From Ascidiella aspersa (Eukaryota): 64,000 nt of DNA. Below are positions 1 through 64,000 of the stretch, in pieces. Within the stretch, counting starts at the first letter, position 1. The number at the start of each line of letters is the position of its first letter. The DNA is taken from NCBI GenBank assembly GCA_963924565.1, contig OZ004612.1:10726001-10790000 (forward strand), in the 5' to 3' direction. The notes beneath the pieces were generated by a model. That model was not told where the DNA came from, searched no databases, and saw nothing but the letters and a program-made list of their open reading frames with translations. The translations under genes and the position numbers were made by a program.

Positions 1-313
1 GCACACAGTTAAAAATATGTACAAACAAAGATAGGGACAAATTGCGAAAATTATGCTTTTTGGTGGTTTTGACCATGGTTACTTATGAATTTAATTCATC
101 CATTAAGCATGTATAAGGATATAATGGGCATTTTAACACGGTGATGTTTATTGTAAGTTATGGAGTTTATATCTTAATATAATCAGTTACACGAGAGAAC
201 TATTTGATGTAAGACTATATAACGATCGAGGTTAAATTGAAAGTTTTTTAACACCAGGTATATTAGCGAAATAATTTTGTTTGTCACATTAATGAAAGTA
301 TGTTGCGTACTTT

Positions 314-2762
314 ATGCAATCGACAGTGAGCAAATATGCCTGTTTGTTTTGCCACATACATATGTTTACGTGTTAGCAGCCATTCGCCGTAGTTTCGTTT
401 TGATGGAGCACCTGTCCAGCAAAATAATTGCCAATTTGTCGTGCTGTAAACCAAGGCCGAAGTGTTTTACAGTGATGTATGCGACAGTTACAATGCGCTC
501 TGTAGGTAAAAACAGTTTTTTGCTGATGGGTGGCAGTTACGCCATTGCGTAGTAAATCTGACACCTTTTAAGTTCCATTGTGCTGGGGTAATTGTTTCGT
601 GGGCTGAGACAAAACCCGTTTTTAATCCTTTGTTCTTATAGATTTATCTGTTTGTCTTAGCGCAAAGTGGTAATTTTTCTATTAGAGATTTCACCAATTT
701 GAAGTTTAAATCATTCATTTATAAAAACGACAAGGTGTATGCAAGCTCAAGCGCTATAAATACTGTTAGAAACTTTACTGCAGTAAAAGGTCCTAGTATG
801 GGTTTACTTTCGATAAAAATTGTACTTAAAGGTTTTTCAAAATAGAGTTAGTAATAAAATCAATTGCTGATTGACGAAAATAATAGCATGTATTTTGCTT
901 TTAGGGTACTTGGCTAACTATATGCTCCAGGTATAAGAGAGTTTTTTTGTTATTCCTGTTTCGGGCAGATGCTCGATTATGACTTAAGATTTATCAAAAC
1001 GTTAAGGCAACAGTCGAATTGTTTGAGACGTGTGGTTGGCAGATGTGCCACGACCTAAATGAACGGAGTCCACCTTTTTACGACTATTGGGTAACATATA
1101 TCTTCTGCTAACACTGGTTTGAGATGCCTATTCACCCATAATTTACTAGAGTGGTGCATGTTTCTCATACGTGACTACACTTTAAGTTACATTGGACCTA
1201 TAGAACAGACCATTTAAAACGTATGTATTGTATAGTCAGGATTAGATGTCTAGAAATATCTGAAGAAAATTTTGTTTGAGGATCGTTTGAAATCATATAG
1301 ACGAATAAAATCCTCAACGCATGATTTTTTTGTTCCGACGACACATGATTTTCTTCGGCGTTGGTTTGTGGGGTTTATATATTTATTCGGCTGTAACGGA
1401 TTGAAGTTGGAAATCGTTCAAAGCATATGTATTATGTATATTTTGCATTTGTGGTGCAAGGTTTAGCTTTAAGTACATCTCGTATTGAGTTTAGATTTCG
1501 CTGACAAGTTAGAAACGGCGTTATTTTATATTGTTAAGGTATTCACGTCATTATTGAGGCAATAACGAATTTGGTTCGAATAGAAAAGGTATTTAAACTT
1601 ATATAAAAAGGTTATAGATAAACACTCAATTAAGGTTTTACCAATTCTTCATTGCCGTTGCAGGTATTAATGTAGTGCATCTAAATAGCAAAAACATGTT
1701 CCCATGTCATAAACGGAACTAAGATGTTAATACGCCCAAAGCATTTTGTGTAACATTAGAAGATCAGTTTATCGCCGCAAGAGAATCTCAGCAGGATTTA
1801 AGTTTAGTTGTTGTTGTGATTTCCTTATATTTGTCGTTGCGCCAAAGTGATTTGCTCACATCGTGGATGTCCAAGAGATACTAAAAAACAGAGCTCGCGT
1901 AACGTTAGGCGCCCCTGTTAACTAAAAGCATCTGGTTACATCACCACTTATTATGACTCTTAAAATCAGCCAACGCGTTTATGCGAGTTTATTGTACACA
2001 CCATCTGTAGTGATTTGTTGTTTTGCGTGGACGCGGTATGCCTAATGGAGCCAAAGATCGACTGGTGATTGTTACTTGCTATGAACTACCGCTTATTCAC
2101 GCCGTTTCTACAAATTATATTTCCGCGTGGGATATTTTTTTCCCAGCGGTTTGTTTGTTGTCGGAGATACTTCTCGTATTTACAGAAGCAATTCAGTAGT
2201 GAAGGTTTTTGTGAGTCTATTTTAGGGGTCGCCCAACTAAGCCCCGGGTATTTTTTTATGAACATTTATTTTAACTTATCTTTGTTTTATAATAGTTAGG
2301 CCAAATAACCTAAATGCGATATTTATATTTGGTCGGTGACCTCTAATCTTTAAAGTTATCCGGCCTTTTATGAACGAAGTTTGGTAACCCTGGCCTATGG
2401 TATGCATCCCAACCATTCTTAACTACAAGGCCCCAGGTGTATATTGGAACATATTAGTGCCTTCACAGACGTTTTCTATCTGAAAATTTAGTCTTAAAGT
2501 AAGTATCTAGTACCAGAGGTATTTAGGTCAGTAATACAGGGTTATTAGGGTCAACGAGTTATCTTCCGGTTTTGTCACACCATCTAGTTTAACAGTAACA
2601 TGTCTTCGGCAAGTCTATTTGAGTTAGAATCGTTTCAGACCTGACTTTCCCTACACAACTGACCTGACTTTCCCTACAAAACGAAACTACGGCGAATGGC
2701 TGCTAATACGTAAACATATGTATGTAAAACAAACAGGCATATTTGCTGACTGTCGATTGCAT
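314..2762. repeat. ~87-bp inverted repeat pair (314-402 and 2677-2762) enclosing about 2.3 kb
   Basis: ATGCAATCGACAGTGAGCAAATATGCCTGTTTGTTTT...CAGCCATTCGCCGTAGTTTCGTTTTG matches its reverse complement at 2677-2762 with few differences. Confidence 0.8.
2638..2682 (+). repeat. 23-bp tandem duplication
   Basis: GACCTGACTTTCCCTACA at 2638 and 2661. Confidence 0.8.
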
Positions 2763-5700
2763 CCGTTCTTTTTTGAGGATAATTTTTGGCATTCCGCTAT
2801 CGTGTTCCAGGAGACAAAATTAGGCAGTCATTTCAGGGTGCAATCACGTTTTTGTTGACAAACAATAACATTGGCAGTTTTAATTTGATTGCATACACGT
2901 TTAACTGCGCAGTTTTCTAGCGCCCCTTTGGGCGTTGGTGTGACCAGGCATTTTGTTGATGATTTGTGGCCCACTGTGCCTGATAGACAGTGCTAAGAGC
3001 CTGCCGTACAGCTTAACGATTTAGGGTTTAGTGCTACTTCTTTCTTGTAAAGTTCGATTTTGTCCTTTTTGTTACGTTGTATACGGCCGTTAAATATACA
3101 TTATAAGCTAAGTTTTTCGGTTTAGCTTTTCTGCTTTTTGTGTTTTGTATATAAGATAAGCCACCCCGAGTTAAACTAAAAGTTTTTTATTCTTCTAAAT
3201 ATGTTTATTCTAAATATGTTTTATACATATTTAGAATCCTAAATGTTCCGTGGCATATTTTTCTCTGAAAAGTAGCATTAGCAAGGTTTTAAAAACAGCT
3301 ACTTTTACCGTATGTTCGAATAACTGAGATAAGGGTCCAAAGGGGACAATTTGGTTAAGGTTACTGCCTGAAAAGTCTTTCATGGACAATGGACATGTCT
3401 CTGTGCAATTCAAGCACTTGTATATGTTTACAGGCGGCCGCTATATATGTTTGGCCACGCGCCGTCGCATTGTACTGTTGTATCTCTCCGACAAGGGGAG
3501 GTGCCACTTGATAAAGTTGTTGACATAGGAAGGCATTCAATGGCTTTACATCGCTTCCTCTTCTTTGGCCCGCCGACACCGTAACTTTTTACTGATTGTT
3601 GCTATACCTGTCGCAAAACATACCGAGCTGGCCGGAAAGTTTGTTCTGTCCGTTATTTTTAAATATTAGCGTATCGACTTTACAGTAGACCATGAGGTTC
3701 GAATACAGTAGACCAAAGTTTGGCTGCAAACTTTGAACGATATCTACGTCAGGAAATAATACCTTTATGTGGATAACAGTTCAAGTATATTGGATTTAAG
3801 GCCAAGCGATCCGTTTGGAGTGTCTATAACAGTTATATAATCAGTTTATTACGTAAAATGATGAAAGTAATCCTTGGCAGTTTTCTTATATGGGTCGGTA
3901 ATTTACCAGATGTAAAATGAGACAAACTTCAATACATTTACCACAAAGTAGAACTACCGTTTTGATTGGAGCCAGACTTTTAAATCGATCTTACCTTTAC
4001 CCCAGTAGCCATAGTAGTTGAGAATATGGTTTTTTGGTCGTTTCCGCTCGATTTGTGGGAATTCATGTATTTCGGTGGACACGTCGTAAAAGGTCTGCAT
4101 ATGAGAAGTTGTGCAATTCTCCGCCGACTAGGCTTTGTCTATTTTTGGTGAACGTTTGACATTCACTAAATATGGGCTCATGTGACAACTATAGTTAAAA
4201 CACTAATAGCTTTGGGTAATTATGGGTGATCGGCTGTTTGCAGAAACTATCTAGTCCTTTAAATATAAATATGTAGCCTTTAGTACCCTTAAAGCTGTTA
4301 AAATCAATTAAAGTTTTGTTTAGCAACATTTTAGTAAAAAAATCCCAGCCAACCCTGTCGTCTTGAAATAACTTTGTGCTCCACACGTACAGCAGCGTAA
4401 TGGGACCTTTGTCGCTCTGTTCGTGGTAACTGCTATCATTAGTTGGTTGCCTGTGAGGTCAGCACATTGCTGGCGTCTGAGCAAGTAACGCTTCGCTATT
4501 AACTATTTGGGCGTCCTTCTGTTTCACGACTCACGTGTGGAAGATTTTTTGAGACTCACTATTGCTATTTGTATAGTAAATTTGTAGTTTTCATATGGTA
4601 ATAAACAATTGACCAGGTCGATTAGAATTAGTTAGTAAGGTTAGTTTTTGCAAACTTCGTTCATAAGTGCATATATGTAAGGTCTATTAAATATAAAAGT
4701 TCTTTAAACCTTTATGTGACAATGCATCTTGCGTCAACCGTGGTCAAGTGTTGTGACTGACTGACAGCCTACGAAGTGGTTTGCAAGAGATTTTGTATGT
4801 CGATTTGAATATAGACTCCTTAACTTTTATCGTGTCCTGATTGAACTTGGCTGACTTTTGTTGTTGTTTTGACTTTTCACGTAAAATGACTTGATAATCT
4901 TATAGACACTTCTGTACAATCAGCTTCATCAACAGTGCGCCATCCCTATAGCTTTTAACTATAGGTAGTCGGAGATACTGAACAGTTGCAAAGTATTATT
5001 TTTGTTGTACTATACGTTTGAAATTTAATTTCATAATGAACTCTTTACAGGCCTTCTCAGCCAACATTTAATTCCGTCTTACCTATTAATTTTAATTTTT
5101 AAAAGTGTTTATATTTTGTTTATGCGGCTCACAATGGGAATATTTTACTGTGAAATGATTTTTGAGTTTTCTAATTTTATAGAAAGATTTTGTTTAGCTC
5201 GATCTATACGCGAAAAGGCCGAACTGGGTTTATTCGCTATAGCTGTTGACTGTTGTTATGCACTTAAGACTCTTGAAGATTTTGCGTGCATTACAGAATA
5301 TTCTTTAACAGCCAACTAATATAAGGGACGCCAGTTGTCAACGATTCGTTAAGGTATTCAAAAGATGACAAAACGGGAGAAGCAGCCTATAGAGAATTAC
5401 AACTTGAGCCATTGTATATGTGCACGCTGTGGCTTGTAAGTACGTAAACGGCTGTCTGTCGCTTTTGACGCAAATTGCCACTTAGCGCGATGGAGACATT
5501 TTGCGGCCAGCTTAAGCGTCGGTTAGATTGAGAAAAGTTTCAAATCTTCCAACGACCACTGAGTCTGAATTTGTTGCCTTGTTGAGAGATTTCTTGAGCG
5601 AAAAAACGGCTGACACCGTATATTTCATTTGTGAGAACTGCAAACCGCGCAAAGACTACAGTTTTAGCCGGCGGGTGTACTGCGCAGACGGATTACAGGC

Positions 5701-8189
5701 TTACGTTTCGACCTTTAGATTTGGTGTCGTGGTAAACTCTTTTTGCCGACTGTTATCTGCAAATTACAACTGCGCGTGGAAGGCGGACTGTTATTTAACT
5801 TTGGCGTGAACGAGTCAAACACGAAGTTTGTTCATTTTTGAGGACTAATAACGTATTATTATCAGATAACGAAATGCGTGGGTCCAACATATCTGTAAAA
5901 CCACCGACGTAATGCCACTAATTAAAATTAACTATGTTTTCAAAAATAAAAGATGTGGAACGCTTCTAAACCTATAAAATTGTTTTTCAGACTAATATAC
6001 TACAATTAACGTCAATTGCATCGTATTGCATCTATTCTGTTGTAGCATTAAGACCGAGCGGAACTATACAGGTTGCGTAATTGCGTTTTAACATTGTACA
6101 AGTGCAGAGTAGCCTCCTTAACGACATTACAGCAATAAACAACCCATAACCTAAGTTGTACCGCGCAAAATTGTCATAAAGTTAAGTACAAACTACCTAT
6201 ATCGATAAAAATTAAAGCAATGTGTTTTAGAATACACCCTTACACACGAACTATAGTCATCTTTACCGATTTTTAAAACTATTTGTTTATACGTAATTCT
6301 ATTTAATACTGGGACGCTGAAAATCAACAACAACGTTGCAACAACGGGTTTAGGTCTTATTAAAATGCTTTCAGATGCTTTGTAAAAGCCTATAAACGCT
6401 TAATACTGTCTGAGAATAATAAGAGTCTGGAACGTCTGGGGATTTCAACAATATTATCGCAGGTGTGCAGCAGCCATTACTTATGGGCAAGGTTGTTATT
6501 TTTTGAGGCAGAAAAAAACTAGGAAATCAGTAGGTTGTTTTGGAGAAGTTTATTTAACCAACTTTTACTGATTCATGCGAAGGCCGACCTTCCTCCAATG
6601 TAGTTTGTTTTATCAATATAGTCAATATAATAATAATAAAAATAACTATAGGGCCTCGCTGATGAGGGACAGTTTGTCGTAGCGTAAACACCCATGCAGT
6701 TGTACGATGCTTTCGCGTGTTAGGTGTCCAGCTTCCACACTGGGTCTGGGTGGTGGCGACCTAATTGCCGGGAAGCGATCAGTTAATTGTTGGTCGGCGC
6801 GTCCAGTAGAAGTCCTGAGAGGCGGTCGTGATTTATCTTCGGCGACAGCAATTACGGATTTAGGACCGAGCCCACCATAAGCACTGACCGGTTTGGGGAG
6901 AGTGTGGAAAGGACAGTTGGCCAGTTCATTTTACTGCCAGTTCATTATAGTCGCTATGAAATGGGGTCTGCTGTTGTCAAGTTTAAGTTAAAAATTCTGA
7001 ACGTTAGTTGAAAAACGAGCGTTTTGAAATGAGCGCGTTGTCTGGCTGAGTATCAGTTTTGGTTTATTGGCAAAAAAGTTGACGACGTTTGATTGCTGAT
7101 ATGGTGTTTACAGCAATGGAAACGAAAGGAATTAGTGTCTTGGTTGAATAGACTGCAAACGCTCATATTTCACATATGCCATGGGTGTTGTCGTTGCAGA
7201 ATTTAGCAATAAAAATTAAATAAATATTGAACTGACCTTTAGGGCCATATCAGTGAGAAAACAGTCATAAAGATGTCGTTCGTTGACGGTCACCCAGTTG
7301 AGCGGATTGGGCGTGTATAACTTATTTATATAGAACCACGCTGTGTTAAACCGAATTAGCGCGCATTTAAAATAGCGTACCTGGCTGAGGTTACCATCAA
7401 CCTGCCTAAAACATCGAAAATCAAAGCCGCCCGTTTTTCGTCTAACCTTGTTGACCAAAAGCGATAAACAAGCAGCTTGTAATGAAAGTGGACGCCAAAT
7501 CCAATTGCGGCTTCAACTATATCGCGTTGCGGATTGGAGCATGCCGCCCGACAGCAATCGACCTTATGTTTCGCTTCTCGTCGGGTAAACAAGGTTAGCA
7601 AAACCAAATGGCCGGTTAGTAATACGATGGCCACTTGTTTTTTTCCGAGATATATTAATTGTTCGACTCTTGGCTTTGGCTGCAAACCGACGAGGCAGGG
7701 TAAACGACAAGATCTTATATTGCGAATTGCTGTTTGTTGTTAAAAGGTATCTAAGGGTGATAGTTTTGAGCTTTTGAGCTTTTGAGCCTGATTTAATAGA
7801 GAGTATGGTATGTTGAACTTCCCGCCATTCTTTTTGCGCTTTAGCGAATTGTGTTGTACATTGAAGTATGTGCAAAAAGCAACTGAAATTAGTTTCGCAA
7901 AAAAAAAATTTTTCAAACTGTATTAATTTGTCGGGTTAAAAGGGTTTGCACAACAAGTTCTTCTGGTTTTAATGTGAATTGTCTTCTCTGCAAGTTTACA
8001 TGTAGGAATGGTTTAAGATTTGCATACACAGCATCGTAAGGTTATGTACAGTGTACAGCAATCGTTTTACGTTTTTGCGACAATGGAAGTATCGTTTTTC
8101 AAAACGTGTTATACCCTGCGAGTGGCTGTAAGGTAGAACGTGCAGAATGCACGCATCTCAATATAAAATTTCCCATACGTTGAGTTACG

Positions 8190-8720
8190 TATGGCCGTCA
8201 ACAACAACCTCTGTCATACTTCAGCACTGCCCAAAAAAACATCGGTCCCCGAAATCTTTATTTGCGCGGGTCGGCGTCGATTCGGAAGCTGTACAAGTGT
8301 AAGGCGGTCTGGTTCTCCGCCATTCGCGCTATATTTACGCGCATCGACCAGTCGATACCAGCGCGCATCCAACTTTCGAAAAACACGGAAAAGGGCGACG
8401 TTTCTCCGACCGATTGCACCGGCTTGCCTTCGCGTTTTCTCCCATCCTAGAATCGAACGTGCGCTTTTTTGCGATCGCTCCCGTTTTTGCCCAGTTATTT
8501 GCGCTTGTTTGTTTCAATGCTGCTTGTACGACTTCCGTTGCGTGGCAGCGCGGCGCGGGGAAACGGGAGCCCTTTTGAATTCGTTTCCAGTTAAAGGCCA
8601 TCGCAGCCGCTCTGGCAAATGCTGACTTCGATTACGCGCAGTTGATTTGTGAACACGGCGTCGGCCTGCACGATTTCAAGTATAGCCGCCGTATCTTAAA
8701 GTCAGAGGCGCTTCTTATAG
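8190..8720. promoter_or_regulatory. CpG-rich non-coding island, possible RADIL upstream promoter or enhancer
   Basis: GC and CpG are sharply higher than in the flanks; no recognisable protein in any frame; about 2 kb upstream of the first coding exon. Confidence 0.3.
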
Positions 8721-10792
8721 TGCGAATTTACGCATACGTACTTTCATACCGTTGCGAACTTGCAGCAGAGACAAGTTTTAGCCTGAAGTTTGCCGGTAAA
8801 TCATTATATAAGGACCGCGAAGTATGTCAGATTAAAAATAATTTGCGAATATATTATGCAATCGCAAGTACAGTGTTGTGAACTGTACTGCCGCTGATGT
8901 ATTAAAGGAAGCATCAAATACCGTCAAAGCTATTTAAACAGTTACATTCTAGTAGTTTTATACACCGTAAAACGTAATGTGCTTTTCCGCGGTATTATTT
9001 GTAGAAAGCATTCACATTGTCGGTATGCTATATATGGATTTAGTTGAAATGCGACAGTCGCATTTACCAGTGATTCACCAACATATCCTACGATGCTCTT
9101 TCCGTTTGACGCCATTTTGGGTCTTGTCGGGGGTAAGATTGGTACGAGCTACGCGACATGCGGGTGTATTGCATCATCATTTCGTTTTAAGGTAATTTTA
9201 AATGACATTTCGAGTCACAGGAAATCCAATTTATGTTTAAAGTAAAATTAGAAAATATTTTCAAACTTGAGTTTTTTCCGTAGAGACTGAAAAAATTAAA
9301 AGTATAAAAAACGTCGTTAAACGGTAATAGTCGTACGCGCAACGTGTAGTACACCGAAAATACAAATGTTGAAACACTACACCATTTCATGGAGAATTGA
9401 TATTATACCCACCTCAGTGGGTCCCCCTTGTGCTCGTCCAGGGCAACAGGGTTTCGTTTCCCTGAGGTGTCCAATTATATCAAGGCCACTATTTTGTAGT
9501 GATCCCACTGGGCTGTCAATATCTACTAGAATTCACTTATACTTGACATATAAACAGAGGTTTGGCCGTCACGCAATTATCGCCTTTTCTGACGCAGTGC
9601 GTAAAATGAATCACTCGCGCGTATATGGCAGTATATAAACGGCCGAGGTGATGCGTCAGTTACGCATAGAACCATTTACAGTCACGTTAAGCCGCATAGA
9701 CCTGAGGCGTGTGTGAACTAAGACGGCTTGGCATATAGGACAGCTTTCGTGTTTAACACCTTTTAAATCCCGCGGTGTTTTTTGTTGTTGTAAAATAATC
9801 CAGAGAAAAATAGATGAGACGTTGTTTTTAGCAGCTGGGCAGCGAAGTCGTTTGAGCTGTTTGTTTTCTGCTGACAGACACGTTTGGTGAAGAATAGCTA
9901 TTTGCATGTTAAAATGTTTAGTTGGTTTAAGAGTAATCCAAAACCATTTGTATAGGCGAAATGTAAAAATACCCGTCGAATCAGTCGAAGCTGTGATATT
10001 AAGTTACAACTGCTGATGTGTCTCTTTTTATAAATGGAAATTAGTTTTGCTTTTTAATAGAGGCGGCAGACCATGGGCCCGTCCTGCCCTTGCACTTTCT
10101 CATGTTGTTCACCAAGGATACTATACGCAAGAAAGCATCTCTCCCGAATCTGACTCGGAATAGATTATATCTCGAGCATATATCGACATCAGAAGTCATC
10201 AGGCGATAGCGATCCAAATGACGATCGGGAATTTTTGTTTTCGACAAATAAATTTCTGATCTTACGCTTGCTAGATTCCAGGGCACAGTAACAGTTCAGT
10301 GTAGTAGTAAAGTTTTCTGTTAGCTTCTGGCGAAAGTATGTCTAAATTCGTAATGTTGTTTTATGTTCCTTGTAAAAAAGCTAAGAGTTGGACGGATAGG
10401 AACTATACAAAAGTATAACAGCTTATATGCGCCATGTTAAGGATAATTAGGTTGCTTATTATATGGCAATTAATATTATTTGGTAATGAACATTTCTCAG
10501 TAAAGTCGCCTATATTTGTGTCTGCTAAACGTGCGCAATAAATGGTTGGCCGCATCCTAACCATTTCCAATAAATTCGACCTACATGAAGCCTCTGTCCA
10601 TTAGAAACATGTCGCATATAACAAGCAGGTCGACAAGCGTCATGTGTGCATTTATTTCCGAATCACCTTCTAACGCTTTTTTGTTTTTTCGACCGTGTAG
10701 TGCCCGTGTTTGATTAGGAAGCCTAAGCACGTCGTTTGTAGGCTTAAAAAAAGAGTTTTATCTAAACAAAAACACGTAAAAATGCGGCGTTT

Positions 10793-13700
10793 ATGATGCG
10801 CAAGACAATGAGCGCCGAGAGCACCTATCGCTCGTTCGACTCGGTGGACAACGTCATCAACTTCCCGGAAATTCCCTCGCCCAGTCCTTCGAGCGATCAT
10901 GGCAGCTGGAGCTACCGAGGTAAGGCTTCGTGGAAAAATGAAAACTTATAGTCACCATGGAAATGAGCATGAGTTAAGTAAGACTGGTGTTCGGTCTTAC
11001 AATTACTGCTGGAGTTGAGATATGATTTTGACGCTATACTGTGTGACTGTGGAAAGGCCGTTAGTCAAATCAGGATGACCGGGGTGGTAAGTTCGAACCT
11101 CATCACAGGCTAGATTTTTCTAATCTTAACCTTCTTGGACTACAAGACTAGATTACAGTATTTGTCCACGGCGAAGTTGCTGATCGGACGGTACGGTATT
11201 TTGTATTACTCAAACAGACGAAGTGTACTTCACACCAAACAAGATAGAAAGAATGGCCTTAGCAATAAACCTTAGATGTAATACATGTTTAAAACATATT
11301 CTGGCCGCCACACGTTTCGTGTATTTATTATTGTTAAAATTAATTTTGCTTTAATAATTACGGAAGAAGCCTTAGGTTATAGATTGCTGTGTTGAAAAGA
11401 ATTATTTAGCCGTGAAAAGCAATAAACCTAATTGTTTGCTTTTGAGAACTTTAAATTATTAAACAAACCAATTTTGCATCTCAAATGGATTACGACTTAA
11501 AGGTTCACTTAACTTAAGCTCAACTGTCCACAATAAGCATCGACAACAGCAGGTAAGTTAACGTGGGAAAAAAATGTTTTGTCCCTCAGACAGATCATGT
11601 AATCGGAGCCAGATGTGTTATGTTTGGTTCCCATTAGAGTGGGTTTATAAAGAGTCCGTAAATATGACAAACTCGTCTAAATATAAGGTCAGTAGTGTAA
11701 GATTCTTTCACTTGTGAACGGCCGGGGGTACAACGGAACGTATCGCACACCGATTGCTTGGGACGCATTCTATCCGCATTGTCCGGTCGATTATTGGAAT
11801 CAAGTTTCACAATACCCCCAGCGCCGACCCATTTTCTAAAAGACAATTGCCGCGTTCTGTTCTCCCAAAGCAGAGGAAAATCACTGTGATCAGGGCGTTT
11901 TGTTGTGAGGTGGGCACATCCACGCGGTAATTAGTTGGCGCCTATAGGCCTAATATTGTCTAGTGTTACGATTTTAGTATGTGCGATAGAAAAAAGAGAG
12001 GGAGCAAAAAAAAATAAAAAATTCGTTTTTGTATTGACGCCACTACCTGCTGTGTTCAGCTAAAATCGGCGAGGTCAATACAACTTAACCGCTGTTCATT
12101 AGACATCGGGTTATGTCAAATCAATATAAGATAATAGATTGCTGTTTATAAAAAAAGTTAGGCTAACCGCCTAACATTACGCAACATAAAGGCATACCAG
12201 TTCTTACATAACACGTACTGTATATGGAAATGCGTTTATAATGACAATGGATAGGCCCACATGACCATAACAACTCTAGGGGAGAAAACGCTTCTGGTCA
12301 TTTGGCGTTCACAACTAAAGACAACGCCTCATCCAATTAATTGCCGAAACAATTGACAACGAAAAATCACGACATTCCGTACACGGCCGCGTTCGCACAG
12401 AGTCCGTGTTTTCGCGGTCCAAATCGCGCGAACGGCGCATGAATTCAAAGCCAGAGTGCACTTGAACTAAAATTCGGTTTAACAGCTTAAAGGAGAGGCG
12501 CTGGCGAAATGATAGCCTTTGCCTGATGGTTCACTGCTCGAAGGCAGTAAGGGCGGCAATTAAGTGCACCGGGCTTTCCGGCAAAATCAGAACTGGTGGC
12601 ATTTTCATCAAGGCGGGTTAGTGTTGTTTCACGACTGATTTATTCTGTAGGTTGATGTGCCTTTCTAGCATAACAGTATTCTGCTCATGTTTTTAGTGCT
12701 TGAGCCAGCTTACTGAGAGAGAGATGCGAGGTCTCTAAAGATACGTTAAATATATATTCGGAATATTTAGAATTTTCACAAAATTAGGTAAACACTTTTA
12801 TTGTTAATTTTCTGCATAGGTTTAATTTTAAATAAAATGAATGCTGCGGACCAAAGCAGAATGCAAATGACTCTAAAATAACCTTTCAGACAATAAGATA
12901 GGATAACCTTCAGCGGGTTTTTGTGGTGAGCGAAGCACCTTTGTTGACTATTTTCAGACGATGCTCAGTGATTCATTATTATTGCACAGCTCAATTTGCA
13001 GCGGGACATTTTTCCCTCATTTCTGTGTAATTCGCAACGCGCCTATTGCCAAACGCCTCGTTAGGGTTCTACGGTTGGGCAGGTTATATTTACACGGGCG
13101 TATCGCCTAACGATTACTTTATGGCTGGTTGGTGCTCAAAAGAGCAATATACCTTTAATGCTGTTGCGAACGATTAAATCTAAATCTAAATCTTAAGAAA
13201 GGTGTGTTGATTGAAACAGTTTTAGATATAGCTGGCCAGTACAATCAGATAACGCTTATCAAAGGTGTTTATTATAGATTAGAAATGTTAAAGGCATCAC
13301 GATGTCCACCTATAGTTTTGTGTTTATATACTATTGTGACTAAACTATATCAAAAGTTATTTTAATCTCAATTTCAAGACTAAGTGAGCTTAAGTGTGCT
13401 GAATCGCTTGCCTATAATATGTGGTTATAGGCCTACACCGGCGTACAGCACTTACAGTTTGCTTCCGGAAGTCTTTTAGGATTTTCACCTCTTCGTATAG
13501 TCCCTTTCCGCTATCAGTTTGAGTGTGTATTAAAATCGCTGTACCAGGTAAGTCGGAGCAGGTTAGATTAAAAGATTACGGGTTTTAAAAAACTAGGCTG
13601 CGTCAGTAAAAACAGACTCGAAAAAACAAACTTTGCTTCTGGGAGACAAAATTACCTGCTGAAAATCGCTTTTAGATTAAACCAACAAATATTAAATAAG

Positions 13701-16700
13701 ATGATTCCGTTTGGGTAGTGCTTTTTAACCTTTTACTGTCGCTGGCCACAAGGGCTTAATTTCGATTACCTTTTACAATAAATAAAAATAACACTAGATC
13801 GACCTTCTAACTTGCATTCAAATAAACATTAAAGACGATTCGGGTATAGGGTAGTGTTTTTTAGCGCCGTTACCCCTGAGAATGGCTTAATAGATTTCAA
13901 ATACTTCTTTAGTACCACAAAAGGTAATTTATGCCGAAAAGTGTTGATTTGCATCAGGCTAACACAGTTGCAGGTGACAATCTTGCCACGTATCAAAAAG
14001 AAGTACAAAAAGGTGTTAGAAGGGGCCAAGTAGTCGGGCCAACATGGTGATATGTTTCAATAAATGAATGGAAATTGTTGGTTACACTATGCACGTGAAT
14101 TTTGCAAATCCAAAAATGTCGAATATATCGACATCTTTTTGATTAAGACGTTTTGAATAATGCCTCAACTGTAGAAACTCAGACTGATAACGATTGCGTC
14201 CTACCTTTTATAAGTAATTTCTGCTCAGTCGCACTAACTGAAGATGATACAAGCCCGTATCGAAACGTCCTAATAAAGATAATGTCGATCTACTCGACCT
14301 TTCTGGCTTTGCAATTCATTATCAAGTTAATGGAAATATATAAACAATAAAACGAACTTTCTAGCTCTTGTTATAAACTATGCTTTGCATGATTTCAGAC
14401 GAGATTCTTCTTGACCCCGACGACCGACCCCTCGAACTCGCGGTCAACTCCAAGTCACCTTTGACCTTTCACCTGGTGACCGGCGCCGACAGGAACGCCG
14501 AGCTCCTGAACAACCTACGTCACGAAGGTTATTCCCCCGAGCAGAGAAGGAGGCTGATGGAAAAGTAAGTTTGTTTGCTTGTGTAGAAAGGCTTGATTTA
14601 TAAAGTAATGGCTTTATAGTTGTTTCAACTGAAAAAGAACTCTTTATGTAATGTTGCGTACAAAACAAGTTGTCAGTTTTGTGTTAAACAGCTCCTGGTT
14701 GCCTTAAGTACCGAAATCAATAAACCAACAAAGATTTGTTTACAAGGTAGGCAACTAGAAGTCAAGAAACAACCATGGTTCCGTTACCTGATGCACCCTA
14801 ATCGTATCCTCAGTTCCGAATAATAACTTATATGCATATTTATATTTGGGATCGGTCATTTAAGTGGTCCTAGTTAACGATACCATTTCCGTATTTTCCT
14901 GTCAGACCCCAAAGTAATTCCACAGCAAGTAAAACAGCGATTAGACAATCAGAAGTCTAAAAACAATCATGACTGAGCTGACTGCTGCACCCTAATCGCA
15001 CTGAGACAACTCATTGAACGAATTAAGATACCATTTCTGTATACCATTTTACTGTCAGACCCCTAAATTATTCCACAACAAGTATATACAGCGATTAGAC
15101 AATTAAAAGTCAAGAAACAACCATAGCTCCGCTGCCTGCTACACCTAATAGCACTTAGACGATTTATTTCTTTTATTGCAATACTATAACTGTTTTGTGT
15201 ACCACTTTTCTGTCAGACCCCCAAGTTATTCCACAACAACTAAAACAGCGAGTAGACAATCATGAGTCAGGAAACAACCATAGCTCCGCTGCCTGCTACA
15301 CCTAATGGCACTGAGACAACATTGAACGGGATACGATACCTTTTCTGTGTACCTTTTTTTTGTCAGACCCCTAAGTTATTTCACAACAACTAAAACAGCA
15401 AATCGTCTCGCGCAGGTTCAACCTCAATCCGGATCATGATGAAGACGACAAGGACTCGATGGCGTCGTCGACGAGCACGACTCCGGGACGCCGGACGAGC
15501 CTGAGCGGAAGCAGCGGAGGGAGCATCCGTAGGAAGATGGAGAGCAGGAGGAAGACGACGTCGCCTCTTCTCGTTGCCGCTATGGCAAAACTTAACGGTA
15601 AAATCAGGAAGGAATGTTTAATATACATTTTAGGTTTGGGATATTCTGTGATGGAAGATATTATTGCGGGTGCTGTTTTTAAGCCAATTTTGACAATGTT
15701 AATTTTTTTAAGAGTTTAGCCCGAAGCGATGTATAATCTTGTGGTAAGTCACGCTTAAAATATTTTATCACTTACAGCTAAATCATCAATAAGTTGTTCG
15801 ATTTATCATTTTTTTTATTTTTATGGCTCGCAAACGACTGCAAACATAGTTTTATTTTCCTAACTATACTTATACCACGTTTTCACGACGCTCTTTGTTT
15901 AAATGTAAATTCTTGCGATAATTCTCTTATAGCGATTTATTTCTAAATCTATAGTGCGACGATTTAATTTAACATCGCCTAAAAGCAGGCGCAAAAGCGT
16001 AAACTGTTACGAAAGAAGCAGCTTGTCTGTTGTCTGTTGTTGAAGGCCAATATTGAAAAGTCAAGGTAAGCACACAATCAAAACTAGCGATGCTTTTCTT
16101 TTGACAGGCTAGGCTATGTCAGTAAAAAGCGCAATTTTTAGATTTTTATAGCTCGCAAACGACTACAAATAAAGTTTTGATTCCCCTACAGTGCTGTCTT
16201 GAGTTTGCCGTTATCCGTTTAAAACGTATTTCTTTGCACATATTTCACGATGCGTTTAGGCTGATGTCTTCTGACAAAGGCTAATATTACAATGTCAAAG
16301 CAAACACACGTCAAAATGCTTTTATTGTCGGCGCCAAACAACGTCAATTTTATTCGCAACAGGCAACGGTGACGTCAGCCGCAAGTCGAGTCAGCGTCGC
16401 AGCGAGGCGCCAACCATTGTGAGCAAGACGCCGACCCACCAGCGTCCCAACACCAAGTCCTCCACCCTACGGAGGTCCGAGACCGACATCAAGTCCTCCA
16501 GTCTTCCCAACACCGGCGTCAAGGACTTATCCTCGTCCGCTTCCTCGGTCGCTGTTAACTCCGCAGAGTCCACTCCTGGCAAGAGCAACTCGCGGACGCG
16601 GACCGGGCGGATGCGCAGCGTTAAGCAGAAGAAGAGCGCCACGATCGCCAACCGCCGCGAGCCACGATCCGCATCCGCGCGCCGCCTCTTCTTCAGTCTT

Positions 16701-19700
16701 CGGAAGAATCGCGCGCGCTCGGCTTCGCGCGATCGCCAGGAGTCCAAGGATCGCGGAGGCGCGTCCGAGTCGGAGGGCTCCTCATCCCCCACCAAGAAGA
16801 CCGAGTTGTCGTCGGATGTTAATCTTCCAGGCATCCTCAAGATTTTTGGCGACGCCGTGAGTCCTGGAGCCAACTACAAGAGCGTGATGGCCACGCGCCA
16901 GTCCAACTCCCAGGAGCTGGTCAAGATGGCCCTGCAGCGCTACGGGATTCCCCGGCACCAGGCGCGCGACTTTCTGCTCTGCGAGGTCGTGGGCAGGGTC
17001 CAGGACGGCCAGGACGGCGCCGAAACTTCCGAAAAGGGCCTTAAAGTGAAAGCGGACAAGCGAAAGAGAAATACGAGTGAGTTCCGCCTGTTTGTTGTCC
17101 TACACTTTTACTCACTTTAAGTCGTTGACACTTCGTTGAAAGTCTTTAAATTTAGTTGTATATTGAAAAGTCGAAAAGGAAACATGTTTTGAAAAAATTA
17201 TCGTTGTAAAAACATCATTTTACTATTTTTTATTCTATTTGGTATTCTGTTGTACTTGTTATTGTGTTGAATATATTTTGTTATTGTGTTTAACTATTTG
17301 TTGTTGTGTTGAGGATGGCATTTATACTGTTTTTTTTTACGAATTATATTAAAAAACGTTAAGCCATCCAATTTTAGGCATTTGAGGCTTTAAAAAGCTT
17401 TTTTTAACTGTTTTACTTGGTTTGTTCTTTTGCAACGTCGCCAAACCGCTCGAAACGAAAGTGCTTCTAGATTTAACCGCAGCGCGCTTAAAACAACACT
17501 CTGCTGAAACGTTCCATGTTAAAACTGACACTATCGGTTTATTTGTACAGCGGTAATTTACGCGATACAAAAGTTTCGAGGGTTTTTCCAGTAATAATAA
17601 CTCGATGACTCAACACCAGTGCGCATTTTAGGAAAATCATGCCCTTGGCAATTTAGGCGTCCTTAGACCAGAAATACTTACTGACATACCCTTTTTAAAT
17701 TAGGGAGCGCCTCTCTGGATCTGACAGCCTCACTGGCGGCAGGAGTCGGCGGGGCGAGTTTTCAGGAGGACTACGTGCGCCCCCTGAACGACCACGAGAA
17801 GCCACTCCTCCTCCAGTCCTACTGGAAGCCTTTGGACGGACTCTGCAGGAGATTCGAGATCAGGAGGAGATCTCAGGTAAACTATATATGGATAGTTAAA
17901 TTGACTACATGGAAATGATTTATCTAGGAATTAACAATTAATATCTCAAAACTCAGATTAGAAACAAGCTTGTTTTAGACGTGTTTGGTTAGCGACTTTA
18001 AGCAGATCTGGACCATTCATAAATGTCTTGAAGTTTGAATTACTGGAGTGTTTGACGTTTGCTGGTTATCAAACATAACCTAGTTTTAGTACACCGAAAA
18101 GCCATTGCAGACTCACCGAATCTGTCGATCAATGATGCAAGCAGAGCAGACTAGAAAAACAACTAGCCTGCAGTGAGGTTCGAACTCACGACCTCCGGTC
18201 AAGCCGGGACCGTCGCTCTACCAACTGAGCTATGCAGGCTCAGAAGGGAACGAGTCGAGAAACAACCATACGCCAATGCTTGCTCAATCTGTTAGTACAA
18301 GCAGCTTCATAACGAAGGGGATCGCCAGTATCATATCATAATACAATGAAACATATGTACACACATATATGTGTGCTTACAACTGAGATCTAGCCCTTCT
18401 GAAGCTGCTTTTTGACCAACGATAACGGCTTACGTATTATTAGTACACCGAAAAGCCATTGCAGACTCACCGAATCTGTCGATCAATGATGCAAGCAGAG
18501 CAGACTAGAAAAACAACTAGCCTGCAGTGAGGTTCGAACTCATAACCTAGTTTTAAGCGAATTTTGCAAAAAAATTCGAATCGTGAATCCATCTTAATTA
18601 TTAGTTTGTTTAATTTATTTAAACAATTTTTCAATTTAGGCAGTGATTCAGAAGGTTTTCAAATTAAAAAAAAAAAAAGTAATCGAAATATGTATAAACG
18701 TTTGCGAAATAACGGATGCCCATCAAATGATAGTAATTAAATACTAATTGGCGCCTGACATTGGTCATTTCCAAAATTGGCTTAGCAGCGTTTTAGCTAA
18801 TTGACCCATCAAAGCATACCAAGCAAATTTCTTAAACTTTGTGAAAAATGCCAAACATGCGAATGTACAACTGGTGGTATTTTATCTGTTCTAAACTAAG
18901 TGGTTTATTTCAGGTTTTCAAAAAAGCCGAAAAAGATCACGCAACCAGAGATATCAACAACCAAGCCAGGCGGCTCGTGATGGCCAAATCAAGGTATTAT
19001 TTATTGATTTATTGCCCTAAAACGCCTTGCAAAAGAATTTATAAACATAAATTGACATTGAAATATATGTTGGTACTATATATATAAACTTGACAAAATT
19101 AAAGTTGCCGGAATCGGTATTCCTAAATCTATATATATTTCTTTTATGCTGTTTAAATATGCCTTTTTTGCAGATAATTTACAATAATACACAAATCACT
19201 ACTTTGGATCGTAAATTGTGGCTGAAATTCCTATTTTTTGTATCGGATCGGCACCGATACCACCCTACTATCTAACCAACTATAGTCCTAATACTTCCAC
19301 TTAGCATCTAGTATTGGCTCCGATCCGATATATTCGGACATTCCTACTCTATTATAATAATTGTAATAAACATTACTTTAACGTTTCAGAACAAACATCA
19401 ACGTGGCGCTCAACCAGCCTCAAACCGACAGCGAAGACTCGGAGGCCGAGCCTGAAGTCAAAGCCAACTCTAAAACCGCATCGTCCCAAGCCGAAGCCCC
19501 AAAACCTGCCGCGGTAGAAACGCCCGTTGTCGATTCACCTGCCAAGGAGTCCGCACCTGCGCGCGATACTCAACCGGAAATGGCGCCAATCGATGACGTA
19601 GCTGGTGACGTCACCACCGGAAGTAAAGCGGAAGCGGAGCAGCCTTCGGTGCCCTGCCTGATAACCCTGCAAGGCGACGTCGGCGGCAGCAAGGGCGATA

Positions 19701-22700
19701 GTCTCATACACTATTTAAAGCTGCCGGAAACGCTGATTGGCTGCCAGGCGTCTGACGTCAGACTGGCGGCACGTGACGTCTTTCCGCACCACTGCGTCCT
19801 CAAGCGACGCCTCGAGATCCTGTTCAACGAAAGCGCCGAGTTCGAGGCGATTAAGCGCTGGTGCGTGACCGTGAACCCGCTTCACCCCAAAGCCGAGGTT
19901 TCGGCCAACGGCTTCCGAGTGACATCAGAGTACACGTTGCAGCACGGAGACATGCTCACCATCGGCAAGAACTGCATGTTTATGTACAAGGACCCGGCGT
20001 CCAACGTGAACCTTAGCAATAAGTTCTCGTTTGGCGAGAACAACAAATCCGCGCCCGCGCCCAGCGGCGATTTACCGCGAGATGTCGCTGTCGAGCCGAA
20101 GCCAAAGCTCCGCGAAATCCCGACCGAGTTGTCCTACCAGGTGGAATGCGAGGACGAGGTTTTGAACGCCATCTTTGACTCGGGCAAGGAAATGGACGAA
20201 AGGTGCGCGAGCTACCCGTTCGCGCCTGCTGCCCTCTTGTGTCAGTGTGTGGTGCATTCGTGCCTGAACTTTCGCCTGGAACACAAGAATGACCTGCTTC
20301 TCAAAATCGCGAGCAATTTGCAGACCCTTGTTCTGGTAAACATAACATTGTTAGGTTTTACTTTTAAGTTTACATTGTTGTTTTGATGTAGTTGATTGAT
20401 ATTTTGCTTTTAAAGTTGCACTTGTACATAAAATATTTTTACAAAAAATAAAGTTGACGCAAAACATATGTTATTAATATTTATTGCCTGGGTAAACGCA
20501 CACTTTAAAGCAACCTGTATTGATATTTGTTTCTTTAGAACTCCACCAGAAACGTTTCGGTGCAAGAAATCCAAACGTAAGTGACGCGTTTAAGTTTCAA
20601 CTTTTGTGTTTGAAGTATGTTTATATATTAATAAATGGTTAGGCATTTTGAAGTATAGGTATAGCTATTTTTCTTCCTTCAAGGTGTTCAAGACTTATAT
20701 TGGGGACAGCCAAGTGGTGTAAAATAAACGTATTGTTAAGCAAATAGCAAAATTCTGCCTTATAACAAAATTTATATTTATCGGTAAACTTAAAGTTTCC
20801 GTTTCACTCTATTGCAATACCTTAACAAGCAACACGATATGTCTCAGGAAATTAGAGATTTTAAACCAACTTGTAAGTAATAAAGCGTCTCCTTGGTTCC
20901 TCCAGGTCGTCGGATCCCGAGAAGAACCTCCATCTCCTCCTCCCCTCCCTCCGCCCGGTTGTCTACTGGATGTCCAACTCCTTGGAGATCTTCGAGTTCC
21001 TCCAGAAGGATCTGATGCCGACGCTTCGTGAGAAAGTGGATGATGCGAAACAACGGTAAGCAATTCATTAGTACTATATACTATGAGGGGCCTGTGCACA
21101 CTTTTTAATTTGCTCAATAGGAGCCCGATCTATACTTTCCTGTTTATATGAAAATCAGACTGAAGCTTATGCCCAAGATGGTATTTAGGGATGTTTTTTT
21201 AATCATGCATATGTTAATTACGCCCCTGAATCAATGCGTTTATAAACTTTAACCAGAAAACCATATTCATGTGCCCTCAAATTGAAGCTTAAATAAACTC
21301 ATAGGATATTCTTTCTAACAATATATAAAAGTCCCACCACCGTTGGTGGTAACGTGTATAGTTATCGATACTCGTGGGTTATTTTAAAATGCCCTAAAAA
21401 ATATGTTTATATTTGAAACCTTCTTAGTTTTATTGTAAAACCTGTATCTTCCTTATCATTGCCCCTGTAAATCTTTTGCCAATTTGCCATTTTGCCATTT
21501 TTACCACTCAAGCTTCATCTTATTTCTCGCACATTTTACTTTAGGGGAGAGGTCGACCCGGTATTTTTGGACGAAATCGAGGACTTTGAAATCAACGAGG
21601 AAATTCTCGCGCTTCTCGAGGAAGTCGTCATGTACGCCTTCCAGCAACTTGTTTATTACCTCACAAAGGTCAGCCCTCGTGTGTTGTGACGTGTGTTGTA
21701 GGAATGCAGAGAATGACGTATTTGAACTTGCGTCATAAGGGTTTCTGATGAAAAAGCTTCTGATGTATTAAAAATGGTTCAATTTTCTAAATATAGCGCC
21801 AAAAATGCATAGTGACACCTAATGTTTTTGTTCCAGGGCATTTTAATGAACACATAAAAATAATGCAAAATGCATCTTCGACAATGATGTCTCTTATTTT
21901 TGACTTATTGTTTGACAAATATTTGACTTGCGGGCTAAAAGTCGATCTAAAAGGTGAAAAGCAACCCTCCGGAAGTTTAGCCTATTGACTTTTTAATTGT
22001 CCGAAGGTGGCACCAATAAAAAATACCCTTCTTTTGCTTTTCTGTTTTTGAATTGCAAAATACCGTAAGGATAACCGGCCAGCTTGCCATATAAACAGCA
22101 ACCAAACTGTATATTAATATTTAACGTGCAATTAAGCTTCCTTTATTTTATTTTATTTCTGTCGCAAAGTTTTATTGTTTTCTAAGTAATTTTGCAAGCA
22201 CCCCATATAAACAACAACCTCAGAAACGACACTTTGCCACAGACTCTCTACAGCCACCTGCCGGCGCTGCTCGACTGCAATCCTTTCGCCGAGAACGCGT
22301 CGAACGTGGCCGGCGTTGATCACGTGACCGGCGTGTTCGAGAGCGCTCGCGAGATGGCGTCCACTTATGACGTGAACCAGCACATCTCCGACCAGCTCTT
22401 CGCCTATCTCTTCTTCTTCACCAACATCTCGCTCTTCAACACTCTAATGGAGGACGGTGAGTTTTGTTTGCCGATGGCCTTTTTCTTTTTTGTTCTTTTC
22501 ATTTCGTTTTTTGCTTTTATTTGCGCCGATGGCTTTTAAAACCCCTTTGCCGATTTTTTTAAAGGTGCGCATTATAAGATTTCCCTTCCACTTAATAGGT
22601 TAATAATAATTTATATTATGACTTACGTTTCTCATTTATAGTGGCTAAATCGTTATGTACTTTGTAAAAAAAGGATTGACATAGTATATTGTAGTTGTTT

Positions 22701-25700
22701 TTAATTAGGATATATTGTTAGAACATTCAGTTGTTTATAGGTGTTTTCAAATTGAACTTTGATTTACCATTTATGGGTCCACGAGTGTGAGTGTTAGATA
22801 TCAAAGTTTAAAATCAAGCACACAAGCTGTATTCGTTCGTATCTAGCTGGCGTCAAACCGAATACACTCATATTACAACGAATCATGACACCTCTAATGC
22901 TCACCATGAAAATCAACATTCCGGTTTAGATTGCTTCAATATTTCGGCTTTGAATTGAAACACAAATCTACACAACCCTTTCAGCATCTTTGGTGGCCTG
23001 CGAAGACATATCGTTTCTATTGTGCGCAATGTTTACTTTATTCCTTCCGAGACATACACTGCATGCAAGTTTTATACAGGCCTTTTTTCAAAACTCGCCA
23101 CCTTGTCCATTTCTCAACCTGCTTTAATCGCCCCACACAGACTCGGCACTCAAGTACTACCGGTGGGACATGGGCGCGCGAATACAGGGCAACCTGGAAC
23201 AGGTAGAGACCTGGGCCGACGACGCCGGCTACGACCGACAGTTCTGCACCTACCTGGACAAGGTCTCGTCCCTCGTAACCCTTCTGGCCACGCCCAGGAC
23301 ACAAATCGCGAAGGTGAGGAAAATGTGAAACTAACAGCCGCGTTGCAATTCTCTCGTTTGACCTGAAAATAACTTTTGGGTTTCATTCGCTGAATACATA
23401 GAGTGTCTATTGAATATGCGCCGATTATTCAGTCGGTTTTAGACTTTTGAAATTTAATCCCTTAGGAAAACCTTATCTAATTTTGGTATTAGGAATTCCT
23501 TTTGGAGCCTAGGCCGTGCATTTATAATTGGTCTGATATAAAGCAAAGACAACACTTTTTGATATGGTTATTTATGGTAAGCCTACATTGGAACTATTTA
23601 AAAGTTTCGTTTGAAAACTATGAATGATGCTGACATTAAATACGCATTTAAGCGTAAACCAAATATTTGTATTTTGGTTCAGTATCTTTATGTCGACAAT
23701 CGACATGTTCACACAGGCAACACACTATTGCAGTCATTTACAGACGAGTGCAAGATCATTCGTAATATATGTATCAAATCTTACATATGTGTTGAATCGT
23801 AGAACGGAATTACTATTTCTACGAAGCTGTGAACGTTTCACTGCGATCGTTCGTTCACATCAATTTCACGAATATCTTGTAATTACACCTAATGTAACTC
23901 AACAGAGTTCGTGGTCGGTCTTCCGCCAAACCTTTCCTGCCATCAACCCGTGCCAGCTCCGACACGTCCTGGAAGGCTACCGGTTGCCTAGCAACCAGGT
24001 GAAGCCTCCCTCCTGGAGCCCGAGTCCAGAGGAAGGCGAGGACTCCCTTGACGAGAGTGAGTGCAACCTTGTACTCTGACTTAATAAATTAATAAATTTT
24101 ATCCCTGAAGTCAATTCAGTTATAGGGTTAGCCTTATTCTTTTCGACTTTATTTTTCAATACTTAAAAGTTATCTCTCACCTTTATATGCTTATATAAAT
24201 GATGCTTATTTTGATAATTTTTGACACAGTTTGTTTTTGCGTTAAGATGTTTATACCTCGGGTCCACGCTGAATTTAACAGTTGTTATTTTATGTTTTTA
24301 TTGTACTCGTGTACATGGATCTAACATCACTCTATCAAACGATATTTGTATTCAGATCTGCTCATGGAGAGCTACGACCAGCATCCGCCCCTCATGCTCC
24401 CGGTGAGCGGGACCCGGATCGACTTCGAGCGTTTGCCCGAGGGTCGCTGGTTCAAATCCCTCGTGGACCAAGTGCGCCGGGCGGGGAATCCCCAGGGCGC
24501 GGTCAGAGAGCAGCCCGAAGGCCGCGAGATCGCTTCGGACGCGTCACAGTCGCAGCGTGATCTTCCTAGCAACGGTGATGACGTCACGAGCGAAAAACGT
24601 GACGCGGCGCCGGTGGCCAACGATGACGTCAGAAAACACGTCACCAAATCCAAGCCGGCTAGCGATAGTCCCGGCGCGAACTCAGTGCGTTCCAAATCGT
24701 CGCACCATTTGGGGGAGACCGCGTCCAAGGGGGGTCAAGGGAGAATTGTGTCGTCATCATCCTGCTCGTCGTCATCAAGCGAGCCGGAGGGTTACGTCAT
24801 CAGGCAGCATCGCAGCCGGCACCGCAAGACGAGTGACGTCATAGGCAGGGCGAGTCCATCGCAGGCGATTAACGAGCTACTGATGGAGGACTCGGCAAAG
24901 AAGTCGGATGAGAGGGGCAAGGAGTGCGATGAAGTTCTTCTGCTTCCGATCTCGGAGACGACCTCGGTTCCGACCCAAGTGTCTTCAAACCTGACTGAAG
25001 GTAGAGCACTTTTGTTTAATTTGTTAGAACTTTGGTTAAGTTGTTGTTGGTCAATTTCGCGATACGCATTATTTCTGTTGCAGTAAGATTTCTGCTTGGT
25101 AATATGAAACAAAACTAAAAACTGGAAGTCGATGCTGATGTGCTCTTTTTTAAATCTGCTTCTCTTATTTATTTCCTGTTTTATTTCAATTTCGGCTCAA
25201 TATGGCTTTAAATGTTCTTCCGCACCATGGTTTTTAAGTATAGTAACCTAACAAATGTTCTAAACTGGACCCAAAACACACTCAACAGTGCGAAACCAAT
25301 TTAACAGTTATTATAAAACCACTCTTTTAACTGCAATGGTGATGCGTGAAGAACTCTATGTCGCAAATAAAGTCCAACTTAATTATGTTAAAACATTACC
25401 TTGTCCAGCAGTTAAATCCTCGTCGCCCACTGACGATTCGGACACTTCCAGCAACAAGTCGCAAGGTGGCGCCAAAGGCATGCCCAGGGAGGTGTTTATC
25501 GTCGACATCAAGAAAGGCAAGAACGGGCTCGGTGTTGGACTGGTCGACGGCGCCGTGACGTCACTAGGAACCGCGGGGGTCTTCGTGAGATCCCTGGTGC
25601 CAGACGGGCCGGGCGTTAAGGTACATGATGATGAAAAAAAAGACATTTTAAGCGTTTGTGCTCTACGCCTTGATGTGACTCTACACCAGTGGTCGGCAAA

Positions 25701-27071
25701 CTGTGGGCTTCGGCCCAAATGTGGGCCCCTTTTTAGTGGGCTGCGTGCTATATTTTTATAATTTCAGTTTTGTCATGTAGATGTACTTTTCACCGTACTG
25801 TATTTTAAAAATGTTGTGACTAAGAGTTTTTTTTTGCTTTTGCTTGTTCCATCATAGGGCCACCGTACTATGCACCCCCTAAAAACTATACTTTATTAAA
25901 TTGTTTATGCCAAAAGACTATGCATACTATTGCATGTTTGCGCCGTATGGTCGTATAAACGCTACAAAGGTATTTTTATTAAATGAGGCTATAAACTTTT
26001 CGCACTACACGCAAGATTTTTTAAGATCAAGAGTTTTATGACGTAACTTTGTGACGTCATTCGTTTTACATAGTTGGCCTTCAATGGCTCTGGAAAGAGC
26101 ATTTTGGGCAGCGACAAAAAAGGTTTGCCGACCACTGCTCTTCACTTTATATTTTGTATTAATTTAAACTTGAAGCAACATACTTTGATAACGAAACCAA
26201 TGATAATAGAACCCAAAACTAAGGTTTACAAATAAGTTTAAAAAACTTATTTTGTGCGATAAGAACGACAAACCATTGGTATTCCTATACACTTGTGACA
26301 AGACTCTTTTTACATCCCATTTCAGCACGGCCATTCCAAGCACCACGACGTGATTAAGTGTTGGCTGCAAGAGGGTAGACTTCAGTTGGGTGACAGGATC
26401 CTAGCCGCAAACGGAGTCAGCCTTCTCAACATGTCTTACAATGAGTGAGTCCATTTTTAAGTCAAATCAATCCATCTTTGCGATTTACAAATCCTTTCAA
26501 CGCTTTAAACCTATGTCGGTTATAAGCACATTGAACATTATTAAGACAAAGTATATTTTACGACTGTACTGATTAAAAAGCAAGTAAAAGGAATGAATTA
26601 TTTTCTTTATAATGCACAAACTAGCAATATTCCTAGGTCCAAATGTAAAGCGAGGTATTTTTGTCATTCATATTCCTTGTTAAAGAAAAATAATCCTAGG
26701 CAATATTATGTACTCGAAACTGACGATTTAATTCGATTACATTCTTCGCGAATCGCTACAGTTTGTTTAATCTAATGTCGCTGCACAGTGGAGCCTTAGT
26801 AAGATATAATTGCTTTAATAAACAAATGCAGCCTATGATGCATCGTAATTGTTCCTGGTGATTGGGATCCTAGCGTTTTACTATTCTTCTTCTCACACGC
26901 AAAAAAGCGTCCTGGATAATCCGACCGCATTGTCCTTCTTTGCAGTTAATAAACAATTGTTTTGTCGACAGAGCCACAAAGACGGTCCGTCAGGCCGGCG
27001 ACTACGTTCGTTTGTTGGTGGGGAGATGCGGACAAGAGGTTGCTATGAAGATCACCTCTTCCAGCTGCTGA
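10793..27071 (+). CDS. RADIL: Ras-associating and dilute domain protein (RADIL/RASIP1 family; RA-FHA-DIL-PDZ), 17 coding exons, about 1437 aa
   Basis: Phase-consistent GT-AG exons: 10793-10919, 14399-14564, 15416-15597, 16363-17076, 17704-17876, 18914-18993, 19390-20335, 20539-20576, 20906-21055, 21545-21668, 22243-22456, 23141-23313, 23906-24056, 24356-25000, 25409-25620, 26326-26444, 26972-27071 (4314 nt, ends in TGA). RA domain: PGILKIFGDAVSPGANYKSVMAT...HEKPLLLQSYWKPLDGLCRRFEIR. FHA-like: HHCVL...LQHGDMLTIG..CMFMYKDP. DIL: YWMSNSLE, EEVVMYAFQQLVYYLTK, QLFAYLFFFTNISLFNTLME. C-terminal PDZ: GLGVGLVDG...GVFVRSLVPDGP...GRLQLGDRILAANGVSL. The first exon is the least certain. Confidence 0.92.
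11076..11126 (+). repeat. Degenerate fragment of the same tRNA-like repeat family (B-box half)
   Basis: TGACCGGGGTGGTAAGTTCGAACCTCATCACAGGCTAGATTTTTCTAATCT aligns with the minus strand of about 18147-18202. Confidence 0.55.
14095..14331. mobile_element. Inverted pair of a ~100-bp repeat carrying a Penelope-type minimal hammerhead core
   Basis: Plus arm 14233-14331 reads CTGAAGA-T-GATAC AAGCCC GTATC-GAAACGTC...TCGATCTACTCGACCTTTCTGGCTTTGCAATTCATTATCAAG. A degenerate reverse-complement arm lies at about 14095-14158. Confidence 0.6.
14750..15399 (+). repeat. Intronic minisatellite, ~150-158-bp unit, about 4 copies
   Basis: Anchor GTCAGACCCC recurs at 14901, 15054, 15212 and 15362, with shared TTCCACAACAA...AACAGCGATTAGACAAT...GAAACAACCAT...CACCTAAT. 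Confidence 0.85.
18074..18555 (-). mobile_element. TSD-flanked tRNA-related retroposon-like insertion with partial tandem structure (354-bp unit plus 102-bp repeat)
   Basis: Direct duplication CATAACCTAGTTTTA at 18074-18088 and 18541-18555. Identical internal 102-bp direct repeat at 18087-18188 and 18441-18542. Contains a tRNA-like cloverleaf. Confidence 0.8.
18165..18239 (-). tRNA. tRNA-like cloverleaf (pseudo-tRNA / SINE head; nominal anticodon GGC in a non-canonical loop)
   Basis: Minus strand: GCCTGCA-TA-GCTC AGTTGGTA GAGC-GA-CGGTC CCGGCTT GACCG-GAGGTC-GTGAG TTCGAAC CTCAC-TGCAGGC-T. All four stems pair and the A and B boxes are intact, but position 33 is C and position 37 is T. Probably not a decoding tRNA. 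Confidence 0.55.
25687..26137. mobile_element. Non-autonomous hAT-type MITE
   Basis: TIRs CAGTGGTCGGCAAAC / GTTTGCCGACCACTG; 8-bp flanks CTCTACAC / CTCTTCAC (7 of 8 match). Confidence 0.85.
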
Positions 27072-28531
27072 TAGGATCTTGGCCGCTCACGTGATGCCAG
27101 TCAGGCGTGACCGTTGTTCAGTGACGTCAGATAACTGGCAAGACTTGAATAAAGTTGACCAGAGTTAAACCAGAAAGGAGTTCGCGACATTTGCAGAACG
27201 TTCGAGACTGTTTTTATTGGCATTTCGTTTTATAAACTATATTGATCTTTGTAGCTCTACAAGTGTCACCGATTTACGTTTTCTACGATTTTGCTCAAAA
27301 GTTCCATTTTAAGCTACTTGCTTTCAGTCGGAATGTTTTTATGTCATTTTTTTTATTTTAACAAATCAAACTTAAAAACGGGCTTTTTTGATTTTTTACG
27401 CCCTTGAGAGCTTATCGCATGGCTTTTCAATGTCTTCCAGATTTTACGTTGTTTCGTAGTCGAAACGAAATATCCCTTGATCAGGATTTGCAGTTTCCCT
27501 TTTACACAAGTGTTCACAGCGACAGGAAAAGTTTTTATCCTGATTCGCCGTTTAGCTACTTCTACCCCTTTCCAAAGTGCAATGCCCGCTTTGTTACGTC
27601 ACTTACTAGACTGTTACGTCACACTGTTGCTGGTCCGTGAACTTATTTGATCGCGAAAAGTGCTCGTTTTTGCGATAAGTGTTGCACATTCGTTTGGCGA
27701 TTTTACATAAGTGCTTGAAATATGTCTTATATATAAATATTTTCACGCGACATTTCTCAAATATTTTTAAAAAGCTGCAATGTTTGGTAAAACCCAATGT
27801 AAGCTACGTTGAACCTATAACTACCGTTAAACGTTAAGTTCATTTACAGTTTACACAGTAAGTTTGTTTTGGCGTGTTTTTTTATAATTTGTGGAGAACA
27901 AAGTTTAAATTAAAAGTTTTGTATGTCACGACAAAGCCAAAAAGGTTTAATGAGACTTTTACTTGTCACAATTTCCCTTTATAATTACATAACAGAAAAT
28001 TTTAGTCATAAACGCACTTCAATATACTTAAGAGCTTATTTTCTTCATTGGAATTTATTTAATCGTTCCTTTATACACTTTAACAAGTAGCAAACTGTGT
28101 TAAATAAGGGACTTGGTCCCCCCCAAATATACCGCGTAGGTGATAGTTTGAAAAGTTACACAAAAAAAACTAGCGTTCGTTTTTCATACATTGTTTTGAC
28201 GAAAATAACTCTGACATGGTGTTCTTCGCAAAGGGCAATCGTCTTTGATTTCGTTTTGTACTATCTACTTTTCAAACACCAAATGACTGTTTTTCTCGCT
28301 TTTTCATTAAAACTTATTTGAAAAAGTTTTGCTACAGTTTAGAAATTTGTGAATCAGGACACCATATAACTTTTCGATAAACCTAATGGAAACTGCGACA
28401 AAGAGATTCATTTTTCTAACAGCTTTGTTTTACCGAACCTTGCACTTGGTGGTTGTGCAGTACAATGTCACAATAGGAGTTTTACAATAACTTCGTGCAA
28501 TGTTTACTCGTGCCGTTGTTACCTTAGGCTG

Positions 28532-28614
28532 AATCCCCACCAGTTAGTCTTAAATTGCTAATTCCCGCCAGTTAGTCTTAAAACGCTAATTCCCGCCAGT
28601 TAGTCTTAAAACGC
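28532..28614 (+). repeat. 28-bp tandem repeat, 3 copies
   Basis: Unit CCCGCCAGTTAGTCTTAAAACGCTAATT; CAGTTAGTCT occurs at 28541, 28569 and 28597. Confidence 0.9.
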
Positions 28615-29034
28615 TTTAAAGCAGACTGATACGATTAATCAAGTCAAACGCTCGTTTGTTTTATTGTCGCGTCTCCACCGACCAGACACATGGTTGTTTG
28701 GTCAGGTACTTTACTGCGTTAAAAGATAAAGGCTCTGTTAATAATTTTTCACAACAATTAATACAAGTTTTTTTTGGAAATAACGAAACTTCAACCAGTT
28801 ATGCATATCAAACACACACAAAAAGTGAAAGCAACAAGGCGAAAATATATAAAGCGTTCATTTTAGGTAACAAAAGCCTGAAACCATAAGTTGTTTTTCT
28901 AGGCTGGCCTTGCCACGAAAATCCTGATTAGACTGACCGACTTCGATAGGCATTTTTAAGGCATCATGTGTGGTGGGTTTTATAAACGCACAGCGGAGTA
29001 TAAACATTCAATCGAATACAATCTATAGCGATAT

Positions 29035-31962
29035 CTACTCCTGGCTAGTTGCACAGCACCAGCGACGCAATCTTGCTCCCCGGCGGAGTTTAATTTCCTG
29101 CCTGCAGCGGGTAATCTGATTCTGGCACGTCGCCAATTTGTCGAAAGGTGTCGGAGAAACTCGCATTTCCTTGCGAAAAAGTCCGAGGGCACTTCTAAAG
29201 TCAGCCAACTCTAGTTTTTGTACGGCACAGTTCTCGTAACAGTCGGCACACCATATGCTGCTGTAGTCTTTTACCAAGTTCAACGCTTTAGCGGCGCGTT
29301 CGTAATACGTGTATGCTGCATTCTTTTTGTCCTGCCTTTTGTACATGGTGGCTAGACTGTGTAGACAATATCCGTACGTAGTATCATTCGTTTTATCCAT
29401 CAACTTTTCTTTAAATAGCTTTTCACAATACCTGAGTTCTCTTATGTGGTAGGCAATCGCTAAATTGTAATCGTTTTGCATATATGTGCAAAAAGACAAT
29501 TGTGAAAAAGCTACAGCTAATTCCTTGTAACGCCCTGTCACAGCAAAGCCAACGGCGGATATTTCAAAATTCATCACTGCTTCGTCAAATTTGTTTAAAT
29601 TTGTTCGACAAATACCAATGTTGAAATGTGACCTGGAAAGATTTAGTATGCCGACCCACTTGTTGATAGACTTCACTTCAAACGAGACGTCTTCTAGTAT
29701 TGTGGGTTCGCTTTCCTCCTCGGCTAGTTGAAGTAGTGCTTTATATTTGTTCGTGATTACCGGACTGTTCAACAAGTCACAGCATAAGCCCATTTGTAAC
29801 ATAGCGCCTTTATTATTGTTTAACTTTGTGTTACACAATGCCATGTGGGATAAGTAAAATACAGTCCTGAGATCAACAATTTTGTCTTGAGTTAAGCACC
29901 TTTGCAAGAAATATGCTTTATTTAAGTTGTCAGCCGCTTCTTGGTAGAATTCACGAGATTCCAGATTTACGCCGACCAAACCGATTAGTTCCGGTTTGTA
30001 ATATTTATCCGAAAATTGTTCTGACCGTTTTAAACAACTGATTGCGCCATCGTAGTTGGTATTTGATAACTGACAGATTCCTTCAAACAAAAACCAATAC
30101 CACAATTTCGATTTTGGCACGGAGTTGTTCTTTGCGTAACGTTTCACAACCTTATTATAGTAAGCCAAAGCTTTTTCGCCATAGTCTTGTACAAGCAGCA
30201 GACCAACTGTGTAAACGGCCCAACAAAATTCCGGTTCGACAAGTTTATGTGCGTTCTGAGCCAGCTTATTGTCTTCAATTACCGCTAACGCTTTGGCAAA
30301 TTTCACTTGGGAGAAATAGTTGTAAGCAATAAACCAGCAACACTCGAATTTCTTCTGGGAACGTTTGGAGTTGGAAAGTCCCAACATCATCTTATGACAG
30401 ACGTCCAAAGATTTTTGGTACATTTGCAGTGAATAGAATATCGCAATGTCGCCGAGAACTTCATAGCTTCTTACCATGTCGTCTAGCTGGACACCAAATT
30501 TTTTCTTTAGAAATATCTGAAGATCGAAGATAGTTCTAAGGCAATCGACGGCGTTTTCCTCACCCAAAGACCGTAACAGAACGCCGTCGTTTTCGTTTGA
30601 TGCACTGTGAAGATCCACCTGTCGGTCGTTTTCCAAATAGAGATTGAGTCTCACTTCACACGCAAGGGTTACAGCGAACAGCAATCTATCTCGAAATTCC
30701 CCGTCGAAATAGTCGAGTTTGGCCAACTCTCTAATGATCCCAAGCGACGAATTTATTTTCGGCACATGAATTCGGCCCAACGCACTGATAGGTAACGTTA
30801 CGCTGCGGTATACCACTTTTTTAATATCCACGTGTCGCGTGCTGTATTGTGTTTGCTCAAAGTCTGTTTTCCACTTCGTGAGATCATCTTGAATCTGATC
30901 AACGATAAGTTTTCTTGCAATATCATCGCTTTCTCTCTGCAATAGAGTCAAAGACCGGTTCTTAAAATCGTCGAAAATCGCGCGATCTCCCTCTACAAAG
31001 CATGTTTTCGCAAGGATGTCGGAAAGGTGATATCCGTTCTTAATGTCACATTCTCGATTAAGAAAGGTAAGCATTGCTGCGACTGGCTGAATCAGCTCGG
31101 TTTTCCACGGCTTGTCTTGAGTCTCAGCCCGCCCCAGCGGAAACTTGCACGCGTGTGGCATCATTCCATCAAAGGAGATGCCACGAGGCGTGTAGGCGTC
31201 GTAAAAGCTGAAATCCGACTGGTTGTTCAGGTACGGAAGGTACACCGAGGGTATAATCGTTTCTCCGAGACCGATTATAATTAGTTGAAAGATTACCGCT
31301 ACCCATCGAAAATAGTCGAGTACCTTTTGTTGATCCTCTCCTGACTCCACGCTGCTGTCGTCCAGCAAGTAAATATGTTCAAAGTCAGAGTATGGTGTAA
31401 TTTCCTCCCGTGCAAGCGATCCCATTCCAACTAAAGCGTATCGGCAAGGCGGTTCACCTTTTATTTTGACACAATATTGCATTAGATCGCGCATTATGGC
31501 TGTGTATTTTTCCGTAATTTTCTTTTGAATGGTTTCGACGCGCTGTACTCTTTTTTGAGCAGTAAGCTCTTTGTTCATTGTCTTCATTTCTTCACGGGCA
31601 TACTGCCTCATTTCACCCGCTTGTTTCTTAAATAGTTCGATGTGTTCACCTAAATCGGAGATCTGTTTGGCGGTTTCTGCCATTGTAAAGACGTTTAAAC
31701 AAAGATTGCTGAAGTCGCTGTCAATTTCTGCTGTATTTTCAGGTTTTCGCGCACAGGCTGCCTTAAATAGCACCGCGCTTCTTATTAGAGACGTTTGCTT
31801 TTCGTATAAGTCTTTGGATCTCTCTGCCAGTTTGTGGTAGGCCAGCCCCAGTTGATGAATAACGGCCGCCGTCTTTGACACATCTTTTTCCCTCCCACCA
31901 ATAAAACAAAGTTTCCTGAGTTCAGAAGAAATCTTTTCCACGCGCTTTTCATCTTCAGTCAT
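29035..31962 (-). CDS. Nucleotidyltransferase (pol-beta superfamily, GlnD/GlnE/DUF294-like)-TPR repeat protein, about 975 aa, one large coding exon
   Basis: Uninterrupted 2.9-kb ORF; the track starts at TTG 31974, the first ATG is at 31962. Motif CRYALVGMGSLAREEITPYSDFEH fits hG[GS]x(10)DhE. It is followed by a helical region (VDIKKVVYR...LLFAVTLACEVRLNLY) and TPR-like repeats (e.g. SHFNIGICRTNLNKFDEAVMNFE, CLHSLATMYKRQDKKNAAYTYYERA). A 10-nt upstream coding exon at 32348-32357 is possible. Confidence 0.88.
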   Translation of the reverse strand: MTEDEKRVEKISSELRKLCFIGGREKDVSKTAAVIHQLGLAYHKLAERSKDLYEKQTSLIRSAVLFKAACARKPENTAEIDSDFSNLCLNVFTMAETAKQISDLGEHIELFKKQAGEMRQYAREEMKTMNKELTAQKRVQRVETIQKKITEKYTAIMRDLMQYCVKIKGEPPCRYALVGMGSLAREEITPYSDFEHIYLLDDSSVESGEDQQKVLDYFRWVAVIFQLIIIGLGETIIPSVYLPYLNNQSDFSFYDAYTPRGISFDGMMPHACKFPLGRAETQDKPWKTELIQPVAAMLTFLNRECDIKNGYHLSDILAKTCFVEGDRAIFDDFKNRSLTLLQRESDDIARKLIVDQIQDDLTKWKTDFEQTQYSTRHVDIKKVVYRSVTLPISALGRIHVPKINSSLGIIRELAKLDYFDGEFRDRLLFAVTLACEVRLNLYLENDRQVDLHSASNENDGVLLRSLGEENAVDCLRTIFDLQIFLKKKFGVQLDDMVRSYEVLGDIAIFYSLQMYQKSLDVCHKMMLGLSNSKRSQKKFECCWFIAYNYFSQVKFAKALAVIEDNKLAQNAHKLVEPEFCWAVYTVGLLLVQDYGEKALAYYNKVVKRYAKNNSVPKSKLWYWFLFEGICQLSNTNYDGAISCLKRSEQFSDKYYKPELIGLVGVNLESREFYQEAADNLNKAYFLQRCLTQDKIVDLRTVFYLSHMALCNTKLNNNKGAMLQMGLCCDLLNSPVITNKYKALLQLAEEESEPTILEDVSFEVKSINKWVGILNLSRSHFNIGICRTNLNKFDEAVMNFEISAVGFAVTGRYKELAVAFSQLSFCTYMQNDYNLAIAYHIRELRYCEKLFKEKLMDKTNDTTYGYCLHSLATMYKRQDKKNAAYTYYERAAKALNLVKDYSSIWCADCYENCAVQKLELADFRSALGLFRKEMRVSPTPFDKLATCQNQITRCRQEIKLRRGARLRRWCCATSQE

Positions 31963-34904
31963 TTTCAAAGCCAAATTACAAGCTCACACAAAGAAAAATA
32001 CAGTATACCATTCTTCTCTATATTTCTAAATATATTAGAGTAGACATTGTTCGAACTTCTTTTACAACAAGTATAGTTATAGCCTTGCCCTGCTTAATTA
32101 GTCCAACTGGTTTCGGTAAATCCTTTTTCCATAGGCCTACTTAATTATAGCATACCGATTGGGTCAGTAAGGTGTTTCATTTCTCTGAATTGCCAACCTT
32201 AAAGCAACAACGCTTTTTGAACGAAAAATTACACTTGAACAGTTATTAGTGCGCGCACAATATGCAATCAATTATTAACTTTTATTTGTTTAACACACAA
32301 CGTTCCCTCAAAGTTAAACATGTGTGGCGATAAAAAAGTAATCTTACCGTTAGGCATGGCGATGTCTGTTTTTACTGCAATGACTCAAACAACAAATAAA
32401 TCAAATAAATCTAAACAATAAATCAGACAGTTTTACCATAGAGCACTAATGCTCTATGGTTTTACGATATATTTAAATTTCTTAGAGTGCATCGATTTTT
32501 TTTTTAGTTGAAGCAATTTTAAAATTTAAATTTTCTCCGTGAATATTTAACTATATTACTCAGAAGTAAAACAAATCATTGTGATTTAAATAGTTGAAAC
32601 AGAGTGTCGTACGATAACCCAAAAAACAATAATTAAATATACTATATTGAATCACGTATAGGCCCTATAGTTAGGTATTTCTTGTTTTTACTGCAATTAA
32701 TTGTCACTGTAAGTTTTTTGCCTTTCGTTCTTGCGCGCGCATAATGGCGCGACGCATCGCTTAGGCACAATCACTAATTAGGCGCGGTAGTGCGCGCCTC
32801 TCACGTGAAGAATGCAATTAGCTTCTACCCTTTGGGGCCACTTTAGTTTCTATATAAAGCTTTTGTTTTGCGGTGCACTGGTGCAGTCATCACCAACATC
32901 GTTACCGAAGACACTATACGCGCCAGACATCAAACTTTGGAATGTTTTCATTTTTTTCGCAACCTTTGGTTTGTATATGAAGTATTGTGCGCTAAACTTT
33001 TCCTTTTTCGTCTTACAGAAAACCTGTACCTATACTGATATTGCTTTCTACTGTGCGAAAATTGTATGTTCGCAATTGCCATTGATTTCGCAAGCAAGTA
33101 ACAGAAGTGCCGAGTATTACAAAGCTTGATTTCTACAGTCACCGTTTGTAAACTTATTGGGTTTCTTTTTTTTTCGCTTCATTTTCATTTGTCTTTTTAG
33201 CAACACTATACATAATTAAGGTTTTAGCTTAAGGTGACAGCTATATAGCAAGAGTCTCCATTCAAATTGCTTTTACAGCCAATTAAAATGTAACTATAAT
33301 TCGTGTCTCGCAATGGAAAACCTTCGAAATACGAAAATTGAAATCGATAATGAAATAATTTAGACAACAAAGCGCGTCGAGTTCCCACATAAAATGTCCA
33401 ATTAAGCCGCATGCGACCCGCAGGCTGCACGTTTGATACACTCGAACTATACTCTATTTTCTATAGCCAGGGTTAATATCTGCAAGGACCTAAAATTACG
33501 CTACCCTGTAATGACCAGCGCAGATTAAGGATTTTGGTTTCGGGGATGCAACGAAAATTTTAAGAATGATATTACAAACTTATGTCATAAAATAAATATT
33601 CCTAAAAACACCTGTTGTTCTCGAGCGAACTCGTGCGCAAAATGCAGCTCAAAATCATTCTGTCACGCAAAGTGCGAAAAACATTGGGTTTATTTGGCTG
33701 AAATTGGACGAACTTTTTACTTAGAGGAGACGTGACGTTTTTAGGCAAATTAAGGAGATTCAGATATTGTTCGAAAAAACTTTCTCGAATTTGAGTCGCA
33801 TGGCACAACCTTCCGTCGTATGTATAGCGCATTTGGGCTGAATTGATCCCTTAAAATAAAATACTAAAAATTAAAATGTAGTTTTTTGGCCTGGTGCCTC
33901 ACTTGAATCCACCCTATGCTTCCTGGTTGTGACGTAGAGTTTTGTGCCCGTATTTCTTTAATGCAGGCTTTTACTCATTTCTTCTATAGAGAAATTATTG
34001 GATTTACAAATTTCGAATTGTCAAAGTTTTAAATATTATAGGCCTACCATATGTCCTCTTTTCTCAAGAAAAGTGAATCGTCCTCCGAGGACGCTCAAAA
34101 ATGCCCAAATGTCCTCTTTTTGCGCATTTCGAGTTAGTTGCTTATACTTTCAACAATTTTTTTTCCAAGAAAATTACTGCAGCCATGAACATCGCTAGTT
34201 TAAAAAAGGTTTTCCAACAAATTGTAAGTTGATCTCGTTAAAAAAAATATCATTTCTTATTGGCAAAAGTTAAGGGAACCGCAAAGTATTCATGGGCTTA
34301 ATCTGAAAAATAAATTTGATTTGTTGTTTTTGTTTCTACTTTCGTTTTACTTGCCGTCAAAAAATGTCTTCTTTTTTGGTGCTAAAAATATGGTAGCCCT
34401 ACAATAATAGCTCATAATGGGCCTGTCTATGAATCAATAAGTGGTAATCTTTTTTGACTAATAGGTTGTGTAACGTGCTTAATCGGGAAACCGAAAATGT
34501 GCCGAAAAGCCCGAACCCATGCCGTTTAACCGGACAATACTCTTTTGCTTGTGATTTCCAGAGGTAGTATAATTAATGTTAACAACACAAGGTGCTGGCA
34601 TAATTGGATTATATGCAACATTACCACTTTAAACTAAATAAGAAACAACGGGAGTTAAGTTTGAATATCGGGTAAAGGTATCCACTGGATAAAATGGTAC
34701 GACTCCTAGACGTACTTAAACTGAAAAGTTTACCTTATCACAAGGCATAAGCCATCAACCCATTTATATTAACTGGACGAAAGAATACATTGTTATAGTA
34801 AGTTCGACGAAGAACTCAGTAAGATAAAAATCAATGAGACAAACTAAGTATTAACCTAAATATAGGCATTTGTTTAGAAAGTAGGCTATTATTATGTTTT
34901 TGAC

Positions 34905-35439
34905 CAGAGTTTCTCAACCGTGGCCCTCGGCCCCCATGGGGGGGGGGGGGGCACGGAGCGGTGATTGGGGGGGCCACGGGCATAACTCTCAACCTATAGG
35001 TCATGGTATTACAAAAGTTCTTTCGTTTATATTGGGTAATTAAAAAAGATATAAATTATTCGTTTTATCATGGAAAATTCGGATTAACGCAGCCTATCGC
35101 TGTGGCGAAGCAATCAGTGTGCTGCAGCCAATTCAGCCATATATGCGGCGTTAGCTTTTTTTTCCAGCGACTAAAATACTGGCCGATAACCTTCGCCTGA
35201 TCTAAGGTGTCCGTCAAATGCAGTTGGGCGAGCAACAAACGTGTAATGCCAGGTACAGATATATATTTTTTTATTATATAAGAGCGTTAAGTTGCAAACA
35301 AGCATTCAATGGTAAAACGAGAAGTAAAACAAGTAAAAACACGTTAAATACAATGCAGGTATTTTTATAAGCAGGGGGGCCATGTGAGTTAAACGCCAAT
35401 CAAAGGGGACCACGAAGCATAACAGGTTGAGAACCACTG
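34905..35439. mobile_element. Non-autonomous hAT-type MITE
   Basis: TIRs CAGAGTTTCTCAACC / GGTTGAGAACCACTG; flanks TTTTTGAC / TTTTAGAC (7 of 8 match). Confidence 0.75.
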
Positions 35440-35884
35440 TTTTAGACACTGTACTCATAAAAACACAAATATTAGAAATAAGCAAGTGGTAAAGCTGTCT
35501 AGTATAAACTATACCATGTTTCAAAGTCAAGTCAAATTTTCAAATGGTTGAAGTTTTAAATTCGGTATCTTTTGCGATTTATAGAAACTAAAAACAATTG
35601 CTAACTAAAAAACTTGTACATTTAAAACACGGAAAGCGACAAGCATGTGACAAGGACAAATATTCTTGTACATTGACTTTATCAAAGCTATACAAATTTA
35701 GGAGTTAATATTAAACTTTCTATTCCTAGAATGTGAAAAGTGAGGTCAAAGTTATTGATATGAGCGCCATAGTTTTGTAGCGCAGTACTGGCTAAGCTCT
35801 CTTTCCAAATTTACATTATCGACCTTGAAAATAGTCTATGCTTCATTTGCCCAAATTTAAACTTTGTAACAAAATAATTCAAAG

Positions 35885-38800
35885 TCATTTTTCAATTCCG
35901 GTAAGATTTACACTAATATCCCAAAGTTCTCTTGCTGCGGTTTGGTCTTTCGCATATTCCTTGAGTTGTGAGATGGCATTGTGTTCGAAGAATGAACCGC
36001 TGTGATTAATCACATGATCGTCCAACGCACAATACATGATCGTTTGACACCCTTCGTAGGATGATCTGAGGAGAAAAATAAAACAAATTGTGCTTTAATT
36101 TAAACCTGATTAAAAAAAATCGTTAGCGTAGGACAGTGTTTCTCAACCTTTTATGGCTAGCGACACCTCTCAGAAATAACAAATAGATTGCGGAACCCCT
36201 ACAAAATTTTTCCGTGAGTAATTCACTAGAATGTCACAATAAAACTGGAACAGCACACATCAACTCTACACAACGTAGGAAGTTAAAATTGGTTTTATTC
36301 CACACTAATCTTTACAAAAAAGTTGTAGGAGTGGAGTAAAAGTCAGATTCTTAAAGATTCTCAAATATCTCTCGGCACCCTTGTGCATTAGAAATGGCAC
36401 CCGAGTGTGCCGCGGCACCCCGGTTGAGAACCGCTGTCATAGGATCATGTATACAGGCATACAACAAATTAAAAAAAATTGCTCTGCAGGTAGCATCTTA
36501 TTCCTACATAAAAAAACAATTCGAATCGAGCCGAAGGAGACAATGTCCCTGAACTATTTTTCTTGTTCGCATGGCAGACTTGCGGAAACAGGCTTAAGTG
36601 AGAAAAATGCAACTCCAAACCATGATCGAGTTGTAAGATCGTTTACTGGAACTAAAATCCTACGCACCTTTTGTTAAGGTAAGTGAGGAATTTCCAGAGG
36701 TAAATAAACCAGCCTGGTCCTTGGCGAAGTATTCCAGTGTCGTGGACGGCACCTGGAAACAGACAAACATCGGTAGCTTTCAATATTCGATTAATAACCT
36801 ATGTCAGAAACTACCATCAACAGGGGTTTTAATACAATACGAGGTTGCAATGCGCTGCGGAATTGTATGGCATAGTCCAAAGCAGGGAGTCGAACCGTTT
36901 TACTTTTGTGGTTCAGGTTCGGTTCGGGTTCAAGTATTTTTTTGAAATCCAGTTCAGTTCCGGTTTCGGTTCGGAGTAATTTAAAAGTTCCGGTTCAGCT
37001 CCGGTTCGACCATCGTTATTTCAAAACCGGTTCATAAAGTTCCGGTTCGGATACAATAAAAGTTGCGTTAAATCGAAAAATGTTGGTCAATAAATGTCGA
37101 GAAACTGTAAGTCAATTAGTCTAAGTTATGTGACGTATTAAAAAATCAGCCATTCATTAGTAAAATACATGAAAAATAAAAAATCAACGTTTTATTTAAT
37201 CAATATTAATAATTTTTTGTAAAATTGGCATAACGTGACTATGTTAACTGCAAGTTGTGACGTCATGCTGGAGTGAGCCGCTTTTGTTTACAGGCTAGGG
37301 TACGGTTAGAGTTCAGGTTCTTTTCGTTTGTTCGGTTTAGTTCCGGTTCGGATCCTTAAAATATTACAAAAAACGGTTCAGGTTCGGTTACGGTTCAGAA
37401 AAACTTGGCCCAAAACCGGTTCATAAAGTTCCGATTTGGTTCCGGTTCGACTCTAAAGTAGGTAGTGAACACAGTGCATCTATTGAATGTACGACACCTA
37501 GGTTATACTACGATATTGCCAGTATAAATTGTTGTGACAATATATGCAACGCACGTGCTACAGTATGAAGTCAATTATTGAATTCACTGTATCACATATA
37601 ATTGGCTAAATTATATTTCAATAAAGGCTTAGGCCCTACATTTTTAGGGAGATAGCAGCAAAGCATTGTGTATAATATGCTTTGGCTTTTAAGAGAAGCA
37701 AATAAATAAACTTCTACAATTTTTTCAAGTTAATATAAAAATGTCCAAGCCTATAAAAGATATCACTATTTTTCAAAACTTGTCCTTAATTTACGATCTT
37801 ACCTGGACATATAGCGTATGAAGTAATTCCATATTTTTCCTTTAAAAGTCGATTAAGATGTAGAGTAAAAAGTATATTAGCCAATTTACTGTAGCCGTAG
37901 GTAACAAGTTGTCCATGAGTGTCCCCTGGGTCAGCTTGTTTCAAAAACTCAAAGTCAAACTTTCCCGAAAATCTAAACACGTTTTAACTTGATGAAAAAT
38001 GCACAAACATATACTTTAACATTCCAAAAAATACTTTAACTTATGCATAAATAGTTTCATAATATTGTTGTTAAACAAAAATCCATGGCCAATTAACAAG
38101 AAAAAGGCGGTGTCGAAAATAGCATGAAATATAAATGCCATGCGTTGAAAACTGATAAAACAGCCTGCTAATTTTGCAAACAACGATACTAGTTAACAAA
38201 TTTTACAGCCCAACACATCGGGTATTGTGTATCGGAATACAAAGTATAACTAGTTCCAACCATTTGATCAAAAGGCAAACTCTCTTTTTCTTTAAAATCA
38301 TTTTTTTTTTCATTTTAAAATAATAATCAAATATTGAATAAAGGCCTTCACCAAAATGTTTTTTGCCATTTCATATAGGGTCCTCTTGTTGTGCGCATAT
38401 TAAATTACATGAATGCCTTTTATAGCATTTTTTAGTTAGACGAAACGACCGAAATGACGACCAGTGTTCGCAAAGAAAAAAACAAATACACAGTTCCAGA
38501 CATTCCAGTTAGCTCTCACACATATCCAGAGGACGAAACGTTGATGATTCTGGCTCCGCTTTTGCCGTTGCTTGATCGCCTCTTCAGTGTTTTCAGCAGC
38601 AAGTTGGTAAGCAGGAAGGGTCCAAGGTGGTTAACAGCAAACACACGGTTAATACCTTGCTTTGTTAAACCTCGTAAAACTGCAACTCCTGGTAAACATC
38701 AAAATCACCGTACTTTACTCCAATGCTTCTTAATTTTTTTTAGTTTTGTTCACCCCTGGCATCTCCAGATTTCATTCACCCTTGTCTCATGATATCATAA

Positions 38801-40357
38801 AACTATCTCTTCTATATATAATAGCACAAAATGACTTAAGTTGTTTCGATTGTTGTTAAGATCAACTTATACTAAGTTTTACCATTGAAAATTTACAATT
38901 TCTCGAGTCCAGAAATATAAAGCTACAAAAGCACAAAACACAGTCACCAATTTTTGTTCTTAAACTCTCAGTGCAAACTAACTTTACTATTACAATAAAC
39001 AAAAAAGCAACAGTTCAGTAGTCGATTTACTGCGGACCTATCATACATTTCTGACGGTTCACCCTTATTCACCCCTTTTGATTGCCCTGAAAAAATTTTG
39101 TTCACCCTGGGGTGAATTATTCACCTGATTAAGAACCACTGCTTTACTCAATAGTTGAAATGAAATTTATCAAAAAAAGGTTCAGCGCAGTGACACTCGT
39201 CACCGTAACATCCAACGGCTGTAAGTTCTGAATCCATTTTGGTGTTGCTATTTGAATATTCGAAACAGAGTTTAAATGTAAGACGAAATAAGAATATCAA
39301 AGACTATGTTAAAAATACATAAATAGTTAGTTATTCGAAACGTTCAAAATGATATCTATACTTCTGTATGGGCTTCGATATTCTTATTACGTCTTACTAC
39401 AACCTCCAACCATTATGCTCCAAAGTTTAAATATAGAAAATACCGACAAATCAATAAAACCTGCATTGTTGACTAAAATGTCGAACTTCTCTTCTTTTTC
39501 GTTTATTTCTTTGGCAAACTTGTGAACTGAATCGTAATTTTCAAGGTCTAGTTGACAGGATTCAATCTAAAACAACAAAACGATACTAATACCATTTGTT
39601 TGTTTTTTGTCACGGGTTTTTAACCTGTTTGAGCTTGCGGCGCACCGCACATTTTCTACAAAACAATGTTAACAATCATCTTTATACTTGGAAGATTTGA
39701 AGAACAATGGTAAATAAGTATAATATTAAAAATATTTAAACGATAATGTGCTTTCGAGTATCGCATGCTTGCTTAAAATTGCTTGTCAAATATTTTCTAA
39801 CTTTTTCATATTTATGCAACACACTTGAGGATTTCTCAAAGCATTCATTTCTACTGCGGCTCAAAGTTTGGGAACCACTGATTAAGCTTTTAAAAATGCC
39901 GTAACATTTTTCACTAGGTAATATAGTTGGACTTTGTAAAGTCTAAAACAGTAAATACCAACATTTTTGTTTCCTGATTCTTTAATAATTTCATCCTTAG
40001 CTGTTGATAATTTATTAAGATTGTGGGCCGCAATTATAACCCTAGCTCCCAATTTCGCGAATTCTGTGGCGGCAGCTTTACCAATTCCGCTACTCCCTCC
40101 TGTAAAAAGTGCTATACTTAGGTGTGCATGTTAATCAAAACAATATTTTAAAAAACAGTACATCAACTCAAACCGTTTAAAGTATCACATGTGATGCCAT
40201 AAAATATAAAATTAATAATACAAATACCTGTAATTAGAACTGTCTTTCCGTTCAGATTTTTGGTAGTTGTGTATATCGGGCTACGTTGGCTCATTTTAGC
40301 GAGTAAAAATGCAACAATAATGCCCAAGATGAGTAATATGATCGTTGTATATAACAT
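35885..40357 (-). CDS. Short-chain dehydrogenase/reductase, retinol dehydrogenase 11/12/13-like, with N-terminal membrane anchor; 7 exons, 325 aa
   Basis: Minus-strand exons 40357-40228, 40099-39963, 39566-39461, 38688-38520, 37972-37803, 36752-36668, 36065-35885 (978 nt, phases match). Motifs: TGGSSGIG (Rossmann), DILVNNAG, FAVNHLGPFLLTNLLL, RIINVSS, catalytic YGYSK-LANILFT, AARELWDIS. Hydrophobic N-terminus IILLILGIIVAFLLA. Confidence 0.93.
36134..36436. mobile_element. hAT-type MITE (~300 bp), same family as 60286-60574
   Basis: TIRs CAGTGTTTCTCAACC / GGTTGAGAACCGCTG; the internal sequence is the reverse-complement homologue of 60286-60574. Confidence 0.85.
36883..37456. mobile_element. 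MITE-like element with GGTTC(C/G/A) subterminal micro-repeats
   Basis: Terminal inverted motif GAGTCGAACC / GGTTCGACTC; dense GGTTCGG/GGTTCAG arrays at both ends; AAAACCGGTTCATAAAGTTCCG is present twice. Confidence 0.65.
38721..39141. mobile_element. hAT-type MITE in an SDR intron
   Basis: Ends CAATGCTTCTTAAT / ATTAAGAACCACTG; perfect 8-bp TSD CTTTACTC (38713-38720, 39142-39149). Confidence 0.8.
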
Positions 40358-40909
40358 TTTGATAGAAGTTCTTGATAAAAAGGTTTTTATAATGACTATA
40401 TAGTTAAAAGTTTGGTAAACGAATAATTCTAATCACAATATTACAATTAATTGTTATCGTGTAGCGGAAGGCCACCACAACTCATAGCCTATACACTAAT
40501 CTATTTGCTCCCACTTCATGTATGCAAAAACCATATCAGCAGTAGCAACACCGCATCTTTCAAAGCAAAGGTTTCTGCTGCTATCCTGTACATACAGCAA
40601 AGTTCTATTAAATGCATGTTATGACTACGAAGGCACTTGAACTCCTGCTTGGTGCGCGTATTGCCATACAGCTTCATGAGGCGTGGTTTTACAGTGCTGA
40701 ATACATTATAGTTTCTAATTTTTACCATAGATTTTGTTTTCTTTTCCAATATCTTTCTATTGGCGTGCAACGTTTAACATAGTAACTTGACCTCATCTCA
40801 AAAGACGCAGTCCAAACCATATTTGTGGCTTTTCCCTGACAGTAAAGCAAACAACCCTAGATCCAAACTGCCGTTGTCTATGTCTGACATGATAACTGTC
40901 TATCTAACA

Positions 40910-41189
40910 CAGCGGTTCTCAACCAGTGGGCCATGGCTCACTGGTGGGCCGTAAGAACATTTGAGGTGGGCCACAGACCAATGTAAAAAAGCTAGAAAGT
41001 TACATTTGTGTCACTATATTTAATTTTACAGGAATAATGGCTTGGGGAGGAATTATAAAGGAATTTAAATTTATTGTTAAGCAGCAAGTATTTCACTAAT
41101 GCCCGGTTGAATAAATAATCCGTTTTGAAATATGTTCTGCTGTGTTTTGTTCCAAAACTACCACGAAAGAAAAAGGTTGAGAACCACTG
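40910..41189. mobile_element. hAT-type MITE
   Basis: TIRs CAGCGGTTCTCAACC / GGTTGAGAACCACTG; perfect TSD ATCTAACA. Confidence 0.9.
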
Positions 41190-44100
41190 ATCTAACAAAT
41201 CACAGACAATTCTCATATACAAGTATATGCAAATGACACCGAAAACGAATAAGTATGCATTTGTCACGTTCTCGCTATAGAGAGGATATGACGTACACTC
41301 GACAATGCGTTGACGGCTTGTTTCTCCAAAATTGTTATGTATTTGTCGGGACGCACAAGAAACATCAAGGGCACGCATAAAATGGTTTAAATCAGTGATC
41401 GGCAAACTTTTTTCGTTGCGGCCCAAATTACTCTTTTCGGAGCTATTGAAGGCCCACTACGTAAAACCACTAAGAAAACAGTGTCAGGGTAGTTGCTTTA
41501 AGTTGGAGACATTAGAAGGACGCTACAAAGTTGAAACCACTTCTTTTTCTCGTAAAAACGTTTGCGCAAATATGAAGCTAAATCCAGTTTAATTACACAT
41601 ATAAAAAATAAATAAGTAAATAAAACCTAAATTGGGTTAATTAGTTTTGAATTGGAAAAACTTCAATTAGAAGGATACGTGACGAATATTGCTCGAAATA
41701 ACGGCATTTATAGTATAATAATTTAACAGAAATTAAACGTACAGTTATGAGTCTTGCGACTCAAGAAATTATGCATGTCATTTTTGGACTGAACAGATTT
41801 TAAGTATGAAAACGATGATAAGAATTTATTGTGTTTATTTAGGGTGATTTCAGGGTTAATTTATTTTGCGATGTAAATTTTGCCCTTGAAGGCCGTAATA
41901 GAACTGTCTTGAGCAGCACATCTAAGCTTGGTCAAATTATTGACCTGGTCCTGGTGGGTCAATCCCATGTGCAATGACTGGAAAGTTTCGTTTCACCTTT
42001 TGCCAATAGCAAGATTTATTCGCAATTATATTAAAATAGACCGACTACTGCCTTGATGGTGAAATCAACAGCAATTTAAGTTCAATTTTCTACTTCATTT
42101 AATGCCTTTCTTCGCAGAAGCACTTTAGTTATGCTTTTCGCCTAATTGAAGTGAATTAAATTAGAACAAAAACAGAACGTTTACATGTCTTCTATCAGAA
42201 TCTCCTTGTTTACGTAAACATGCAAATATCAGTAGGCTATCAACAGAAAAATTCAACAGAAAAAATCAAAAACAACTAAAATAAATCAGTTTCAATCGGA
42301 ACTCGTTGCTTGATTCGTTTGCGGTCATGTTGGCGCCGGAAATTCAAATAAGACGAATTTCTTTGGTTGTCCCTCTCCCCCACATATCAATATGTGCTAC
42401 TTGTTTTCATGCTTTTAAATAAACAGCTGTGTGTAGGCCAAAATCTTACAGCCAATTTACAGTGGCGAACAAAATTTTAATTACACATCATTTTGGTTAT
42501 AGTTGTTCGGACTATATTGTGTTTGCCGAATCCGTTTCAGGAATAACTAGACTGGCAAGTGTTGCTTTGTTTGTTGTAAAACAAGATAAGTAACTAAGTG
42601 CGTACACGATGTTCTCATTTTTTTCGACCAAGAATGAACTGCATGAACAGATCACAAATAAACAAGTTGAATATAGCGCTCCATTCGTCGTGCGAGCGTC
42701 CATCGGTTTGAATTTAAAATCCGATAGACGTTTTCGTTTTGTTTATCATAACAAAGCTGTGGTAGACGTTTTGTTGACAAACCTAGTTACAGCGCTGTTC
42801 ACACATGTAAGGCGGCGTAACCCAGCTCTAATCCAATACCAATAATCAATCAGAGATTTCGGAGTGACGTAGTTCTGCACCAGAAAAAAAAACGTGACTG
42901 AGTTTTCTGTACAGTTAAGGCTCGCGAACAATGCTGGAATCGTACGCCATATATACGGCTCGTTTTTTTGCCGCGAGTCTTATAGGAGATATAAGCCCGA
43001 GGCGATGCAGTCTCCTCTGTTTATTGACTTCACACGAGTCTGACAGTTGTACGTGGTTAATTGGCACTGAAAAATCGGTTTGTCGTCGTAAATATGCGCC
43101 ATCGCATTTAGCACCAGTGTAAATTACAGAAGACAGTGTGGATAACATTGCATTTTTCCTAGGTGTTTGGTGGACTATACAGAAACCCACTTTGTTTACT
43201 AAATTTTGGTTGATACTGAAAATATATGAAAGCAATATGCGAATGTATTAAAAACGTCAAAAAGAAAATATTGTAATTAGATATGTCAGTATACAAAAAT
43301 TGAGCGAGGTTGTCTGTTTCACTAAACGAGTTAAAATGAAGAAAAAAACTAAGCGAATGCAGGAAGTTTAATCAATTCAAACACTTTTGATGGATTGGTA
43401 AAGTGTAGAGGTTAAGACTATCAAACACTATTACAAAGATCTGTGAGTCTGTTCAGAAGGTTGCTTGGCTGTGCAACAAAGAAAAAACAAGCCCCAGAGA
43501 AAATTGCATTTACTTACAAATTAGGTTTGCAAAAAAAGTGTTTGTCGAAAAGCAGAACACTCAGACAGTACAAAAAAACAATATTCATTACACTTTGTTC
43601 GGATTTTCGCATAACAAAGTTGTTATAAGCTTCGGTCGCAATGGTAGGCCTACGTAAATTATTAGTGGCATGCATAAATGTACGAAAAGTACCACAACTC
43701 TTTCCAGTAAAGTTTCCTTGCCTGATGCTTTTTCAACAATTAAGTATAACCAACAAAGAATTAACAAGTGTATGTTAATTGTTAACTGACATCTGTAGAA
43801 CATACCGCACTCAATTGTAATTTAACCATAGACCTTATCAGTTTACCATGATGGAATCACTTCATCAAAATATGGCCGGGCTTATTTTAACTTAAAGATA
43901 TACGTTTTCTTTAAAAAGCGCTATACAGTTGTTCACTGCCTTCGCTGCTTCAGCCAAAACATTAATATGAAATCAGCACAGTGAACCTATGGCCAGGGAT
44001 GAAATGAATGTCAAACGAGAGCTAACAGTCTAAAATTCCAAAATCTGATAACCAAACAACACGAAAAGCGGCGTTTTTTAAAGAATGAAAAAGTTTGGAT

Positions 44101-45499
44101 ACACAGCAATTATATACGTGATATGTCAACTCGTGTGTTTCAGTCTTATTGCGCCCGATGAACGCTTTTTAGAGTAACACCACTCTTGGCTTAACAAAGC
44201 CTTTTCGGTATTTTTCTATTAATTCGGTTGTTTCCTAGTTCACTGTCGCCGTAATGTTACAGACTACGGAACTGCGGATATTGCACGTCACAAACGAGTC
44301 GTCGTTTAGAAACATAACGGCGGCAATATTTTCTTTACTTAGCACACGTTTACAAATGAAAACTACTGGCATCGTAAATGCCGCATGCCCTTTACTTCGC
44401 ATTACCCATTTGGCCGAGAAATCGCCGTAAGTGAATTAAAACTGCAATTTGGGGAACGCTAGATCCCATAAGGGTCAATTGCATATTGAGTGTGCATAAA
44501 AAATCGTCCCTCCATAGCAAAGTCGGCAACCTTTTTAGCTAACGGAGCAATAAAGGCTGTATATTTTTTGTTGTATTTCTGAGAGAGCCACATAATATTT
44601 TTTTAATATAGCTTTTGGGTAGCAAAACTTGTGACTTAAATAAAGCGCCATTTATTTCGTTCATTAAGAGGAAGGCATCGCTTAGAGCCTTAGATGGAGA
44701 AACTTCCACGGGGTATAACATACCACACACGAAAATAGATTTGCGCGAAGCTCAAAAACACCTGTTATTGCAGTGAGTGTATAGTTTGGGCTTGCGCAAA
44801 AATGTGTTTTATATTTCGTCCACTTTTATGCGGGAATTAAATTGTAATTGCAGTAAACGAAAAATGATTAAAAGATGGATATACACTTCAAGAGAAACAT
44901 AGTTAATGGTATAATTTTTTTGGCTTCTTTCGAGAAAGATGCATAATAATTTCGCTTTTTCTATTCTTTTGTGAAATATGTAGTGTTCCGTACAGTAAAA
45001 AGGTTGTCAATAAAATTAAAAGGCGACGCGGAACAGTAAAATTTGCAGTGACCTTTACAAAACCTCTAAAAGCCGATCGTCGGTCTCACAAAGTGGTTCC
45101 GAGAAGACGCCCACTGGCGAAGTAAAACTCTCTCTTGAATGCTTTGGAATTTTCCACCTTTTATTTTTAGATATAAGCACCTCACCATGTCTTGGTTCGT
45201 GATTCTATTGCTTGGAATTTTAAAATAACTGTCGACATATGTTGTGTTAAAAAAGCCTACAAATGGGCAAGTCCTTAGTGAATGTTGATTATGTATTATT
45301 ATCGCGATAAACCAATGAAGAAACAGCATGTTTTGTTAGATATATTCAAAAAATCAACTTTATGTTTTCTTACACTGCAAAAATGAAAAATGATATAATA
45401 CTGCTTTTGCGTCAATAGTTAAACACAATACAGATTTGTTAGGTTGAGAATTTGATAAATGCTATGATTGCAATAAAACCGTGAAGCGATAAATCAGGT

Positions 45500-45900
45500 C
45501 AAGGTTGAGTGACGTCATGCGCCATTAACCAACCCAAAGAAGCCAAATGCGTTATTTATTAAACGAATCTACACGGATCACGCTGCTTTGAATGCAATAG
45601 CAAACGAATTAGCGTTCATTTCCGTCTTCGTTGCCTCAATCGCCTTTTGCGCATGATTATCGCAACTTGCAGTAATTAACTGCGAATGTGTATGTACGCG
45701 GCGGCGTTAATTACAGCGTTCCGCGAGGTTTAAGCTGGCTCGACAAGGGAGGAGATTTAAACAGCACTTGCGATCAGTCGTCACGGGACTGAAGGTCGTC
45801 GTTTAAAAGCACGAGTGGTCAGCGATTTGCGGGCTCGAGAGAGGAATTTCGCGTTTGCTACTGCTGCTGGCCAAAATTGACTTTTCGCGTTCGCCCGAAG
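45500..45900 (+). promoter_or_regulatory. Candidate promoter and non-coding first exon of the mini-plakin gene
   Basis: CpG-rich block with TGACGTCA (CRE) near 45510, ending in donor-like GAAG/GTATAT at 45900/45901. An acceptor TTTAG at 47741 precedes the ATG at 47780. Confidence 0.3.
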
Positions 45901-47779
45901 GTATATATGTTGACGCTTGCTGTCGCGACTTGGCTCGTATACGCGAAAGTCGAGGAGATTGTTCAGGGATATCCTGGTCGCCCGTATTGCGCCAAGTTCG
46001 CCTGAAAAATGGGCGGGGAGTATAGTTTGTCTGTCAAACAGATTGGCTTCGTTTTCAAGGTGTTTGTGTTTGCCATGGATTTTTGTGCTCAAGAATCGAC
46101 CAGTGTTGTTAGGGATGATTGCGTGTCATACTTTTTTTAATTTTTTGCACTTGTATAAATTTATGGATGCTATTGTGTCGGCGACAGATTAAAATTTAAA
46201 AAGGGAGAGTTTGGATTAACGCTAGGTTTTTTTCAAATTTCATCCTGATGAACTTTGCTCAAGACACCAAAGTTCCCTTTGGCTTTGTTTACGTGTTGGA
46301 AAGTTATCGGTAGTAAAATTGACCAAAAAATGGTTTTGACTGCACTTTTGTCTGGATATGTTTAGTTGACTGTTTGCGGTTTCAATCTATTTTTATTAGT
46401 CTAATATTACTTTATATTAATTAAGAGTTTTCTCTAGTCTTATTGTAGTGAATTTAATGTATGAAGCAAACAGCATTTATATTACTTGCTGTCTAAAGGC
46501 ATTGTTTGTAGACTTTAAGGATAAAATGCCAGGTCATGTTTTTTTTACTTTTATCACCGAGAGCACGTGTGTGATTACAAAAATAGTTTTTGGCAACTTT
46601 GCTGACCAGAAATAGTTTTTTTGGTAAACTATAGAAAGTGAGGTTTAACGTTAAACTTTAATCCTCATGAGCTAACTTTGATCGAAGACATTATTATTTA
46701 AGATGTTAAAAACGAACGTAATTTACAAATAAACCAAATAGACTGCTAAGACAGTTACCGCCGATTTGGGTAAAGACGTCATCAAAGCACTTAATCTACT
46801 AATATTGCAGCTTCTTCGTAGTATTACATATAGCACTTTTTAGATTGTCTTACGTTAATTAAACTGCGTCATATAAACAGTTAAACACGTACTTCAAAAA
46901 CACTGCGTATAGTTATATTTACGAATAGATTAAACGTCTATAATATCTGATCAAGATTAATCTAGTGGGTCTGTTGGCTGGAAATTCCTCGGGGAAAATC
47001 CAAACGCTTTGCAAATGCATTAATTACCGTGATTATAGCGGACAGTATGCCGCTTGCTTTACACAGATACTCTTCCCAGGCAACTATATAAAGTTTATGT
47101 CTATTAATGACGTAAATTGTGACTAATTGTTGTTATTTAAAGTCAACTTCGAACCTGTTTTATGTCCCAAGGCGTCATCTATCCTTATTTTTAAAGTGTG
47201 GCATTTAAACTATAAATGAAAGTTTTAATTAGATTATCAAACTGGACCGATGGCAAACTTAGGAGAAAAAAACAAATACTAAGCGAAAATCTGTGGTTCG
47301 ACGAAATTTGCACAATAATATGGGGTTCGATAGGGTACCAAAGGTTAAGAACCACTGTTCTAAGGTTATGTGATGTATAATGGCCACTCTAAAAAACAAA
47401 AATTCGTCATTGCCTAATTTTGGAGTGAAATTACACTAAAGATTTATTTTTCGACACAAACGGTTGTCAAGATAAGAAAATATCTGACAACTTCAATACT
47501 AAATGCACCTGAGTTAAACATATATTCAACTTTTTAATCTTTAATTACTTGAAGTTACAACTCTTGTGTGGGATTTGCTTTGTTGGTATTTAGGTAATTT
47601 GTGTTTAAAAACCCAAAGCTGTGCGTTTGTTCTACGCGCCCAAAATAATCGTTTCTGTATATTTCCAGGGAGAACTTTAATATTGTTTCTAGAAGGCCCG
47701 ATATGAGCGTCGATTATTAGTATCGCTTTGTCGATCTTTAGTCTGCAACACAAACAAGTATTTGCGTAATATCAGAATA

Positions 47780-50700
47780 ATGATGACGTCACTTGGCACC
47801 GCAGTGGTTTCCTTGGCGCTCTTTGCTTGCGTCACACTTGTGGTGACGTCATGCACCGCCTGTACCAAGTTCCTGCAAAAGCGAAAGCAAAGTGAGTTCG
47901 TTTTTATAAAACCGTTTCTTTCAAATAACGTCTCTGGTTATAAAAGGCATTTTGCCAACGTTTTCTGCGGGAATGCGTCTGATTCACATTAAATCCGTCT
48001 ACAATAGCAAATAAAAAGTTGCCACTTGTGATTAGTAGTGGGTAATGCGTTTCAAATGGCCGTAGGAAGCTATTAGGAAGCTATAAGCTATTAAGACCCC
48101 TTCAGAAAATGTTAATATTGGCCAAGGTTAGTCAAACGCCTGATACGATGCAAGAGGTTGTTTATAATCTTTTTTTTTTTTTTTTTTTTTTGAATCTTGT
48201 TAAATCTGTCAAGAAAGGCTTCCTACGCTTAGCAAACCATAAACACAATTATTGCAACATTTTATTTTTAAAGTAAGCAACTCGTGTCAGGCCCTTGCAA
48301 CTTTACATATATCGTTTGTTCATAACACGCTGTTTTATCCTGAACAGAAAAAGCAGATCAAAAGAAAGACGAGGAAAAAGGTGAGATCGCGATGGAAGAG
48401 GCAGACGGATTGCAAAGTGGAAAAGATAATGAGGAGGACAGTGACAAGGGTAAGGAAAACGGGGTTACCAACGTCGCGTTCGAGTCCAATCCTCTGGAAG
48501 ACGATAATGGAAAGAAGAAGGCGAACGGGGATGCTCCGGCATTGAATGGAAGTCAAGATGAGGACCAGGTGAAAGAGGTGGAGGACTCGTCGGAAAAAAA
48601 GGTTCGTGTATTGAAGAGGTTAGCGATCGCAAAATGAAAAAGGGCGGACTATAGATGTATTTGATAAACCTATTTTAATAACAATAAAGGATTAGCTTGG
48701 TAATGAATTGCAAAGCCATAAAGTTCGAGTAGATCGACATCATCTTGATTAGGGCGTTTCGATACGAGCTTGTATCATCTTCAGATAATTATGTGGTATC
48801 AACTGAAGCTGATAAGGTCGTATCGAAACGTCTTAATCTGGATAATATCGATCTACTCGACCTTTTTGGCTTTGCAATTCATTATCAAGCTACATTACAG
48901 ATCCGTGCATAGAGTACCCAAATACAGGATTAATTTGATATTTTTAAATTTAATGCTAGAAATCCGGACAAAACTGAAACATAATTTTATAACAGTTGGT
49001 TGAAATATATTTTCGCTTACACTATCATATCATGGATAGCCTTTTGAGTGAAAGTATTAAAGTGGATTAGGTCACATTGATTTTTGAATATGTGACATTA
49101 TATACTGCCCTTTTAAAATATACCATAATAACGACTTCGGGTGATTATACCTAATACGTGACACTTGAATTAAACACAGATTACAAACGCCAATTGAACG
49201 AGAACCGCTTTCGCAGTACATCACACTATAGTTTGCAATGAGCTCGCCGTCGTGTTGCCAAACAAACAAACGTATTGTCGTGGCAAAAACGCCACTTTAG
49301 GGTAAACTTCGGCAGCTTTGCACCCACATTTACAAAACCATTCGCATTCCGTCGGTCTCTTTTATCGGGACCGCGCCGGGCCGGCCAACGATTAAAGATA
49401 ACGTGCCGCCGTGCTTCCAAGCGACATACTTACAGGCCTATAAAAGAATCGCGTGTCTATAATTCGCGTCATCCTACCCGCGTGTCGGGCAAACTATTGC
49501 GCGATGCCGACATGCCTTGAAATTTTATCGGCAGATCGATCGCTCTACCTTCACCGTATCGCAGGTTCTTATTGCTTTGAACCGCCCAAATGCAGTACGA
49601 AACAGGCTTGTCCGTCACAGTGAAACGAGTAAAAAGCGCTCGCGCTATGCGAACTCAACGTTTAGAGCAGCGTAAAGGTGGTGATAATGTTAGAAACCGT
49701 ACTCGTCATTTTCCGGCAGTCAAATATTAGAAAGCTGGAACCGTATCCTACCTGTGACAACGACAAAGAAAACCAGCCACTTTTTAGGGCCATAAATCTT
49801 TATGTTTGTGAACGGTATATTTTTTAAATTTTAATCATGTTTGGAAAGACAATGTTGCGACACGAGACTAAAGGGTTTGATTTCTAGTTAATATTTGTCA
49901 CACGCCACAACAGATTTTTTCATATTTTGGTTGGTATCTTGAAATAAACAGAAAAGAAAATATTCAAACTTATTTTATATTTCTTAACAATTTAGTCGCA
50001 TTGTCAACATGCCAAAAAAGTAATACGTTAAAATTCCAACGCAACTATACTTTTAGAAATACTTCACTCTGTTTATTTTGTACATTTTCATTTTAACAAT
50101 ATTTTGATTGTTGGGTTGTAAAACTTCCTGGGCGTTTATGAGGGGAATTTTATTGCATTTATTTTGCTTAAAGTTCTTATAACAACATCTGCAACTATAT
50201 ACCTCCTATTAGTAAAATGGAAATGTTTGTTGTTTTTTAGGAAACCAAGGCCCCAGATTCCGCGCGAACTGAAGACGAATCAAAAACGCAGACACAGGAA
50301 GTTAATCCGAAACTGGAGAGCGAGAGAGCAGAAACCAATGGAGACTGCCCGCCAGGCCATTGTACGTATTAGCCCTCTATAATGGTAGAGTATTTTTATT
50401 ATAGGGAACATTAAAATGACCAATTGCTGTCTGGACAAGCCTGATAAAGCGTTCTTTGACGTATAAAATTAACATACATCGCTTGCTTGGAATGCAGTTA
50501 ACGCTCAAAATGTTTAATAAGTGTTCTTTTGACTTTTTACCGAACGAGTCGATCGAGAGTCTCTAAAAAATATTTTAGTCGATCGTAATCAAACATAAGT
50601 TGGCTACACTTGCTTATAGCATCGAGGCACCTGCTATTTTAGGGTGGTTTCGGTGCCGATCCGATACCAAATTTGTTTAAGCATTTCAGCAAATCTTCTA

Positions 50701-52997
50701 CGAAACGAAACAGGTAATTGTAGCCTTTTCTTACTTAGGTTAAACTGGACAGAACATGTAATAGTTGCACCTAGAAGCACACAAACTTTGTATTGACCTG
50801 ATTGGTGTCAGATCGGAAGGTCGCACTTTATAAGAATTATGCACAACAATAAATATATATGTTAACATTTACAATTTGCAGATATATTTATTGAGCACAT
50901 TTCGTGAATAGAAACATTTCAAATTAAAGGCATATAGGAATATTTATAATGTATTAACGACACACTTTTTCGATTTAATCTTGGATTTCTCCATAACCGC
51001 ACCTCATCGCGCAACGCAGCGTTTAGTTTTTGGTGTGATGTCATTTTAAGGATGGACTCGGTCAGCAATGCACAACTTTTACTAGGCCGCGGGCTAAGTT
51101 TGCTTGAAAGTCGGTTCACTGACCAAAAATAAGCGAGCGTGGTCTCTAAAATATCGCTAAGGCAGACTGTTGGCAAAACATTCGTCGAACTGTTCGGTCT
51201 GTAGGTAATGTATGCGGTATATGATTTAAAAGTTGGCAAAACTGTATTTTTGAAATTTTTGAATTTATTAAAATTATGTTATACCCACGTTAAAATGCAC
51301 TCCCCGCAATACCAAAATTATTTTTTGTTAAATGGCATAGTGTTTAAATCATTATCCTAATCGATTTGCCTGCGGCATTAGCTGCAATTTTTCGTGTTAA
51401 AAATACCTTTAAATAGTAAACAGCAATCCAATAGGAGTGAACGCTATCGAAATCAAGATATAGTCTGTATATATTTCCGTAAGCGATTTTTTAAACATTT
51501 TGAATGTTTAGTTTACTGCTACACCCCAAGTTGAATATGTTGAGGGAAAAATCGTAAAAAATTGAATACAATGCAATCTGGTGAAAGAAGGAATGCACTT
51601 AATATATATAAAGGCCTTAAATAAAAATTAACAACTTACAAAAAAAGCTCATTTTTATAATACATTTAACTACCAATAAAGAGCTTTCGCCATAGTGTTA
51701 CGATCACGGGCTGCAAATGCAAAATGCCTTAAAGGTGCATAACATTGGGGTTGAAAATGCAGAACATCAAGGCTAAGCTAGAGAAGGCGTTTGTATACAG
51801 GCGAGGAGCGATGCTAGAGTTTCGGCTTTCCTTTTACACAACTTTTCAACAACTTTCCGTGCAACAGATTGCGACGGTCCCGAAGATGCGTTCGAGGACG
51901 AGACACACCCGGGTGACCCCAGATCCCCTCAAACCCACCGGGACTCGATCCCCACATTCTCCCTGCGTCCGTCCGACGTCGAGGACTTCTCGTACGTGGT
52001 TGGCGACAGCGAGTGCCAAAACAGCATTATGGAGGAGTCGGCACCCACCCAAGACGCCGCTCCTCCTTCGAAGATCCTCACAGACGAGGAGAACCTCTCG
52101 AGATTCGACGGCGTGCTGATCCGCGGAGGATGGAGAAGGAGCGTTAAGCTTCGCGACCTCCTGGACCTCAAGCTAATCGATGCGAGAACAGCAGATGACG
52201 TTAAGAAGACACTGGAGGAGCTCAGTGATGAGGAGAAGATGTCAACGGTGCCGGTCGATTTGAAACCGATTCTTGTCGGCAAGAGTCCGATCGCCGGGAT
52301 TCTGGTTTCCGAGACTGGCGACAAGCAGTCGGTATACCGGGCGGCCAAGGACGGCATCATCCGACGAGGAACGGCCATCAGTCTCCTGGAGGCACAGGCC
52401 GCTAGCGGGAGCATAATCGACCCGTTGACCGGGAGGAAGATGTCCGTGACCGAAGCTTCTCAGTTGGGACTGCTCGACAAGGTCTACGAGACGGTTGTGT
52501 CGCGCGCCGAAAGGGCAGTGACCGGCTACAAGTCGCGCGTCTCCGACGACGTGCTGTCTCTCGGCCAAGCGATGGAACGCGGTCTAGTAATGGAATCGCA
52601 CGGCGTTCGCCTTCTCGAAGCCCAGCTTGCCACCGGAGGCGTTATTGACCACAAAATCAATGCGCGACTTCCGCTAGACGTCGCCGTGGAGCGAGGCTTG
52701 TTGGATCGCCGAGTTGCTGACATCGTGGCTGCGGCCTGCGCTGATAAGCCAATGGACGAGCTATCCGGCGAGCTGAAGACCTTTTTTGATCCCAACACGG
52801 AAGAGAACGTCACCTACAGCGAGCTGATGCGGAGGAGCATGGTGGACGCCGACACTGGGATGCGACTTTATCCTTTGGAGAAGATCGGCAAGGGACGCTA
52901 CAACTACTCGGGTCACTCCGGCCGTTCGAGCCTGGCTTCGTCCAGGGCTAGCAGCCGGGAAAGTATTCCGGCCGCCGTGGCCGCTTCATCGCCTTGA
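47780..52997 (+). CDS. Small plakin-repeat (plectin/desmoplakin-type PRD) protein with N-terminal transmembrane segment; 4 exons, 538 aa
   Basis: Exons 47780-47891, 48348-48601, 50241-50361, 51868-52997 (1617 nt, intron phases 1, 0, 1 match, all GT-AG). The last exon has clear plectin repeats: PIAGIL...LLEAQAASGSIIDP..., AERAVTGYK, RLLEAQLATGGVID, KTFFDPNTEENVTYSELMRR...DTGMRLYPL. The PRD exon is high confidence; its joining to the three upstream exons is inferred. Confidence 0.82.
48691..48892. mobile_element. Second inverted pair of the hammerhead-core repeat
   Basis: Minus arm about 48691-48790 (CTGAAGATGATACAAGCTCGTATCGAAACGCC) and plus arm about 48798-48892 (CTGAAGCTGATAAGGTCGTATCGAAACGTC). 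Both align with 14233-14331. Confidence 0.65.
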
Positions 52998-53958
52998 AGT
53001 TGTTTGGAAATCGTTGGAAGGACCGCCAAGCAACGGATCGAGGAGCGAAGGCTGGACTTACTATGTTCTTGTCACCTTCCTTACATTACAGTCGCTCCGT
53101 TTTGCGCTCACCTTACGACTCTAATAGTTAATTAAACCAAAATATGTTGTTTATCTAAAGTCAATTTTGTGCAGCATTTATCGATAAATCAATGCGATTT
53201 TCTCATACCGCACCCGCTTTATCACAACGTAGCTGGCAATTTGAAGGTAAATCTTGAAGCAAAATATTTTTTTTTAAATCATGAATTTTCTCTGCGAGCG
53301 CGCAAGACTTTATTGCTGGCAAAAGTTGGGTGCAATGTAAATTTGTAAAAACAAACAGTTTCGTTAGATGCACATCTCTATGCCGGGACATTACTAACTC
53401 GTTTATAAAAAGTAAGTTATGCTGATCATCACATATTCATTGTGCATTTGTTGTGACAATTTTGTCTGCCTTAATAGTTAACTTGAATGTTTTTTTGTTT
53501 AATTGGGTACTTCGGAACATAATGTAAACTGTTGAATCCTGGCAAGGTTAAAACAATAAGAGAATCATTGGTTAAAACAACTTTTTTTTTTATAATTGAA
53601 CTTCAAGTTTGTTGGTAGAAATTAGCCTTGATTTGACTAAAAGTGCAAAATAATACTAATTGTTTGTGGAGAAACAGTTTTGTTTGATTGTACCAACTAC
53701 CGACCATAAATTAATAAAGTTGCCTAAAAGTCACTAAAGAATATCAAAACTTGAAAAAGGAAAAGTTGAACTAAACCTGTTGTTTATTTTGTGTATTGTA
53801 TATTTTATAACTTTTAACGTTTAGTTGAAATATGTTGGATTAAAGCTTGTTTCCAAATCATATCTCTATTATGCTAGGTGTTATAACAACCTCACAAAGG
53901 TATTAATTTGCTGCAATATTAGTTTAATAATTTTGCTGCTGTCAAAGTTGAATAAACA

Positions 53959-54225
53959 GCAAGTCAAGTCCCAGTCAAGTCATAATTAGACCAAGTCAAA
54001 TTCAAATCAAGTTGTCATAAAAATAAAACGTTAACTATTGAAATTGATAAACTCGTTAGGTTATGGGCAAAAACTTTTAAAAACAATTGCCTAATGAGAA
54101 CACATTTGAACCCAAGTCATTTGTCAAAAAAAGTTGAATTGTCCAAAAGACTCATGTCAAGTCATTTGAAAAGAGTTACTTGAGTGAGTCACTTAGAGTC
54201 ACTTAGGTAAAGCCATTGACTTAAT
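53959..54225. repeat. Degenerate CAAGTC-rich repeat (probable MITE remnant)
   Basis: Clustered CAAGTC/GACTT motifs. Confidence 0.4.
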
Positions 54226-55829
54226 TCCATTACAAAACTGATCTGCTGTATTTAATAACAACCGCTACAAATGTTTCAGGACCTGGATTGTAGGAAGTTA
54301 GAAAAAATAAATGATTTTACTGCGGGTCAGTCGAGCACATTTGCAATACGGGAGAGAACAACAGATTTGTCATTGAATGAACCCAAATGACCGCAACTCC
54401 CTTTTTTCCTTATCGGGCTAAACCAAGCTATAAAAGGTTGTAGTATCCGTATTGCAATTTCTCTGTATTTCAGTGTCACTAAGGCGACTATAGGCCGCCC
54501 TATGTGCCTATATGTTTAAAGCAAAAAAAGAGAGTTACACATTCAAATTGTGTCATTTTCAACAAATGGAAGGTAATGCCAAATATAACAAACAGCGAGC
54601 AAGTCTTAAACGTGTAAAAAAACGAGGTACATGACCACTTTTTCTAAAATGTATTTAATAAGCGCAGTTAAGTCAAGCAAAAGTCATTTGGCCAAATAGG
54701 CAAATCAACTGTTGTGATGTAGTCTAAATACAGTGACCCTATTGCAATTGCTGAAGTAAGTCATAACAACCCTGGAAAAAGTCCATTAAAAACTACTGCA
54801 GTTTAGTTTAATTTTGATCCTCTTGCCAGACTCTGTATTTTTGCTGCTAATTATTTTCGTTTTTGTGTAAAGGAATTGTGTGAACGACTCTTGCCAAGTG
54901 GTCTGGCTTTCAATGGAACGCAAAGTCTGCTTGACCAACAAATCTAGATTATCTGAGCTTAATAAAGCTTGAAGTATTTCCTTTCCAAATGCACTTATTG
55001 GCCAATTGGCGTCAACACCAGCTCATGGCTTAACCCCGGGTGGGTCAGAGCAATAGTTTATTGGGTTTGCAGTTTGCAGCAGAGGTTTTGCAGCATTCAG
55101 TTTCTGCAACAGGGAATGGTGATTGGCGAACCAGTTTCATCTTCATATTTATTATTTGATTAATGTAATACTAGCCTGAGTATGCTTTTGAAAGTTAAAG
55201 GCTACTTATGTAAGTTTCCCAACTCTACGTATTTTACAAGCGGAAGGGGCGTGGTGTAATAAATTTGTCAGAATTATAAACTGGCGTTACAAATAGGCAA
55301 TAAGGTAAAGTTCGTTAAAGTTGACAACAGCCAAGCTGTAAGTTGGTAAAGACAACAACATCGAAAAAGTCTATTTTTAATTGCCTTTGGTTGCAGGTAT
55401 GCTCATTAGTGGGTGTAGGTCATTTAACTGGATTCAAGTTTCAATGTTACGTAAGACACCCGCAGCGTCATTTGGTAAATATTTGATTCTGTTAAGGCCC
55501 AATTAATGTCGCGAGATCGCTGGATAACATAAGATGCGATGCAGCTAGCGCAATGACGAATATAGGAAGGTAATTTATACAAGGGCGTTGTCCATTTATT
55601 TGGCGTTAACCTTCATAGAAAAGTTATATGAGCACTTCAGAATTTACCGTTAAGTCCTCTACATCACAACTCATGAGAGGTTTTAAAAAATGCTGTTTTG
55701 TAGCCGAGCTCTAATCTGCGAAAGGGTACAGTGCGAATATATGCGCTCCCACTTTGTTGGATTAATACACGCCGGTTTACAACGAAGTATTTCTTGCTTT
55801 TACTCAGCCTGTCAGCCCAGCCACCGCCT

Positions 55830-56075
55830 TTCGGTGCAAAACAGCGCTGCCGCGCGATTGGTGCGCGCCGGTGCGTGACGCCAGCCGCGATCAGCTGATC
55901 CGAGCACGAGCGAAGCGTGTTTACGAATTAATGCGCCTGCCTGAAAGCCACAGGAAAAGCGTGGGACGCAGCCTGTGGACAACAAAGAATAGTGCTTGGC
56001 TGTGAGCAGTCAAGTGGAGGCTATAAAAGGGTCCCAAAAAACGCTACATTACCTGAGATTGTTGTCTTTTGCAGG
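55830..56075 (+). promoter_or_regulatory. Candidate TATA promoter of an unidentified downstream transcript
   Basis: CpG-rich block with palindromic GATCAGCTGATC (E-box), CTATAAAAG at 56021-56029, and a CAG/GTAGGC donor-like site about 50 nt downstream. Confidence 0.35.
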
Positions 56076-56349
56076 TAGGCTGGACCGAATGCCAGTCTTT
56101 GTGTCGACATAATAAAGATGTACAATTTTAATGTCAACGTCTCGGTTGTATGACGTCCTTCAGTTGTAGTTCACTGAATTATGTCGAAAGAGTGTTGGCA
56201 ACTTTTTGAAAACAGATACATTTTGACATGTATAAATCGATGTAACATTATCTCCTATCTACGTAAAACGTTAGTCCTGAAAAAGTGTCTTGTGCCCTGG
56301 AAACGTTATCAAACATAGGTTAAAATTTCGTATTATGTGCTACAGTAGG

Positions 56350-56756
56350 CCTAGTGTAAAACTCGAGTTTTACTTAGGGCCGCATAGGATAATTTGAGTA
56401 CCTCAGCGGGCCGCACCAACATAACTAAGAAACGAAAACTATTTTATAATTAATTACATTTATTGTATATGTAGTGTACCTATAGATATGTATACCGTAG
56501 TAGCAGCATTCATAAAAACAAATAGTATGGCTTCGGCAGCCACTCAATTGTGTTAAGCTTCGAAAGTGCAACTGTTTTTCACAACACTAAAAATGATTTT
56601 TTATGTTGAAATTTTCGGATGTTTAACAATAAAATTGTATAAAAATAGCAAATCCACCAATTTAAGACAGTATTTTACATGTCAAAACATAATATAAAAA
56701 ATAAAAGTATTACGCTGGGCGCATGTGGCCCGGATGCCACAAGTTTGACACACCTG
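56350..56756. mobile_element. Degenerate hAT-type MITE
   Basis: Right end GTTTGACACACCTG with subterminal GGGCCGCA/TGTGGCCC motifs; the left end is decayed. Confidence 0.5.
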
Positions 56757-59700
56757 GTTTAGACCGATATTCTTATTTTTAAAAGGTCAAACTGGCCAAG
56801 TTTATAATAAATAGTTAGATTTTATTTGTTTGTAGGTAATTAGCAAATATCAATAGTGTCAAAAATACGCAGATTCGATTATATTTGTGTGTTGAAACCT
56901 CGCGGTATTTTAGCGGTACAAATCTAAAAGTGAGTCAGCTTGATTTGAACATGCAAACAATGTCGCACCTAATGGTCCTGAGCCGGTCGCCAGTTTGACA
57001 CCTAAAAATTACTTTCCCAGAACCAAAGCTTGCGTATAATGAGGAATCAAAAAGTGTAAGTCGGCCATCACCGATAATAAAAGACTTTTATTAAAATATA
57101 GTAGGTGAATTGGCCCGGGATATATTATTACCAGCCAACTGGCCTGGAATGAATATTTGACCCAATCGTTGTGTTATGCTCAATGTGTAAACAGAAAATT
57201 GTAGATCAAAGTTTGAATAAGGTTGCTGCCATTGTGCACGCGAAGTGCGTTTGAGTCTCGTGGGTTAAAAGTCGAAAAAAGGGTTAGACTAGCTGATGCA
57301 AGCTTGGTTACTTTTTTGTTAAAAAGTTCCAAAAGTAACTGGGAACTGAATATTAAGAGGTGGCGACGAATATGACGTGTATTGATCCTACTAATATAAC
57401 TTTAAGTTACTTCAGATTTTTGGTATAATTTTACTGTAAAAGCATAATCGGCTGTGTGAAAAACAAAGTTTTTAACCACATATTAAAAACTTTTAAATAC
57501 CAAAGTGCATTTTTAACTTAATCGACGTGATTCATTTGTATTAGTTTGAATGATTTGATGATTTTTGAAATGATTTTTGTCGGTCTGTGTGTTGTTGCAG
57601 TTCTAAAACTAAAACTTGTTTTGATTTATATATAACAGCTGGGTCCAATCGCGCTTGTCCCAAACTACGCTTAACAATGTAGTTTGTTAGCCTGGACAAA
57701 GTTCAAAAGTAAATCTGTCATCGTCACTGAATAACTTTGGTATAATACCGAGACCTAGTACGTGATACTCAACAGGGATTCTAATAGAGTTGGACACATG
57801 AATACCCTATGTTTCTTTATGCAGATAAGTACAGTATAGTATACGAAATTCGTTGGCAACCGCAAATCTGGTAAGTAGAGTTCGGTAGAGCGTTATATTC
57901 TAAATAAGTTTCTATCGCGGTTGATTATTTTTTTTTATTGTTTCTATGGCCATTGTAAGCAGGCTATTTTAGACGGACTGTCCCTTTAAGCGATCGTGAA
58001 AGGTTCCCGTTCCCCCTTCCTAATACAATGGCCGGCAGAAGTAAATAAAATCGTAAGAATAGGAATTAAACTCAGTGTATTTATAACTTACGTGTTGAAT
58101 GCATATATTAAATACGTTCAACAATGTTTACAACACACAAACAATCAGTCAATTTACTAATGGAGATTTTGTTGTTGTTTTTAGTGAAATATGCATTCTT
58201 TACAAATATGCCTAAATAGCGCATAACTTCACACTGCCTACAGTACCCCCCAGCGTATCGGTTATTTTAAAAGCGACAATGTTATAACCTGATGTTATGT
58301 GAAAGGCTGCAATATGTATTCTATATACACGCTTCTAATACTGTATATGCCGTTTCGTTTTCGAGTGTTTCGACAACCGCAAGAATAAGATCCCTTAATT
58401 TACGTGTGACGCACAGCAGACCTTTGGTTTCGTTTAAGGCTTTTGCAAACGTATAGCCTGTGACGTCTCGTTAACTTCCTGTGTGAGATAGCCTTTGCAA
58501 TAAATCAACATATTAATAACAGATTGCAATATTAAGCTAATTGCCTAGTATTTTGTTACCAACGTTTAAACTATAGGGATGCCCGGCATCCGATCCGATT
58601 CCAAATGACATCATAGCTATGCTGAAACGAGTAATAGGTAAAAGTAAATCGTTCAAAGGTATTTTTGGGGTTGTTAGTCCACAGTTTGCTTCAGGGTTAA
58701 GAAGTTAGGTCCGCTGGAATGGTTAAACTACTCTTTTTTTGTTAATTTACCCAGCAAGGTAGAAATCGCTGTTTTGCATCGCAAATTATGCCTTTTTTTT
58801 CTTTTTTTCTAAATTAATCCAGGATGCGGGTCGGCACCAGTATCAGGCGCTGGTTTTGAAATTTGGTTTGGGGGGAGGGCATGACACTTGGAGATGTGTA
58901 ATTGGTGCAACAAGTTGCAAGGGGCAATATAGTGGTATATTTTTTCTGTTGTTACTGTTATTTTTTACTTGTTACTGTTATTGGTTACTTGCCGGCCATT
59001 CGATTTGTTAACACGTCGGGCACCGAGCAGCGTGTGTCATAGCTGTACGGTCCTGCGAAACCGGCGAACCGGTGCTCACAGCTTGTTGTGATGCACATGC
59101 CCTTTGTTTGCTGACAAAAACGCCGGTCTAACGTCACGTGCGAAACAAGCGTCGCGTGTTTAGTTTTATTGTGCGGGCAAATATGCTGACACCATTAGAG
59201 TGTAGGGACAGGCCCGATATGGTTAAAACGCTTGCTGTCTTGAAGCATCGTGTGCGAATTGCTTCGCTTGCTGAACAGTCAAATAGAATTTCAAATGTTG
59301 CCCAGCTAAGCAGTTGACCAGAGTTTTACGAGGGTGTAGATTAAAAGTGCACCTGTGAAAGAGTTAGTGTTTTCGGTAATGTTTGGATATCTACCAGCCT
59401 ACATTTTAGCACGGACAGTTTAAATAAGACGTTAGCTGAGATTCATTCATGTCGCTCCAGATTAAAAAACAAATGGCACAGGCTAAAATTCATTGTACGA
59501 ACTGTTGGAACCTGTTATTATTAGATGGGCCTCCCTCAATATGATATGCGGTGGTGCTTAAGGTCAAGATCACGTCGTTGGATTGTCCGGGTCGGTTTTC
59601 ATTTGGTCCTAAAAATATCTCGACGACCGTTTTCGAGGGATTAAGTTCCACAATGTTGCAGGTGTCCTAATGACTATTATGATTAAGGATGTCTGAAACT

Positions 59701-60285
59701 TACATTCCGATACCGATGCCAAGATTTTTAACAAAAGCAGCACGATTGGAAACCGATACTAAATTACGCCATTCTAATCTTCAAATAATTATAATCGATC
59801 AAATCTGTGTATTATAATGATTTCATAATTGGTCAAATTTGTAGTGATTTTCATGGTTTGAGACCGAAATTTACTTTTGGGTAAGGAAGGATATTTATCT
59901 TCGATTTCGGTTATCGGATCATCGGGTATCGGCTCCGATCCGATATTATCAGTCATCTCTATTATGATGCGGTCGTTGTCTTTGTTGCCGCCGCAAATTA
60001 ACCTACAAAAAAAAAACAGGAAATCAAAACCGCTGTCTCGATGCACGAAATTTCGACATCGCTCATTTGCGTTTTGGAACGCTCGTTAAAAGAAAACCTA
60101 CGCCGCCGAATATAGGGGGGCAGCCCCAGCAATAAACAATCGAAAAACCCCGGAGCGCCTGCCCACGCGGGCACATGACACTCAAGGCAAATACAGCCGA
60201 CAAACCAAATGTTGCAATCCCATCAATCCTTGCGCAAGGTTGCGTGGGTGGCTGTGCGCGATTGCGACGTTTCATCTCTATAGGT

Positions 60286-60574
60286 CAGTGGTTCTCAACC
60301 GGGGTGCCGCGGCATCCTTGAGTGCCGTTTCTAATGCTCAAGGGTGCGGGGAGACATTAGGAAATCTTTACGAATGTAATTTTTGCTCAACTCTTAGAAC
60401 TTTTTGTGTACGATTATAGTGAAATAAATCCAATTATAACTTCCTACGTTGTGTAGAGCTGATGTGTGTTTGTGACATTCTAGTGAATTACCGACGAAAA
60501 ATCTTATAGGGGTTCCGCAATATATTTATTATTTCTGGAGAGTGCCGTTAACCATAAAAGCCTGAGAAACACTG
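60286..60574. mobile_element. hAT-type MITE (~290 bp), second copy of the 36134-36436 family in opposite orientation
   Basis: CAGTGGTTCTCAACCGGGGTGCCGCGGCA...AACTTCCTACGTTGTGTAGAG...TGAGAAACACTG. Confidence 0.85.
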
Positions 60575-62137
60575 CTCTCGGGCCTTGTTTTTATGCAGCG
60601 CGTGCTATTTGCGACACCGCTTGCCGCGGCGACCTATGAAATATTAACAAGCTGCGGTAACATTAATGGCCGCGCCGACGATAATAATAGCTGCCTTGCT
60701 ATTTGCTTCATATTTGACGCGCAGCACATCGCCATCAAAACAGGAAGATGGAAAGGTCTACAAAACATCCCTGTATCCCCCAGATCTGAAAGTGCAGCCC
60801 AGGGATTCGCCAAATGTATGCCTCGAGAGAATATCCATAAATTTGTAATCTTAATAAATAAATATATTCGTGTTACACGCATGCAGATAAGCACGCCAAA
60901 TATTAAATGCACGCTATTTTTAGTTAAATGATAAAACTTTGGTATATACCCGTTATCGTGTCGTGTATTAGTGGAGATTGCGAAAGTGTGCTATTATTGC
61001 TTTGTGTATGAAATGTGCCGCGAATAGTTTTAAAATTCGTGAGGTTAGTTCACACTGTAGACACGATCGTTGTGCTTTAAAGGAAAACGTTGCACCTATA
61101 GCGTATAGAAAACGTTACGAGGCTGGCCGATATGAGCAAACAGATTTCCCTTAAACGCTCGCAACGTGTTGTATGTGAACTGGAGACCCAAACCTTGCCT
61201 AATGCTTATAGCGAACTTTCTGCGCTCAAATTAACGTACCGATTCCTGGCAACAAAATAAACAACCAATGGAGCTACGCAAAAATGAACTCCATAACCTC
61301 AGCTGAAATGCGCCGACATTCTGTCCGTTTTCGCGTGAACATTAATTTTCGATGCGACGTGCTTAGGATGCTCTGTATACAAGTGAGTGGGATACTTGTT
61401 TTAAGCGCGCCCGTCGTAATTCTATGTTGCCCGATGGACGTCATTCCCGGGGCCGTAGCTCGTAAACTTGCCTGCATGAATGCGGCTTCGCCTTTCGGGT
61501 CGTAAATTTCCGGTGTCGCCTAGTCACGGCTGCTGTCGGGGCTCTGACGTAATCGCAAAGTAGACGCGAATGAATTGCCACGCTAAAATTTCATAAGTTC
61601 GTTTCAGCGCCAGCGTAACTTGCAAAAAGCTAATATATCGAGCAACAGAGGAAAACAACGTTTAGATACAAACCATTTTAGGGTGTAGACCAGGTCCCTG
61701 TCCCATATGCCGAAGATTGTTATATCAGTGATTCCAGATTTTTTACTATTATAGTGATGGTTCTTGAAGTTTTTCAACTGTCGAACCCTTTTTACTTCCT
61801 TTTAGTTAATAGACCCATCGTTAAGTAAGCTATTGTCTATACACAAGCTGTCCAATGATATATTTTATCATTAAAACCCAATTAAATATAATTGTCGTTC
61901 ATCGAAAGTAAAAAACAATTGCCCCTTAAAACTTCGTAGCGTATCCCCGGAGGTCCGCGGCCCCAGTTAGTGAACCACTCTATTCGAGAATTACTCGGGG
62001 AAAGAAAGTATTAAATAGCCAGTGTTTAAAAACAGGTATAATACATGAAATTATTTCTTAAAACGCAGAAATATATATTTTTTGCTATAAAATTGCCAAT
62101 TTTATGTTTTATACCTGTTTTTATTAACAGTCTAAAC

Positions 62138-62463
62138 TAGGGGTTCTTAAACTGGGGTCCATGGACCCCTTAGGGGTCCGTGAATTAGTTTTAGGGGTCC
62201 ATAAAGGCCAAATTGAAATATTAGTGTATATTTAAAAAGTAATCATTTTTTCAAAGAAAGCAGTTTAATTAAAAATGAAACGGTGGTGCACTGACTGTAT
62301 TAAAACTTCATTTCACTTTCACAGTTTTTAGAACGAAATGAACAGATTTATGAAGTTTATTTGTAATGTGACGTCATTTTTGACATTTTTTGCCTATCGC
62401 GTGGTCCACGCGAACCCCAAAAAATGTTAGGGGTCCGCGGTAAAAAAAGTTTAACAACCCCTG
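62138..62463. mobile_element. hAT-type MITE
   Basis: TIRs TAGGGGTTCTTAAACT / AGTTTAACAACCCCTG; perfect TSD GTCTAAAC; subterminal GGGGTCC motifs. Confidence 0.9.
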
Positions 62464-63324
62464 GTCTAAACATCATTTGATACGAAAGTAAGAATCTTTC
62501 ATTTACATTTTATTGTTTGTGTGAAATTTCTTCCATTCCAAAGTGTTTCAGCTTTAACAGCAAGTAGGTTTAAAATGTTTAGCTATGGCTTGAAACGTTT
62601 CGTGTTAAGCTGTTTACTACGTTTTCGTAGCACTTTGTAGCCAGTGATGCGTGGCCCATACACCCCACGTAATTATATTGTTGACCCAGATGGTGACAGA
62701 CTTGGACCACTCTATACGAGTGAAGCAGCTTTTGACGGTTCCAGTATTTCGAAGTCCAATACACTGTGTTTGTTGTAATCCTGTAAGTCCTTATTAACGC
62801 ATTACACGCACTTGTTCGATAAAGCTGAAAACAACGCCCGTGTTATTCAGCCAGCGACCCACGTCAACAAGTAATGACGCATCTTCCACCATCGACTTGA
62901 CAATGCTGGTAGCGCATATTCCGCGTCCGCCGTCCGATCGTTCCAAAACAACCTGTGCGTTGCTTTGTTTTTTAAAGCTTCGCGGCCACATTCTCCCGTT
63001 CGTACTCCTCGTGTTATTGCGGACGGCCGCTACTTGATTCGCGATGCACTTAGATAAAAGTTTTACGACCGATTTCCTGAACCCAAGTCGTGGCCACATT
63101 GCTCGAATTGCTCGGCTTTCCAGCTTTGCGCCTTGCTAAGACAATATCTGAAACCAAGACAAACCAGTCGATAAGTCAAAGGTAAATCTTATTTCACAAA
63201 ATCCTAAAAAAATCTCACTTGATCGTACTCTTGATTTATTAGAGTTAAAGTTGTGCGTATACGAACATATTGAAGTAGGCAACGATGTCATGTATGCCCT
63301 GTAAAACTGCCAATTAATAAAGGG

Positions 63325-63372
63325 ACCGGTTTGACCGAGGTCGAGAGTTCGAACCGCACCGCTGACAAGACT
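63325..63372 (+). repeat. Degenerate tRNA/SINE-like fragment (B box)
   Basis: CCGGTTTGACCGAGGTCGAGAGTTCGAACCGCAC resembles CCGGCTTGACCGGAGGTCGTGAGTTCGAACCTCAC of the 18.2-kb element. Confidence 0.5.
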
Positions 63373-64000
63373 GGTCTAGCCTTTTCTTTGCTTCTCCTTT
63401 AACAACGTTGATTGATCGTTTGATTTCGCTTATGATTTTTAAAATATACCGCTGAACAGTACGATCTTAGGAGGGTTTGCAGTTGTACGACTTTGGGAGG
63501 GTTCGCAGAATTGCAGCAACACTTATGTGTTAATGTTGTAGTGACTTGCTGTTTTCGTGACTATGAGCGTCTAATTATTGTATGGTAATCAGCAATGTTG
63601 ATGAGGGAACGAAGAAAAACGCTAACAGTTCCAGCAATCCGTCGCAGCAATATCAAACCGCCGGAAAACAAGTCCAAACTGTGCGCTGTGTGTTAGCAAT
63701 ACTCTAAAAGAGCTGGAAACCGCTTGGCGCGATAAACTGGGTGACCTCTCTTTGAACTGCGCCCGCGAGTTCAGTTATAGCGACTGTGCTCCTGTTGTTG
63801 TTTTTGTCGTTTGTAAAAGTAACTGTTTTCGCCTGATGTATTCGCGCGATTCGCCTATCAAAATATCCCGCAACATGGTTGCGTTTTAAAGCGCTGTTGA
63901 TTTTCCCTGAAACTAAAAGTGTTGCCGCTCTACGTAGTTACAACCGTTTATTGTATAGTTTTTCTTTGCACCTACGTTAACCGCCTTTGCCATTGCCCCT

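What the first reader, a model, noticed from the sequence alone, without database searches (positions are those of the whole stretch)
29035..31974. Bacterial-style nucleotidyltransferase-TPR protein in an animal genome: candidate horizontally acquired sensor-effector
Seen: a 2.9-kb uninterrupted coding exon among genes with 4-17 exons. It has an N-terminal TPR-like hairpin, an intact pol-beta NTase signature (G185-S186...D197-x-E199 in ORF-track numbering, likely third acid D269 in GISFDG), a helical domain starting VDIKK, and about 450 aa of TPR-like repeats. Established: the GSxxRxE...SDxD/E signature plus helical domain is typical of the bacterial protein-modifying NTases GlnD (uridylyltransferase), GlnE (adenylyltransferase) and DUF294, not of animal cGAS/OAS/Mab21/poly(A) polymerase. 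Enzyme-plus-TPR layouts are common in immune and conflict proteins. Inference: a ligand-gated protein NMPylase or nucleotide-signal synthase, perhaps acquired from an intracellular bacterium and used in innate immunity. I recall similar DUF294-TPR architectures in endosymbiotic bacteria, but this needs a search.
Basis: partly seen in the sequence, partly recalled or inferred. Interest (0 to 1): 0.88.

Follow-up and report, generated by a model that had tools for sequence, protein, structure and literature searches.

The report
Animal GlnE/DrrA-type AMPylase–TPR gene family
This intact, intronless gene in a sea-squirt-like genome encodes a bacterial-style protein-AMPylating enzyme fused to a TPR repeat array. 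It is one of at least 47 copies of a family also expanded in lancelets and soft corals and shared with amoeba-dwelling bacteria, so it is an old, undescribed animal enzyme family rather than a recent bacterial import.

Summary
Window 29035-31974 (-) is one uninterrupted ORF of 975 aa from the ATG at 31962. It has Pfam DUF294 and TPR_12 hits above threshold and an intact G-x11-D-x-E motif. The AlphaFold model of aa 1-556 matches the Legionella DrrA AMPylase domain (Z 21.5) and both GlnE domains (Z 18), far above all other hits. The C-terminal 435 aa fold as a TPR superhelix.

The HGT reading is only partly right. This genome holds at least 47 intronless paralogues, mostly in a tandem cluster at C6:0.7-2.7 Mb. 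The copies form a tunicate clade (100/100) nested in a clade with amphioxus (99/98). Octocorals also carry expansions. Bacterial relatives are Neochlamydia/Parachlamydiaceae (the published NEX2 family) and a few Holosporaceae-type endosymbionts. Any transfer was therefore ancient and at family level.

The catalytic residues are invariant in all 273 members examined. The TPR half evolves much faster than the enzyme half. The gene has host-like read depth, only in-frame indel variants and sparse RNA reads.

Best reading: a TPR-targeted protein NMPylase, possibly with an immune or conflict role. First readers of this scan noted the same family at four other places in this genome. I found no paper describing the animal family.

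The parts
29035..31962 (-). Complete single-exon CDS of 975 aa. ATG at 31962-31960, TAG stop at 29037-29035.
   Evidence: No stop codon or frameshift. The polymorphic indels inside it are 12 nt and 3 nt, both in frame.
31648..31962 (-). N-terminal TPR-like helical hairpins, aa 1-105.
   Evidence: AF2 model pLDDT 80-94 over this part. VIA matches to LGN and IFIT1 TPRs at Z 8-10.
31459..31650 (-). Two long helices linking the N-terminal hairpins to the NTase core, aa about 104-168.
   Evidence: DSSP helices 104-127 and 135-168. This part lies inside the DrrA-aligned range 62-490.
30973..31455 (-). Pol-beta-fold nucleotidyltransferase core, aa about 170-330. It contains the Pfam DUF294 match.
31378..31422 (-). 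Catalytic motif G-x11-D-x-E within GMGSLAREEITPYSDFE (ORF G185...D197-x-E199).
   Evidence: Invariant in A1 and in all 273 members checked. It is the same motif class as GlnE and DrrA, G-X11-D-X-D (PMC12409994).
31168..31170 (-). Candidate third catalytic carboxylate, D269 in ORF numbering (D265 from the ATG), in SFDG.
   Evidence: Invariant in 273 of 273 members. Its catalytic role is inferred. The model is of low confidence just after it, at aa 267-272.
30493..30927 (-). Alpha-helical domain following the NTase core, aa about 346-490, of the GlnE/DrrA/DUF294_C (KNTase_C clan) type.
   Evidence: VIA match to DrrA 210-341 at Z 10.1. The homologue P0003 passes the Pfam DUF294_C cut-off. The query itself gives no DUF294_C hit.
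29038..30342 (-). C-terminal TPR superhelix, aa 541-975, about 20 helices. This is the fast-evolving part.
   Evidence: AF2 pLDDT 70. Foldseek hits to LGN/Pins/KLC/Rap TPRs at E 1e-7, TM up to 0.72. Pfam TPR_12. Only 15-18% identical to own paralogues.
28391..29034 (-). Probable 3' UTR. It includes a 28-nt x3 tandem repeat (28532-28615) that varies in copy number.
   Evidence: Sparse RNA reads of the same orientation as those over the ORF. TRF. AATAAA at about 28660. The transcript end is not mapped.

Best explanation
The ORF is a functional, divergent, dispersed member of a large family of intronless animal genes. Each protein has the same layout: short N-terminal TPR hairpins, a GlnE/DrrA-type adenylyltransferase module (pol-beta NTase core with G-x11-D-x-E plus a helical domain), and a C-terminal TPR superhelix.

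Shown: the fold, the intact and invariant catalytic motif, the family size and tandem arrangement, the taxon spread (tunicates, amphioxus, octocorals; Neochlamydia/Parachlamydiaceae and a few Holosporaceae-type endosymbionts), its place in a tunicate clade nested with amphioxus, a constrained enzyme half beside a fast-evolving TPR half, and low-level transcription.

Inferred: the enzyme transfers AMP (or another NMP) from an NTP to a hydroxyl side chain of a protein, as GlnE does to glutamine synthetase and DrrA does to Rab1. The variable TPR array would select or sense the target. The expansion pattern suggests a role in immunity or another genetic conflict. The family most likely entered animals from bacteria long ago, at or before the chordate ancestor, rather than recently in this lineage.
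For: Pfam DUF294 and TPR_12 pass their cut-offs. The AF2 model has pLDDT 80.5 and pTM 0.83. By Foldseek only GlnE (1v4a, 3k7d) and DrrA (6yx5_B) reach E<=1e-5, and the next hits have E>0.02. VIA-align gives DrrA Z 21.5 over 312 of 339 residues and GlnE Z 18.4 and 18.3, while aminoglycoside NTases reach only Z about 7.5. The G, S, D, E and third D are invariant in 273 of 273 members. The genome has at least 47 scored paralogues (112 candidates); 44 of the 47 matches contain no stop and their open frames run from 500 to 1114 aa, most near 1000. In the careful ML tree the own-genome clade has 100/94, the tunicate clade 100/100 and the chordate clade 99/98. Among cluster paralogues dN/dS is 0.30-0.58 for the NTase half and 0.44-1.18 for the TPR half. 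The query's NTase half is 43-47% identical to paralogues and its TPR half 15-18%. Depth is equal on the ORF and flanks in two DNA runs, the ORF carries only in-frame indel alleles, and RNA reads lie in a single orientation over the ORF. Homologues are named from Branchiostoma, octocorals, Neochlamydia, Parachlamydiaceae and Holosporaceae. The family has 2297 representatives at E<=1e-3.
Against: No biochemical data exist for any member, so the substrate, the nucleotide and even catalysis itself are inferred from distant relatives at 12-14% identity. RNA support is thin: 49 reads from about 6% of one run, many only partly aligned, and the library's strandedness is not on record. The higher dN/dS of the TPR half may partly reflect repeat misalignment, and it mostly stays below 1. 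No immune-type signalling domain (Death, TIR, NACHT) is present in this copy. The direction of transfer is not resolved: the outgroup branch is very long and the basal nodes have 87-94 SH-aLRT only. Many homologues are unnamed, so the taxon range may be wider than stated.
Confidence: 0.6

Rival explanations
1. The gene is a recent horizontal acquisition from an intracellular bacterium, or bacterial contamination or a chimeric assembly, in this one lineage.
For: It is intronless. The enzyme type is bacterial. Homologues exist in Holosporaceae and Parachlamydiaceae.
Against: Paralogues lie across three contigs of this genome, at least 47 of them. The nearest relatives are tunicate and then amphioxus proteins, with clade supports of 100/100 and 99/98. 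The best bacterial identity is only 38% over 183 aa. The gene is flanked by RA/FHA and plectin exons. Depth matches the flanks in two independent DNA runs. GC is 0.39-0.43, close to the neighbourhood.
Confidence: 0.02
2. The NTase does not modify proteins. Instead it makes a nucleotide second messenger (like cGAS or CD-NTases) or nucleotidylates a small molecule or nucleic acid (like ANT/KNTase or MNT enzymes).
For: All are pol-beta NTases with the same carboxylate triad. Aminoglycoside NTases do align, at Z about 7.5 over 230 residues. Canonical DUF294 proteins have no proven substrate.
Against: The only strong structural matches are the protein AMPylases GlnE and DrrA, at Z 18-21.5 over more than 300 residues including the helical domain. 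No Mab21, OAS or CD-NTase hit appears in Pfam, PADLOC or the fold search.
Confidence: 0.15
3. It is a protein NMPylase with a housekeeping or regulatory role (a TPR plus AMPylase layout as in FICD), not an immune or conflict role. In that case this isolated, divergent copy has a function distinct from the tandem cluster.
For: This copy is a singleton next to ordinary genes and far from the cluster. It sits on a long branch (0.59) and its TPR array cannot be aligned with those of its paralogues. It carries no immune signalling domain.
Against: It has no one-to-one orthologue in Ciona or Clavelina, because it groups with own-genome paralogues. The family-wide pattern of lineage-specific tandem expansion with variable repeats is typical of conflict genes.
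Confidence: 0.2
4. It is a decaying or non-functional copy, or a pseudo-enzyme acting only as a TPR scaffold.
For: RNA coverage is very low and the TPR region is highly divergent.
Against: The 2.9-kb frame is open. All catalytic residues are kept. The population indels in the ORF are 12 nt and 3 nt, while flanking indels include 1, 2 and 4 nt.
Confidence: 0.05

Closest known systems
DrrA/SidM AMPylase (ATase) domain of Legionella pneumophila (PDB 6yx5, 3l0i)
   Same: It is the best structural match, at Z 21.5 over 312 of 339 residues. It has the same G-x11-D-x-[D/E] motif and the same NTase core plus helical domain. It is an effector-type enzyme of an intracellular bacterium. A weak Pfam SidM_N signal appears in homologue P0001 (26 bits against a cut-off of 27).
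   Different: Identity is about 14%. DrrA continues into a Rab GEF domain and a PI4P-binding domain, not TPRs. It is a single secreted effector, not a host-encoded multigene family.
GlnE (glutamine synthetase adenylyltransferase), N- and C-terminal NTase domains (PDB 1v4a, 3k7d)
   Same: The fold matches at Z 18.4 and 18.3, with the same motif and helical domain. GlnE carries out AMP transfer to a tyrosine.
   Different: GlnE has two tandem NTase modules and a PII-responsive regulatory region and has no TPRs. The NCBIfam GlnE models score 12-13 bits against cut-offs of 625-724.
Neochlamydia NEX2 family (F-box + DUF294 + C-terminal TPR; Domman et al. 2014, PMC4209131) and Holosporaceae 'Namur' NTase-TPR proteins
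   Same: They share the NTase-then-TPR order and are true sequence homologues, at 30-38% identity in the NTase module. They are also expanded to tens of copies per genome.
   Different: They are bacterial and usually carry an N-terminal F-box (or OTU, methyltransferase or ankyrin domains), presumably acting on the host. The animal proteins have N-terminal TPR hairpins instead and form their own clade.
Canonical bacterial DUF294 proteins (cNMP-binding + CBS + DUF294 + DUF294_C) and GlnD
   Same: The Pfam DUF294 model matches. Databases name the animal relatives 'Protein-PII uridylyltransferase N-terminal domain-containing'.
   Different: The query has no CBS, cNMP, HD or ACT domains. Canonical DUF294 and GlnD/GlnE genes from proteobacteria were not retrieved by the family profile at E<=1e-3 and sit on a 2.7-substitution branch.
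FICD/HYPE (animal TPR + Fic AMPylase)
   Same: The functional analogy is a TPR module coupled to a protein AMPylase in an animal (PMC12409994).
   Different: The catalytic fold is unrelated (Fic versus pol-beta NTase). FICD is single-copy, ER-anchored and conserved.
Lineage-expanded repeat-containing innate-immune receptor families of marine invertebrates (NLR/NACHT- or NB-ARC-TPR, TRADD-N/Death expansions; PMC8195603)
   Same: The evolutionary pattern is the same: tandem, lineage-specific expansions in amphioxus, cnidarians and other marine invertebrates, with a variable repeat array attached to an effector domain.
   Different: There is no STAND NTPase and no Death, TIR or TRADD-N domain here. 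The effector is an ATase-type NTase.

Membership tests
GlnE/DrrA-type adenylyltransferase (ATase) class of pol-beta NTases | G-x11-[D/E]-x-[D/E] catalytic motif | tested here: met
   GMGSLAREEITPYSDFE has G185, 11 residues, then D197-F-E199. The motif is invariant in 273 members. Motif definition from PMC12409994.
GlnE/DrrA-type adenylyltransferase (ATase) class of pol-beta NTases | NTase alpha/beta core followed by the characteristic helical domain (overall fold) | tested here: met
   VIA Z 21.5 (DrrA), 18.4 and 18.3 (GlnE) over 309-317 residues. The next unrelated hits have Z<=10. Foldseek probability 1.0.
GlnE/DrrA-type adenylyltransferase (ATase) class of pol-beta NTases | Third catalytic carboxylate on the neighbouring strand | tested here: inconclusive
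   D269 (SFDG) is invariant. The model is of low confidence at aa 267-272 and no superposition of side chains was possible.
GlnE/DrrA-type adenylyltransferase (ATase) class of pol-beta NTases | NMP transfer to a protein hydroxyl | not testable with these tools
   Needs an enzyme assay.
Pfam DUF294 / DUF294_C | Scores above the gathering cut-offs | tested here: met
   DUF294 scores 37.8 bits against 21. DUF294_C is not detected in the query at E<=1, but homologue P0003 scores 23.9 against 22.5.
Canonical DUF294 proteins | cNMP-binding and CBS domains N-terminal to the NTase | tested here: not met
   No such Pfam hits. The N-terminus is made of TPR-like hairpins.
GlnD (PII uridylyltransferase) | Full-length equivalog score; HD and ACT domains | tested here: not met
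   NCBIfam GlnD models score 13.6-17.8 bits against cut-offs of 519-799. No HD or ACT hits.
Neochlamydia NEX2 | N-terminal F-box with mid-protein DUF294 and C-terminal TPR | tested here: not met
   The DUF294 and C-terminal TPR parts are present and homologous, but the query has no F-box. It is related, not a member.
cGAS/OAS/Mab21/CD-NTase | Mab21/OAS-type NTase fold and family HMM match | tested here: not met
   No Pfam or PADLOC hit. Absent from the significant fold matches.
TPR repeat proteins | Helix-turn-helix repeats forming a superhelix | tested here: met
   TPR_12 passes its cut-off. The AF2 C-terminal model matches LGN/Pins/KLC TPR domains at E 1e-7.

The most novel reading that the evidence does not exclude
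Tunicates, amphioxus and octocorals carry tens to hundreds of germline-encoded ATase-TPR proteins. On this reading they form a previously unrecognised class of innate-immune or conflict sensor-effectors. The variable TPR arrays would recognise microbial or altered-self ligands, and the GlnE/DrrA-type domain would respond by AMPylating a pathogen or host target. That would be an animal counterpart, and an evolutionary relative, of the AMPylating effectors used by intracellular bacteria.
Probability: 0.3. Interest if true: 0.85.

Novelty: new variant of a known kind. Interest (0 to 1): 0.6.

Why it matters
The 2025 AMPylation review that I read here (PMC12409994) treats the ATase (G-x11-D-x-D) class only through bacterial GlnE and the Legionella effector SidM/DrrA, and names FICD as the sole eukaryotic Fic-domain AMPylase; SelO is named as an AMPylase conserved from bacteria to humans in another abstract (PMC12663964). 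A host-encoded ATase family with invariant catalytic residues, present in many copies in three marine animal groups, would add a third class of animal AMPylase. It would also suggest that nucleotidylation is used on the host side of host-microbe conflicts. The shared ancestry with expanded families in amoeba endosymbionts (Neochlamydia NEX2, Holosporaceae) is a concrete case for studying exchange of effector-like genes between intracellular bacteria and eukaryotes. The claim is directly testable with a recombinant NTase module.

Tried and rejected
The genomic context and organism of the many unnamed homologues could not be checked. I treat 'unkA' rows as tunicate only because they fall in the 100/100 clade with Ciona and Clavelina.
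- The listing of cluster members gave no names.
- A direct phmmer search of PDB sequences found only marginal TPR hits. The relation to GlnE and DrrA needed the fold search.
- The family profile A1 does not retrieve canonical DUF294, GlnD or GlnE from proteobacterial genomes. Outgroups had to be added by MAFFT, and their third-Asp region did not align. The resulting root is weak.
- PADLOC gave only E>1e-3 noise.
- dN/dS between the query and its nearest paralogues is saturated, with dS undefined.
- Literature searches for DUF294 or uridylyltransferase with tunicate, amphioxus, TPR or HGT terms found nothing on the animal family. The library holds only CC-licensed PMC papers and bioRxiv preprints.
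- The 2026 paper on tunicate HGT (PMC13390645) does not mention this family.
- I rejected these readings: contamination, recent HGT, a GlnD orthologue (despite the database names), and a cGAS-like enzyme.
Full report
OBSERVATION

The window holds a single uninterrupted ORF at 29035-31974 on the minus strand. The listing tool starts it at a TTG, giving 979 aa. The first ATG is at 31962, giving 975 aa, and an in-frame TGA lies at 31986-31984. Pfam gives DUF294 (PF03445) at ORF aa 140-223 with 37.8 bits against a cut-off of 21, and TPR_12 with 34.2 bits against 30.1. NCBIfam gives only sub-threshold N-terminal matches to GlnD and GlnE models, at 13-18 bits against cut-offs of 519-799. They are invariant in an alignment of the enzyme half with ten relatives (A1). 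The window has no N. GC over the ORF is 0.39-0.43, close to its surroundings.

FOLD

An AlphaFold2 model of aa 1-556 counted from the ATG, built on A1, has mean pLDDT 80.5 and pTM 0.83. In Foldseek against the PDB only four chains reach E<=1e-5. They are the N-terminal domain of E. coli GlnE (1v4a), its C-terminal adenylylation domain (3k7d, two chains) and Legionella DrrA bound to Rab8a (6yx5_B). The next hits are designed repeat proteins at E>0.02.

Re-alignment with VIA-align gives the following:
- DrrA: Z 21.5 (312 aligned of 339, rmsd 3.6, model 62-490).
- GlnE: Z 18.4 and 18.3.
- Helical domain of DrrA alone: Z 10.1 for model 346-490.
- Aminoglycoside nucleotidyltransferases: Z about 7.5.
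- Model aa 1-105: resembles LGN and IFIT1 TPR hairpins at Z 8-10.

The motif GMGSLAREEITPYSDFE is a G-x11-D-x-E. This is the signature that a 2025 review gives for the ATase class, GS-ATase/GlnE and SidM/DrrA (PMC12409994).

The C-terminal 435 aa were modelled with the C-terminal halves of eleven paralogues (A2). They fold as about 20 helices with pLDDT 70. They match the LGN/Pins, KLC, Rap and consensus-TPR superhelices at E about 1e-7.

The architecture is therefore TPR hairpins, two long helices, ATase core, helical domain, then TPR superhelix.

FAMILY IN THIS GENOME

A six-frame search of the window's own assembly (308.6 Mb, 75 contigs; the window is C6:10,726,001-10,790,000) scored 47 matches out of 112 candidates. 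Of these, 44 contain no stop; their open frames run from 500 to 1114 aa, most near 1000 aa. Most lie head-to-tail on one strand between C6:0.7 and 2.7 Mb. A pair sits at C6:28.08 Mb and a few are on C2 and C3.

The gene under study is an isolated copy. Its neighbours are RA and FHA exons of a RADIL-like gene and a plectin-repeat gene. Its best paralogue is 47% identical over aa 11-561, and the TPR halves are only 15-18% identical.

Among the cluster paralogues the enzyme half is 85-98% identical with dN/dS 0.30-0.58. The TPR half is 52-79% identical with dN/dS 0.44-1.18. Repeat misalignment and a two-fold difference in dS between the halves, possibly from gene conversion, make these numbers rough.

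First readers of this scan flagged the same family at four other places in this genome: s1-790817, s1-790846, s1-793701 and s1-793700. Two of these fall in the cluster that I found.

IS THE GENE REAL AND ALIVE?

Two DNA runs of the same species cover the ORF and its flanks at the same depth, about 52 and about 100. They carry roughly 1-2% substitutions. Inside the ORF the only indels are 12 nt and 3 nt, whereas indels outside it include 1, 2, 4 and 6 nt.

One RNA-seq run of the species, of which only about 6% was read, placed 49 reads. Depth of 1-3 lies over 28391-30557 and 31346-31542, always with the first mate on the + strand. Reads of the opposite orientation lie below 28390, which fits the 3' end of a convergent neighbour. 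This shows weak transcription, not a gene model. No splice joint was seen in the ORF, but coverage is too thin to exclude one.

RELATIVES ELSEWHERE

A search of 5.8 billion proteins gave 917 hits among the scored candidates. The named hits were all tunicate, Ciona intestinalis and Clavelina lepadiformis. A profile search of 1.84 billion cluster representatives found 2297 at E<=1e-3 and 762 at E<=1e-30. The ESM Atlas neighbours are clusters described as eukaryote, commonest Chordata, plus one Chlamydiota DUF294-TPR cluster.

Scanning one genome per bacterial species found one locus, in Holosporaceae bacterium 'Namur'. That ORF has 1295 aa with an NTase followed by TPRs. It is 38% identical over query aa 112-279, including GSLAREEITPYSDFE and FDGMMPxACKxPLG. 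That 1.9-Mb genome has at least 11 such ORFs. Only 4 of 121 sampled genomes of its order and 1 of 41 of its class have any.

Searching with the Holosporaceae enzyme module returned, after itself, dozens of Branchiostoma proteins, octocoral proteins (Paramuricea, Xenia, Dendronephthya) and Parachlamydiaceae MAG proteins. Searching with an octocoral member added many more octocoral-like copies and named Neochlamydia proteins carrying F-box Pfam families. These are the NEX2 family of Domman et al. 2014, which has an F-box, a mid-protein DUF294 and C-terminal TPRs in 50 members (PMC4209131).

The G, S, D, E and third D are invariant in all 273 members that I aligned.

PHYLOGENY

I aligned the module (profile positions 100-490) to the A1 profile and thinned each group by identity to 61 rows. 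The rows left out were near-duplicates, at 50% identity or more within the unnamed tunicate-like and Branchiostoma sets and 60% or more within the own genome.

The careful IQ-TREE run used LG+C20+F+G4 PMSF. Its bootstrap had not fully settled. It gives:
- The three own-genome rows together: 100/94.
- A tunicate clade (own, Ciona, Clavelina and unnamed long-contig rows): 100/100, on a long stem of 1.12.
- That clade inside a clade with all nine Branchiostoma rows, Dendronephthya P0214 and four unnamed rows: 99/98.
- Holosporaceae, Parachlamydiaceae, most unnamed short-contig rows and a Paramuricea/Xenia clade lie outside.

I then added four canonical DUF294 and two GlnD/GlnE-like sequences from proteobacteria as an outgroup. 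The root fell among Holosporaceae paralogues. However, the outgroup branch is 2.7 substitutions per site, the basal supports are 87-94 SH-aLRT only, and the tree is a quick one.

I read this as follows. The tunicate genes descend from a gene already present in the chordate ancestor, or earlier. The wider ATase superfamily is bacterial, so an ancient bacterium-to-animal transfer is the more likely origin, at about 60% by my estimate. The reverse direction into endosymbionts is not excluded.

MECHANISM

Shown: a GlnE/DrrA-like fold with an intact, universally conserved catalytic motif, joined to a rapidly diverging TPR superhelix, in a tandemly expanded host gene family.

Inferred from GlnE and DrrA: NMP transfer (AMP most likely) to a Tyr, Ser or Thr of a protein. 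The TPR array would bind the target or an activating ligand.

Inferred from the evolutionary pattern only: an immune or conflict role.

This copy has no Death, TIR or NACHT domain, and PADLOC gives nothing significant.

KNOWN OR NEW

Databases auto-name the amphioxus and Clavelina proteins 'Protein-PII uridylyltransferase N-terminal domain-containing'. The membership tests for GlnD fail. In the searchable literature only 22 papers mention DUF294, and none concerns animals. A 2026 survey of tunicate HGT does not list the family. The AMPylation review covers the ATase class only through bacterial enzymes. The bacterial NEX2 family is published. I therefore rate this a new variant of a known kind.

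LIMITS

- Hit lists are capped at 120, so other animal phyla may carry the family.
- No biochemical evidence exists for any member.

Noticed in passing
window 28532-28615: A 28-nt tandem repeat in three copies lies in the probable 3' UTR. DNA runs X1 and X2 and RNA run X3 carry an allele 60-62 nt shorter, so this is a copy-number polymorphism and not an intron.
   Followed up: partly
window 32725-33120: A high-copy repeat lies about 750 bp upstream of the gene. Its word depth is 1,400-14,000, against about 50-100 around it, and many loose read ends occur there. It is probably a transposable element.
   Followed up: no
window 31963-31995: A pyrimidine run followed by AG (tttttctttgtgtgAG) lies about 20 nt before the ATG, next to the in-frame TGA. 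It may be a splice or SL trans-splice acceptor. Too few reads were available to test this.
   Followed up: no
G000:C6:0.7-2.7 Mb (loci L004-L012) and C6:28.08 Mb (L002, L003): A large tandem cluster of about 1000-aa intronless paralogues lies here. In these copies the synonymous divergence of the NTase half (about 0.13) is roughly half that of the TPR half (about 0.30). This hints at gene conversion of the enzyme half or at repeat misalignment.
   Followed up: partly
L013-L030, L038-L046 (endosymbiont genomes G001, G141, G109): Holosporaceae 'Namur' and two other genomes of its order carry 3 to more than 11 NTase-TPR ORFs each, some of 2,000-3,700 aa. Of the other 118 genomes sampled from the order, one (G103) gives a single weak match (E 8e-6) and 117 give none. 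They look like an expanded effector family.
   Followed up: partly
proteins P0130, P0250, P0253, P0171, P0202, P0142, P0134: Relatives show other architectures. Some have several NTase modules in one protein, for example P0130 with 5 stretches and P0250 with 3 stretches in 3112 aa. Parachlamydiaceae have methyltransferase plus NTase fusions. There is also an ankyrin fusion, and an amphioxus protein is listed with precomputed (unverified) PF00431 CUB and PF00057 LDLa families.
   Followed up: no
window 16391-25761 (+) and 27800-28390: RA-domain and FHA-domain exons of a RADIL/afadin-like gene lie on the + strand. RNA reads of the opposite orientation end just below the NTase-TPR gene's 3' region, so the two genes appear to be transcribed convergently.
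   Followed up: no

What the first reader, a model, noticed from the sequence alone, without database searches (positions are those of the whole stretch)
47780..52997. Membrane-anchored 'mini-plakin': transmembrane helix fused to a single plakin-repeat domain
Seen: the spliced 538-aa product has MMTSLG-TAVVSLALFACVTLVVTSCTAC (hydrophobic helix ending in CxxC), then TKFLQKRKQKK (basic), about 190 aa of acidic low-complexity linker, one complete plakin-repeat domain, and a Ser/Arg tail (SGHSGRSSLASSRASSRES) resembling desmoplakin/plectin GSR tails. It has no plakin domain, rod or actin-binding domain. No such exons are visible upstream, where three unrelated genes lie. Established: PRDs bind intermediate filaments and normally occur in large soluble cytolinkers that reach membranes through cadherin or integrin complexes. 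A short ectodomain + TM + CxxC + basic stretch is the layout of palmitoylated type III adaptors such as LAT and PAG. Inference: a one-protein intermediate-filament-to-membrane tether, a possible alternative to vertebrate desmosomes or an organelle anchor. I know of no described protein with this architecture.
Basis: partly seen in the sequence, partly recalled or inferred. Interest (0 to 1): 0.82.

Follow-up and report, generated by a model that had tools for sequence, protein, structure and literature searches.

The report
Membrane-anchored single plakin-repeat protein, tunicate family
A sea-squirt gene really does encode a short protein that joins a membrane-spanning helix directly to one intermediate-filament-binding plakin repeat domain, and it belongs to an undescribed, tunicate-wide set of such genes that may tie the filament skeleton straight to membranes in animals that lack desmosomes.

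Summary
The window comes from an ascidian genome.

**Gene model.** Exons 47780-47891, 48348-48601, 50241-50361 and 51868-52997 have canonical splice sites and add up to 538 aa. Spliced contigs of one public run, which covers exons only, show the E1-E2 and E3-E4 joints exactly. Contig arithmetic fits the E2-E3 joint. An in-frame stop lies upstream of the ATG.

**Domain.** The last exon holds a complete plakin repeat domain (PRD): Pfam Plectin 2e-33, predicted-structure TM-score 0.92 to desmoplakin PRD-B. It is B-type, not C-type.

**Conservation.** Orthologues of about 500 aa exist in Ciona, Clavelina and Styela. They share the four-exon layout (shown for Ciona), the N-terminal helix ending in SCxxC plus basic residues, the acidic linker and the Ser/Arg tail.

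**Wider family.** At least three, probably four, of the five PRD loci in this genome start with a transmembrane exon. Such proteins also occur in Oikopleura and in marine metatranscriptomes. Some paralogues have a signal peptide before the helix, which puts the PRD in the cytoplasm.

**Best reading (0.6).** A cytoplasm-facing PRD, probably on a palmitoylated single-pass anchor, tethers intermediate filaments directly to a membrane. Which membrane is unresolved.

**Known precedents.** Plectin 1b and the dystonin-2 isoforms are membrane-anchored, but they are giant conventional plakins. I found no paper describing this architecture.

**Verdict.** New variant of a known kind, interest 0.68.

The parts
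47690..47779 (+). 5' untranslated region (minimum extent), with an in-frame TAA at 47690-47692
   Evidence: X3 contig record 17 starts at 47690 and runs unspliced into the ATG. Translation of 47690-47890 begins with a stop.
47780..47891 (+). Exon 1 coding part. Short N-terminus (4 aa); hydrophobic helix at about aa 5-28 (47792-47863) ending in SCTAC; then the start of the basic stretch TKFLQKRKQ(K).
   Evidence: KD mean 2.29 over 19 aa and 2.02 over 23 aa; flank charges 0 (N side) and +5 (C side). SCxxC[KR] is conserved in Clavelina, Ciona, Styela, P0010 and L020. Joint to exon 2 seen in a spliced contig.
47892..48347 (+). Intron 1 (GTGAGT...CAG), with a poly-T tract around 48170-48200
   Evidence: zero X3 depth; joint 47891|48348.
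48348..48601 (+). Exon 2: lysine-rich start, then acidic low-complexity linker (31% D+E, net charge -13)
   Evidence: Covered by X3 contigs 17, 18 and 19. No Pfam family.
48602..50240 (+). Intron 2. Holds a very high-copy palindromic element (arms 48693-48771 and 48814-48892).
50241..50361 (+). Exon 3: acidic linker (25% D+E). Needed to keep the PRD in frame.
   Evidence: X3 contig 21 joins 50361|51868. A TAG directly upstream in frame (50238-50240) forces splicing at this acceptor.
50362..51867 (+). Intron 3 (GTACGT...CAG), with a second high-copy repeat at about 50400-50700
51868..52115 (+). Exon 4, first part: acidic linker predicted to be disordered (net charge -15, pLDDT below 50 for E4 residues 1-58)
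52116..52889 (+). Exon 4, complete plakin repeat domain (E4 residues 83-340), B-type
   Evidence: Pfam Plectin 2e-33. phmmer to desmoplakin PRD-B 1LM7: 3e-49, covering residues 22-240 of 248. AF2 pLDDT above 90. Foldseek to 1LM7: TMt 0.92, rmsd 2.5. 1LM7 = PRD-B per PMC4782060.
52890..52997 (+). Exon 4, Ser/Arg-rich tail (11 Ser in 35 aa, net +4) and the stop codon (52995-52997)
   Evidence: The tail SSLASSRASS(R/K)ESIP is nearly identical in Clavelina and Ciona. Disordered in the model.
52998..53785 (+). 3' untranslated region.
   Evidence: X3 contig 21 is 2033 nt, and 1548 nt of it lie up to 53300. Sequence. X4 RNA reads, with the first mate on the - strand, lie at 52522-52718 and 53113-53300.

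Best explanation
The locus is a real, expressed four-exon ascidian gene for a 538-aa single-pass membrane protein.

**Anchor.** The first exon encodes an uncleaved N-terminal signal anchor. Only about 4 residues precede a helix of about 23 residues. The helix ends in a conserved SCxxC motif followed by a cluster of Lys/Arg.

**Topology.** By the positive-inside rule the helix inserts with the N-terminus outside (or in the lumen) and the rest of the protein in the cytoplasm. The juxtamembrane cysteines are probably S-palmitoylated.

**Linker and domain.** About 210 residues of acidic, disordered linker hold one complete B-type plakin repeat domain (PRD) at a distance from the membrane. A conserved Ser/Arg tail, probably regulated by phosphorylation, follows the domain.

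**Function.** The PRD binds the rod of cytoplasmic intermediate filaments through basic groove residues. A single PRD binds weakly, so strong attachment would come from many copies concentrated on a membrane. The protein is thus a direct, one-chain membrane-to-filament tether.

**Context.** It is one of several paralogous TM-PRD tethers in tunicates, which lack desmosomal cadherins.

**Shown:** the gene model, its transcription, the domain, the conservation and the anchor features.
**Inferred:** topology, palmitoylation, filament binding, and the target membrane. A secretory-pathway or plasma membrane is favoured.
For: **Gene model and RNA.**
- Splice sites and frames are correct.
- Exon-only coverage and spliced contigs in run X3 show the E1|E2 and E3|E4 joints exactly. 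The k-1 overlap arithmetic fits E2|E3.
- A stop codon lies upstream of the ATG in the same contig.

**Domain.**
- Pfam 2e-33.
- PDB phmmer: desmoplakin PRD-B 3e-49.
- AF2 model pLDDT above 90 over residues 70-340.
- Foldseek TMt 0.92 to 1LM7.

**Conservation.**
- Orthologues of 493-504 aa in Clavelina, Ciona and Styela share the helix + SCxxC + basic motif, the acidic linker, the PRD and the tail.
- The Ciona gene has the same four-exon layout and the same upstream neighbour.

**Topology.**
- Flank charges are 0 (N side) against +5 (C side), and +3 to +6 in the orthologues.
- Paralogues P0040, P0042 and P0052, from single mRNA contigs, carry a signal peptide, a short ectodomain, a TM helix and CCKKRCKRK before the PRD. 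This fixes their PRD in the cytoplasm.

**Ligand and binding residues.**
- Intermediate-filament genes are present in this genome.
- The equivalents of envoplakin K1901, R1952 and R1876 are basic here. The first two are basic in every row of the alignment; R1876 is basic in most but not all tunicate PRDs aligned (PMC4782060).

**Family.**
- TM exons sit upstream of PRDs at three further loci of this genome.
- TM-PRD proteins are found in Oikopleura, Styela and Clavelina.
Against: - No experiment or predictor of topology, palmitoylation, localisation or filament binding could be run here.
- Only 3 of the 6 envoplakin groove residues are basic at the aligned positions. The PRD has a net charge of -4 to -5, although vertebrate desmoplakin PRDs aligned here are similar, at -2 to -7.
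- The helix is only moderately hydrophobic (23-aa KD 1.84-2.02). With its positive C-flank it also fits a mitochondrial outer-membrane signal anchor.
- TAC|T could formally serve as a signal-peptidase site.
- The RNA run with raw reads (X4) gave almost no coverage, so expression level and tissue are unknown.
- The E2|E3 joint is inferred, not directly observed.
Confidence: 0.6

Rival explanations
1. Same protein and same cytoplasmic PRD, but the N-terminal helix is an organelle signal anchor. The target would be the mitochondrial outer membrane, as for plectin isoform 1b, or the ER/nuclear envelope, as for dystonin-a2/b2. The protein would then position organelles on the filament network rather than anchor filaments at the cell surface.
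For: - An N-terminal helix at residues about 5-27 with a net positive C-flank is exactly the description of the plectin 1b anchor (PMC2426950).
- Group-1 helices are only moderately hydrophobic and rich in Ser/Thr/Ala (KD 1.84-2.02), against 2.4-2.9 in the other TM-PRD groups.
- No signal peptide precedes the helix.
Against: - The hydrophobicity is still clearly above that of plectin 1b (1.49).
- A conserved pair of juxtamembrane cysteines is typical of proteins palmitoylated in the secretory pathway (established knowledge, not tested here).
- Paralogues with cleavable signal peptides must enter the ER.
Confidence: 0.15
2. The protein is membrane-anchored, but its PRD does not work as a load-bearing filament tether. 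It could bind another acidic ligand, sequester soluble filament subunits, or act as a regulated scaffold through its phosphorylatable tail.
For: - A single PRD binds weakly: envoplakin PRD KD is about 19 uM for the vimentin rod (PMC4782060).
- B-type PRDs have only moderately basic grooves.
- Three of the six groove residues are not basic here.
- There is no dimerising rod.
- The long acidic linker could fold back on the basic groove (inference).
Against: - Every PRD characterised so far binds intermediate filaments (PMC4782060).
- The key K1901 and R1952 equivalents are invariant, and further basic residues (R212, K221, R223) are conserved across tunicate PRDs.
- Membrane clustering gives avidity (inference).
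Confidence: 0.12
3. The hydrophobic segment is a cleaved signal peptide, and the linker plus PRD are secreted or lumenal.
For: The segment is N-terminal, hydrophobic and ends in small residues (T-A-C|T) that could fit the -3/-1 rule.
Against: - There is no positive n-region.
- The uncharged stretch is 25-30 residues long in all orthologues, which is too long for a signal-peptide core.
- It is followed at once by +3 to +6 net charge, which opposes translocation.
- In paralogues that do have a true signal peptide, a separate TM helix follows and the PRD stays cytoplasmic.
- No extracellular PRD is known.
Confidence: 0.04
4. The model is an artefact: the TM exon and the PRD exon belong to different transcripts or genes.
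For: - The E2|E3 joint was not directly laid.
- Run X3 is of unrecorded type.
- The raw-read RNA run barely covers the gene.
Against: - The E1|E2 and E3|E4 joints are seen in contigs at similar depth (9.3, 9.7 and 12.9), with overlaps that chain them together.
- Skipping E3 breaks the frame.
- Independent RefSeq or GenBank models in three other ascidians, and single mRNA contigs, carry helix and PRD together.
- The exon layout is the same in Ciona.
Confidence: 0.03

Closest known systems
Desmoplakin C-terminal filament-binding region (PRD-B, PDB 1LM7/5DZZ)
   Same: Complete plakin repeat domain. 41% identity and TM-score 0.92 to PRD-B. A Ser/Arg-rich tail follows the last PRD. The PRD is encoded in one large terminal exon.
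   Different: Desmoplakin has a plakin domain, a dimerising rod and three PRDs. It is soluble and reaches the membrane through plakoglobin/plakophilin and desmosomal cadherins. Here one PRD is fused through a disordered linker to its own TM helix. The tail follows a B-type PRD, not a C-type one, and has no GSR repeats.
Plectin isoform 1b (PMC2426950)
   Same: The first exon encodes an N-terminal signal anchor (residues 5-27, positive C-flank) that inserts a PRD-bearing protein into a membrane and links that membrane to intermediate filaments.
   Different: Plectin 1b is a cytolinker of about 500 kDa with an actin-binding domain, plakin domain, rod and six PRDs. Its anchor is less hydrophobic (1.49 against 2.02) and has no CxxC. 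It is an alternative isoform, not a dedicated gene.
Dystonin-a2/b2 (BPAG1 isoform 2) with an N-terminal transmembrane domain (PMC6975176; P0154)
   Same: N-terminal TM helix followed by a basic cluster. The b isoform carries a PRD.
   Different: It is a giant spectraplakin in which thousands of residues (actin-binding domain, plakin domain and, in the b isoforms, spectrin repeats) surround the PRD. It localises around the nucleus.
Envoplakin (single-PRD plakin, PDB 4QMD)
   Same: Only one PRD. The groove residues K1901, R1952 and R1876 have basic equivalents here.
   Different: Envoplakin has a C-type PRD. It is a soluble protein of about 2000 aa with a plakin domain and rod, and it works as a heterodimer with periplakin.
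Palmitoylated type III transmembrane adaptors (LAT, PAG/Cbp)
   Same: Layout only: a very short ectodomain, one helix, a juxtamembrane CxxC and a long disordered cytoplasmic part.
   Different: There is no sequence relationship and no tyrosine signalling motifs. The cytoplasmic part ends in a folded cytoskeleton-binding domain.
Other tunicate TM-PRD paralogues
   Same: The examples are 'desmoplakin-like' Ciona P0037 and Phallusia P0035, 'plectin-like' Styela P0125 and P0149, and Oikopleura P0106. All have an N-terminal TM helix, a basic flank, an acidic linker and one or more PRDs. All are uncharacterised.
   Different: They have different helices, often with an intramembrane Glu/Asp and sometimes preceded by a signal peptide. 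They carry one to four PRDs, and the PRD is split over many exons in the group-2 paralogue (shown for the own-genome copy). Group 1 is a separate, well-supported clade (100/98).

Membership tests
Plakin repeat domain (PRD) proteins (Pfam PF00681 Plectin repeat) | Plectin repeats above the Pfam gathering score | tested here: met
   114.3 bits against a cut-off of 20.5, E=2e-33
Plakin repeat domain (PRD) proteins (Pfam PF00681 Plectin repeat) | Complete globular PRD (4.5 repeats), not isolated repeats | tested here: met
   phmmer covers residues 22-240 of the 248-residue desmoplakin PRD-B chain. AF2 pLDDT is above 90 over residues 70-340. Foldseek TMt 0.92, rmsd 2.5 A to 1LM7.
Plakin repeat domain (PRD) proteins (Pfam PF00681 Plectin repeat) | Basic filament-binding groove residues (envoplakin R1876, R1895, K1901, R1914, R1952, K1994) | tested here: inconclusive
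   Three of six are basic at the aligned positions (K190, R215, R266). The other three are V, V and S, with conserved basic residues nearby (R212, K221, R223, R321/R322). This is typical of B-type PRDs.
Plakin repeat domain (PRD) proteins (Pfam PF00681 Plectin repeat) | Binds intermediate filaments | not testable with these tools
   Filament genes exist in the genome.
Conventional plakin cytolinkers (desmoplakin, plectin, envoplakin, BPAG1e) | N-terminal plakin domain (spectrin repeats + SH3) | tested here: not met
   No Pfam family in exons 1-3 or in the pre-PRD part of exon 4. Only about 245 residues lie outside the PRD. The transcript has a stop upstream of the ATG.
Conventional plakin cytolinkers (desmoplakin, plectin, envoplakin, BPAG1e) | Central coiled-coil rod for dimerisation | tested here: not met
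   The linker is short, acidic, rich in Gly/Pro/Asn and of low complexity. Its part within exon 4 is predicted to be disordered. No coiled-coil predictor was run.
Single-pass type III (N-out, C-in) signal-anchor membrane proteins | One hydrophobic segment of at least 19 residues near the N-terminus, not preceded by a signal peptide | tested here: met
   KD19 = 2.29 at residues 5-23. The uncharged stretch is 29 residues long. The same holds in four orthologues.
Single-pass type III (N-out, C-in) signal-anchor membrane proteins | Positive-inside charge bias that places the C-terminal side in the cytoplasm | tested here: met
   N flank 0, C flank +5 here. C flank +3 to +6 in Clavelina, Ciona and Styela.
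Single-pass type III (N-out, C-in) signal-anchor membrane proteins | Experimentally or algorithmically confirmed topology; not cleaved | not testable with these tools
   DeepTMHMM and SignalP are not available. The support is indirect: paralogues with signal peptide + TM + basic cluster.
Palmitoylated transmembrane adaptors (LAT/PAG-like layout) | Juxtamembrane CxxC at the cytoplasmic end of the helix | tested here: met
   SCTAC here; SCASC, SCLFC, SCMSC, SCASC and CSFC in orthologues from five other sources.
Palmitoylated transmembrane adaptors (LAT/PAG-like layout) | S-palmitoylation of those cysteines; tyrosine-based signalling motifs | not testable with these tools
   Acylation needs chemistry. 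There is no homology to LAT or PAG. This is a resemblance of layout only, not membership.
Mitochondrial outer-membrane signal-anchored proteins (plectin 1b type) | Moderate helix hydrophobicity with a net positive C-flank | tested here: inconclusive
   Positive flank: met. Hydrophobicity is 2.02 (23 aa), against 1.49 for plectin 1b. That is intermediate between plectin 1b and the other TM-PRD groups (2.4-2.8).

The most novel reading that the evidence does not exclude
Tunicates anchor intermediate filaments with a family of direct single-pass TM-PRD tethers. This replaces the vertebrate chain of cadherin or integrin, adaptor and giant plakin.

- There are at least three to four paralogous genes per genome.
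- The family is present from larvaceans (Oikopleura) to ascidians.
- The group-1 'mini-plakin' described here is its smallest, palmitoylation-type member.

This would be an independent, previously undescribed solution to filament-membrane attachment in the sister group of vertebrates. It would bear on how the desmoplakin- and plectin-type filament-binding module was deployed before desmosomes arose.
Probability: 0.4. Interest if true: 0.82.

Novelty: new variant of a known kind. Interest (0 to 1): 0.68.

Why it matters
**Background.** Desmosomal links between cadherins and intermediate filaments are regarded as a vertebrate invention (PMC9171019). How the sister group, the tunicates, fastens its cytoplasmic intermediate filaments to membranes is not described in any paper I could find. 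Tunicates do have such filaments.

**What a TM-PRD gene family offers:**
- concrete, genetically tractable candidates, since Ciona has the orthologue LOC100182972 and electroporation and CRISPR are routine there;
- a minimal natural system, one helix and one PRD, for studying how a single low-affinity PRD engages filaments when concentrated on a membrane;
- a comparison point for the origin of the desmoplakin/plectin C-terminal module;
- a compact natural template for engineered membrane-to-filament tethers.

**If the anchor proves to be organellar,** it would be a dedicated gene doing what plectin 1b does in mammals.

Tried and rejected
**Raw-read RNA run.** About 6% of X4 was read and it gave only a few reads on exon 4 and the 3' UTR. 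It yielded no junction evidence. It does suggest +-strand transcription, because the first mates lie on the - strand.

**Conventional plakin upstream: rejected.**
- A stop lies upstream of the ATG in the spliced contig.
- The upstream genes are afadin-like and a DUF294/TPR ORF.
- There is no other Plectin repeat in the window. The nearest is 1.76 Mb away.

**TM-exon scans.**
The exon may lie further away; in L020 it is 9.8 kb upstream.
- No TM exon and no plakin-domain similarity was found within 20 kb upstream of the C4:3.72 Mb multi-PRD locus.

**Uninformative search.** A search for Pfam SH3_10 in the own genome found nothing, but the controls were silent too.

**Correction.** I first read 1LM7 as desmoplakin PRD-C. 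PMC4782060 shows that it is PRD-B. The notebook was corrected.

**Literature.** Seven full-text searches found no description of a TM-fused PRD protein in tunicates. One Ciona paper mentions a plectin/desmoplakin/epiplakin orthologue enriched in papilla cells, without noting a TM (PMC7397655). I could not tell which paralogue that is.

**Earlier findings.** The search of earlier findings held nothing for this place or for these words.

**Not done.**
One local script appended the junction codon and 12 residues of exon 2 to exon 1 only to count flank charges.
- Complex prediction was not used. PRD-filament contacts are weak and electrostatic, and the filament genes here are multi-exon with no single reference.
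- No coiled-coil, DeepTMHMM or SignalP run was available.

Full report
**1. What is in the sequence**

- The ATG is at 47780.
- Exon 1 ends at 47891 before GTGAGT.
- Exon 2 (48348-48601) follows an AG and ends before GTTCGT.
- Exon 3 (50241-50361) follows a T-rich tract plus AG and ends before GTACGT.
- Exon 4 (51868-52997) follows CAG.

The lengths 112+254+121+1130 give 538 codons plus a stop.

Translating each exon by reference gave these products:
- E1: MMTSLGTAVVSLALFACVTLVVTSCTAC-TKFLQKRKQ.
- E2 and E3: two acidic low-complexity exons.
- E4: a 376-codon reading frame (375 residues plus the stop) with the repeat domain and the tail SGHSGRSSLASSRASSRESIPAAVAASSP.

Pfam finds Plectin repeats only in exon 4 (E=2e-33, 114 bits against a cut-off of 20.5) and nothing in the other exons.

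I did not send the joined product to any search or fold tool.

**2. Is it one transcript?**

Three runs of one study hold the stretch. X1 and X2 cover introns and exons evenly, so they are DNA. X3, of unrecorded kind, covers only the exons, at depth 9-13. Its depth in the introns is zero outside two high-copy repeats.

The X3 contigs are spliced:
- A 396-nt contig lies on 47690-47891 and 48348-48541.
- A 2033-nt contig lies on 50247-50361 and 51868-53300, and runs a further 485 nt.

Two allelic 126-nt contigs (depths 6.5 and 3.2) start at 48512 and have 38 letters beyond 48599. If the joint is 48601|50241, they end at 50276. That gives exactly the 30-nt (k-1) overlap with the neighbouring contigs on both sides. 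This is an inference from arithmetic, not a laid joint.

Two further points support exon 3:
- Skipping it would shift the frame into a stop at 52119.
- An in-frame TAG directly precedes 50241.

The 5' contig begins with an in-frame TAA at 47690. No upstream coding exon is therefore joined in that transcript.

The raw-read RNA run X4 gave only a handful of reads on exon 4 and the 3' UTR. Their first mates lie on the - strand, which suits a +-strand RNA.

**3. Origin and orthologues**

The exon-4 product finds proteins of about 500 aa:
- Clavelina lepadiformis, 69% identity, 504 aa.
- Ciona intestinalis LOC100182972, 59% identity, 500 aa.
- Styela clava 'plectin-like', 493 aa.

The window is therefore ascidian.

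All of these proteins start with a hydrophobic helix ending in SCxxC followed by K/R. An acidic linker, one PRD and a nearly identical tail SSLASSRASS(R/K)ESIP follow.

The Ciona gene has the same four-exon layout: aa 1-39, 40-100, about 100-125 and 122-500. It also has the same upstream neighbour. That neighbour's last exons match window 26320-27071 at 71-87% identity. In the window this neighbour carries RA and FHA domains, so it is afadin-like.

A motif scan proved specific, finding only the true exon in the window and in Ciona.

**4. The domain**

Sequence matches to solved structures, in order:

| Structure | Match |
|---|---|
| Desmoplakin 1LM7 | 3e-49, residues 22-240 of 248 covered |
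| First domain of 5DZZ | 114 bits |
| Plectin PRD6 | 105 bits |
| 1LM5 | 89 bits |
| Envoplakin | 79 bits |

PMC4782060 states that 1LM7 is PRD-B and 1LM5 is PRD-C. The domain is therefore B-type.

An AlphaFold2 model built on a 36-row alignment has pLDDT above 90 for residues 70-340. Residues 1-58 and 347-375 are disordered. Foldseek gives TM-score 0.92, rmsd 2.5 A and 41% identity to 1LM7.

Six groove residues of envoplakin were shown to matter for vimentin binding (PMC4782060). Here they align as follows:

| Envoplakin residue | Here |
|---|---|
| R1876 | K |
| K1901 | R |
| R1952 | R |
| R1895 | V |
| R1914 | V |
| K1994 | S |

The K1901 and R1952 equivalents are basic in every aligned row. 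R212, K221 and R223 are conserved across tunicate PRDs.

The net charge of the PRD (-4 to -5) is within the range of the vertebrate desmoplakin PRDs aligned here.

**5. The anchor**

The best 19-residue window has a Kyte-Doolittle mean of 2.29, and the best 23-residue window 2.02. The stretch without any charged or amide residue is 29 residues long. The N flank has charge 0 and the next 15 residues have +5.

This is too long and too positively flanked for a typical cleaved signal peptide. By the positive-inside rule (established knowledge) it fits an N-out/C-in signal anchor.

Independent support comes from paralogues recovered as single mRNA contigs from marine metatranscriptomes. They have a signal peptide, a short ectodomain, a strongly hydrophobic helix and CCKKRCKRK or CRKRRKQKRR before the linker and PRD. 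That places the PRD of those proteins in the cytoplasm.

The conserved juxtamembrane cysteine pair suggests S-palmitoylation (inference).

The identity of the membrane is open. Plectin 1b is held in the mitochondrial outer membrane by a helix at residues 5-27 with mean hydropathy 1.49 and a positive C-flank (PMC2426950). Group-1 helices (1.84-2.02) lie between that value and the 2.4-2.9 of the other tunicate groups.

**6. A family, not a single oddity**

The genome has 308.6 Mb in 75 contigs, and the window is C6:10,726,001-10,790,000. It has five loci with Plectin repeats.

| Locus | TM exon upstream of the PRD(s) |
|---|---|
| Window gene | yes (this finding) |
| C4:30.08 Mb, 'desmoplakin-like' group 2, PRD split over many exons | MALFWSFNYGPGYLDFFLDLFSIVILLDVIGLIMLTRFLW |
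| C6:12.54 Mb, two PRDs, orthologue of Styela 'plectin-like' P0125 | SPGILAAVVILSVELVVIITVIAYLLWRSHHMRKKK |
| C1 multi-PRD locus | probable: MDGGLIFLFAFLGIEIALVGGLVTYLLYRRQPPSK, which matches the N-termini of P0140 and Styela P0149 |
| C4:3.72 Mb | none found within 20 kb |

A full HMMER pass over 1.84 billion representatives gave only 509 PRD proteins. Among the top 129 new ones, 14 have a strongly hydrophobic window, and in 11 of these it lies at the N-terminus. The named ones are Oikopleura dioica, Styela and Clavelina. The only non-tunicate is a frog dystonin TM isoform.

A maximum-likelihood tree of 46 PRDs makes group 1 a clade (100/98). Its sister (96/92) is formed by the first PRDs of the Oikopleura protein and of an unnamed 1059-aa TM protein. 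Group 2 is a separate clade (100/98).

**7. Mechanism proposed**

*Shown:*
- a dedicated, conserved, transcribed gene;
- an N-terminal helix with the features of a membrane anchor;
- a disordered acidic spacer;
- a complete B-type PRD;
- a conserved Ser/Arg tail;
- filament genes present in the genome.

*Inferred:*
- the helix anchors the protein with the PRD in the cytoplasm;
- the cysteines are acylated;
- the PRD binds filament rods electrostatically, as in envoplakin and desmoplakin;
- a single PRD binds weakly (about 19 uM for envoplakin), so function depends on many copies in the plane of the membrane;
- the tail modulates binding through phosphorylation, as the desmoplakin tail does (my own knowledge, not tested here).

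Rivals are an organellar anchor (0.15), a role other than filament tethering (0.12), a cleaved signal peptide (0.04) and a model artefact (0.03).

**8. Comparison and novelty**

The closest known relatives by sequence are the desmoplakin/plectin PRDs.

The closest by mechanism are plectin 1b and dystonin-a2/b2 (PMC6975176). In those, an alternative first exon adds a membrane anchor to a giant cytolinker.

What differs here is a stand-alone gene in which the helix is fused through a spacer directly to the PRD. There is no plakin domain, no rod and no actin-binding domain. This design is multiplied in tunicates.

The sequences are public but carry only automatic names. Seven full-text searches found no description of the architecture. 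My library covers open-access papers only.

I rate it a new variant of a known kind, with interest 0.68.

Noticed in passing
window 14000-27100 (+): RA domain 16419-17117, FHA 19403-20383, last exons about 26320-27071: The upstream neighbour is an afadin-like gene (RA + FHA domains). Its 3' exons match the upstream neighbour of the Ciona orthologue at 71-87% amino-acid identity. The afadin / mini-plakin gene order is therefore conserved between two ascidians.
   Followed up: partly
window 29035-31974 (-): An intronless 979-aa ORF with a DUF294 putative nucleotidyltransferase domain (2e-9) and C-terminal TPR repeats. This is an unusual combination for an animal genome. Its origin and function were not examined.
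   Followed up: no
window 48693-48892 (intron 2) and about 50400-50700 (intron 3): The first is a palindromic, MITE-like element with 79-nt arms (87% complementary, 42 nt apart). Its summed contig depth is about 240,000 against about 60 for unique sequence in the DNA runs, and RNA reads also lie on it. A second repeat in intron 3 reaches a depth of about 10,000-18,000. Many contig variants and loose ends show a large, diverse family.
   Followed up: partly
L018:6930-7085(-) = G000:C4:30.085 Mb; L017:1078-1164(+) = G000:C6:12.536 Mb; L023:3217(+) = G000:C1:7.728 Mb: Three further PRD loci of the same genome have N-terminal transmembrane exons upstream of their PRDs. They are the group-2 'desmoplakin-like' gene, the two-PRD orthologue of Styela P0125, and a probable anchor of the C1 multi-PRD gene. 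Only the C4:3.72 Mb locus showed none within 20 kb.
   Followed up: partly
P0125, P0131, P0113, P0106, P0160, P0037, P0035; L017, L018, L023 (TM helices): Most TM-PRD paralogues outside group 1 carry a conserved acidic or amide residue in the middle of the helix, for example SVELII, CLEVTV, GIEIAL, ILELIA and ILLDVI. This hints at pairing with a partner helix or at oligomerisation in the membrane. Group-1 helices lack it and are rich in Ser/Thr/Cys instead.
   Followed up: no
window 47824, 48430, 48433, 48495, 51999, 52641: Polymorphisms between the public runs and the assembly are as follows. In the TM exon: synonymous (47824, F). In the linker: two non-synonymous (48430 N>K, 48495 L>P) and one synonymous. 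In exon 4: two conservative V>I changes, 51999 in the pre-PRD linker and 52641 in the PRD; the latter restores the residue seen in orthologues. The pattern fits a constrained anchor and domain with a relaxed spacer, but the numbers are too small for a test.
   Followed up: partly
L013, L014 (marine metatranscriptome contigs encoding P0042): Complete mRNAs for signal peptide + TM + PRD proteins occur in Tara Oceans and JGI marine metatranscriptomes. They presumably come from pelagic tunicates, but the organism was not identified.
   Followed up: no
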